Shown one piece after another: positions 1-32,000 of a stretch of 32,000 nucleotides of DNA (positions are counted from its first letter, which is position 1; the number at the start of each line of letters is the position of its first letter). Both the position numbers and the translations under genes were made by a program. The stretch spans positions 8,365 to 40,364 of the forward strand of contig CAYSGH010000018.1 of the NCBI GenBank assembly GCA_964430505.1, read 5' to 3'. The DNA is from an uncultured Akkermansia sp. (lineage in GTDB: Bacteria > Verrucomicrobiota > Verrucomicrobiia > Limisphaerales > UBA9464). Under the pieces are notes generated by a model. That model searched no databases, was not told the origin of the DNA, and saw only the letters and a program-made list of their open reading frames with translations.

Positions 1-1019
1 AGCATCTCGAGCGCATCGAGCAGGTGCTGCGCGCCGCCCGCATCCAGCCCGTCTCCATCGCCCCCGCCTTGACGGAGCTTCCCGACCTCGTTCCCGGCGG
101 GGAGGCCGTCCGGATGGACTTCCTCGCCTCGTCCACGTCGGTGTCGCTCGCGATCGCCTCGGGGGACGGCCTCGTCCTGCATCGATCGCTCGACGACGTC
201 GTGGTGGTGTCCGACGGCAAGCCGTCGGTGGCGGTGGATCGCCTGCAACGCGAGCTGCGCGTGACGATGGGCCAGCTTCCGGACGCCGTGCGCCAGGCGC
301 TGGCCCGCACCCGCGTCTTCGGGCACGGGCCGTTGGCGGACTCGCTGCACCGGGCGTTGGCCTCGCTTGCGCCGCGCCTTGCCCTTTCCGTCGCCCGGGC
401 CGACCGCGTGCCGGAGCAGCGGCAGGCGTTGCCGCGCATCACGCCGGGCCTGCCCGCCGGCGCCGCCTTGGCGATGGCCGCGCGGCATGTCGGGGGGCGG
501 CCCGCCTCCTTCGAGTTCCTCGCCCCGCGCGTTTCCCCGTGGCAGCAGTTGGCCGCGCGCTTTTCGTCCGGTCGCGCCGCCCATTATGGCATCGCCGCCG
601 CGGCCGTGGTGCTGTTGGTGGCCGGGGCCTTCCTCGTGCAACAGGCGCGGCTCATGTCCCTCCGTTCCCGCTGGAACGGGATGGCCAAGACCGTCGCGCA
701 CGTCGAGGAGCTCCAGGCCAACCTCAAGAAGTACCGGCCGTGGTTTGACGACTCGGTGCCGTCCCTGCTGGTCCTGCGGACGTTGACCATGGCGTTCCCC
801 GAGGACGGCAGCTTGACCGCCAAGACGGTCGAGCTGCGCGAGGGGGCCACCGTGGTGTGCTCCGGCACCGCCAACGACTCCTTCACCCTGAACCGTACCC
901 TGGAGAAGCTCCGGACGGTTCCGGCGGTGCGCGACGTCACCGTGGACCAGATGCGCGGCAAGTCCCCCGTGCAGTTCTCCTTCAACTTCAAGTGGGACGC
1001 CTCCGCTGGAACGCCATGA
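1..1019 (+). CDS. GspL-like / PilM-PilN fusion-type inner-membrane assembly protein, 5' end cut by the window edge
   Basis: The frame is open from base 3 (HLERIEQVL...), so the GTG at 24 is probably internal. Contains the C-terminal half of an actin-like PilM/GspL cytoplasmic domain, one TM helix (YGIAAAAVVLLVAGAFLV), then a ~100 aa periplasmic PilN/GspL-type domain. The TGA stop at 1017-1019 overlaps the next ATG (ATGA). Confidence 0.6.
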   Translation, partial: HLERIEQVLRAARIQPVSIAPALTELPDLVPGGEAVRMDFLASSTSVSLAIASGDGLVLHRSLDDVVVVSDGKPSVAVDRLQRELRVTMGQLPDAVRQALARTRVFGHGPLADSLHRALASLAPRLALSVARADRVPEQRQALPRITPGLPAGAALAMAARHVGGRPASFEFLAPRVSPWQQLAARFSSGRAAHYGIAAAAVVLLVAGAFLVQQARLMSLRSRWNGMAKTVAHVEELQANLKKYRPWFDDSVPSLLVLRTLTMAFPEDGSLTAKTVELREGATVVCSGTANDSFTLNRTLEKLRTVPAVRDVTVDQMRGKSPVQFSFNFKWDASAGTP

Positions 1020-1558
1020 ACCTCGATCCCGAGCAACGCAAGAAGCTGCTCCTCGTCGTCGCGCTTGCCGGCGTCGGGTTGCTCCTGGGCGACCGCGTCG
1101 TCCTGGGCCCCCTGCTCAAGTCGTGGAACGCGCGCCAGGCCCAGATCGCCGAGCTGCAGAAGCGCATCGCCAAGGGCGAGCAACTCGTCTCGCGTCTCCG
1201 GCCCGTCGAGGGCCGTTGGTCTGAGATGGCCTCCAACGCCCTCCCCAAGGTGACGTCCGCCGCCGAGGGCCGCGTCCTGGACGCCCTCGACCGGTGGTCC
1301 AAGGCCGCCGCCGTCAACGTCACCTCCGTCAAGCCCCAGTGGAAGCAGCTCGACGAGGATTACTCCACCTTCGAGTGCCACGTGGATGCCACCGGCAACC
1401 TCGCCACCCTCACCCGCTTCCTGTACGAGGTCGAACGCGACAAGCTCGCCGTGCGCGTCGAGGCCATCGAGATCGCCGCCCGTGACAAGGAGGCCGCTCA
1501 GCTTTCCCTGGGCCTGCATGTCAGCGGCCTCGTTCTCAACCTACCCGAACGCCGATGA
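1016..1558 (+). CDS. PilO/GspM-like bitopic assembly protein
   Basis: ATG at 1016 inside ORF 857..1558. Short N-terminus, TM helix (KLLLVVALAGVGLLLG), a coiled-coil segment (ARQAQIAELQKRIAKGEQL), then a small alpha/beta domain. Its position after the PilN-like gene fits the family. ATGA overlaps at both ends. Confidence 0.55.
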   Translation: MNLDPEQRKKLLLVVALAGVGLLLGDRVVLGPLLKSWNARQAQIAELQKRIAKGEQLVSRLRPVEGRWSEMASNALPKVTSAAEGRVLDALDRWSKAAAVNVTSVKPQWKQLDEDYSTFECHVDATGNLATLTRFLYEVERDKLAVRVEAIEIAARDKEAAQLSLGLHVSGLVLNLPERR

Positions 1559-2529
1559 CGCCCCTCCTGCCATCCCCCGCCGGCGCTTGGATCGCCGCCG
1601 CGCTCGCCCTGGCCGTGACCGTGTCCGCCCTCGGTCAGGAGGCGGCTCCCGCTGCTGCCGCGCCGGAGGCGGTTGCCGCCGCCGCTGCTGCTGCCGCCGC
1701 TGCCGCTGTGGCCGCTGCCCAGGACGCCGAGGAAGGTTCCGAGGAGGACGGCCCCGCCGAGGATGAGCCCGCCGCAGCCTCCACCAACGGCGCCCCGACG
1801 CTGTCCGTGACCGGCTCCACCAACGCCCCCACCCACTCCGTCTCCGGGACCAATGCCCCGGCACGCCGCACCTCGCGCCGCTCGTCCCGAAGGCCCGAGC
1901 GCTCCGGCATCTCCGACTGGCGCCCGTCCAGCCGGTCCTCGTCCACGTCCAGCAAGGCCGCCGCCACGAATGGCCCCGCCTCGTCCGACTACGCCTACTT
2001 CCAGCTCGTCAACGATCGGAACATCTTCAACCCCGCCCGCGTCCCCAACCGCCCCGACCGTCCCAAGTCCCCCGAGACGCGGCGCACGCCCATGGTCGAG
2101 TCCCTCTCCCTTGTGGGGACGCTGCGTTACGAGAAGGGCATCTTTGCCTTCTTCGACGGCACCCGCTCCGAGTTCCGCAAGGCCCTCAAGGAAGGGGACA
2201 CGGTGGGCGGGCATCGCATCCTGTCGGTCACGGATTCCACCGTCCGTCTCGTCGTCCAGGATCGTGCGGTGGACCTGAAGGTCGGCAACCAACTCCGCCG
2301 CGAGGACGAGGGCGAGTGGACCCTCGCCTCGGGCGTGACCTTGGGTGCGTCGTCGTCCTCCGGCGGCTCGGGTTCCTCGAATTCGCCGTCCTCGTCGAGC
2401 AACACCGCGTCCGCCTCCTCCCAGTCTTCCAATGCCTCGTCGTCGTCATCCTCCGGGTCCTCCGGGGGCGGCGCCGAGGAGATCCTCCGGCGCCTTCGGG
2501 AACGTCGCGCCCAGGAGACCAAGCAATGA
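1555..2529 (+). CDS. PilP/GspC-like secreted protein with long low-complexity regions
   Basis: Signal peptide (AWIAAALALAVTVSALGQ). Has an Ala run, an acidic patch, an Arg/Ser-rich segment and a DRNIFNP motif. A beta-rich core (LVGTLRYEKGIFAFFDG...LKEGDTVGGHRILSVTDSTVRLV) resembles PilP / the GspC HR domain. Ser/Gly-rich tail. Lies directly upstream of the secretin. Confidence 0.5.
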   Translation: MTPLLPSPAGAWIAAALALAVTVSALGQEAAPAAAAPEAVAAAAAAAAAAAVAAAQDAEEGSEEDGPAEDEPAAASTNGAPTLSVTGSTNAPTHSVSGTNAPARRTSRRSSRRPERSGISDWRPSSRSSSTSSKAAATNGPASSDYAYFQLVNDRNIFNPARVPNRPDRPKSPETRRTPMVESLSLVGTLRYEKGIFAFFDGTRSEFRKALKEGDTVGGHRILSVTDSTVRLVVQDRAVDLKVGNQLRREDEGEWTLASGVTLGASSSSGGSGSSNSPSSSSNTASASSQSSNASSSSSSGSSGGGAEEILRRLRERRAQETKQ

Positions 2530-4235
2530 ACACGCACACTCCACGCATCGTCGTCCTCGCCCTCGTCGCCACCGTCTCGCTGGGCCTTCGGGTCCAGGCG
2601 CAGGAGGCCAAGCCCGCGACCCCGACGGCCCCGGCACCCGCCGCTGCTGCGGACGCTCCGAAGGCGGCGGATGCAAGCTCTGCGGCCGCTGCGCCGGACG
2701 CCAAGGCGGCAGGAACGACCTCCACCAACGCGCCGGCCGCCGCGCCCAAGCAGCCGCCGGAGCCGCTGCCTGCGCCGGAGCCGTTGCCGACCGCCCCGGA
2801 TGGCAGCCCCATGGTCCGCATGAACTTCCGCGGCGTCCCGTTGGAGACCGTCCTGAGCTACCTCTCCGAGGCGGCCGGCTACATCATCGTCCTGGACACC
2901 GAGGTGAAGGGGCGCATCGACGCGTGGTCCGCGCAGCCGGTGACCCGCGAGGAGGCCTTCCAAATCCTCGAGGCCGCCCTCGCCAAGAACGGCTACACCG
3001 CCCTCCGAAACGGCCGCACCCTCACCATCGTCTCCAAGGAGTCCGCCAAGAAGCGCGACATCCCGGTCAAGTCCGGCAACAACCCGGATTCCATCCCGAA
3101 GGACGACCAAGTGGTCACCCAGATCATCCCCATCCGCTTCATCAGCGCCACCGCCCTGACCACGGACCTGTCGCCGTTGCTGCCCTCCGAGGCGACCATG
3201 ACGGCCAACGAGGCTGGCAATGCGTTGGTCATCACGGACACGCAGGCCTCCATCAAGCGGCTCACCGAGGTCATCCGGGCGCTCGACACCTCCTTGGCCA
3301 ATTCCTCCTCCGTCAAGGTGTTCCCCCTTCGCTACGCGGATGCCAAGGAGCTGGCCACCGTCATCAAGGACCTTTTCTCGACCACGGACTCCCGGGGCGG
3401 CAACACGGGCAACAACGGCCGCGGGGGCTTCCAGGGGTTCCCCGGTGGATTCGGCGGCATGGGCGGCTTTGGTGGCCGTGGGGGAGGCGGAGGCGGCGGC
3501 GGCGGATCCTCGTCCGGTGCGGGCAACCGAGCCGCCGCATCCAAGGTTGTGGCCGTCGCCGACGAGCACTCCAACTCCGTCATCGTGAACGCCCCCGAGG
3601 ACGCGATGCCCACCATTGAGGAGTTGATCCGATCCGTGGACACCAACGTTCAGGACGTCACCGAGATCCGCGTCTTCCGGCTTCAGTTTTCCGACCCGAC
3701 CGAGATGGCCGGGATTCTTTCGGGGTTGTTCCCGGATGAGGCCACCGCCCGCAATGGGAGCAACAACAACCGCGGCCAGCGCTTCGGAGGCTTCGGGATG
3801 TTTGGCGGCATGAACCGGGGCGGGGGGGGCGGCGGCGGCTCGGGCAGCTCCAGCGACCGGGCGCTCAAGAAGGGCAAGGTCACGGCCGTCCCGGATCCCC
3901 GCACCTCCTCCGTCATCGTGTCCGCCGACCGCGAAATCATGGGCCAGATTGCCGAGATGGTGAAGCAGCTCGACGCCAACCCGGCACGGAAGCAGAAGGT
4001 GTACGTGTACGACCTCGACAACGCCGACCCGCAGCAGGTGCAGGACGTGCTCCGCGGCCTCTTCGAGCGCCAGGGCAGCAACACCCGCAACACCCAGACC
4101 CGCCAGCAAAACTCGGCCCTGACCACCCGGTCCACCCAGCAGCAGCAGCAGAACAACCTCAACCGCGGCGGGGCCGGCTTCGGCTCCGGCGCGGGCGGCG
4201 GCGGCGGGCTCGGCGCCGGTGGACGTGGCAACTAG
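2526..4235 (+). CDS. Secretin N-terminal-domain protein (N0 plus repeated secretin_N domains, no pore domain)
   Basis: ATG at 2526 (ATGA overlap) and signal peptide MNTHTPRIVVLALVATVSLGLRVQAQ. N0-like segment MVRMNFRGVPLETVLSYLSEAAGYIIVLD. Repeated motifs of the type VKVFPLRYADAKELATVIKDLF...VAVADEHSNSVIVNAPEDAMPTIEELIRSVD. Ends in a Gln/Gly-rich tail at TAG 4233-4235 without any secretin C-domain. Confidence 0.8.
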   Translation: MNTHTPRIVVLALVATVSLGLRVQAQEAKPATPTAPAPAAAADAPKAADASSAAAAPDAKAAGTTSTNAPAAAPKQPPEPLPAPEPLPTAPDGSPMVRMNFRGVPLETVLSYLSEAAGYIIVLDTEVKGRIDAWSAQPVTREEAFQILEAALAKNGYTALRNGRTLTIVSKESAKKRDIPVKSGNNPDSIPKDDQVVTQIIPIRFISATALTTDLSPLLPSEATMTANEAGNALVITDTQASIKRLTEVIRALDTSLANSSSVKVFPLRYADAKELATVIKDLFSTTDSRGGNTGNNGRGGFQGFPGGFGGMGGFGGRGGGGGGGGGSSSGAGNRAAASKVVAVADEHSNSVIVNAPEDAMPTIEELIRSVDTNVQDVTEIRVFRLQFSDPTEMAGILSGLFPDEATARNGSNNNRGQRFGGFGMFGGMNRGGGGGGGSGSSSDRALKKGKVTAVPDPRTSSVIVSADREIMGQIAEMVKQLDANPARKQKVYVYDLDNADPQQVQDVLRGLFERQGSNTRNTQTRQQNSALTTRSTQQQQQNNLNRGGAGFGSGAGGGGGLGAGGRGN

Positions 4236-4301
4236 GACGGACCACCCCAGATGATCCCGCGCCCGGCATCCCCCCATTCCCGCACCCTGATGTTTCCCCC
4301 C

Positions 4302-5597
4302 ATGAATCGCCTTGCACAACGCGCCTCCGCGATCCTTCTCGCCGCATCCATGGCCGCGCCCGCCCTCGCCCAGTTCCAGGGCTTTGGCGGCGGGGGCGGC
4401 GGCACCCAACGCCGGGCCGGCACGGGCTCCGGCGCCACCCGGGAGTACCCCAACAACACCGAGGTCGGCGACGCCATCATCTCCTTCGACCCCGAGACCC
4501 GTAAGATCATCGTCATCACGGACGAGGACACGAACCTCCAGATCAAGGACGTGATCACGAGCCTCGACAACCCGCGCCCGCAGGTGCTCATCAAGGTGGT
4601 CTTCCTGGAGGTCACCCACAACGACTCGTCCGACATCGGCGTGGAGGGCGGCTACACGCGGCAGCTCGGCAACACCGGCACCGGCAGCATTGCCAACGCC
4701 TTCGGGGCCTCCGCCCTGTCCTCCGCCGCCACGTCCTCCGTCCCCAACGTCCTGGGCCAAAACGTCCAGAACATGCTGCCCGTGCCGCCCGGAGCGGGCG
4801 TGTACCAGGTCCTGGGCTCCGACTTCCAGGCCACCCTTCGCGCCATTGCCCAGGCCGGCCGCGCCGAGATCCTCTCCAGGCCCTCCATCCTCGCCCGCAA
4901 CAACCAGCCCGCCACCATCTCCCTCGGCCAGCAGGTCCCCCTCGTCTCCAACACGCGCTTCGACGCCATCAACGGCCAGATCAACACCGTCTCCTACCAG
5001 AACGTCGGCATCATCCTCCGCGTCACCCCCTTCATCACCCCCGACGGCATGGTGGAGATGATCGTGTCCCCGGAGACGTCGTCGCTGGCCGAGCGAACGC
5101 AGTGGGTGCCCATCTCGCGCGACGCCCTCGCACCGGTCGTCAACTCCCGCCTCGCCGACACCGTCGTCGTGGTGCCCGACGGCCAGACCGTCGTCATCGG
5201 CGGCCTGATGCAGAACCAGATCACCGAGTCCGAAAGCAAGGTTCCCTACCTCGGCGACATCCCGTGGCTGGGGAACGCCTTCAAGCGGAAGCAGAAGTCC
5301 AACATCAAGACCGAGCTCATGATCTTCCTCACCCCCATCGTCATCCCCGCGCCGTCCCAGCTCGCGGGCATGACCGCCGAGGAACGATCCAAGGTCCTCC
5401 TCCGGCCCAAGTCCCTGCCGCAAATGCAGCTCGAGAACCTGGTGGACCAGCTCCCCGACAAGTCCTCTGACAAGTCCTCCGACAAGAAGCCCGCCAAGAA
5501 GGCGTCGGCGGTTCCCGATGCACCCCAAGCCCCCAAGGCTCCCGTGGTCCCGGCGGACCCCAAGCTGAAGGCCGCTCCGGCACCCGCCCGTCGGTAG
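4302..5597 (+). CDS. Secretin pore-domain protein (GspD/PilQ C-domain) with its own signal peptide
   Basis: Signal peptide MNRLAQRASAILLAASMAAPALAQ; an alternative ATG lies at 4251. Classic secretin C-domain motifs are present: RPQVLIKVVFLEV, LRAIAQAGRAEILSRPSILARNNQPATISLGQQVP, VPDGQTVVIGGLM, VPYLGDIPWLGNAFK, ELMIFLTPIVI. Lys/Pro-rich tail. Confidence 0.85.
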   Translation: MNRLAQRASAILLAASMAAPALAQFQGFGGGGGGTQRRAGTGSGATREYPNNTEVGDAIISFDPETRKIIVITDEDTNLQIKDVITSLDNPRPQVLIKVVFLEVTHNDSSDIGVEGGYTRQLGNTGTGSIANAFGASALSSAATSSVPNVLGQNVQNMLPVPPGAGVYQVLGSDFQATLRAIAQAGRAEILSRPSILARNNQPATISLGQQVPLVSNTRFDAINGQINTVSYQNVGIILRVTPFITPDGMVEMIVSPETSSLAERTQWVPISRDALAPVVNSRLADTVVVVPDGQTVVIGGLMQNQITESESKVPYLGDIPWLGNAFKRKQKSNIKTELMIFLTPIVIPAPSQLAGMTAEERSKVLLRPKSLPQMQLENLVDQLPDKSSDKSSDKKPAKKASAVPDAPQAPKAPVVPADPKLKAAPAPARR

Positions 5598-5729
5598 GCC
5601 GGAGTTCCGTCCACGGTTCGCAGGTTGCCGGCGGAGAAGGGAGGCGGGACCGCTTCCGACACGTCGCGAGGGTTGGGCATCCTTGGGAGGATAACCCCCG
5701 GGGACTCCCATGCCGCCGTCACCTCCAGG

Positions 5730-6653
5730 CTACTCCAGCAACCGGAATCCGTCGTCGTCCAGTCGCGCGCGAAGGCCCCAGGGGAGGCTTCGTTTCCTCG
5801 GCTCATGGCCGTACTCGTATCCCATGCGCACCGGCACTCCCAAGCCACCCAACACCTCCCGTGCAATCTCCCCCAGTTCGAGCCAGCCGCCGCGGCGGTC
5901 TGCCGGGCCACAGTCCGTGAACTGCCCCAGCACCACCGCTGCGACTCGCCTGAGCACGCCCCCCAACCGCAACTGAACGAGCAGGCGGTCCACTCGATGC
6001 AGGTGTTCGTGGATGTCCTCCAACACCAGGATCGAACCTTCCATCGAAGGCAGGTGCGGCGTCCCCATCAACGAGCCTACCAACGACAAGCAACCACCCA
6101 TCAACGGGCCCTCCGCCGTGCCGGGCACCACCACTTCCCACGGCTTGTCCCCGGGGTTGCCGAGGTCCACGCCCGCCGTGGCCCCTTCCACCAACGGCCA
6201 AAACGCGCCCTCCGTGAACGGGTCCAACCCGGCGGCCAACTCCACCCCGGCCAACACCCCCGAGACGCTCACGAGGCCGCATCGGGCCAGCAACGACATC
6301 TGCAAGGCCGTCACGTCGCTGTAGCCCACCAGCCACTTCGGGTCGCGTCGCACCGCGTCCACGTCCACGCCCTCCAGCAGGCGCGCGCACCCGTAGCCCC
6401 CGCGCACGGCCATCACCATGCGCACACCGGGATCCCGGAGCATGGCGTTCAGGTCCTCCAACCTCTCGGCATCCGTCCCGGCAAACGCCCCGTGGCGCCC
6501 CGTGGCATGGCGCCCCACCTTGACCCGATACCCGCGCGCCTCCAGCGCCCGCCGTCCCGCGTCGATCCTCCCCAAGTCCAACGGCGCGCCCGCCGGGCAA
6601 ATCAAGCCCACCTCATCCCCGCGCCCCAGCGGCCTCGGCCTCGCCACGCTCAT
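5730..6653 (-). CDS. ldcA: LD-carboxypeptidase (peptidase S66, muramoyltetrapeptide carboxypeptidase)
   Basis: Start is at the MSVARPRP ATG (6651-6653) inside ORF 5730..7196. Has the GYSDVTAL serine motif, VLEDIHE, and a terminal GYEYGH histidine motif typical of S66. Confidence 0.8.
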   Translation of the reverse strand: MSVARPRPLGRGDEVGLICPAGAPLDLGRIDAGRRALEARGYRVKVGRHATGRHGAFAGTDAERLEDLNAMLRDPGVRMVMAVRGGYGCARLLEGVDVDAVRRDPKWLVGYSDVTALQMSLLARCGLVSVSGVLAGVELAAGLDPFTEGAFWPLVEGATAGVDLGNPGDKPWEVVVPGTAEGPLMGGCLSLVGSLMGTPHLPSMEGSILVLEDIHEHLHRVDRLLVQLRLGGVLRRVAAVVLGQFTDCGPADRRGGWLELGEIAREVLGGLGVPVRMGYEYGHEPRKRSLPWGLRARLDDDGFRLLE

Positions 6654-6685
6654 CGGCCGGAGCCTGCCCCGGCGACCCCGACGCG

Positions 6686-7252
6686 TCACGCATCGTTGCC
6701 CGGCCGCAGCACGTACACCGACGGGTAGTTGGTCCGCCACGACCGGTCGTCCATCCCGTAGCCCGTGAACCATTCGCGGCCCTCGTACCGGAACGCCGCA
6801 TGGTCCGGCGTGTGCAGGCTTTCCGGGATCACCCGGTGCACCAGCACCGCCGTCCGGACCGACGCCGCGCCGCGGGCCCGGCACAAGGTGGTCAGCTCCG
6901 CCAACGTGCGTCCGGAGTCGCAGATGTCGTCCACCACCAGCACGTCCCGGCCGGTCAGGTTGAGGTCGAGGCCCTCCACCTGGAGGTGCGAGGCCATCTG
7001 GCCGTTCACGCCGGCCTCGTATCCACGGCATCGGCAATACGTGGCCTCCACCGAGACCGGGATGGCCTTGAGCAAGTCGGCAAAGAAGAACACCGCCCCC
7101 CTCAGGACGCACAACGCCAGCACCTGCTGGCCGCCGCGAGCCAAGACGTCCCGCGCCCAAGGCGTCAGCTCCGCCGCCACCCTGTCTACGCCGCACTGAA
7201 CCGCCTCCGCCGTGAACACCTCGCTATAATGGTCCGGAACGTTTCGCGTCAT
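6686..7252 (-). CDS. hpt: Hypoxanthine(-guanine) phosphoribosyltransferase
   Basis: Type I PRT PRPP-binding motif VLVVDDICDSGRTL, LRGAVFFFADL, and a C-terminal GYGMD motif. Collinear with 6-oxopurine PRTases. I prefer the MTRNVP start; the ORF extends to 7279. Confidence 0.85.
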   Translation of the reverse strand: MTRNVPDHYSEVFTAEAVQCGVDRVAAELTPWARDVLARGGQQVLALCVLRGAVFFFADLLKAIPVSVEATYCRCRGYEAGVNGQMASHLQVEGLDLNLTGRDVLVVDDICDSGRTLAELTTLCRARGAASVRTAVLVHRVIPESLHTPDHAAFRYEGREWFTGYGMDDRSWRTNYPSVYVLRPGNDA

Positions 7253-8306
7253 CCACGTCCTCCCTTCTTGAGATTCCATAAAGCCCCCCGTCCATGCCCT
7301 TGCCGGGCCAGTTCACCTGGTCCACGCCCAGGTGCCGCGCCAATCCCAACAGCACGGGGTTCAGCAGCAGCTCGGCCGCCAAGGGCGCGACCTCCACCCG
7401 TCCGGGCAACGGCACCCGCCGTGCCGGCAGCCCCGCGCCGGCCAACACCTCCTCCGCCCGGCGCGCGAGCGCGCAGTCGCCCAGCACCCACACCGGCTCC
7501 GGACGGGCCATCAACTGCTGGAGGTGCCCGTGCGCCAACGCCAGCAAGTCCACCACGCGCGGCCCTCGCCAGTACAACCCCTCCACGAACTTTGCCACCA
7601 CGTTCTCCGCGCACCCGGACAACCCGTCGCCCGTGGCCACCACGAATCCGTCCCGATGCGCGTCCAGCTCGGATCCGATGGCCTCCAGCATGCGTGCCGG
7701 CCACGGGCTGGATGCCCACGCATCCAGCTCATCCACGAGCGTGCTCGACGGGGGGAGCCGGTTCCCATCCACCGAGGCCGCCAACCGCCACGCGGCGGCA
7801 AACCCGCACAACGGCCCAACCAACCGGACCAAGGTTGAGTACTCCTCCTCCAACGGGAACCGCTCCATGCGGCATCCCTCGGCCGAGAGGCGTTGCAGCC
7901 ATCCCGCGCGATCCCCGCGTCCCGCCCGCTCCTGGCCCTCCACCGTCGAGGCCGTCGCCAGCACGACGGAACCGAAGAGCCCCCGCCTCGCGAGGGCCAG
8001 CCGGGCGTTCGGCGCCAGGCCTTGGCTGAAGACCACCAGCGTCCGGTCCCGGCTCGACGGTCCCGGAAACCCCGGATCGAGGAAGGCGGACAACGGCTCG
8101 AACCAGGCGGGCACCGCCGTGTGACGCCGAAGCAACGCCACCAAGTAGCGCGCGTGCGCCTCGGAGCTTCCCACGCCGGTGGCAAGGACGCCCCCCTCGC
8201 AGGGCCGCCAGCCCTCGGCCAAGGGCGACACCAGGAGCCCGCGGGCCAACGGCCATGCCTCCTCCGCGCGGCGTCCCAGCAACCCATGTCCCTTCGCGTC
8301 CATCAC
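7224..8306 (-). CDS. Hypothetical protein, probably a two-lobed SIS (phosphosugar isomerase/binding) fold
   Basis: SIS-like motifs: ATGVGSSEAHARYLVALL followed by LVVFSQGLAPNA, then a second lobe FVVATGDGLSGCAENVV. No closer family was recognised by eye. Tightly packed between the GCH II-like gene and hpt. Confidence 0.45.
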   Translation of the reverse strand: MMDAKGHGLLGRRAEEAWPLARGLLVSPLAEGWRPCEGGVLATGVGSSEAHARYLVALLRRHTAVPAWFEPLSAFLDPGFPGPSSRDRTLVVFSQGLAPNARLALARRGLFGSVVLATASTVEGQERAGRGDRAGWLQRLSAEGCRMERFPLEEEYSTLVRLVGPLCGFAAAWRLAASVDGNRLPPSSTLVDELDAWASSPWPARMLEAIGSELDAHRDGFVVATGDGLSGCAENVVAKFVEGLYWRGPRVVDLLALAHGHLQQLMARPEPVWVLGDCALARRAEEVLAGAGLPARRVPLPGRVEVAPLAAELLLNPVLLGLARHLGVDQVNWPGKGMDGGLYGISRREDVDDAKRSGPL

Positions 8307-8309
8307 CCG

Positions 8310-9896
8310 TCACTCCGACACGTTGCGATCATCCAGGAAGATCCACTTGTGCACCTCGATCCCATGCGCGTTCAAGGCCTCCGCATACTCCTTCTTCCGC
8401 ACCAGGCTGGAAGGGGAGTTCATCACCATCTGGATCTTGCCCGTCGGGTAATGGTGCCGCACCAACCGCATGATCGAGTCGTAGTCGCGGCTGTCGTAGC
8501 CCACGCCGAGCCTCCGATACGACTCGTCGCTCGAAAACGACATGCCTTGCTCCGTCAGCATCCGGTCCGTGGCATGTGCCCCGAACCCCGCCCCGCGGCC
8601 GTCGAAGTACAGGAGGAAGACCGCGCCCACGCCGTAGTGGACGATGTGTTGAACCGACTTCTTGAACTTCACCCGGTTGTCCATGCTGACGAGGGGAAGG
8701 CGATTGAACAGGGACTCGCTTTGCACGCGGATGACGGCGACGTCGTACAGCAGCGGCTTCCCGTACGTCAGCACCACCATCTCCTGGCTGGTCACGATGT
8801 CGAAGTACACGTGGACCCGAAACCAGTAGGGCGTCGTCAGCAGCTCCGTCACGGGCGATCCCGGGCGCGTTTCCTTGTGGCGCGCGAGGTTGCCCGGGTC
8901 GATCCGCACCAGGAGCCGGTTGCCCCGGATCACGTAGTAGTCCCGCACCAGGGGCGACTCCCCTTCCATGAACCGCTCCACGGGCGTCTCCCGGAACACC
9001 TCGTGGAAGCGCTCCTCGGACAGCACGATCTCGCCGTCCACGGGCTTGACCGGCAGGAAGTAGGAGGCCGCGTAGATAAACCGTTGCGCTCCCGGCACCG
9101 CATGCGGCCGGAATGGCATCACCGGCTCCGGCGGCAGCGCCCGCCTCACGCCGTCCGTCGCCTGCTTCAACTGATGCCCCGAGTCCGCCTTCGACGCCAG
9201 GTACGCCACGTTGAACGGCGATGGCTCGAACTCCAGCGCCTCCGTCCCGGCCACGGACAACCCCTGCGTCGTCAACGCGGACACCTTGTCGGGGTTGTTC
9301 GTCAGCAGCACGAACGGGGCCTTCACTCCCAGCAGGTGGCACACGTCCGCGACGTCGTCGTAGCTCCGATGATCCTTCCTCAGCCCCATGCAGCGGTACG
9401 CCTCGAACGTCGAGATCTGGTCGTGCGACGACTGCACCAGCATCCGGTCCCGAGCCTTCGCCACGTAGCCCACGCCGCGCCCCTCCTGCATCAGGTAAAA
9501 CAAGATCCCGCTCCCCTTGCGCTGGATCACCTCCAACGCCCCCTCCAACTGTTGCACGCAGTCGCAGTCGCATCCGCGCAGCGTCTCGCTGGTGATGCAC
9601 GAGCTGTGGATCCGCGCATACAGCACCGCCGCGCCCGTGACTTCGCCCGCCGCCAGCGCGATCACGTACCCCTTGTGGATCACGTCCTGGAACACATGCG
9701 CCGTGAAGTGGCCCATCCGCGTCTCGACCCCGCAGCTCGCGAGGAACAAGGTCGTGCCGCGCAACGGCCGGTCCTCCACCCCGGCGCGATTCAGGACGGA
9801 TCCTGCCGGGTGCTGCAATTGCTCCACCAACTGCCGCAAGACGTCCGGCAACCGCACCACCGGGTGGCCTTCATCCCTTGGCTTCGCCGCATTCAT
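8310..9896 (-). CDS. Tandem-domain GTP cyclohydrolase II-like protein (intact N-terminal domain plus Cys-less C-terminal copy)
   Basis: Domain 1 has the zinc-site pattern IHSSCITSETLRGCDCDC, plus FYLMQEGRGVGYVAK and LLTNNPDKV, matching RibA. Domain 2 (VQSESLFNRLP...LLYFDGRGAGFG...MVMNSPSSLVRK) is a diverged repeat without the Cys triad. The start is uncertain (9896, 9920 or 10052); the 774 aa ORF reaching 10634 runs into the divergent receptor gene. Confidence 0.75.
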   Translation of the reverse strand: MNAAKPRDEGHPVVRLPDVLRQLVEQLQHPAGSVLNRAGVEDRPLRGTTLFLASCGVETRMGHFTAHVFQDVIHKGYVIALAAGEVTGAAVLYARIHSSCITSETLRGCDCDCVQQLEGALEVIQRKGSGILFYLMQEGRGVGYVAKARDRMLVQSSHDQISTFEAYRCMGLRKDHRSYDDVADVCHLLGVKAPFVLLTNNPDKVSALTTQGLSVAGTEALEFEPSPFNVAYLASKADSGHQLKQATDGVRRALPPEPVMPFRPHAVPGAQRFIYAASYFLPVKPVDGEIVLSEERFHEVFRETPVERFMEGESPLVRDYYVIRGNRLLVRIDPGNLARHKETRPGSPVTELLTTPYWFRVHVYFDIVTSQEMVVLTYGKPLLYDVAVIRVQSESLFNRLPLVSMDNRVKFKKSVQHIVHYGVGAVFLLYFDGRGAGFGAHATDRMLTEQGMSFSSDESYRRLGVGYDSRDYDSIMRLVRHHYPTGKIQMVMNSPSSLVRKKEYAEALNAHGIEVHKWIFLDDRNVSE

Positions 9897-10070
9897 CGGC
9901 CCCACGCACGCAGCCCCCATGCCATCCGCCCGCCTCGCGTTTCCCGCTTCCCGCTTCCCCACTCTGGCCCGCCGGTTGCTTTGCTGGACGATGCCCGTTC
10001 CAACGGGTCTGCCGGGCCACAATTCGCCCGGCGGGTGAAACGTGGTGTCCATAATTAGCCTGCCTGCGCA

Positions 10071-12452
10071 ATGAAGACCCTCCTGCTCCCTGCATCGCTC
10101 GCCAGCCTGACGTTCTCGGCTGGCGTCCTCGCCCAGACCACCAACGCCGCCCCGTCCAACCTCGACCGCATCGTCGTCGAGGGCATCCCCTTGGAGGAGC
10201 AGGTGGTGCCAACGGTGCGCCCGTTCAACTCCGTGTACGGCACCGACCGCCCCATCCTGGAGACGCCCCGAAACGTCACGATCATTTCCCGGGAGCAGCT
10301 CGACGCGATCAACATCTACGACGTCCGGGACTTTTCGAAGCTCACCTCCAGCTCCTACACCCGCTCCAACTTCGGGGCTCCCACCACGCCGGACATCCGC
10401 ACGCAGATCGCCGACACGTTCGTGAACGGCATGCGCCAAGGCCTCACGTCCAACGGCAACGGCCTCCCCGTCAACTTCAACTCCGTCGAGTCCGTCAACA
10501 TCGTGAAGGGGCCTGCCTCGTCCGTGTACGGGCCGTCGCAGTACGTGGGCGGGTACGTGGACCTGATCACCAAGCGCCCGTTCTACGACGGCTACCACGG
10601 CGAGGTCTCCTCCACCTTCGGCATGTTCCAGCAACGCCGCTGGACGATGGACGTCGGCGCGCCCTTGCCCGGGAAGACCGCGGCGTGGCGCCTGAGCTAC
10701 TCCGGCGAGGATTCCGGCAGCTACTACTACGATGGCTTCCGCAAGTCCCAGGCCGTCTATGGAGCCCTCTCATGGCAGCCCAACGAGAAGTACGACGTCT
10801 TCTTCAACAACGAGTGGTACTGGGCCAACTACACCGAGAACTTTGGCGTCAACCGCCCCACGCAGCAGCTCATCGACAGCGGCCTGTACCAGACGGGCGT
10901 CAACAACAACCCCGCGCCGGACTTCGCCGCCTATCCCTTCGGCTACGTCGATGCCTCCGGGACGCCCATCTCCTTCTCCAACATCAACGTCCCGGCTGGC
11001 GCGGCCGCTCCCACGTCCGACCCCCAAAACAGCCGCTGGGTCACCTCCGGCTTTCCGGTCGTCAACCGGATCGACCCGGGGCCGCTCGTGAAGCTTGACC
11101 GCCGCCGCCGCCTCCTCCGCCCCGGCGACGACTCCGAGGGCTTCTCCTACAACGCACAGGCCGTCCAGACGTACCACGCCTCCGAGTCCGTGGACATCGC
11201 CAACAACACGCTCTTCCGCTACGTGGACCGCCAGACCGAGTCCTCGTACTACTACTCCGAGATCATCGATCCCTCGTGGTCCTTCGAGAACCGCACCGAG
11301 GTCCGCATCAACCTGGAGAAGCACTCCATCAACACCGGCGCCGACGTCCGGTACCAGTACGTCCGCGCCTTCAACGACTTCTTCACCGAGCCCGCCAACG
11401 TGTGGGACCTGTCCCGCGACCTGTCCTACATCAACATCCGGAACTCGGTGAACTTCCCCAACCCGTTCACGTCCGTTCCCGTGCCCGGCCACCCCGGACG
11501 CTACTTCACCCCGGACAACGGGGACTCCGGCGTCTCGCATTCCCTGTTCACCGGCCCGTTCTACCAGCATGATTTCCGCATCACGGACCGATGGTCCCTG
11601 CTGGGCGGCGGGCGCCTGAACATCGTCAGCCTCGACTATTCCGACCCCGCCAAGTTCCTGCCCGGCGACTCCGTGACGCTGGGCCTGCCCAGCGCCAATG
11701 CGTCCACGGTGTACAAGTTCACGCAGCGGCTGACCGGGTACTTCACCTATAACTGGTCCCAGAACCCCGTTGGTTCCGTCGGCAATGGCGGTGGCTACAC
11801 GACGGCCGGCCTGCGCAACTTCGCCAATCGCAACCTTCGCAACGAGGCCCAGCTCTTCGAGGTGGGCTCCAAGGTCTCATTGTACGACGGGAAGCTCTTC
11901 CTCGGCGGCGCCCTCTTCGAGCAGACCCGCGCCGACGCCCAGCTCAATCGGTCCGTCGTCGAGTTCAACACCCGCGGCTTCGAGGTCGAGGCCAACTACC
12001 AGCCCACGCGCGAGTTCTACCTGACGCTCGGCTATTCCTACCTCGACTCCACCGTGAACCAGCCCCAGTTCGACGTGGGCAACACCACCCTGACCTCGCC
12101 CGGCGACCGCTTCTTCGCCATGTCCGGCGACTCCTTCCGACGGCAGGGCGTGCCCACCCACCTGGTCAACTTCCTCACCACCTACCGCATCTACAAGGGC
12201 CTCGGCACCTCCGCCAACGTCGTCTTCACCTCCGAGATCAACAACAACGTCGCCGGGACGCTCGTCATCCCCAACCAGTACACCCTCGACCTCACCGTCT
12301 TCTATACCGCGCCGCGATGGGACGCCCGCGTGATGCTCCTCAACATCACCGACGAGAAGAACTGGTCCGCGCCCAACGCCGTGTATGGCAACGAGTCCAT
12401 CGTCGCCGACTTGCCGTTCCGGCTCGAAGGCCGCGTCACCATCAAGTTCTAG
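10071..12452 (+). CDS. TonB-dependent outer-membrane receptor
   Basis: Signal peptide, plug-domain motifs (LDRIVVEG, NIVKGPASSVYGPSQYVGGYVDLITKRP), a long beta-barrel with aromatic-rich alternating strands, and the terminal ...RVTIKF with C-terminal Phe. Confidence 0.9.
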   Translation: MKTLLLPASLASLTFSAGVLAQTTNAAPSNLDRIVVEGIPLEEQVVPTVRPFNSVYGTDRPILETPRNVTIISREQLDAINIYDVRDFSKLTSSSYTRSNFGAPTTPDIRTQIADTFVNGMRQGLTSNGNGLPVNFNSVESVNIVKGPASSVYGPSQYVGGYVDLITKRPFYDGYHGEVSSTFGMFQQRRWTMDVGAPLPGKTAAWRLSYSGEDSGSYYYDGFRKSQAVYGALSWQPNEKYDVFFNNEWYWANYTENFGVNRPTQQLIDSGLYQTGVNNNPAPDFAAYPFGYVDASGTPISFSNINVPAGAAAPTSDPQNSRWVTSGFPVVNRIDPGPLVKLDRRRRLLRPGDDSEGFSYNAQAVQTYHASESVDIANNTLFRYVDRQTESSYYYSEIIDPSWSFENRTEVRINLEKHSINTGADVRYQYVRAFNDFFTEPANVWDLSRDLSYINIRNSVNFPNPFTSVPVPGHPGRYFTPDNGDSGVSHSLFTGPFYQHDFRITDRWSLLGGGRLNIVSLDYSDPAKFLPGDSVTLGLPSANASTVYKFTQRLTGYFTYNWSQNPVGSVGNGGGYTTAGLRNFANRNLRNEAQLFEVGSKVSLYDGKLFLGGALFEQTRADAQLNRSVVEFNTRGFEVEANYQPTREFYLTLGYSYLDSTVNQPQFDVGNTTLTSPGDRFFAMSGDSFRRQGVPTHLVNFLTTYRIYKGLGTSANVVFTSEINNNVAGTLVIPNQYTLDLTVFYTAPRWDARVMLLNITDEKNWSAPNAVYGNESIVADLPFRLEGRVTIKF

Positions 12453-12482
12453 TGTAGCCTGCGGCACGGCAGCCCGACACGG

Positions 12483-12516
12483 GGCGAGCCAGGCGCATCA
12501 CCCCGCTTGGCTCGCC
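12483..12516 (+). terminator. Strong stem-loop 30 nt downstream of the receptor gene (13 bp stem, 8 nt loop, no T tract)
   Basis: GGCGAGCCAGGCG-CATCACCC-CGCTTGGCTCGCC, paired by hand with one G-T wobble. No U-run follows, so this may be a partial terminator, a processing site or an attenuator rather than a canonical intrinsic terminator. Confidence 0.4.
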
Positions 12517-12571
12517 AGCCTCGGCCGCCGCTTCTCGCCCCTCGATCCCCGCTCCCCGTTGATTTCCCCTC

Positions 12572-13603
12572 ATGCGCCTCGTCATTGCCCTCTGCGCCCT
12601 GGTGCTGTCCCTCCCGGCCAGCGCCGCCCCGCCCATCCAGCCCAAGGTCCTCGTCGTCTCCACCTTTGAGATCGGCCAAGACACCGGCGACCGCCCTGGC
12701 GAGTTCCAGTTCTGGGTGGAACGCGAGCGCCTGACCCAGTCCTTGGCGCTTCCCAACCTTTCGCGCCCCCTGCGCCACGGCACCAACGGCGTGTTCGGCT
12801 TTGTTTCCGGCACCACGGTGCGCGCCGCCACGGAGGTCCTGGCCCTGGGCCTCTCGCCCGAGCTGGACCTCACCCGCACCTACTGGCTCATCAACGGCAT
12901 CGCCGGGGTCGATCCGGAGGATGCCTCCGTGGGATCCGCCGCCTGGGCGCTGCATGTCGTCGATGGCGACATTGCCTACGAGATCGACTCGCGCGACGTG
13001 CCGCCGTCGTGGCCCTACGGACTGGTGCCCATCGGGGGCAAGAAGCCCAACGTCATCAACGAGGACGCCACCTGGGCTCCGAAGCCCATGGCGTGGACGC
13101 TCAACGCGGGCCTCGCTCGTTGGGCCTACGGCATCACGCGCGACATCCCCATCCCGGACTCCGACGCCGCCAAGGCTCACCGCGCCCTCTACACCGCCCA
13201 TCCGGCGGCACAAAGGCCCGCGTCGGTCCTGCTGGGCGACAGCCTCGGCTCCTGCCGCTACTGGCATGGCCCCGGCATGACCCGCTGGGCCAACGACTGG
13301 GCCCGCCTGCATACGGCCAATCGCGGCAACTTCGTCATGACCAACATGGAGGACCATGGCATTGCCCACGCCCTCCAGCAGCTTGCCCGCATGCGCAAGG
13401 TGGACTTCAACCGGGTCCTCTTCCTCCGTACGGGCTCCAACTATTGCACCCCCGCCCCGGGCAAGGCCGCCGCCGACTCCATGACCGAGGAATACTCCGG
13501 CATGTTGCCCGCCCTCGAGGCCGCCCATCGCGTGGGCAGCCGGGTCGTCCATGAGATCATCGAGCACTGGCCCCGGCACGAGGCCGTCATTCCTTCCCAG
13601 TAG
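12572..13603 (+). CDS. NUP-family protein (annotated 'purine nucleoside permease' family; PNP/hydrolase-like fold), secreted
   Basis: Signal peptide MRLVIALCALVLSLPASA. The family-typical N-terminus KVLVVSTFEIG...GEFQFWVER and the overall ~340 aa length match what I recall of the NUP (PF06516) family. This assignment is from memory, not a search. Confidence 0.65.
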   Translation: MRLVIALCALVLSLPASAAPPIQPKVLVVSTFEIGQDTGDRPGEFQFWVERERLTQSLALPNLSRPLRHGTNGVFGFVSGTTVRAATEVLALGLSPELDLTRTYWLINGIAGVDPEDASVGSAAWALHVVDGDIAYEIDSRDVPPSWPYGLVPIGGKKPNVINEDATWAPKPMAWTLNAGLARWAYGITRDIPIPDSDAAKAHRALYTAHPAAQRPASVLLGDSLGSCRYWHGPGMTRWANDWARLHTANRGNFVMTNMEDHGIAHALQQLARMRKVDFNRVLFLRTGSNYCTPAPGKAAADSMTEEYSGMLPALEAAHRVGSRVVHEIIEHWPRHEAVIPSQ

Positions 13604-13620
13604 CGGCCACCTCTCCCACG

Positions 13621-15054
13621 ATGAGGCCCATCGAGTGCATGAAGCCCATGAAATCCATGAAGCTCCTTCTCGCCCTGTGCGCGTTCCTCGCTTCCGTCGC
13701 CATGGGGGCCGACTTCGCAGCCCGGTTCGAGTCCTTCAAGACCAACGCGAGCCCGTTGGACCTCTACCGCCTGCTCTATGCGATGCCCAAGGCGGGCGAC
13801 CTCCACCACCACGCTGGCGGCTGCTGGCGCATGGAGGACCTCTACAACGTCGCCACCAACGTCACGCGCAACGGCGGCAACCGCTTCTACACCCGCATCA
13901 AGGCGGGCACGTGCCCCGACGACGCCACCCCATGGCGTCGCTTCACCACCATCGCCGCCTTCACCTGGAAGGATCTCACGCCCTGCCAGCAATCCGAGTA
14001 CGTGCCCCTCGATGAGCTGCCTCCGGGCCTGCGCGCCGAGTTCATCGACTCCCTCCGCCTCGACAAGCCGGGCGAGGGCCGGCAGGAGTTCTTCGAGGAA
14101 ATCTGGCCTCGGCTCGGCGCGCTCGGGCGCAGCATCGACGTCTTCCTTGAAATGACCGTCGAGACGATGAGGCGCTACGGGGCCGAGGGCGTGCGCTACC
14201 TCGAGCCCCAGACCATTCCCATGGGGATGCTCGATGGGTCCGGGGCCGTCGTGGACGCCGAGGAGTTCCACCAACGCCTGGCGCGGCGCCTCGCCCAGCC
14301 CGACGCCCTCGCCACCGGCGTCTCCGTCCGATGGCAAATCGTCGTCATCCGCTTCCTCCCCACCGCCGAGCGCGCCATCGAGGACGCCTATGACTTCATC
14401 TCCCGGCATCGCGACCTCTGGGTGGGCATCAACATGGCCGGGCGCGAGGACAACGACAAAGGCCACCCCCGCCGCTTCCTGGACGTCTATCGGCGCATGC
14501 GCCTCAAGCACCACGGCGTGGGCCTCGCCATCCACGCCGGGGAGGTGGACGAGCCCAACCCCCACATGCGTGACACCCTCCTCCTCGGCGCCACGCGCCT
14601 CGGCCACGGCAACAACGTCCTCACCGATGACGACCTCGTCCTCCACCTCCGTTCCCGCATCGCCTTCGTCGAGATCAACCTCGTCAGCAACCTGGTCCTC
14701 GAATACGTCTCCGACTATCGCCAGCACCACTTCGCCGAGATGCTCCGCACCGGCATTCCCTGCGGCCTCTCCACCGACGATTCCGGCATGTGGGACTCCA
14801 ACATGACGGACGAGTACATGACCGCCGTCCGGGAGTTCAACCTGACGTGGGAGGAGCTGGTGCGCTGCGGGCGATCCTCGCTGGAGTGGTCCTTTGCCGA
14901 GCCGGCCCTCAAGCAACGCCTGCTGGACGCCTACGACCGCGACGTCCGCGCCTTCGAGCAACGGTTCGCCGGCGACGCATGGCAGCCGCTCCTGCAATCC
15001 GTGAAGCCCGTGTCCTACGGCTTCGCCAAGCGCCGATGGAACATTGCGTTCTGA
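13621..15054 (+). CDS. Secreted adenosine deaminase family protein (ADGF/long ADA type)
   Basis: Signal peptide MKSMKLLLALCAFLASVAMG; possible starts at 13621, 13648 and 13657. Metal and catalytic motifs are present: DLHHHAGG, AIHAGE, RLGHG, STDDSGMW. Confidence 0.85.
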   Translation: MRPIECMKPMKSMKLLLALCAFLASVAMGADFAARFESFKTNASPLDLYRLLYAMPKAGDLHHHAGGCWRMEDLYNVATNVTRNGGNRFYTRIKAGTCPDDATPWRRFTTIAAFTWKDLTPCQQSEYVPLDELPPGLRAEFIDSLRLDKPGEGRQEFFEEIWPRLGALGRSIDVFLEMTVETMRRYGAEGVRYLEPQTIPMGMLDGSGAVVDAEEFHQRLARRLAQPDALATGVSVRWQIVVIRFLPTAERAIEDAYDFISRHRDLWVGINMAGREDNDKGHPRRFLDVYRRMRLKHHGVGLAIHAGEVDEPNPHMRDTLLLGATRLGHGNNVLTDDDLVLHLRSRIAFVEINLVSNLVLEYVSDYRQHHFAEMLRTGIPCGLSTDDSGMWDSNMTDEYMTAVREFNLTWEELVRCGRSSLEWSFAEPALKQRLLDAYDRDVRAFEQRFAGDAWQPLLQSVKPVSYGFAKRRWNIAF

Positions 15055-16043
15055 TGATCCCCGGCTGGCATCCCATGCGCCCATTTGCTCCGGCATTCGT
15101 CCCGGCGGCCGCGGCCGCTGTCGGCCTCATTCTTGCCTCCGCGCGCTCCGCTGCGGCCGGCACCATCGTCTTCCTGTCCGACTTCGGGCTGAAGGACGGG
15201 GCCGTGTCCGCCATGAAGGGCGTCGCCCATGCCGCCGATCCGGGCCTGCAACTGTTCGACGTCACCCACGAGGTTCCGCCGTTCAACGTGTGGGAAGGAG
15301 CCTTCCGGCTCGCCCAAGCCGCGCCCTACTGGCCTGCCAACACCGTGTTCGTCTGCGTCGTCGATCCCGGCGTGGGCACCGACCGCCTCCCCGTCGTCCA
15401 TCGCACGCGGTCTGGCCATGTGTTCGTGGGGCCGGACAACGGGCTCTTCACGCTCGTGGACGACGTGCTTGGCCATGACCGCTCCTACGTCATCGACGCC
15501 TCGCGCCATCGCCTGCCGGGCTCGGACGCCAGCTACACGTTCCACGGGCGCGACCTCTTCGCGCACGTCGGAGCGCGCATTGCATCGGGCCAGCTCACGC
15601 CCGCCGATGCGGGCCAACCCGCCGGGAAACCACCCGTCCGGATCCCGTACCCGGCTGCCACCTGCAAGGACGGCGCCCTCTCTGGCGTGATCCCCGTGCT
15701 CGACGTCCAGTACGGCAACGTCTGGTCCAACATCGGCCCCGACCTCGTCGAGGAAGCCGGCCTTCGCGTCGGGGATGAGGTCGAGGTGACGTTCCTCAAG
15801 GGCGGACGCCGCGTCGCGCGGCTTCGGGCGCCCTTCGTGCAAACCTTCGGGGCCGTTCCCAAGGGCAAGCCCCTCGTGTTCGTGAACTCCCTCCTGCAGC
15901 TCTCCGTCGCGCTGAACACCGACAGCCTCGCCGCCCGCTACAAGGTCGGATCCGGGCCGGACTGGTCGGTCCAGTTCAAGGCGGTGCCATCCGTCTCGTC
16001 GCCTTCCACGTCCACCCTCCCGCCCGCCAAGCCCAAGCCATGA
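15054..16043 (+). CDS. SAM hydrolase / SAM hydroxide adenosyltransferase family (DUF62; fluorinase-chlorinase superfamily) with N-terminal signal peptide
   Basis: The ATG at 15054 shares one base with the ADA stop. A predicted signal peptide (PAFVPAAAAAVGLILASARSAAAG) is fused directly to the canonical family N-terminus IVFLSDFGLKDGAVSAMKGV. Also has VDPGVGTDR, GPDNGL and TFHGRDLFA. Pro/Ser/Lys-rich tail. Confidence 0.85.
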   Translation: MIPGWHPMRPFAPAFVPAAAAAVGLILASARSAAAGTIVFLSDFGLKDGAVSAMKGVAHAADPGLQLFDVTHEVPPFNVWEGAFRLAQAAPYWPANTVFVCVVDPGVGTDRLPVVHRTRSGHVFVGPDNGLFTLVDDVLGHDRSYVIDASRHRLPGSDASYTFHGRDLFAHVGARIASGQLTPADAGQPAGKPPVRIPYPAATCKDGALSGVIPVLDVQYGNVWSNIGPDLVEEAGLRVGDEVEVTFLKGGRRVARLRAPFVQTFGAVPKGKPLVFVNSLLQLSVALNTDSLAARYKVGSGPDWSVQFKAVPSVSSPSTSTLPPAKPKP

Positions 16044-17362
16044 ACCTCTTCCAGCTCCAAGCCCACGGCACGAACGTCCGACGCGAGGTCGTCGCGGGCA
16101 TCACCACGTTCGCGGCCATGGCCTACATCCTGGCCGTCAACCCTGGCATCCTCTCCGCTGCGGGCATGGACAAGGGGGCCGTCATCACCGCCACCGCCCT
16201 CGCGTCCGCCCTGATGACGGTGCTCATGGCCCTGTTCACCAACTATCCCATCGCCCTCGCGCCGGGCATGGGCATCAACGCCTTCTTTGCGTTCTCCGTT
16301 TGCGGGGCCATGAAGGTGCCATGGCAGGCCGCCCTGGGCTTGGTCTTCTACTCCGGCCTCGTGTTCTTCCTTCTCTCCGTCACGGGCGTCCGGCAACGCC
16401 TGCTGGCGGCCATCCCGCGCGACCTCAAGATCGCCATCACCTGCGGCATTGGCCTGTTCATTGCCTTCATCGGCCTCAAGAACGGGGGCGTCATCGGTTC
16501 CAGCCCCGCCACCTTCGTCACCCTCGGCAACCTCCAGTCCCCAACACCGTGGCTCGCCCTCGGCGGACTCCTCCTCACGGCCATCCTCGTCCAACGCAAG
16601 GTCCCGGGGGCCATCCTCCTCGGCATCGCCGCCGTCACGTTGCTCGGCCTCTTCATCTCCACGACCGCACCCGACGGGTCCGCTTCCACCATCACCGCCT
16701 CGCCCAAGGCCATCGTCGCCCTCCCCGCATCCCTGTCCCCCACCTTCCTCAAGCTCGACCTTGCCTACTTCTGGCAACACCCGCGCGAATCCATCCCCAT
16801 CGTCCTCGCGCTCCTCTTCGTCGATCTCTTCGACAACATGGGAACCCTCATCGGCGTCTGTCATCGCGCCGGGCTCCTCGATGCCCAGGGCAACCTCCCA
16901 CGCATCGGGCGCGCCTTGGCCGCCGACGCCACCGCCGCCATGGCGGGCTCCACCCTCGGCACCTCCACCGTCACGAGCTACATCGAGTCCGCCGCCGGGG
17001 TCGAGGCGGGCGGCCGGACCGGCCTGACGGCCCTTGCCACGGCCGCGTGCTTCCTCCTCGCCCTCTTCCTGAACCCCCTCATCTCCATCATCCCCGCCGT
17101 CGCCACCGCCCCCGCTTTGGTCATCGTCGGCGTCTTCATGATGCAATCCATCGCCGAGATCGACCTGCGCGACTTCACGCGGGCGCTTCCCGCCGTGCTC
17201 ACCCTCCTGGCCATGCCCCTTGCCTTCAGCATCGCCGAGGGCATCGCCATCGGCATCGCCGTCCATGTCCTGTTCAACGCCGGCATTGGACGCGCCCGCT
17301 CCATCACCCCCGTGGCGTGGCTCCTCGCCGTCCTGTGCATCGCGCACCTGTATTTTCGATGA
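16040..17362 (+). CDS. NCS2/AzgA-family purine base permease (adenine/guanine/hypoxanthine)
   Basis: Family-typical N-terminus LFQLQAHGTNVRREVVAGITTFAAMAYILAVNPGIL, a polytopic hydrophobic profile and 440 aa length. ATGA overlap with the preceding gene. Confidence 0.9.
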   Translation: MNLFQLQAHGTNVRREVVAGITTFAAMAYILAVNPGILSAAGMDKGAVITATALASALMTVLMALFTNYPIALAPGMGINAFFAFSVCGAMKVPWQAALGLVFYSGLVFFLLSVTGVRQRLLAAIPRDLKIAITCGIGLFIAFIGLKNGGVIGSSPATFVTLGNLQSPTPWLALGGLLLTAILVQRKVPGAILLGIAAVTLLGLFISTTAPDGSASTITASPKAIVALPASLSPTFLKLDLAYFWQHPRESIPIVLALLFVDLFDNMGTLIGVCHRAGLLDAQGNLPRIGRALAADATAAMAGSTLGTSTVTSYIESAAGVEAGGRTGLTALATAACFLLALFLNPLISIIPAVATAPALVIVGVFMMQSIAEIDLRDFTRALPAVLTLLAMPLAFSIAEGIAIGIAVHVLFNAGIGRARSITPVAWLLAVLCIAHLYFR

Positions 17363-17367
17363 GCGAC

Positions 17368-17417
17368 GGGCGAGGGGCGGGAAGCGGGGGGCGGGAGGCG
17401 GGGGGCGGGGGGCGGGG
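17368..17417 (+). repeat. G-run tract (eight runs of 3-6 G) containing the 20-mer GCGGGGGGCGGGGGGCGGGG
   Basis: Counted by hand: G runs at 17368-70, 17374-77, 17379-81, 17386-91, 17393-95, 17400-05, 17407-12 and 17414-17. It starts 6 nt after the permease stop. The 20-mer at 17398-17417 is identical to 29768-29787. Confidence 0.7.
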
Positions 17418-17588
17418 AACGAGGAGCGAGGATCGGGACGTGAAAGGGTTCATGAGGAGCGTTCTATCAGGGTGCTTGCACGCCGGCTGGAGCCGGCCGT
17501 GGTCCAGGGCGCATGTTGGACGTGGCGGCGCCGATGGTAGGAAGGATGCGCATTTCAACGGCCCCGAGACGGCCCAGCGACGGCCCTG

Positions 17589-17623
17589 CCGCTCGCCGCT
17601 CACCGCTCACCGCTCACCGCTCG
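17589..17623 (+). repeat. Five tandem copies of the heptamer CCGCTC(A/G), ending 2 nt before a start codon
   Basis: CCGCTCG CCGCTCA CCGCTCA CCGCTCA CCGCTCG, then TC, then ATG at 17626. Confidence 0.8.
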
Positions 17624-17625
17624 TC

Positions 17626-18540
17626 ATGAACCCACTCCTACTTCTTCTGTCCATCGCGTTCCTCGCCTTGGGTTGCTCGGTACGTGCCGTCCCTCGGACG
17701 CGTTTTGTGGCGGTCATGGGGGCCTACAGCCCCGAGATGCAGGCCAATCGCGCCGCCATCGCGGGCAACCGTGCCCCGCTTCATGTCTGGAACCACAACG
17801 GCGTCCGCTTCGAGCACCATCGCCTGGATGGGCTGGACGTGCTGCTGTTCTCGTCCGGGGTCAGCATGGTGAACGCCGCGATGACGACGCAGCTCGCCCT
17901 GGAACGCTTCCACGTCACGCACGTCCTGTTTGCGGGCGTGGCCGGTGGCATCGATCCCGCGCGGCGCATCGGTGACGTCGTGATTCCCGAGCACTGGTTT
18001 CATCACAGCGAGGCCGTGTATGCGAACCCGCGCGCGGACGGTCCCGGGCACGTCCTGCCCTCGTACTTCAAGCCGCCCTACGAGAACTTTGGGTTCATCT
18101 ACCCGGACAATGTCAGCGTCATCCGGTCCGGCATGGACCAGCCCGCCGACGTGCCGTCGTTCCCGGCGGATTCCCGCTTGCTGGGCCTGGCGCGCGCCGC
18201 CATCGCGGATGTCCCGCCCCTGCGCTGGTCCACCAACACGGCCGCCCTCCAGGTCGGCGGGGCGGGCATTTCCGGGCCTGTGTTCATGGACAACCGGGAA
18301 TACCGCCGCTGGGCCTTCCGGGTGTGGAAGGCGGGCTGCCTTGACATGGAATCGACGGCGATCGCCCAGGTTTGCTGGGCCAACCAGAAGCCGTTTCTCG
18401 TGATCCGCAGCCTGAGCGACCTCGCAGGGGGGCAGGAGGGGATCAACGCCGCCGACACCACGGAGGTTCCCATCGCCACGCACGCCGCCGTGGTGCTTCG
18501 CGCCGTCCTGGCCCGGCTGGCCGCGTCGCCGTCGCCCTGA
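17626..18540 (+). CDS. Exported PNP_UDP_1-family nucleosidase (MTA/SAH nucleosidase- or purine nucleosidase-like), possible lipoprotein
   Basis: ATG at 17626 within long ORF 16300..18540. Signal peptide MNPLLLLLSIAFLALGC (the lipobox is non-canonical). Motifs SSGVSMVNAAMTTQLALERF, FAGVAGGI and LDMESTAIAQVCWANQKPFLVIRSLSDLAGG parallel MtnN/PNP family signatures. Confidence 0.75.
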   Translation: MNPLLLLLSIAFLALGCSVRAVPRTRFVAVMGAYSPEMQANRAAIAGNRAPLHVWNHNGVRFEHHRLDGLDVLLFSSGVSMVNAAMTTQLALERFHVTHVLFAGVAGGIDPARRIGDVVIPEHWFHHSEAVYANPRADGPGHVLPSYFKPPYENFGFIYPDNVSVIRSGMDQPADVPSFPADSRLLGLARAAIADVPPLRWSTNTAALQVGGAGISGPVFMDNREYRRWAFRVWKAGCLDMESTAIAQVCWANQKPFLVIRSLSDLAGGQEGINAADTTEVPIATHAAVVLRAVLARLAASPSP

Positions 18541-18550
18541 GTCAACGACC

Positions 18551-18573
18551 GCGCCTCCTCGTGCTGGAGGCGC
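18551..18573. terminator. Hairpin in a convergent intergenic gap (8 bp GC-rich stem, 7 nt loop)
   Basis: GCGCCTCC-TCGTGCT-GGAGGCGC lies between the nucleosidase stop (18540) and the stop of the HAD-like gene (18585). No T tract on either side. Confidence 0.4.
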
Positions 18574-18584
18574 CACCCCGCCCG

Positions 18585-19313
18585 TCAGGGAAGCGGATGT
18601 CCCAGCAGCCGCTCGGCCAAGTCGCCCAGGTCCTCCAAGGGCGCATGGCCCGCCGCGAGGTCCGGCACCAGCGACAGCACCGCCACGCAACCCGCCAAAA
18701 CCCCCGCGCGCGCATCCGCAGCGGACCCCGCGACCTTCACCACGCGTGCCCCGGTGCCCAGGTTGCATCGCCTGCGCGCCTCCTCCACTTGCCCAGGGCC
18801 AGGCCGGGGCACCAGCACCTCGTCCGCCCCCACCAGCGCATCCACCTTCCCGGGGCCACTCCATCCCACGGCGCGGATGAACGCCGCCGCCACGTCCCCG
18901 TCGAGTTCCGTGTCGATGGCGACTTGGATGCCCTGGGCGCCCAATTCCGCCATCAGCGTCTCGGCGCCAGGTTGGACACGGAGGTTGCCGGCCAACTTCA
19001 CGGACTCCATGAGCCGCATGCGAAAGTCCTCATGGACCGCCGTCACCAACGGGCGCACGACGTCCGGCGCAAGTCGTGTCTCGCCCGTCACCCACTCCTG
19101 CAAGGCCGCACGCGTGGGCAACTCCGCCAATCGAGCCACGTCGTGGTCGCCGGCGGGGAGGTCTGCGTCGGACAAGGCCGCCGCAAGGCAGGCCCGCACC
19201 CGTTCTCGTTCCGGGCACAACCCGCCGAGGAGATCGATGACGACCAGGTCGGGATTCCGGATGGAATCCGCGACGGAACGCCCTGCGGCGTCATGGGGGA
19301 CAACGGCATGCAT
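18585..19313 (-). CDS. HAD-superfamily-like protein with atypical catalytic motifs
   Basis: Motif I reads VVIDLLGGL (nucleophile Asp present, Asp+2 replaced by Leu). Motif III reads PRPGPG (Arg instead of Lys, as in the phosphonatase-like subgroup). Motif IV reads VAGSAADARAGVLAG, with the first Asp lost. Confidence 0.5.
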   Translation of the reverse strand: MHAVVPHDAAGRSVADSIRNPDLVVIDLLGGLCPERERVRACLAAALSDADLPAGDHDVARLAELPTRAALQEWVTGETRLAPDVVRPLVTAVHEDFRMRLMESVKLAGNLRVQPGAETLMAELGAQGIQVAIDTELDGDVAAAFIRAVGWSGPGKVDALVGADEVLVPRPGPGQVEEARRRCNLGTGARVVKVAGSAADARAGVLAGCVAVLSLVPDLAAGHAPLEDLGDLAERLLGHPLP

Positions 19314-19462
19314 GATGAGGGACGCCCGTGGGGCATCGGATGTATTCCCGTCATGCTAGCTTCCCGGCCGCTCCCCCGAGCAAAGGTTGCGTGGCCTTTC
19401 GGTGACAAAACGGGAACGGGCCGTCGTTGCGCGCGGGCCGCCGGGTATGGACGAATAGGCGC

Positions 19463-21154
19463 GTGAAACGACGTGACTTCATCCTGCGGACTTCGAGCGC
19501 CTCCGTGGCGTGGCTTGCCGCGATGCGTGCCTCGGCGGCGATGGGGCGCGAGGTCGTGGCCGACCTGGTGATCGTGGGCGGCGGGGTGGGGGGCTGCGCG
19601 GCCGCCCTCGCCGCGTGCCGTGCCGGGCTCCGTGTGGTGCTGACCGAGGAGACCGACTGGCTCGGCGGCCAACTCACGGCGCAGGCCGTCCCTCCCGACG
19701 AGCACCCGTGGATCGAGTCCCATGGTTGCACGGCGTCGTACCGCCGGTTTCGCGAGGGCGTGAGGCAGTTCTACCGGGAGCACTTCCCGTTGCTGCCCGG
19801 TCCCCGGGCCGACGCGCGACTGAACCCCGGCAACGGATGGGTCTCACGCCTCTGCCACGAGCCCAGGGTCGCGCTCGCCGTCTTGCAGCAGATGCTGGCC
19901 CCGCACGTGGCCTCCGGCCGTCTTCGCGTCCTGCTGCGGACGCGTCCGGTCGCCGCGGAGAGCGACGGGGACCGCGTCCGCGCGGTGACGGTGGAGACGG
20001 AGGGTGACAGCCGTCGGGCGTTGGTGGCCCCGTGGTTCGTGGACGCGACCGAGCTGGGCGACCTGTTGCCGTTGGCGGGGGTGGAGCATGTGGTGGGCGC
20101 GGAGTCGCGGGCCGAGACGGGCGAGGATCATGCGCCGGAGCAAGCGGACCCGATGGACCAGCAGGCGCTGACGTGGTGCTTCGCCGTGGACCACTGCGAG
20201 GGCGAGGATCACGTGATCCCCCGGCCGGAGCGCTGGTCCTTTTGGCGCGACTACGTGCCTGCGATGAGCCCGGCATGGCCGGGGCGGTTGTTGTCCTGGG
20301 AATGCTCGCATCCCATCACGCTCAAGCCGCGTTCGTTCGCGTTTGACCCCACGGGCCGCGCAGCCGGGTACAACCTTTTCACGTATCGTCGCATCGCCGA
20401 CGCGGCGCAGTTTGCGACGGGCACCTACCGCTCCGGCATCTCCCTCGTCAACTGGCCCCAGAACGACTACTGGCTCGCCCCGATCGTCGGGCCCGGCGTG
20501 ACCCCGGCGCAGGTGGCGGAACGGCTCCGCGACGCGCGGCAACTCAGCCTGTGCCTCCTGTACTGGATGCAAACGGAGGCCCCGCGCCCCGACGGCGGCA
20601 CGGGCTGGAAGGGCCTGCGGCTGCGGGACGACGTGGGCGACGGGCCGGATGGTCTCGCCAAGGCGGTGTACGTGCGCGAGGCGCGCCGGATTCGGGCCGA
20701 GTTCACCGTCACCGAGCGCCACGTCGGCGAGGAGGCGCGCATCCGCGAGACCGGCAAGCCCAAGGAGGACGTGGTGGCGACGCCCTTCCCGGATTCCGTG
20801 GGCGTGGGGGCCTACCGGATCGACCTGCATCCCTCGACGTCGGGCCGGAACTACGTGGACCTGGGCTCGTTGCCGTTCCAGGTGCCGCTGGGGGCGTTGA
20901 TCCCGCGGCGCGTGGAGAACGTCCTCGCCGGCGGCAAGAACCTCGGCGTGACGCACATCACCAACGGCTGCTACCGGCTGCACCCGGTCGAGTGGAACAT
21001 CGGCGAGGCGGCGGGCGCGCTGGCGGCATTCTGCAAGGCGCGCAACGTTGCCCCCCGCGCCGTGCGCAACCAACCCAAGGTCCTCGCGGACTTCCAGCAA
21101 CGGATTCGAAGCGACGGCTTCGAGACCGAATGGCCGCGCACCCGGCCGTTGTGA
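19463..21154 (+). CDS. Tat-exported FAD-dependent oxidoreductase (FAD_oxidored / PF12831-like)
   Basis: A GTG start at 19463 gives the twin-arginine signal MKRRDFILRTSSASVAWLAAMRASAA. A dinucleotide-binding fold follows: DLVIVGGGVGGCAAALAACRAGLRVVLTEETDWLGGQ. Confidence 0.7.
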   Translation: MKRRDFILRTSSASVAWLAAMRASAAMGREVVADLVIVGGGVGGCAAALAACRAGLRVVLTEETDWLGGQLTAQAVPPDEHPWIESHGCTASYRRFREGVRQFYREHFPLLPGPRADARLNPGNGWVSRLCHEPRVALAVLQQMLAPHVASGRLRVLLRTRPVAAESDGDRVRAVTVETEGDSRRALVAPWFVDATELGDLLPLAGVEHVVGAESRAETGEDHAPEQADPMDQQALTWCFAVDHCEGEDHVIPRPERWSFWRDYVPAMSPAWPGRLLSWECSHPITLKPRSFAFDPTGRAAGYNLFTYRRIADAAQFATGTYRSGISLVNWPQNDYWLAPIVGPGVTPAQVAERLRDARQLSLCLLYWMQTEAPRPDGGTGWKGLRLRDDVGDGPDGLAKAVYVREARRIRAEFTVTERHVGEEARIRETGKPKEDVVATPFPDSVGVGAYRIDLHPSTSGRNYVDLGSLPFQVPLGALIPRRVENVLAGGKNLGVTHITNGCYRLHPVEWNIGEAAGALAAFCKARNVAPRAVRNQPKVLADFQQRIRSDGFETEWPRTRPL

Positions 21155-21209
21155 AACCCGCCCAAGGCCGCGCTTTGCCACCCCGCCGGTCGTCGGTAGC
21201 CTGACGCGC

Positions 21210-22277
21210 ATGGCAATGGAACTCCGGGACTCGCACGGCCGGGTGATGCGCGACCTGCGGGTCAGCGTCACCGACCGTTGCAACTTTCGGTGTTTGTACT
21301 GCCTCCCGGAGACGGAGGAGGCCGCCAACTTCTACCGCACGCGCTGGGCCGGCGCGCCCGGTGGCCTCCCCGCCACCCGGCCCATCGCCTACGAATGGAA
21401 GCCCCGCGCCGAGCTGCTCTCCTACGAGGAGATCGAGCGCGTCGTCCGCGTGGCCGCCGCCCTCGGCATCGACAAGGTCCGCGTCACGGGCGGCGAGCCC
21501 CTCCTTCGCCAGGGGGTCGAGGGCCTCGTTGGAAGCCTCGCCCGCATCCCGGGCGTCCGCGACCTCGCCATGACCACCAACGGATTCCTTTTCCCGTCCA
21601 AGGCGCAGGCCCTTCGGGAGGCCGGGCTGCACCGGGTCAGCTTCAGCATGGACTCGCTGGATCCTGCCAACTTCCGCCGCATGACGGGGCGCGACGGGCT
21701 CTCGGGCGTCCTCGAAGGAATCCAGCTCGCGCGGCGCCTGGGCTTCGCGCCCATCAAGGTCAACGCCGTCGTCATTCGCGGCATGAACGACCATGAGGTG
21801 GAGGACCTCGCCGCGTTCGCCCACGAGCATGACCTCTCCATGCGGTTCATCGAGTTCATGCCCCTCGACTCCAGCCGCGCATGGCAACGCGACCTCGTCG
21901 TCCCGGGCTCCGAGATCCTCCGTCGCCTCAACGCCCGTTGGAGCCTCGTCCGCGTCGAGGCCCCCGACCGCCCCAGCGAGACGGCGCGCCGATGGCGGTT
22001 CCCGGATGGCCGTGGCGAGATCGGTGTCATTGCGCCCGTCAGCGAGCCTTTCTGCGGCCACTGCAACCGGATCCGCCTCACCGCCGACGGCAAGGTCCGA
22101 ACCTGCCTGTTCAGCCTTGTTGAGCACGACCTGCGCCCCCTGCTTCGCGGCGGGGCCTCGGATGACGACCTGGCGCTCCGCCTGGTGGAGATCGTCCGCG
22201 GGAAGGAGGCCGGGCATCGCATCGGGAAGCCGGACTTTGTCCAGCCCGCCCGCACCATGAGCTGCATCGGTGGCTGA
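21210..22277 (+). CDS. moaA: GTP 3',8-cyclase MoaA (radical SAM, molybdenum cofactor biosynthesis)
   Basis: CNFRCLYC radical-SAM cluster motif, VRVTGGEPLL, a C-terminal second cluster CGHCNRIRLTADGKVRTCLF, and a terminal GG. Confidence 0.9.
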   Translation: MAMELRDSHGRVMRDLRVSVTDRCNFRCLYCLPETEEAANFYRTRWAGAPGGLPATRPIAYEWKPRAELLSYEEIERVVRVAAALGIDKVRVTGGEPLLRQGVEGLVGSLARIPGVRDLAMTTNGFLFPSKAQALREAGLHRVSFSMDSLDPANFRRMTGRDGLSGVLEGIQLARRLGFAPIKVNAVVIRGMNDHEVEDLAAFAHEHDLSMRFIEFMPLDSSRAWQRDLVVPGSEILRRLNARWSLVRVEAPDRPSETARRWRFPDGRGEIGVIAPVSEPFCGHCNRIRLTADGKVRTCLFSLVEHDLRPLLRGGASDDDLALRLVEIVRGKEAGHRIGKPDFVQPARTMSCIGG

Positions 22278-22411
22278 CACCGGGCCTGTTCCACGAAAAG
22301 AGCCGGAGGCCGAGGGCTCCCGCCGTCGTCACCGGGACCAGGACCAGCTGCGGGTTGAGCGGACTTGCGGCGCGACGGGGCGGGGGAGGACGGCCGGGAC
22401 TCCCGACAGGG

Positions 22412-23902
22412 CTACCGTCCCTGGACCCAGCGCAGCAGCTCGATGAGGCGCGGCGGCTGGCCCGTGCGCAGGATGGCCAGGCGGAAGATGCGCCCGCAGG
22501 CCCAAAGCAGGAACACGTCGAAGGCCACCAACAGCACGCCCGTCCCGACCACGTCCAGCCACGGGGGGGACGCCGCGATGCGGTTCATCATGACGAACGG
22601 CGTGTAGATCGGGATCCACGACGTCACGGTCGCGATCGGGCCGTTGGGATCCCTCGGGATGAAGGGCATCAGGAACATCGGGACCATCAGCACGATCATC
22701 ACCGGGCCCATGAGGTTCTGGGCGTCCTTCAGCGTGTTGCACAACGAACCGATGGTGAGGAACACGGTGGCATAGGCGATGTAGCCCAGGACGAAGTAGC
22801 CTCCGAAGGCCGGGAGCAACCAGCTCGAACGCAGGAGACCGGCCACGTCGGCCGCGATGTTGCCCGCCCCGCCGGACGCCGCCCCGGCGGGAAGGAAGAG
22901 GGAGGCCACGATGCCCATGCCAAAGATGGAGCCCACCCACGCCAGCATCATCACCCCGCCGGTCATCATCACCCCGAGCAGCTTCCCGAGCATCAGCTCG
23001 TGCGGCGTCACGCTCGACAGCAACACCTCGATGATGCGGTTCGACTTCTCCTCGATCACCGAGTTCAGGAGCATCTGGGACACCGCGAAGATCGACACCC
23101 ACAGCAGGTACACGAAGAAGCTCGGCGCCCATTGGCGGATGCGGTCCTTCATCCCCACGCGCTCGTCCCCCGCCGCCTTGCGCGGGTCCAGCTCCGTCAC
23201 CGGCGCCCGCCGCGCCTCCACGCGCGCCACGATGGCCGGGTCCACGCCCAGCGACCGGTATTCGCGCCCCTGCAGCTCCTCGGTGACGATGCGTTGCAAC
23301 GTGTCGCGCAGCCCCGTGTCCGCCTGGTTCTCGCCCCAGTACCGGATGGCCGACGCCGGGCCGTTCGTGGCCCCGAGGCCGCGCGGGATGATCACGGCGG
23401 CGAAGAGCTTGGGCGTGGGCGAGGCCTCGGTGCGCGGCAGCGTGCGTTCCCCCCGAAGCCATGGCCGCAACTGGGCCTCCAGGAGCGTCGGCTCGGCCGT
23501 GCCATCCACGCCCTCCGGCAAGGGAACCTCGAGCCATGCGGGCCGTGACGTTTTCCCCGGGACGGATGGCGCGTCGCTGGTCGCGGCCGCGTCCGGGCCC
23601 GAAGCAGCCTCCAACGCCTCGGCTGCGCCCGGGTTGTTGGCGGCTTGCGCCATGGCGCGCCGCGCCTCGTCCAGCTCGCCTTGCCGGCGCCGGGCCAGTT
23701 CCTTGCGGATGATGGGCGCGAACGACCCGTCCTGGTCCACGAGGACGAAGTGCCGCGTCGAGACCCCCTTGGCCATGAGCAACGCCGGCACCGTCGATGC
23801 CACCGCGATGATCAACGGGAACAGCAGGATCCCAATCCAGAACCCCTTGGTCCGGGCGTTCTCCATGAACTCGCGCCAACCCACCCGCCACACGTACTTC
23901 AT
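22412..23902 (-). CDS. ABC-2 type transporter permease (NatB-like) with a large extracytoplasmic loop
   Basis: N-terminal TM helix (FWIGILLFPLIIAVASTVPALLM), a ~220 aa soluble loop, then 5-6 C-terminal TM helices. Its start overlaps the upstream ATPase stop by 4 nt. Confidence 0.75.
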   Translation of the reverse strand: MKYVWRVGWREFMENARTKGFWIGILLFPLIIAVASTVPALLMAKGVSTRHFVLVDQDGSFAPIIRKELARRRQGELDEARRAMAQAANNPGAAEALEAASGPDAAATSDAPSVPGKTSRPAWLEVPLPEGVDGTAEPTLLEAQLRPWLRGERTLPRTEASPTPKLFAAVIIPRGLGATNGPASAIRYWGENQADTGLRDTLQRIVTEELQGREYRSLGVDPAIVARVEARRAPVTELDPRKAAGDERVGMKDRIRQWAPSFFVYLLWVSIFAVSQMLLNSVIEEKSNRIIEVLLSSVTPHELMLGKLLGVMMTGGVMMLAWVGSIFGMGIVASLFLPAGAASGGAGNIAADVAGLLRSSWLLPAFGGYFVLGYIAYATVFLTIGSLCNTLKDAQNLMGPVMIVLMVPMFLMPFIPRDPNGPIATVTSWIPIYTPFVMMNRIAASPPWLDVVGTGVLLVAFDVFLLWACGRIFRLAILRTGQPPRLIELLRWVQGR

Positions 23903-24825
23903 CGAAAGCTCGCCTCCCGGGCCGAAGGCCCCACCAACGCCATGAACACGTCGTGCAGGCTCGGCTCGGCCGCGTCGAACGAACGCAGCCGGATGGACCG
24001 CTCAAAGCAGGCCCTCAGCACGTCCTGCGGGTCCGCCCGCTCCGCCAACGTCACCTGCCACCGCGCCGGCCCCGTCGCGTGAAGCCCCGCCACGCCCGCC
24101 AGTCCCGCCAGCGCGCCGGGGTCGTCGTCGGTCTCGATCTTCACCACGCGCGGCACCACCCGGCGCGCCTCGGGCACGGTGCCGTCAAACAAGGCGCGGC
24201 CGCGGGCGATGATGACGAGGCGGTCGCACAGCCGCTCCGCATGCTGCATCACGTGGGTGCTGAACAACACGGTCCGCCCACGCGCCCGCAGGTCCTGCAC
24301 GATTTCCTCGAGCACGCCTTGGTTGACGGGGTCGAGCCCCGAGAAGGGCTCGTCCAGGATCACGAGTTCCGGGTCATGCGCGATGCTGGCCAGCACCTGG
24401 ACCTTTTGGCCCATGCCCTTGGACAGGGCCTCCGTCCGGGCCTCCGCGAAGTCCTTGAGCCCGTATCGTTCGAGCAGCTCGAACGCACGCCGCCGCGCGT
24501 CCAGGCGGGACATCCCCTTCAGCCCGGCAAAGTACGCGATCACGGACCAGGCCTTCATCTTCTTGTAGAGGCCCTTTTCCTCCGGCAGGTAGCCGACCCG
24601 CCCGCGCACTTCCAAGGCCGATGCCGCCCCTAGCACCCGGATCGTTCCCGACGTCGGCCGGAGGATGTCGAGGATCATGCGCAGGGTTGTCGTCTTGCCG
24701 GCGCCATTCGGGCCAAGGAAGCCGTAGATGCAGCCCCGTGGCACCCGTAGGGACAGGCCATCCACGGCGGTGAAGTCGCCATATCGCTTCGTGACCGTGT
24801 CCAATTCCAGAGCGGGCCCGTCCAT
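23899..24825 (-). CDS. ABC transporter ATP-binding protein (NatA/ABC-2 subfamily)
   Basis: Walker A GPNGAGKTT, signature LSKGMGQKV, Walker B LVILDEPFSGLD. A start at the MDGPALE ATG (24825) or the GTG at 24843 is possible. Confidence 0.9.
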   Translation of the reverse strand: MDGPALELDTVTKRYGDFTAVDGLSLRVPRGCIYGFLGPNGAGKTTTLRMILDILRPTSGTIRVLGAASALEVRGRVGYLPEEKGLYKKMKAWSVIAYFAGLKGMSRLDARRRAFELLERYGLKDFAEARTEALSKGMGQKVQVLASIAHDPELVILDEPFSGLDPVNQGVLEEIVQDLRARGRTVLFSTHVMQHAERLCDRLVIIARGRALFDGTVPEARRVVPRVVKIETDDDPGALAGLAGVAGLHATGPARWQVTLAERADPQDVLRACFERSIRLRSFDAAEPSLHDVFMALVGPSAREASFR

Positions 24826-25043
24826 GTCCACGGCCAACAACACACCCGCCCGGCTGAAGTTTCAACGATGGAGGCGGTCGCCGACAGGCCTTGAGGCCTG
24901 CGTTGGAGCGGGTCATGGGCAAGGGCCGGCCTGCGCGGTGCGGGCGGACAAGCGAGGCCACGCTCGTCGGCCACGCTTGGACCAGCGGCTCCCGGTGGTC
25001 GCCACGCCACGTCGCTGCAAGGGGTCCCCGCCGGAGGAATCCG

Positions 25044-25071
25044 TTGACCCATTGGGGCTCACCGATAGTCT
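25044..25071 (+). promoter_or_regulatory. Candidate sigma70-type promoter for gap (TTGACC-N16-TAGTCT)
   Basis: The -35-like TTGACC is at 25044-25049 and the -10-like TAGTCT at 25066-25071, about 40 nt upstream of the gap ATG. An unusually AT-rich leader follows. This is pattern match only. Confidence 0.3.
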
Positions 25072-25086
25072 GCCCTTCCGGTTTGA

Positions 25087-26160
<1,074 letters not shown>

Positions 26161-26178
26161 CGTCCCTTCCTCCCTCCA

Positions 26179-26213
26179 GGGCGGGCGCGGGACAATCCCA
26201 CGCCCGCCCTTTT
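26179..26213 (+). terminator. Rho-independent terminator of gap
   Basis: GGGCGGGCG-C-GGGA-CAA-TCCC-A-CGCCCGCCC followed by TTTT, i.e. 9 + 4 bp stem with one mismatch. It begins 19 nt after the gap stop. Confidence 0.7.
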
Positions 26214-26265
26214 GCTTGCGCCTTGCCCCTCCCGCCAGCGCCTCCGGCTCCCCGCCTCCCCCGTC

Positions 26266-26775
26266 ATGTCTCCTCCCTCCGCCATCGCCGCGATGGCTCG
26301 CAACCGCGTGGTGGGCCATGCCAACCGGATCCCATGGCACCTGCCCGGCGACTTCCGGTGGTTCAAGCAGTCCACCCTCGGCGGCATCCTCCTGATGGGG
26401 CGGCGCACCTTTGAGTCCATTGGGCGTCCCTTGCCCGGACGCGAGACCTTCATCCTGTCCCATTCCGGCTATGCCGCGCCGGGCGCGCGCACCTTCCCGG
26501 ACCTTCCCTCCGTGGCTCGGGCGTTGGTGGGCGACCCGCGCCCGGTCTGGGTTTGCGGCGGCGCCGAGGTCTATCGCCAGTGCTTGCCCTACTGCCGCGA
26601 GCTGTACCTGTCGCTCGTGGATGCCGAGCCCGAGGGCGACGCGTGGTTTCCTCCGTTCGAGGATCGGTTCCAAGACGTCGGCGAGGTCCATCGCGACCCA
26701 GGCTTCGTCGTTCACAAGTTTGTCCAAGCCCATCCCGTCCCATGGCCTGGCTCGTCGGAAAACGCCGTTGGTTGA
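26266..26775 (+). CDS. folA: Dihydrofolate reductase
   Basis: Collinear with FolA: IPWHLPGDFRWFK, LMGRRTFESIGRPLPGR, VCGGAEVY, LYLSLVDAEPEGDAWFP. Confidence 0.85.
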   Translation: MSPPSAIAAMARNRVVGHANRIPWHLPGDFRWFKQSTLGGILLMGRRTFESIGRPLPGRETFILSHSGYAAPGARTFPDLPSVARALVGDPRPVWVCGGAEVYRQCLPYCRELYLSLVDAEPEGDAWFPPFEDRFQDVGEVHRDPGFVVHKFVQAHPVPWPGSSENAVG

Positions 26776-27854
26776 CCCTTGCCCCCGCGCTTTGCCTTGC
26801 GGCGCGGATGTCTGCCCGGGATGTCCCCGGCAAGGTCCCGCCGTCGCGGCTGTTTTGGTGGCCCGACGCTGCGGATCTCCGGTGGACGACCAACGACGAC
26901 GCCGTCGTCGCGGTGGCCCCCCTTGCGACTCCGGGCTTTCGTTGGAGAGAGGCGGTCGTGTCGTGGAACCTTCCCACGAACTGGCCCGCCACCCTGGAAG
27001 CGAGGCCCGTCTTCGGCGGGACGGCCCAGGATGTCCCGTGGTACGTCATCGCGCGATGGTCGGCCGACCCGGCCGTGGCGCCGCGCACCAGCGTGCCCGG
27101 GCAACGCGATGCATGGGCCACGGTGGACACCGACATCCTTCGGGCCATGGAGCCCGCGGCGGCCATCGAGGTGCGCGCGCGGTTTCGCAAGGGCCTCGCG
27201 GCGGCGGCGGGGCCCGTTCGCCTGGGCGTGTCGCTGCTGGGATGGGAAGCCACCGAGTCGCGCCCACCGGGCAACCCCATGGCATGGGGCCGTGCCGTCC
27301 CGGTGCCCGTGCGGTCGCAGGCCGACTATCCGGAGGGGATCCATACTTGGTGCAGCCCCACGAGCCTCACGATGTTGCTGGCGCATGCCTTGCCGGACGC
27401 GAGCGGCTTGGACGCGGGTCTGGACGTGCGCCCCGTGGCGGCGGCGGTGCATGACCCGGGCTGGGGCGGGACGGGCAACTGGCCGTTCAACACGGCGTTC
27501 GCGGGGCAGCAGCCTGGGTTGGCGGCCTGCGTCGCGCGCCTTGGGGGCGTGGGCGACCTCGAGTCGTGGATCGCGTCCGGCCGCCCCGTCGCCGTCTCCG
27601 TGTCGTACGCCCAACTCAAGGGCGCGGCCGAGCCCAGGCCGGGCGACGGGCACTTGGTCGTGGTGTCTGGGTTCACGACCCAGGGGGATGTTCGCGTGCA
27701 GGATCCCGGGGTCGCGCGCGAACGGGTCATGCGCGTGGTGCCAAGGGCCGACTTCGAGCGTGCCTGGGACCATTCGTCACGCACGGCCTACCTGGTGTGG
27801 CCGACGAACCGGGCGGTTCCTGCGGCCTCGCAGGGCCGATGGCCCGAGCGTTGA
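26742..27854 (+). CDS. Secreted peptidase C39-like (papain-fold cysteine peptidase, Peptidase_C39_2-type) with an N-terminal uncharacterised domain
   Basis: ATG at 26742 within ORF 26553..27854, overlapping the folA 3' end by 34 nt. Signal peptide KRRWLTLAPALCLAARMSA. Putative nucleophile context HTWCSPTSLTMLL and His context GDGHLVVVSGF. Confidence 0.6.
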   Translation: MAWLVGKRRWLTLAPALCLAARMSARDVPGKVPPSRLFWWPDAADLRWTTNDDAVVAVAPLATPGFRWREAVVSWNLPTNWPATLEARPVFGGTAQDVPWYVIARWSADPAVAPRTSVPGQRDAWATVDTDILRAMEPAAAIEVRARFRKGLAAAAGPVRLGVSLLGWEATESRPPGNPMAWGRAVPVPVRSQADYPEGIHTWCSPTSLTMLLAHALPDASGLDAGLDVRPVAAAVHDPGWGGTGNWPFNTAFAGQQPGLAACVARLGGVGDLESWIASGRPVAVSVSYAQLKGAAEPRPGDGHLVVVSGFTTQGDVRVQDPGVARERVMRVVPRADFERAWDHSSRTAYLVWPTNRAVPAASQGRWPER

Positions 27855-27881
27855 GGAGCCCGTGGCGCTCGGACGTGGGGT

Positions 27882-29756
27882 TCACGCCCGGGCGGAGAGT
27901 TCCTCCCATCGGGCATAGAGGCGGGCGACTTCGGCCTTGGCGGCGTCGTGGGCGGCCATGAACTCGGGAGCGCGGGGTCCCACGGACTTGTGGAAGTCGG
28001 GCGAGGCAAGGGTGGCGTCCATCTCGGCGACCTTGCACTCGGCGGCGAGGATGGCCTCCTCCATGCTGGCGAACTCGCGTTGCTCGTTGAACGACAGCTT
28101 GCGCTTGCGGGCGGCGGGCGCGGGGCCGGAAGCCGGGGGCGCGGCCGTGGCGGATGCGGTCCCCGACGCGAGGGCCGAGGCGGCCGGCGCGCTCGCCCGG
28201 CGACGCTTTTCGGCATGGTAGGAAGGGTTGCCCACGACGACGTCCACGCGTCCCTCGCCCTCGAAGGCGATCGTGTGGGTACAGACGCGGTCCAGGAAGT
28301 ACCGGTCGTGGCTGACGACGACCACGCAGCCCGGGAAGCCCATGAGCGCCTCCTCGAGGACGCGGAGGGTGGGGAGGTCGAGGTCGTTGGTGGGCTCGTC
28401 GAGCACGAGGAAGTTGCCGCCGTTCTTGAGGATGCGGGCCAGCAACAGGCGGCTTCGCTCGCCGCCGCTCAGGAGCCGCACGGGCGTGGACATGCGATCC
28501 TCCGGGAACAGGAAGCGCCGCAGGTACGCCCGCAGCGAGAGGCGTTCCTGGCCCCATTGGACCCAGTCGGGGCCGTCGCCCACGGCGTCCAGCAAGGTGC
28601 GGCTCTCGTCGAGCTGGAGGCGGCCTTGGTCCACGTAGTTGAAGCGGGTGAGGGGCCCCACGCGGACCTCGCCCTCGGTGGGCGGCAACGAACCGAGGAG
28701 CACGCGAAGCAGGGAGGTCTTGCCGAGCCCGTTGCGGCCGGTGACGCCCACGCGCGTGCCGGGCGCGAACGACAGGGAGACGTGGGAGAACAACCGGCGG
28801 CCACCAAGGACCAGGCCCACGTCGGAGAGGTCCACGATGCGGTTCCCGAGCTGGGGCGGCGGCGGGATCACGAGGTCCATCTCGCCCTCGCCCGGGGGCG
28901 GCGCCTTCGCGTCGGCCTCGTGGAAGCGGTCGAGGCGCGCCTGCGACTTGCTGGTCTGCGCCTTGGGCCGTCGGCGCACCCACTCGATCTCGCGGCGCAG
29001 GAACATTTGGCGCTTGTGCTCGGAGAGCTCCTCCGCCGCGAGCTTGTCGGCCCGCGCGGCGAGGTACTCGGTGTAGTTGCCCTCGTAGCGCTCGAAGATG
29101 CCGTTGCGCAGCTCGACGATCCCGTTGGCCACCTCGTCGAGGAAGTGCCGGTCATGCGTCACCACGAGGAGCGCGCCCGGGTAGTCCCGGAGGTAGCCCA
29201 CCAGCCACTCGATGCTGCCGGTGTCCAGGTGGTTCGTGGGCTCGTCCAGGACCAGCACGTCCGGCCGCGACACGATGGCACGTGCCAGGGCCACGCGGCG
29301 CTTCTCGCCGCCGGAGAGCCGCGTCACCGGGGCGTCCGGGGGCGGGCACCCGAGCTCGGTGAGCGCCGACTTGATCCGATGTTCCAAGGCCCAGCCGTCA
29401 AAGTGGCGGATGCGCTCCTCGATGTCGGCGTGGCGCGGCGAGTCGCCGGGCAGGCGCTCGAACTCGTCCAGCAGCGCGAGCACGTGGCGCGCGCCCATGC
29501 GCACGTTGGACTGCACGTCGAGTGCCTCGTCGAGGGCGAACTCCTGGGGCAGGTAGCCCATGACCAAGTCGCGTTGCCGCACCACCTCGCCGCCGTCCGG
29601 GGCCAGTTCCCCCATCAAGATGCGCAGGAAGGTGGACTTGCCCGACCCGTTGCGCCCCACCAACCCCACGCGCTCGCCCGCGACCAACCCCATCGTGGCG
29701 TGGTCCAGGAGCACCCGCGTGTTGTGACGAAGGACGATGTCTCGGGCGGTGATCAT
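27882..29756 (-). CDS. ABC-F family ATPase (Uup/EttA-type; two ABC domains plus a C-terminal coiled coil)
   Basis: Two Walker A sites (GRNGSGKST, GRNGLGKTS), two signatures (LSGGEKRR, LSGGERSR), no TM domain, an inter-domain linker, and a charged C-terminal helix. Confidence 0.9.
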   Translation of the reverse strand: MITARDIVLRHNTRVLLDHATMGLVAGERVGLVGRNGSGKSTFLRILMGELAPDGGEVVRQRDLVMGYLPQEFALDEALDVQSNVRMGARHVLALLDEFERLPGDSPRHADIEERIRHFDGWALEHRIKSALTELGCPPPDAPVTRLSGGEKRRVALARAIVSRPDVLVLDEPTNHLDTGSIEWLVGYLRDYPGALLVVTHDRHFLDEVANGIVELRNGIFERYEGNYTEYLAARADKLAAEELSEHKRQMFLRREIEWVRRRPKAQTSKSQARLDRFHEADAKAPPPGEGEMDLVIPPPPQLGNRIVDLSDVGLVLGGRRLFSHVSLSFAPGTRVGVTGRNGLGKTSLLRVLLGSLPPTEGEVRVGPLTRFNYVDQGRLQLDESRTLLDAVGDGPDWVQWGQERLSLRAYLRRFLFPEDRMSTPVRLLSGGERSRLLLARILKNGGNFLVLDEPTNDLDLPTLRVLEEALMGFPGCVVVVSHDRYFLDRVCTHTIAFEGEGRVDVVVGNPSYHAEKRRRASAPAASALASGTASATAAPPASGPAPAARKRKLSFNEQREFASMEEAILAAECKVAEMDATLASPDFHKSVGPRAPEFMAAHDAAKAEVARLYARWEELSARA

Positions 29757-29796
29757 GGGAAGGGAGAGCGGGGGGCGGGGGGCGGGGTGCGGGGGG
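29757..29796 (+). repeat. Second G-run tract containing the same 20-mer GCGGGGGGCGGGGGGCGGGG
   Basis: G runs at 29757-59, 29762-64, 29770-75, 29777-82, 29784-87 and 29791-96. The 20-mer lies at 29768-29787. The tract abuts the ABC-F start codon (29754-29756, minus strand), so the ABC-F leader is C-rich. Confidence 0.7.
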
Positions 29797-29839
29797 CGTT
29801 ATGGGCACGGCTCGGCATTCATGGCCCGCGGCCCAAGGG

Positions 29840-30958
29840 TCACATCGAGATTCTTCGGGCGCGGGCCTCGATGGGCCATGGCTCGACGGCTCGGGCGTCG
29901 CGGACGAGCCATGCCTCCTGGTGGAGGGCGACGGTGGGGCAAACGTGCCATGGGATGCCGTAGAGCTCCGACCCAGGTGGCAGGCTGTCGGCGCGCGACG
30001 TCCGCAGCACGAGGTGTTCCTCGCTGTGGGAGACGGGCTCGGCGTCGGGCAGGGCCGGGAACACGACGCGTGGGTGCGGCATCTCGGCGGCGACGGCCTT
30101 GTGCCCAAGGTCGAGGCAGACGAGGCCCGGGGCGGGGCGGCTCACGACGCGCGCGAGCAGCACGACGGCGGGGGAGAAGGGGAGGTCGGGAAGCTTGGTG
30201 GCATATCCGGCGTCCCAGAAGACGGTGGTGCCGGGGCTGAGCTCCACGTTGGGACGGCGCGCATGGATGGCGAAGGTGGGCGATCCTCCGGCCACGATGG
30301 CCGGGACGGCGATGTGTCGTTCACGGAAAGCCTGGGACAGGGCTTCGACGGAGGCGAAGGCTTCGTCGCAGGCGCGCGTGCGCTCGGCGAGGTCCGGGAT
30401 TCCGAGGTGGCCGTCATAGGCGTGCAGCCCGCGCCATGAAAGGCCCGGATGCCGCAGGATCTCGCAGGCGACGTCCACGGCGGCGGGACCGGGAGCGACG
30501 CCGGTGCGATGCTGGCCGATGTCGAGGTCGATCCATGCGCCCACGGCGGGCGCGCCGACCTCCGCGATGGCGGCGGCCAAGGTCCGGACCGGCTCGGGAG
30601 CGTCGAAGACGGCGGAGAAGCGGACGTCGTGGAAGTGATGCGCGAGGCGGGCGAGGCGGGTGGAGGAGGGCCCGACGGGCTGGAGGGCGAGGAGGATGTC
30701 GCGGGCTCCGGCGGCGGCGGCCATCTCGGCCTCGGCGACGGTGGCCACCTTGGCCTTGGTGATGCCGAGCTGGGCTTGGCGTCGCACCAACTGGGGCAGC
30801 TTGTGCGTCTTGAGGTGGGGCCGTAGGCGCGCCGGGTCCCCGGCCACGCGGAGCATGGCGGCGAGGTTGGCCTCCATCCGGGCCTCGTCGATCAGGAGAA
30901 CGGGGGAGGGAAGGTCGCCCGCGTTGCGGAGGGCGTCCCAGGGAAGGGTCACGGGCAT
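29840..30958 (-). CDS. PLP-dependent D-serine dehydratase-like / D-threonine aldolase family enzyme (alanine racemase N-domain fold)
   Basis: Start at the MPVTLPW ATG (30956-30958). PLP-lysine context RPHLKTHK, LHAYDGH, and a C-terminal LDLGHKAV...SEEH segment typical of the DSD1/D-TA family. Confidence 0.75.
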   Translation of the reverse strand: MPVTLPWDALRNAGDLPSPVLLIDEARMEANLAAMLRVAGDPARLRPHLKTHKLPQLVRRQAQLGITKAKVATVAEAEMAAAAGARDILLALQPVGPSSTRLARLAHHFHDVRFSAVFDAPEPVRTLAAAIAEVGAPAVGAWIDLDIGQHRTGVAPGPAAVDVACEILRHPGLSWRGLHAYDGHLGIPDLAERTRACDEAFASVEALSQAFRERHIAVPAIVAGGSPTFAIHARRPNVELSPGTTVFWDAGYATKLPDLPFSPAVVLLARVVSRPAPGLVCLDLGHKAVAAEMPHPRVVFPALPDAEPVSHSEEHLVLRTSRADSLPPGSELYGIPWHVCPTVALHQEAWLVRDARAVEPWPIEARARRISM

Positions 30959-30971
30959 GGCGCGCGCGGGC

Positions 30972-31433
30972 CTAGGCCAGCTCGAAGATGACCTCAATCT
31001 CGACGGCGATGTTGCCGGGCAACGGGCCCATGCCAACGGCGGATCGTGCGCCGATGCCGTGCTCGGGGCCCCAGATCTCCGCGAAGAGCTCGGAGCAGCC
31101 ATTGATGACCTTGGGATGGTCGTAGAAGTCCGGGGCGGTGTTGACCATGCCGAGGATCTTGATGACGCGCCGGACGCGGTCGAGGGAGCCGAGGTGCGTG
31201 CGCAGGCTGGACAGGATGGCGAGGCCGACCTGGCGGGCGGCGGCGTGCCCGGCGGCGAGGTCGAGGTCGCGCCCGACCACGCCCTTGATCAAGGAGCCGT
31301 CGGTGCAGACGGGGCCGTGGCCGGAGACGTAGGCGGCGTTGTTGAAGACGACGACGGGCTTGTACACCGCCACGGGCTTGGGGGCGGGCGGCAGGACGAG
31401 CTGGAGCTCGGCAAGTCGTGATTCAGCGCTCAT
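30972..31433 (-). CDS. RidA/YjgF-family reactive-intermediate (enamine/imine) deaminase
   Basis: ~153 aa from the MSAESRLAEL start. Family motifs: AAYVSGHGP, and the C-terminal RSAVGMGPLPGNIAVEIEVIFEL. It ends 13 nt upstream of the PLP enzyme gene. Confidence 0.85.
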   Translation of the reverse strand: MSAESRLAELQLVLPPAPKPVAVYKPVVVFNNAAYVSGHGPVCTDGSLIKGVVGRDLDLAAGHAAARQVGLAILSSLRTHLGSLDRVRRVIKILGMVNTAPDFYDHPKVINGCSELFAEIWGPEHGIGARSAVGMGPLPGNIAVEIEVIFELA

Positions 31434-31482
31434 GAGGCCCTCAGCATGCATCGGTCACCGTGCTGGACGCGAGCCCGCGTTT

Positions 31483-31510
31483 GGCCTCGCAACTTCATGT
31501 TGGCGAGGCC
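31483..31510 (-). terminator. Hairpin between the acylase-family gene and the RidA gene
   Basis: GGCCTCGCAAC-TTCAT-GTTGGCGAGGCC, i.e. 8 + 4 bp stem with a one-base bulge. No U tract on the transcribed (minus) strand. Confidence 0.3.
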
Positions 31511-31595
31511 GTGGTCCCTCGCGGTGCGGCCGGGGATGGGCTGGGAGGACGCCGTTCCGGGAATCACATCGGACGGGGTCGTGCGCGGTGGCTTC

Positions 31596-32000
31596 CTACC
31601 CCTTCCGGCTGGAGAGGACGAGCCGGTGGACGATGGGCCGGCCCAGGAGCGGGGTGGGCACGCCCTGGAGCCAGTCGGGGTGGCTGTTGCGATAGAATGG
31701 GGACAGGAAGTGGCCGCTCTGTCCGGCCGGGAGGTGCAGGTAGGCGTTGGACTCGTTGCCGGGCTCGATGCCAAACCGTTGGCTCGCCCCGAAGTCGGGC
31801 CCGGCAATCCGGGGGAGGCCGTAGTGGAACCCATGCTGGGGTTCCTCCGGCATGTCGAGCCAGCGCGACAACCACGTCGGCAGCGCGGGGCTCAACCGAT
31901 GCCGCACCTGCGTCCGGTTGATCTCCCCCCAGGGCCGCAGGTCCGCCGGGCGTCCGTCCTTGCTGACGCCCAGCGCGCGCCGCGCCGCCTCCTCCAAGAG
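31596..32000 (-). CDS. Penicillin amidase / acyl-homoserine-lactone acylase family (peptidase S45), C-terminal end only; gene continues beyond the window
   Basis: The C-terminal signature PAGQSGHFLSPFYRNSHPDWLQG is typical of Ntn-hydrolase penicillin acylases. The ORF is open to the window edge. Confidence 0.7.
   Translation of the reverse strand, partial: LLEEAARRALGVSKDGRPADLRPWGEINRTQVRHRLSPALPTWLSRWLDMPEEPQHGFHYGLPRIAGPDFGASQRFGIEPGNESNAYLHLPAGQSGHFLSPFYRNSHPDWLQGVPTPLLGRPIVHRLVLSSRKG

What the first reader, a model, noticed from the sequence alone, without database searches (positions are those of the whole stretch)
2526..5597. Secretin split into two ORFs by a single in-frame TAG, with the break inside an N-domain and a new signal peptide after it
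ORF A (2526-4235) has a signal peptide, an N0 domain and repeated secretin_N domains, but no pore domain. ORF B (4302-5597) has its own signal peptide and the complete secretin pore domain.

- **Same frame:** both ORFs are in the same reading frame, separated only by TAG 4233-4235. Codons 4236-4250 then run straight into ATG 4251.
- **Break within a domain:** ORF A ends with the first half of a secretin_N unit (VYVYDLDNADPQQVQDVLRGLF plus a Q/G-rich loop). ORF B begins, after its signal peptide and a Gly run, with the second half (DAIISFDPETRKIIVITDEDTNLQIKDVITSLD-NPRPQVLIKVVFLEV). The break therefore falls in the same Gly-rich loop position seen in the two preceding intact domains.

This looks like a gene fission in which the two halves could re-associate in the periplasm. 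The alternatives are a recent nonsense mutation or stop-codon readthrough. TAG also terminates several other genes here (ORF B, ldcA, the receptor, NUP), so codon reassignment is unlikely.
Basis: seen in the sequence. Interest (0 to 1): 0.68.

Follow-up and report, generated by a model that had tools for sequence, protein, structure and literature searches.

The report
Conserved two-gene type II secretin
The outer-membrane channel protein (secretin) of a type II secretion system is encoded here as two adjacent genes, cut inside one small periplasmic domain; this is an old, conserved arrangement shared by a whole group of Verrucomicrobia, not a broken gene, and each half has its own export signal.

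Summary
ORF A (2526-4235) carries a signal peptide, N0, three complete Secretin_N domains and the first half (β1-α1) of a fourth. ORF B (4302-5597) carries its own signal peptide, the second half (β2-β3-α2) and the pore domain. One TAG separates them in the same frame.

The shared frame is a coincidence. All 30 related loci (Verrucomicrobiota, mostly Limisphaerales/Pedosphaera genomes assembled from metagenomes; B identity 92% to 44%) have the same A-stop-gap-B layout.
- 20 of the 30 have A and B in different frames.
- All three stop codons are used at the end of A.
- Every B has a signal peptide ending AxA|Q.
- Ka/Ks is 0.02-0.22 for both genes.

This rules out a recent nonsense mutation, a sequencing error, readthrough and codon reassignment.

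The nearest single-gene relatives (about 37-47% identity) sit in the same operon position and align across the junction through a long Gly-rich loop. The two-gene forms make one clade. The best reading is therefore a single old gene fission in that loop, with gain of a new signal peptide.

Re-joining of the two half-domains in the periplasm is inferred. The halves match Pfam positions 2-26 and 26-69, and their core residues are conserved. It is not shown, because the AlphaFold test was inconclusive.

Partial precedents are rhizobial RhcC1/RhcC2 and the mitochondrial GspDN half-domains. I found no report for bacterial GspD.

The parts
857..1558 (+). Upstream operon gene, GspM-like (T2SSM_b). 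It places A and B at the end of a type II secretion operon.
   Evidence: Pfam PF10741 T2SSM_b scores 23.7 bits against a cut-off of 21.7. Related loci have GspJ, GspK, a ~480 aa gene, a ~180 aa gene and a 230-370 aa gene upstream of A and B.
1555..2529 (+). Upstream gene of unknown family (324 aa). Its stop overlaps the ATG of A by 4 nt. It holds a conserved operon position directly before the secretin.
   Evidence: No Pfam hit. A gene of 201-370 aa occupies the same slot in L001, L003 and L034.
2526..2600 (+). Signal peptide of A (residues 1-25; predicted cleavage VQA|QE).
   Evidence: Read from the sequence. No signal-peptide predictor was available, so this rests on the charged start, hydrophobic core and AxA-type site.
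2820..3017 (+). N0 domain of A (residues 99-164).
   Evidence: PF21305, 51.1 bits. pLDDT is above 90 in the AlphaFold2 model.
3111..3980 (+). Three complete Secretin_N domains of A: N1 (196-256), N2 (260-374) and N3 (378-485). N2 and N3 each have a Gly-rich insert in the α1-β2 loop.
   Evidence: PF03958 scores 41.9, 62.5 and 48.4 bits for the three pieces scanned separately.
3990..4064 (+). First half (β1-α1) of the split fourth N-domain, at the C-terminal end of A (residues 489-513, KQKVYVYDLDNADPQQVQDVLRGLF).
   Evidence: Matches Secretin_N profile positions 2-26. Column conservation is 0.72-0.82 across the family, as high as in the intact domains. Core residues Y13, L15, N17, L27 and F31 of alignment A1 are invariant or nearly so in both two-gene and single-gene relatives.
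4065..4232 (+). Gln/Asn/Gly-rich C-terminal tail of A (residues 514-569). It is the 5' part of the former loop and contains the conserved motif QNSALTTRST (4107-4136).
   Evidence: The motif has conservation 0.76 and is absent from the single-gene relatives.
4233..4235 (+). TAG stop of A.
   Evidence: Orthologous stops are TAA, TGA or TAG.
4236..4301 (+). Intergenic spacer of 66 nt. In this genome it happens to be open in the A/B frame.
   Evidence: In relatives, the gaps to the signal-peptide start confirmed are mostly 17-65 nt, apart from one apparent 4-nt overlap (L029), and usually shift the frame.
4302..4370 (+). Signal peptide of B (residues 1-23; predicted cleavage ALA|QF).
   Evidence: All 30 homologues of B have a basic start, a hydrophobic core and an AxA-type site followed by an invariant Gln.
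4371..4469 (+). Gly-rich N-terminal stretch of mature B (residues 24-56). It is the 3' part of the former loop and includes most of the conserved TREYPNNT(E/Q)VGDA motif (4437-4475), which runs into the next part.
4470..4568 (+). Second half (β2-β3-α2) of the split N-domain (B residues 57-89, DAIISFDPETRKIIVITDEDTNLQIKDVITSLD).
   Evidence: Matches Secretin_N profile positions 26-69. Aligns to the second half of N3 in P. aeruginosa XcpQ (5WLN residues 282-325). pLDDT is 84-94 in the model.
4578..5417 (+). Secretin pore domain of B (about residues 93-372; Pfam core 181-348).
   Evidence: PF00263, 169 bits. TIGR02517 positions 293-599. The best fold matches are the type II secretins PulD, ExeD and GspD.
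5418..5597 (+). Lys/Pro/Ala-rich C-terminal tail of B, plus the TAG stop.
   Evidence: No family match.

Best explanation
A and B are the two products of an old gene fission of a GspD-type type II secretion secretin. The fission is fixed in a clade of Verrucomicrobiota (Limisphaerales/Pedosphaera and relatives).

**Where it was cut.** The ancestral single gene already had a long, disordered Gly/Asn/Gln-rich loop between α1 and β2 of its last periplasmic N-domain. That domain abuts the pore and corresponds in position to N3 of GspD. A stop codon, a short spacer, a start codon and a new Sec signal peptide arose inside that loop.

**What each product does.**
- Both products are exported separately through Sec.
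- B (about 43 kDa mature) forms the outer-membrane pore. It carries only β2-β3-α2 of the adjoining N-domain.
- A supplies N0, N1-N3 and the missing β1-α1.

**Most likely mechanism (inferred).** β1-α1 of A packs onto the β2-β3-α2 of B in the periplasm. This rebuilds one complete N-domain and ties the periplasmic vestibule (with N0 as the contact to the inner-membrane platform) non-covalently, one to one, to the pore.

**Shown:** the anatomy, its conservation, selection on both genes, the independent signal peptides and the orthology to single-gene secretins.

**Inferred:** separate export, assembly in trans and function.
For: **The two-gene layout is universal in relatives.**
- 30 of 30 related loci have it, with B identity from 92% down to 44%. 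They include complete chromosomes OZ260084.1, CP170459.1 and OY969763.1.
- The best 120 homologues of B are all 312-462 aa with the pore domain and no complete N-domain array. One of them also scores Secretin_N.
- The best 120 homologues of A are all 448-594 aa with N0 and Secretin_N only.
- In a library clustered at 50% identity, the top ~33 hits are all short. The first single-gene form (P0154, 895 aa) appears at 47% identity.

**It is not a defect or a recoding site.**
- Frames differ in 20 of 30 loci, stop codons vary, and 3 same-frame loci have two stops.
- Ka/Ks is 0.02-0.22 for both genes in 10 pairs.
- A signal peptide is conserved in all 30 B proteins.

**The halves fit each other.**
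- They cover Pfam Secretin_N positions 2-26 and 26-69. Joined, they pass the gathering cut-off.
- The half-domain in A is as conserved as the intact domains. Its core residues are the same as in single-gene relatives.

**It derives from a single gene.**
- Single-gene relative P0166 sits in the same operon slot: F, G, J, K, a 469 aa gene, M_b, a 201 aa gene, then GspD.
- Single-gene relatives align colinearly across the junction through a loop of similar total length.
- In a neighbour-joining tree of the pore domain, 29 of 31 signal-peptide-bearing short forms make one clade without any single-gene member. The 2 outliers are fragments.
Against: - Assembly in trans is not demonstrated. In the AlphaFold2 model of A+B joined as one chain (pLDDT 73), the half-domain of B is confident (84-94). 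α1 of A is only moderate (about 74), and β1 is not formed (below 50).
- That test was compromised. The supporting alignment put the A homologues one domain out of register, leaving the β1-α1 columns nearly empty.
- No model coordinates were available to check contacts.
- No signal-peptide predictor was run. No expression or protein data exist.
- I could not check whether these genomes also carry an intact GspD paralogue.
- All related loci come from metagenome-assembled genomes or metagenomes.
Confidence: 0.65

Rival explanations
1. A and B are both functional but do not rebuild a shared domain. B is a minimal secretin whose N-terminal β-hairpin and helix stand alone or pair between B subunits. 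A is a separate periplasmic adaptor that reaches the pore by other contacts, for example its conserved tail motif QNSALTTRST or another operon protein.
For: - AlphaFold2 did not build β1 of A onto B.
- Family-specific motifs arose near both new termini: QNSALTTRST in A and TREYPNNTxVGDA in B. They are absent from single-gene relatives and could mediate a different contact.
- In the mitochondrial system, isolated half N-domains also exist as separate proteins (PMC8134430).
Against: - The β1-α1 segment of A keeps the same invariant core residues as in single-gene relatives and is as conserved as whole domains. That is hard to explain if it no longer folds into an N-domain.
- The halves are exactly complementary on the Pfam profile.
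- A and B are always adjacent (30 of 30 loci).
Confidence: 0.25
2. It is a pseudogene: a recent nonsense mutation or a sequencing or assembly error at 4233-4235 in an otherwise single secretin gene.
For: In this window the two ORFs share a frame and are separated by one TAG, and the 15 codons after it are open.
Against: - The stop is present in 30 of 30 related loci from independent assemblies, down to 44% identity. It uses different stop codons and, in 20 loci, a frame shift between the genes.
- Ka/Ks is 0.02-0.22 on both sides.
- B has a conserved signal peptide.
- No close relative has a single gene.
Confidence: 0.01
3. Programmed stop-codon readthrough, or reassignment of TAG, produces a single full-length secretin.
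For: Same frame and a single TAG in this genome.
Against: - The frame is not conserved (10 of 30 loci, the chance level).
- The stop codon is not conserved (TAA, TGA and TAG).
- Two stops occur in 3 of the same-frame loci.
- Readthrough would bury a conserved hydrophobic signal peptide inside a periplasmic loop.
- TAG also ends B itself.
- No Rfam recoding element or any other RNA family was found in the window.
Confidence: 0.02

Closest known systems
Canonical single-chain type II secretion secretin GspD (PulD, XcpQ, EpsD; TIGR02517; PDB 5WQ7, 5WLN, 6HCG)
   Same: - Same domains in the same order: N0, Secretin_N repeats, pore domain.
- Same operon context, after GspJ, K, L-like and M-like genes.
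- The best sequence and fold matches are type II GspD proteins.
   Different: - Two polypeptides instead of one, cut inside the N-domain next to the pore.
- B has its own signal peptide.
- Four N-domains rather than three after N0, each after N1 with a 40-90 aa Gly-rich loop insert.
- Neither half reaches the TIGR02517 cut-off alone.
Rhizobial-type T3SS 'split secretin' RhcC1 (NolW) / RhcC2 (PMC3574062, PMC3973906, PMC3459982)
   Same: A secretin function encoded by two genes: an N-terminal protein with N0 and an N-domain, and a separate protein with the pore domain.
   Different: - It is not a simple fission. RhcC2 is a Tad/CpaC-type secretin acquired secondarily, a 'partial homologous gene replacement' (PMC3459982).
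- In my scan of pNGR234a, NolW is N0 plus one complete Secretin_N. RhcC2 is T2SS-T3SS_pil_N plus BON plus Secretin.
- The two genes lie about 12 kb apart.
- No domain is cut, and the system is a T3SS.
Mitochondrial T2SS-derived system of some protists: GspD, GspDL, GspDN1-3 (Horváthová et al. 2021, PMC8134430)
   Same: - A GspD-type secretin broken into several polypeptides.
- GspDN3 and GspDN2 correspond to the N-terminal and C-terminal halves of one Secretin_N domain, so the cut is also inside an N-domain.
- A two-hybrid assay in that paper suggested that separate pieces (GspD and GspDN1) interact.
   Different: - Eukaryotic, nucleus-encoded and highly diverged.
- N0 is lost and the pore domain is truncated.
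- The half-domains are free-standing proteins, not attached to the rest of the secretin.
- Which bacterial N-domain they correspond to could not be established there.
- Here the two halves can be matched residue by residue to single-gene orthologues.
TadB/TadC fission of the type IV filament inner-membrane platform (Denise et al. 2019, PMC6668835)
   Same: An ancient, fixed gene fission of a core component in the same superfamily of machines, giving two tandem genes.
   Different: A different protein, cut between two repeated domains rather than inside one, with no new signal peptide needed.

Membership tests
GspD-type type II secretion secretin | C-terminal secretin pore domain (PF00263) | tested here: met
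   B residues 181-348, 169 bits, full profile 1-168 of 169.
GspD-type type II secretion secretin | N0 domain followed by repeated Secretin_N domains | tested here: met
   A has PF21305 at 51 bits and three complete PF03958 domains at 41.9, 62.5 and 48.4 bits. A fourth is divided between A and B.
GspD-type type II secretion secretin | All domains on one polypeptide that reaches the TIGR02517 equivalog cut-off (351 bits) | tested here: not met
   A scores 231 bits over profile 1-275. B scores 241.5 bits over profile 293-599. Each is below the cut-off, and together they cover the model.
GspD-type type II secretion secretin | Encoded in a type II secretion operon with pseudopilin and platform genes | tested here: met
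   T2SSM_b lies upstream in the window. T2SSJ and T2SSK lie upstream in L001 and L003. The single-gene orthologue sits in a full F-G-J-K-M operon.
GspD-type type II secretion secretin | Fold like the solved GspD structures | tested here: met
   Foldseek top hits are PulD 6HCG (E 4e-33), ExeD, GspD and EpsD. TM-scores are low because the model is a flexible multi-domain monomer.
GspD-type type II secretion secretin | Forms a ~15-subunit gated outer-membrane pore and secretes folded proteins | not testable with these tools
   Needs biochemistry or cryo-EM.
Rhc-type two-gene T3SS secretin (RhcC1/RhcC2) | The pore protein has a Tad/CpaC-like N-terminus (pil_N + BON) of separate origin | tested here: not met
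   B has no pil_N or BON domain. It continues the GspD profile directly. RhcC2 of NGR234 has both.
Rhc-type two-gene T3SS secretin (RhcC1/RhcC2) | The two genes are separated in the cluster and belong to a T3SS | tested here: not met
   A and B are adjacent in the window (66 nt) and in all 30 loci (gaps mostly 17-65 nt; one apparent 4-nt overlap), inside a type II secretion operon.
Mitochondrial-type fragmented GspD (GspD/GspDN) | A Secretin_N domain divided into N- and C-terminal halves on different polypeptides | tested here: met
   Profile positions 2-26 are on A and 26-69 on B. The comparison with GspDN3/GspDN2 is taken from PMC8134430 and was not tested by sequence here.
Mitochondrial-type fragmented GspD (GspD/GspDN) | Eukaryotic, mitochondrion-targeted, N0 absent, pore domain truncated | tested here: not met
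   Bacterial operon, Sec-type signal peptides, N0 present and a complete pore domain.
Pseudogene by nonsense mutation | The stop is confined to one strain and selection is relaxed | tested here: not met
   The stop is present in 30 of 30 loci. Ka/Ks is 0.02-0.22.
Programmed readthrough / recoding site | Conserved frame relation and conserved stop-codon context | tested here: not met
   20 of 30 loci are out of frame, and TAA, TGA and TAG are all used. No Rfam family was found in the window.

The most novel reading that the evidence does not exclude
A bacterial secretin is built from two separately exported polypeptides that rebuild one ring-forming N-domain in trans: β1-α1 from the vestibule protein and β2-β3-α2 from the pore protein. 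The outer-membrane pore and the periplasmic vestibule would then be made, targeted and perhaps coupled independently. This would be a natural split-domain complementation inside a secretion machine. It would also be the bacterial counterpart that makes sense of the half-domain proteins GspDN2/GspDN3 of the mitochondrial system.
Probability: 0.5. Interest if true: 0.65.

Novelty: new variant of a known kind. Interest (0 to 1): 0.55.

Why it matters
Secretins are treated as single chains whose pore-proximal N-domain (N3 in GspD) is needed for pore assembly. Here a whole bacterial clade has cut the chain inside that very domain and kept both parts under selection for a long time.

- The covalent link between pore and vestibule is therefore dispensable.
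- It gives a natural system for asking how N-domain rings nucleate assembly, and how a secretin reaches the outer membrane when the pore unit is only about 400 residues.
- It raises the question of how a new signal peptide arises in the middle of a gene. The fission is viable only if the downstream half gains export at the same time.
- It gives a tractable bacterial analogue for the fragmented GspD of the mitochondrial system.

There is also a practical consequence. Annotation pipelines name A 'secretin N-terminal domain-containing protein' and often leave B as 'hypothetical protein'. System finders that expect one GspD may therefore mis-score these type II secretion systems.

Tried and rejected
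1. **AlphaFold2 on the joined A C-terminus + mature B without an alignment.** pLDDT was 35, so it was useless.
2. **AlphaFold2 with a paired alignment (A1).** The rows were concatenated A/B pairs from the 30 loci plus single-gene relatives.
3. **AlphaFold2 with alignment A2.** The rows were unpaired A homologues, B homologues and single-gene relatives.
   - The model reached pLDDT 73, but MAFFT shifted the A homologues by one N-domain.
   - β1-α1 of A therefore had almost no alignment support.
   - The result for trans-complementation is inconclusive.
4. **Rfam scan of the window** for recoding or other RNA elements. Nothing reached the threshold.
5. **Taxon names for the nearest single-gene relatives** through cluster look-up. 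No organism names were returned.
6. **Two blind fetches on pNGR234a** missed the T3SS cluster before the third found it.
7. **Literature searches for a split GspD in Verrucomicrobia, Limisphaerales or Pedosphaera.** None was found. The held library lacks most subscription journals, so this absence is not proof.
8. **Covariation between the two halves.** Considered and not attempted. Thirty pairs with highly conserved columns would not be informative.

Full report
**Observation**

Translating window 2526-5597 in one frame gives a single internal stop, TAG at 4233-4235.

ORF A (2526-4235, 569 aa) starts with a signal-like sequence. Pfam finds an N0 domain (residues 99-164) and Secretin_N domains, and no pore domain. 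ORF B has a complete Secretin pore domain (residues 181-348, 169 bits). Homologues show that its true start is ATG 4302 (MNRLAQRAS...) rather than ATG 4251.

On the NCBI GspD model TIGR02517, A covers positions 1-275 and B covers 293-599. Each is below the cut-off on its own.

**Where the break falls**

I scanned the pieces separately against Pfam Secretin_N (69 positions).
- A contains three complete domains: N1 (196-256), N2 (260-374) and N3 (378-485).
- The last 81 residues of A match only profile positions 2-26 (β1-α1).
- The first 73 residues of mature B match only positions 26-69 (β2-β3-α2).
- Joined with a shortened loop, the two pieces match positions 2-69 at 35.7 bits, above the gathering cut-off of 28.2.

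The cut therefore lies in the α1-β2 loop of a fourth N-domain, the one that abuts the pore. N2 and N3 carry Gly-rich inserts at exactly this loop position. The half-domain of B aligns to the second half of N3 of P. aeruginosa XcpQ (5WLN residues 282-325).

**Is it a defect of this genome?**

No. Four lines of evidence agree.

*Database homologues.*
- The best 120 homologues of B (100% down to 57% identity) are all 312-462 aa with the pore domain and no complete N-domain array.
- The best 120 homologues of A are all 448-594 aa with N0 and Secretin_N only.

*Related loci.* I fetched 30 loci: 27 from a scan of species-representative genomes and 3 from contig look-ups.
- They come from Verrucomicrobiota genomes assembled from metagenomes, mostly labelled Limisphaerales or Pedosphaera. 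Three are complete chromosomes.
- Every locus has an A-type ORF, a stop, a short gap (mostly 17-65 nt) and a B-type ORF.
- The stop at the end of A is TAA, TGA or TAG.
- In 20 of the 30 loci the two genes are in different frames. In 3 of the 10 same-frame loci there are two stops.
- The shared frame in the window is therefore the one-in-three accident expected by chance.

*Signal peptide.* Every B protein starts with a basic stretch, a hydrophobic core and an AxA-type site followed by an invariant Gln.

*Selection.* Nei-Gojobori Ka/Ks is 0.02-0.22 for both genes in ten pairs of loci.

A recent nonsense mutation, a sequencing error, readthrough and TAG reassignment are all excluded.

**Origin**

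- In a library clustered at 50% identity, the top ~33 hits to B are all short forms. The first single-gene secretins appear at 47% identity or less: P0154 (895 aa), P0160 (814 aa), P0165 (845 aa) and P0166 (826 aa).
- These relatives have the same last N-domain. A sequence like TFFLHRLKNGQAVKLQVVLNTLFG is followed by an unbroken Gly/Asn/Ser-rich loop of about 90-120 residues, then VFVVADEDTNSLLVTT...ELDRPVPQVLIKV.
- They align colinearly with the C-terminus of A joined to mature B. The tail of A (about 55 residues) plus the N-terminal stretch of B (about 33 residues) add up to a similar loop length.
- P0166 sits in the same operon slot: GspF, G, J, K, a 469 aa gene, an M_b-type gene, a 201 aa gene, then the secretin. 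The two-gene loci have GspJ/K, a ~480 aa gene, a ~180 aa gene, a 230-370 aa gene, then A and B.
- In a neighbour-joining tree of the pore domain, 29 of 31 short signal-peptide-bearing forms make one clade with no single-gene member. The two outliers are truncated fragments.

Single-chain secretins are the rule across bacteria. The parsimonious reading is therefore one fission event inside a pre-existing disordered loop, together with gain of a start codon and a signal peptide.

**How it most likely works**

*Shown:* two genes, both conserved and under purifying selection, each with its own export signal, always adjacent.

*Inferred:* both are exported by Sec. B forms the outer-membrane pore. 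A supplies the periplasmic vestibule and N0, which in canonical systems contacts GspC of the inner-membrane platform (established knowledge, summarised in PMC8134430).

The most likely link between them is that β1-α1 of A completes the β2-β3-α2 of B into one Secretin_N domain. Three points support this.
- The two halves are exactly complementary on the profile.
- The half-domain of A is as conserved (0.72-0.82) as the intact domains.
- Its core residues (Tyr, Leu, Asn, Leu and Phe of VYVYxLxNA...VLxxLF) are invariant or nearly so in both two-gene and single-gene relatives.

The structural test is inconclusive.
- A single-sequence AlphaFold2 model was useless.
- The accepted run gave pLDDT 73, with the half-domain of B at 84-94, α1 of A at about 74 and β1 unformed.
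- Its alignment had mis-registered the A homologues by one domain.

I put about 0.95 on the conserved fission, about 0.85 on separate export and about 0.55 on trans-complementation of the domain.

The main rival is that A and B cooperate through other contacts. Candidates are the family-specific motifs QNSALTTRST in the tail of A and TREYPNNTxVGDA near the N-terminus of B. Both are absent from single-gene relatives.

**Comparison with what is known**

By sequence, fold and operon this is a type II secretion GspD. It fails one defining feature: it is not a single polypeptide.

Three precedents resemble it in part.
1. **Rhizobial-type T3SS 'split secretin' RhcC1/RhcC2** (PMC3574062, PMC3973906).
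   - Abby and Rocha showed it to be a partial homologous replacement: RhcC2 is a Tad-type secretin (PMC3459982).
   - My scan of pNGR234a agrees. NolW is N0 plus one complete N-domain. RhcC2 is pil_N plus BON plus Secretin. The genes lie about 12 kb apart.
   - No domain is cut, so it is a different kind of split.
2. **The mitochondrial T2SS-derived system of some protists.** GspD is fragmented, and GspDN3 and GspDN2 correspond to the N- and C-terminal halves of one N-domain (PMC8134430). This is the closest parallel to a cut inside the domain. Those proteins are free-standing, eukaryotic and too diverged to map onto a bacterial domain.
3. **The TadB/TadC fission** in the same superfamily of machines (PMC6668835).

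I found no report of a split GspD in bacteria. The held library does not cover subscription journals.

**Verdict**

It is neither an artefact nor a strain-specific pseudogene. It is a clade-wide variant of a well-known machine component, so I file it as a new variant of a known kind.

Interest is moderate (0.55). A secretin specialist would be surprised by a conserved cut inside the pore-proximal N-domain with a newly gained signal peptide. It also offers a natural system for studying secretin assembly. The function is still that of an ordinary type II secretion channel, and the key mechanistic step is untested.

**Surroundings**

Downstream of B the operon ends. The next genes, on either strand, are unrelated to secretion: an LD-carboxypeptidase, a phosphoribosyltransferase, a GTP cyclohydrolase II, a TonB-dependent receptor, a purine nucleoside permease, an adenosine deaminase and a xanthine/uracil permease.

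Noticed in passing
window 4107-4136 (A residues 528-537) and window 4437-4475 (B residues 46-58): Two short motifs lie inside the otherwise low-complexity former loop: QNSALTTRST in the tail of A and TREYPNNT(E/Q)VGDA just before β2 of B. Both are conserved across the two-gene family and absent from single-gene relatives. They may be new contact elements that arose with the fission.
   Followed up: partly
window 3370-3560, 3720-3870, 4065-4469 (loops of N2, N3 and the split N4): Every N-domain after N1 carries a 40-90 residue Gly/Asn/Gln-rich insert in its α1-β2 loop, in two-gene and single-gene relatives alike. The role of such long disordered loops in a periplasmic vestibule is unexplained.
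   Followed up: no
proteins P0222, P0226, P0229, P0237, P0246, P0249, P0258, P0261, P0264, P0265: Giant predicted proteins of 3,400-5,500 aa carry a C-terminal secretin pore domain about 32-42% identical to B. They are far larger than any secretin I know of.
   Followed up: no
window 2598-2603 and 4368-4373: Both predicted signal-peptide cleavage sites (VQA|QE in A, ALA|QF in B) leave Gln as the first mature residue. The Gln after the B site is invariant in all 30 homologues. This could mean N-terminal pyroglutamate or a shared processing requirement.
   Followed up: no
L006, L016, L017 (labelled Akkermansia muciniphila); L008 (Cyanophyceae); L015 (Kapaibacterium); L028 (Hydrogenedentota): Several metagenome-assembled genomes with non-Limisphaerales labels carry this locus at 47-80% identity to the window. 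Mis-binning or mislabelling is the most likely cause, rather than horizontal transfer.
   Followed up: no
L033 27670-29097 (-) and 27094-27660 (-) (pNGR234a): RhcC2 of Sinorhizobium fredii NGR234 has a Tad-type architecture (T2SS-T3SS_pil_N + BON + Secretin) and sits next to a CpaD-family lipoprotein gene. This agrees with the published view that the rhizobial 'split secretin' is a replacement and not a fission.
   Followed up: yes
window 1555-2529: A 324 aa Ser/Ala/Pro-rich protein with no family match sits directly before the secretin. Its stop overlaps the start of A by 4 nt. A gene of 201-370 aa always occupies this slot in relatives, so it may be the GspC/PilP-like partner of N0.
   Followed up: partly
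window 5418-5594 (B residues 373-431): B ends in a Lys/Pro/Ala-rich tail with repeated SDKSSDK, and no S-domain was recognised. No pilotin gene is evident nearby. How the pore protein is targeted to the outer membrane is open.
   Followed up: no

What the first reader, a model, noticed from the sequence alone, without database searches (positions are those of the whole stretch)
10071..18540. Candidate TonB-dependent, periplasmic adenosyl/purine-nucleoside scavenging locus
Six co-directional, tightly packed genes encode the following, in order:
- a TonB-dependent receptor
- a signal-peptide NUP-family (PNP-fold) protein
- a signal-peptide adenosine deaminase
- a signal-peptide DUF62 SAM hydrolase
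- an AzgA-type purine-base permease
- an exported MtnN/PNP-like nucleosidase

Every soluble enzyme carries an export signal, and the only inner-membrane transporter is specific for free purine bases. This implies a pathway completed outside the cytoplasm. An adenosyl compound (adenosine, SAM, SAH, MTA or something larger) would be imported across the outer membrane. DUF62 would strip it to adenosine, ADA would deaminate it, and the nucleosidase or NUP protein would cleave the glycosidic bond. The base would then enter through the permease and be salvaged by the nearby Hpt (6686-7252). TonB-dependent loci are known for siderophores, B12, glycans and metals. I am not aware of a characterised one of this composition, but I cannot search.
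Basis: partly seen in the sequence, partly recalled or inferred. Interest (0 to 1): 0.72.

Follow-up and report, generated by a model that had tools for sequence, protein, structure and literature searches.

The report
TonB-dependent periplasmic purine-nucleoside scavenging locus
A freshwater Verrucomicrobia (Opitutia) genome carries a conserved gene cluster that appears to pull adenosine-type nucleosides through an energised outer-membrane receptor, strip them to free purine bases in the periplasm, and import only the base; no characterised system of this design turned up in the literature searched.

Summary
Window 10071-18540 holds six intact co-directional genes: a TonB-dependent receptor (TBDR), a NUP (PF06516) protein, a long adenosine deaminase, a DUF62 SAM hydrolase, an AzgA-type purine-base permease and an MtnN-like nucleosidase.

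- **Export:** all four soluble enzymes have N-terminal export signals. These signals are kept in 85-100% of orthologues, against 0-10% in cytoplasmic controls.
- **Catalysis:** catalytic residues are intact in the deaminase, DUF62 and MtnN-like proteins.
- **NUP:** it models as a soluble NP-I (MTAN/PNP) fold, not a permease.
- **Linkage:** 72 of 80 TBDR orthologue loci (46-98% identity, all Opitutia MAGs) lie next to purine genes, in more than 30 arrangements.
- **Variable parts:** DUF62 is accessory (14/80 loci). NUP and ADA co-occur, as do AzgA and the MtnN-like gene.
- **Upstream module:** a divergent operon (GTP-cyclohydrolase-II-like, unknown protein, HGPRT-like) is also conserved.

The best reading is TonB-dependent uptake of adenosyl or purine nucleosides, periplasmic conversion to bases, then base import and salvage. 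The substrate and all activities remain untested.

The closest known systems are the Bacteroides ddb (DNA) and rus (ribose) loci, which differ in parts and logic. I rate this a new variant of a known kind; interest 0.68.

The parts
10071..12452 (+). TonB-dependent outer-membrane receptor, 793 aa. It has a signal peptide (..VLA|QTT), a TonB-box-like DRIVVEG at residues 32-38, a plug, a barrel and a C-terminal Phe.
   Evidence: Pfam Plug and barrel hits. Only remote partial similarity to solved TBDRs, best E = 1e-15. More than 1000 homologues, the named ones Opitutae/Verrucomicrobia. 80 orthologous loci retrieved.
12572..13603 (+). Exported NUP-family (PF06516) protein, 343 aa. It is a soluble NP-I (MTAN/PNP/AMP-nucleosidase) fold, and I predict it is a periplasmic purine nucleosidase or phosphorylase rather than a permease.
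   Evidence: PF06516 at 324 bits. No PDB relative by sequence. AF2 model pLDDT 80, pTM 0.83. Foldseek top hits are MTANs, E = 3e-9, TM (target) 0.6-0.73. Signal peptide in 39/41 orthologues.
13621..15054 (+). Exported long adenosine deaminase, 471-477 aa. Alternative starts at 13621 and 13639 both give a signal peptide ending ..VAMG|ADF.
   Evidence: PF00962. Catalytic motifs present: LHHHAGG 55-61, IHAGE 298-302, LGHG 321-324, STDD 378-381 in 471-aa numbering. Best solved relatives are the adenosine deaminases 2amx and 6ii7, which I recall to be Plasmodium enzymes. Signal peptide in 28/33 orthologues.
15054..16043 (+). Exported DUF62 S-adenosyl-L-methionine hydroxide adenosyltransferase (SAM hydrolase), 329 aa. 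Its start overlaps the ADA stop (TGATG).
   Evidence: PF01887 and PF20257. Hydrolase-type Asp/Arg/His motifs DPGVGTDR 104-111 and FHGRD 163-167, where the chlorinase SalL has Tyr. Signal peptide in 14/15 orthologues. The same 329-aa gene call appears in public collections.
16040..17362 (+). AzgA/AGZA-type NCS2 purine-base permease, 440 aa. Its start overlaps the DUF62 stop (ATGA).
   Evidence: PF00860 at 151 bits. JGI names cluster members 'AGZA family'. Present in 44/80 related loci.
17626..18540 (+). MtnN-like (MTA/SAH-nucleosidase-like) lipoprotein, 304 aa, with lipobox FLALG|C.
   Evidence: PF01048; TIGR01704 84.1 bits against a cut-off of 73.8. Equivalents of MTAN Glu12, Glu174 and Asp197 are kept: GAYSPE 32-37, DMEST 240-244, SLSDLAG 262-268. 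Signal or lipobox in 24/27 orthologues.
9897..10070 (.). 174-bp divergent intergenic region between the GCHII-like gene and the TBDR; presumed promoter region.
   Evidence: Sequence read. No Rfam family. No sigma-70 consensus. No shared k-mer motif across 77 upstream regions.
8310..9896 (-). GTP-cyclohydrolase-II-like protein, 528 aa. It has one intact domain and one degenerate GCHII domain. It is divergently transcribed and is probably cytoplasmic.
   Evidence: PF00925 with two stretches. Zinc-Cys motif retained in the first domain. Next to the TBDR in 19/80 loci. Called as 530 aa in L085 and L086.
7224..8306 (-). Unknown 360-aa protein that accompanies the GCHII-like gene.
   Evidence: No Pfam, NCBIfam or PDB hit. 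Family of 435 representative clusters. Some members are fused to GCHII and/or Creatininase PF02633 domains. Co-located in 12/80 loci.
6686..7279 (-).
   Evidence: PF00156. TIGR01203 87.5 bits, below the cut-off of 150. Kept in 7/80 loci.
17363..17625 (.). Lineage-specific 263-bp spacer with a G-rich repeat tract and CCGCTCA repeats. It may hold a separate promoter for the MtnN-like gene.
   Evidence: The RNA fold is not significant, z = -1.04. The spacer is 3-57 bp in L002, L004, L007 and L012.

Best explanation
This is a purine-nucleoside utilisation locus built around a TonB-dependent receptor.

**Inferred pathway**
1. The TBDR actively imports adenosine-type nucleosides across the outer membrane from dilute lake water. 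Candidates are adenosine and 5'-substituted adenosines such as SAM, MTA and SAH.
2. In the periplasm, DUF62 converts SAM to adenosine plus methionine.
3. The long ADA converts adenosine to inosine.
4. NUP, an NP-I-fold enzyme, releases hypoxanthine from inosine.
5. The MtnN-like lipoprotein releases adenine from adenosine, MTA or SAH.
6. Only the free base crosses the inner membrane, through the AzgA-type permease.
7. In the cytoplasm the base is captured by the HGPRT-like enzyme. It may then be processed by the GCHII-like and unknown proteins of the divergent operon.

**Shown here**
- Gene families and intact catalytic motifs.
- Conserved export signals on the four enzymes, and their absence on the cytoplasmic partners.
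- The NP-I fold of NUP.
- Strong, rearrangement-resistant linkage of this TBDR family to purine genes.

**Inferred, not shown**
- The TBDR ligand.
- All enzyme substrates and the order of steps.
- Whether NUP is a hydrolase or a phosphorylase.
- Co-transcription of the genes.
For: - Families and scores.
- Catalytic motifs in ADA, DUF62 and the MtnN-like protein.
- NUP model and Foldseek hits to MTAN, AMP nucleosidase and uridine phosphorylase.
- Export signals in 85-95% of orthologues of the four enzymes, against 0-10% in cytoplasmic neighbours scored by the same heuristic.
- 72/80 TBDR-orthologue loci hold purine genes, in more than 30 arrangements and four TBDR clades.
- Other neighbours are also purine genes: adenine deaminase (27 loci), a second NCS2 permease (15 loci), a guanine-deaminase-like Amidohydro_1, a short ADA and an extra PNP_UDP_1.
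- Co-occurrence fits the proposed chain: NUP with ADA in 29 of 32 ADA loci, DUF62 with NUP in 13 of 14, AzgA with MtnN-like in 23 of 26. NUP and ADA are adjacent on the same strand in 23 loci.
- Start/stop overlaps ADA-DUF62 (TGATG) and DUF62-AzgA (ATGA) suggest translational coupling.
- No ribose, nucleoside or methionine transporter lies in the locus; the only permease is for bases.
- Independent gene calls show the same composition, including TBDR then DUF62, an NCS2 permease on the opposite strand, then PNP_UDP_1 in a Ca. Didemnitutus MAG.
Against: - No experimental or expression data exist.
- Nucleosides are small enough for porins, so a TBDR is not strictly needed for them.
- The signal-peptide test is a home-made heuristic, not SignalP or LipoP.
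- Three well-flanked TBDR orthologues (L030, L036, L037) have no purine gene within 10 kb.
- DUF62 is present in only 14/80 loci, and free extracellular SAM is chemically unstable.
- The co-occurrence statistics are not corrected for phylogeny.
- The locus contains no regulator, riboswitch or shared operator that would reveal the inducing ligand.
- The lipoprotein nucleosidase could face outward rather than into the periplasm.
Confidence: 0.6

Rival explanations
1. The TBDR imports free purine bases, or a broad set of purines, rather than nucleosides. Exported enzymes, especially the lipoprotein nucleosidase, would work at the cell surface or in the periplasm on nucleosides that enter by other routes.
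For: The most widespread partners of the TBDR are base-handling genes: AzgA (44/80 loci), adenine deaminase (27/80) and a second NCS2 permease (15/80). One large clade has only the TBDR, AzgA, the MtnN-like lipoprotein, adenine deaminase and the second permease, without ADA, NUP or DUF62. The MtnN-like protein has a lipobox.
Against: 55/80 loci carry at least one exported nucleoside-cleaving or nucleoside-deaminating enzyme next to the TBDR. NUP directly follows the TBDR in many loci. ADA and DUF62 have ordinary SPI-type signals, which points to the periplasm. Surface exposure of lipoproteins is not established in Verrucomicrobia (my own knowledge).
Confidence: 0.17
2. The real cargo is a larger adenosine- or purine-containing molecule, such as oligonucleotides, NAD/FAD/CoA-type dinucleotides or adenosylated cofactors. 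Nucleases or phosphatases encoded elsewhere would trim it in the periplasm before the locus enzymes act.
For: TBDRs usually carry cargo above 600 Da. The Bacteroides ddb locus uses a TonB-dependent transporter for DNA fragments (PMC12478041). DUF62 needs a 5'-sulfonium substrate, so at least one cargo is more than a plain nucleoside.
Against: None of the gap and flank ORFs that I scanned with Pfam in the related loci was a nuclease, 5'-nucleotidase or phosphatase with an export signal. The HAD hydrolase at 18585-19313 lacks a signal in both sequences scored. No cobalamin or other riboswitch is present.
Confidence: 0.12
3. The TBDR is an ordinary siderophore or metal receptor, as public annotations say ('catecholate siderophore receptor'). 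Its position beside purine genes would then be inherited synteny without functional meaning.
For: Source annotations and weak NCBIfam hits to FoxA and heme receptors over the plug. Three orthologues lack purine neighbours.
Against: All NCBIfam siderophore models score far below cut-off, for example FoxA 59.8 against 1300. The linkage survives more than 30 rearrangements, strand flips and 46-98% sequence divergence. No siderophore-uptake partner such as FecR, a sigma factor or a periplasmic binding protein lies next to the window gene.
Confidence: 0.04

Closest known systems
Bacteroides thetaiotaomicron ddbABCDEF DNA-utilization locus (PMC12478041)
   Same: An outer-membrane TonB-dependent transporter sits at the centre of a nucleic-acid-derived nutrient locus. 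The enzymes are sorted by SPI and SPII signals into periplasm or surface. The end products are deaminated nucleobases.
   Different: The ddb locus uses a transporter the authors liken to SusCD, plus secreted nucleases acting on polymeric DNA. The paper says the deaminating and base-releasing enzymes are unidentified and lie outside the locus. The Opitutia locus has a classical single TBDR without a SusD partner and no nuclease. It does encode the deaminase, the nucleosidases and the base permease.
Bacteroides rus (ribose utilization system) PUL (bioRxiv 10.1101/574913)
   Same: A TonB-dependent SusC homologue is encoded beside a nucleoside-cleaving enzyme and an inner-membrane permease.
   Different: The rus locus harvests the sugar, with ribokinases, a sugar permease and an IUNH-type hydrolase. 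RusC/D and RusNH were dispensable for growth on nucleosides. The Opitutia locus harvests the base, with an AzgA permease, NP-I-fold enzymes and a deaminase, and has no ribokinase or sugar transporter.
Enterobacterial nucleoside uptake: Tsx channel, NupC/NupG, cytoplasmic Add/DeoD (textbook knowledge)
   Same: The same overall nutrients (purine nucleosides) and the same enzyme chemistries (adenosine deamination, glycosidic cleavage).
   Different: Tsx is a passive, TonB-independent channel. Nucleosides enter the cytoplasm intact and are catabolised there. In the Opitutia locus the catabolic enzymes are exported and only the base is imported.
Plasmodium purine salvage, ADA then PNP, which also handles MTA via methylthioinosine (my own knowledge)
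   Same: The order deaminase, NP-I-fold enzyme, hypoxanthine, HGPRT. The window ADA's best solved relatives are adenosine deaminases (2amx, 6ii7) that I recall to be Plasmodium enzymes.
   Different: The Plasmodium pathway is cytosolic and eukaryotic. MTA acceptance by the window ADA is untested.
Candida albicans NUP, 'purine nucleoside permease', founder of PF06516
   Same: The same Pfam family.
   Different: It is described as a transporter. The window homologue models as a soluble NP-I enzyme fold with a cleavable signal. Published data fit an extracellular nucleosidase at least as well as a permease: CaNUP lets an adenine auxotroph grow on adenosine but gives no toyocamycin sensitivity (PMC9431476). 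That reading is my inference.
Cytoplasmic DUF62 SAM hydrolases, including (R)-SAM-specific repair enzymes (bioRxiv 10.1101/2025.08.29.672840)
   Same: The same two domains and hydrolase-type motifs.
   Different: The characterised members are described as countering accumulation of (R)-SAM within cellular SAM metabolism. This protein belongs to a large exported subfamily: 101 of its 120 best homologues carry a signal peptide or lipobox. It scores below the (R)-SAM hydrolase equivalog cut-offs, 133.6 against 350.

Membership tests
TonB-dependent receptor (TBDR) | N-terminal plug domain and C-terminal 22-strand barrel domain | tested here: met
   PF07715 39.4 bits (cut-off 23.9) and PF00593 54.1 bits (cut-off 27).
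TonB-dependent receptor (TBDR) | Signal peptide, TonB box before the plug, and a C-terminal aromatic residue | tested here: met
   Read from the sequence: MKTLLLPASLASLTFSAGVLA|QTT, DRIVVEG at residues 32-38, and a terminal ...TIKF. The TonB-box assignment is by resemblance only.
Siderophore receptor (FoxA, FepA, CirA equivalogs) | Score above the NCBIfam equivalog cut-off | tested here: not met
   Best is FoxA at 59.8 bits against 1300. All others are far below cut-off and cover only the plug.
Bacteroidota PUL / Sus-like system | SusC-type TBDT paired with an adjacent SusD-family lipoprotein | tested here: not met
   All six genes of the locus and both flanks are assigned to other families. 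No SusD-like gene is present.
NUP (PF06516) | Match to the family HMM above gathering score | tested here: met
   324.4 bits against 27, covering 309 of 313 profile positions.
NUP as a 'permease' | Polytopic membrane protein | tested here: not met
   The AF2 model is a soluble alpha/beta NP-I fold with one N-terminal signal helix. The best structural matches are MTAN, AMP nucleosidase and uridine phosphorylase.
Adenosine deaminase (PF00962; TIGR01430 equivalog) | Family HMM; zinc ligands HxH, His and Asp; catalytic Glu and His | tested here: met
   PF00962 at 114.5 bits. The motifs HHH 56-58, HAGE 299-302, GHG 322-324 and TDD 379-381 are present. The equivalog cut-off is NOT reached (112.9 against 216.55), so this is a divergent long subfamily.
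DUF62 SAM hydroxide adenosyltransferase | SAM_HAT_N and SAM_HAT_C domains; Asp-Arg-His triad that distinguishes hydrolases from halogenases | tested here: met
   169.7 and 60.8 bits. DPGVGTDR and FHGRD are present where SalL has Tyr. The triad's role is from memory of the literature. The (R)-SAM hydrolase equivalogs are not met (133.6 against 350; 108 against 470).
MTA/SAH nucleosidase (MtnN) | TIGR01704 cut-off; catalytic Glu12, Glu174 and Asp197 | tested here: met
   84.1 bits against 73.8. The alignment to 5dk6 and 4qez keeps the three residues. It differs by its lipoprotein signal and an insertion of roughly 50-70 residues relative to solved MTANs (304 aa with its signal, against about 230-265). 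NF004079 is not met (102 against 169).
AzgA/AGZA purine-base permease (NCS2) | PF00860 match; AGZA-subfamily assignment; substrate adenine, guanine or hypoxanthine | tested here: inconclusive
   PF00860 at 151 bits. The AGZA name is given by JGI to cluster members. No NCBIfam hit. Substrate was not testable here.

The most novel reading that the evidence does not exclude
Freshwater Opitutia run a TonB-powered 'adenosyl waste' harvesting pathway. SAM, MTA, SAH and adenosine released by other plankton would be imported through a dedicated TBDR and dismantled in the periplasm by an exported SAM hydrolase, an MTAN-like lipoprotein, an exported ADA and NUP. This would imply three things:
- A nucleoside/sulfonium-specific TonB-dependent transporter exists.
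- The whole PF06516 'purine nucleoside permease' family, including fungal NUP, is really a family of secreted NP-I nucleosidases.
- The widespread signal-peptide-bearing DUF62 clade is an extracellular SAM-scavenging enzyme family.
Probability: 0.3. Interest if true: 0.82.

Novelty: new variant of a known kind. Interest (0 to 1): 0.68.

Why it matters
- **New substrate class for TBDRs.** A receptor family dedicated to purine nucleosides would add a new class. It would also help explain how oligotrophic lake bacteria compete for nanomolar purines and nitrogen.
- **Unusual compartment logic.** The nucleoside is dismantled outside the cytoplasm and only the base is imported. This is the reverse of the enterobacterial textbook scheme.
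- **Functional context for three poorly understood protein groups.** These are the NUP family (probably mis-named as permeases), a large exported DUF62 clade, and a GCHII-like plus unknown-protein module that may process the imported purine.
- **Testability.** All of these predictions can be tested directly with recombinant proteins.

Tried and rejected
- **Riboswitch or other known RNA upstream of the TBDR.** None at gathering thresholds in the whole window. Only chance-level hits in 9400-10200.
- **Sigma-70 promoters and intrinsic terminators in 9500-18800.** No promoter matches. Terminator-like sites were at the level of shuffled sequence, 5 against 3.7 ± 2.0.
- **Shared operator upstream of 77 TBDR orthologues.** A k-mer count found only GC-rich background and start-codon-proximal words.
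- **Hairpin over the MtnN-like start codon.** The 16-nt inverted repeat gave a fold z-score of -1.04, not significant.
- **Residue-level mapping of NUP onto MTAN.** I wanted to know whether invariant Asn290 replaces the catalytic Asp197. Local pairwise alignment pairs NMEDHGIAH with VEMEATAIAH, but its score equals that of shuffled sequence, 28 against 27 ± 5. The Asp-to-Asn idea therefore stays a hypothesis.
- **Structure of the unknown 360-aa protein.** Single-sequence AF2 gave pLDDT 35, so no fold search was run.
- **Genomic context of exported DUF62 in other taxa.** In Aeromonas, Chitinophaga and a Thermanaerovibrio-like contig the gene stands alone, with no recurrent partner.
- **Lacunisphaera limnophila as a cultured host.** Its NUP gene stands alone, away from any TBDR. 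All 80 TBDR loci are from MAGs.
- **Horizontal transfer.** Rejected as an explanation; locus GC (0.64-0.69) is close to that of the flanks.

Full report
**1. What is in the sequence**

The window is about 69% G+C. Between 10071 and 18540 there are six intact + strand ORFs with the codon-position GC pattern of real genes.

| Gene | Coordinates | Family evidence |
|---|---|---|
| TonB-dependent receptor | 10071-12452 | Plug and barrel |
| NUP | 12572-13603 | PF06516, 324 bits |
| Adenosine deaminase | 13621/13639-15054 | PF00962 |
| DUF62 SAM hydroxide adenosyltransferase | 15054-16043 | PF01887 and PF20257 |
| NCS2 permease | 16040-17362 | PF00860; JGI names cluster members 'AGZA family' |
| MtnN-like nucleosidase | 17626-18540 | PF01048; passes TIGR01704 |

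The spacing is uneven:
- 119 bp after the TBDR.
- About 17-35 bp between NUP and ADA.
- A TGATG overlap between ADA and DUF62.
- An ATGA overlap between DUF62 and the permease.
- 263 bp before the MtnN-like gene.

The last spacer is a lineage-specific insertion. It holds a G-rich repeat tract, and the corresponding gap is only 3-57 bp in the relatives L002, L004, L007 and L012.

**2. Are the enzymes exported and functional?**

Each soluble enzyme starts with a basic residue, a hydrophobic stretch and a small-x-small site. The MtnN-like protein has a lipobox (FLALG|C).

I had no SignalP, so I scored orthologues recovered from 80 related loci with a simple hydrophobicity, charge and cleavage-site rule. 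The same rule was applied to neighbouring cytoplasmic proteins as a control:

| Protein | SP-like |
|---|---|
| NUP | 39/41 |
| ADA | 28/33 |
| DUF62 | 14/15 |
| MtnN-like | 24/27 |
| TBDR (positive control) | 61/80 |
| Adenine deaminase | 0/25 |
| Unknown protein (unk7224) | 0/13 |
| HGPRT-like | 0/8 |
| GCHII-like | 2/20 |

Catalytic residues are in place:
- **ADA:** HxH, HAGE, GHG and TDD.
- **DUF62:** the hydrolase-type DPGVGTDR and FHGRD motifs, where the chlorinase SalL has Tyr.
- **MtnN-like:** the equivalents of MTAN Glu12, Glu174 and Asp197.

NUP has no solved relative by sequence. An AlphaFold model built on 24 homologues reached pLDDT 80 and pTM 0.83. It matches MTA/SAH nucleosidases, AMP nucleosidase and uridine phosphorylase, with Foldseek E about 3e-9 and TM 0.6-0.73 on the target. 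NUP is therefore a soluble NP-I-fold enzyme with a signal peptide, not a permease.

**3. Is the neighbourhood conserved?**

The TBDR has more than 1000 homologues at E ≤ 1e-20. The named ones are Opitutae or Verrucomicrobia.

A scan of one genome per species with a 12-sequence TBDR alignment gave 271 relatives. The best 80 loci (46-98% identity) are, with few evidently mislabelled exceptions, Verrucomicrobiota/Opitutia MAGs, and many isolate names point to lakes and groundwater.

tblastn with the window proteins, and with proteins found in gaps of other loci, shows the following:
- 72/80 loci carry at least one purine gene beside the TBDR.
- Among loci with at least 8 kb of flank, the figure is 59/63.
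- Per-gene counts: AzgA 44, NUP 38, ADA 32, adenine deaminase 27, MtnN-like 26, second NCS2 permease 15, DUF62 14.
- There are more than 30 distinct arrangements.

A neighbour-joining tree of the TBDRs separates four architecture types:
- (I) TBDR, NUP, ADA, optionally DUF62, AzgA, MtnN-like, all co-directional, with a divergent GCHII-like operon. This is the window's type.
- (II) ADA upstream on the opposite strand, then the TBDR, then AzgA and NUP on the opposite strand, with or without DUF62.
- (III) Adenine deaminase followed by the TBDR.
- (IV) Optionally MtnN-like and adenine deaminase, then the TBDR, a xanthine-type permease, optionally a guanine-deaminase-like gene, and AzgA on the opposite strand.

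Some MAGs carry two paralogous loci (L020 and L049), or tandem TBDRs (L009).

Only L030, L036 and L037 are well-flanked exceptions. They sit beside an OPT transporter or cytochrome c assembly genes.

Independent gene calls with precomputed Pfam hits show the same pictures. One example is a Ca. Didemnitutus MAG with TBDR, DUF62, an NCS2 permease on the opposite strand, then PNP_UDP_1.

Co-occurrence fits a chain:
- NUP with ADA in 29 of 32 ADA loci, and adjacent on the same strand in 23.
- DUF62 with NUP in 13 of 14.
- AzgA with MtnN-like in 23 of 26.

These counts are not phylogenetically corrected.

**4. Most likely mechanism (confidence about 0.6)**

The TBDR imports adenosine-type nucleosides. 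In the periplasm:
- DUF62 turns SAM into adenosine plus methionine.
- ADA makes inosine from adenosine.
- NUP releases hypoxanthine from inosine.
- The MtnN-like lipoprotein releases adenine from adenosine, MTA or SAH.

The AzgA-type permease then takes up the base.

Where periplasmic ADA and NUP are missing (type IV loci), a cytoplasmic adenine deaminase is encoded instead. That is the same conversion moved to the other side of the membrane.

The locus holds no ribose, nucleoside or methionine transporter, so the base is the harvested part.

Shown here: families, motifs, export signals, fold and linkage. Inferred: ligand, substrates, order of steps, and whether NUP is a hydrolase or a phosphorylase.

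The idea that invariant Asn290 of NUP sits where MTAN has Asp197, which would suggest a preference for 6-oxopurines, could not be supported statistically.

**5. The upstream operon**

Divergent from the TBDR lie three genes on the minus strand:
- A GTP-cyclohydrolase-II-like protein (8310-9896) with one intact and one degenerate domain.
- An unknown 360-aa protein (7224-8306).
- An HGPRT-like phosphoribosyltransferase (6686-7279), which scores below equivalog cut-offs.

The GCHII-like gene is beside the TBDR in 19/80 loci. In L042 it runs with the unknown gene and AzgA.

An exhaustive HMMER search found 435 representative clusters of the unknown protein. Some members are fused to GCHII, to a Creatininase-family domain, or to both.

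This points to a cytoplasmic module acting on a purine nucleotide, possibly by opening the imidazole ring. The fate of the imported base may therefore go beyond plain salvage. I did not resolve this.

**6. Comparison with what is known**

Of the nine full-text searches run, the five aimed at this question found no system that combines a TBDR with ADA, nucleosidases and a base permease.

- **Bacteroides ddbABCDEF DNA-utilization locus.** It has a TonB-dependent transporter likened to SusCD plus nucleases. The enzymes that produce deaminated bases are unidentified (PMC12478041).
- **Bacteroides rus ribose PUL.** It has SusC/D, an IUNH hydrolase, ribokinases and a sugar permease. RusC/D were dispensable for growth on nucleosides (bioRxiv 10.1101/574913).

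Both differ from this locus in receptor type, enzyme set and which moiety is kept.

The TBDR is only remotely similar to solved receptors and far below all siderophore equivalog cut-offs.

The published behaviour of Candida NUP is what an extracellular nucleosidase would give: it rescues an adenine auxotroph on adenosine but confers no toyocamycin sensitivity (PMC9431476). That reading is my inference.

The exported DUF62 is not unique to this locus. Of its 120 best homologues, 101 carry a signal peptide or lipobox. They come from Aeromonas, Chitinophaga, Thermanaerovibrio, Tissierella and Bdellovibrionota, and the gene stands alone there. Only in Opitutia does it have an informative context.

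**7. Verdict**

Nothing has been shown biochemically.

The locus is a new variant of the known kind 'TonB-dependent nutrient-utilisation locus'. It has an unreported substrate class and an unusual strategy of dismantling the nucleoside outside the cytoplasm and importing only the base.

Interest is 0.68. The most novel reading not excluded is a TonB-powered scavenging system for SAM, MTA and adenosine, with NUP and the exported DUF62 clade as extracellular enzymes. I give that a probability of about 0.3.

Noticed in passing
window 6686-9896 (minus strand): A divergent operon holds a GTP-cyclohydrolase-II-like gene (one intact and one degenerate domain), an unknown 360-aa protein and an HGPRT-like gene. 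It is conserved beside the TBDR in 19/80 loci. The unknown protein's family (435 representative clusters) includes fusions with GCHII and with Creatininase PF02633 domains. It may be a purine-nucleotide ring-opening module.
   Followed up: partly
window 15054-16043 and proteins P0241-P0360: The exported DUF62 belongs to a large signal-peptide or lipobox-bearing subfamily: 101 of its 120 best homologues. Members occur in Aeromonas, Chitinophaga, Thermanaerovibrio, Tissierella and Bdellovibrionota. None of the papers I retrieved or read on DUF62 mentions an exported form, and the gene stands alone in those genomes.
   Followed up: partly
window 12572-13603: The PF06516 'purine nucleoside permease' protein models as a soluble NP-I nucleosidase/phosphorylase fold with a signal peptide. 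The family name, taken from Candida NUP, is probably a misnomer.
   Followed up: partly
window 17363-17625: A lineage-specific 263-bp spacer lies before the MtnN-like gene. It has a G-rich direct-repeat tract (17363-17432), CCGCTCA repeats (17589-17616) and a 16-nt inverted repeat spanning the start codon. The predicted RNA structure is not significant, z = -1.04.
   Followed up: yes
L017:16133-17146, L022, L028, L052, L056, L085:15033-16019: A Rieske plus VanA_C oxygenase recurs next to ADA or AzgA in related loci. As I recall, the caffeine N-demethylases NdmA/B are Rieske oxygenases of this kind. It may demethylate methylated purines.
   Followed up: no
L010:6660-8696 and 11037-12095; L019; L025: An S15 X-Pro dipeptidyl-peptidase-family protein and an SBF-like (DUF4137) transporter are inserted in some versions of the locus. 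Their role is unknown.
   Followed up: no
L009:10001-14910; L020 and L049 (same MAG): L009 has tandem TBDR paralogues (69% and 50% identity to the window TBDR). One MAG carries two separate TBDR-purine loci. This suggests sub-specialised receptors for different purines.
   Followed up: partly
window 1767-5597: A secretin (GspD-like N0, Secretin_N repeats and Secretin domains) appears split over two adjacent + strand ORFs, 1767-4235 and 4236-5597. Either there is an in-frame stop or sequencing error at about 4235, or these are two genes.
   Followed up: no
window 18585-22277: Downstream neighbours are a PhnX-like HAD hydrolase (minus strand, kept only in L001), a PF12831 FAD oxidoreductase and a MoaA-like gene. 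No xanthine dehydrogenase or uricase genes lie anywhere in the window, so the locus is not part of a classical purine-catabolic island.
   Followed up: yes
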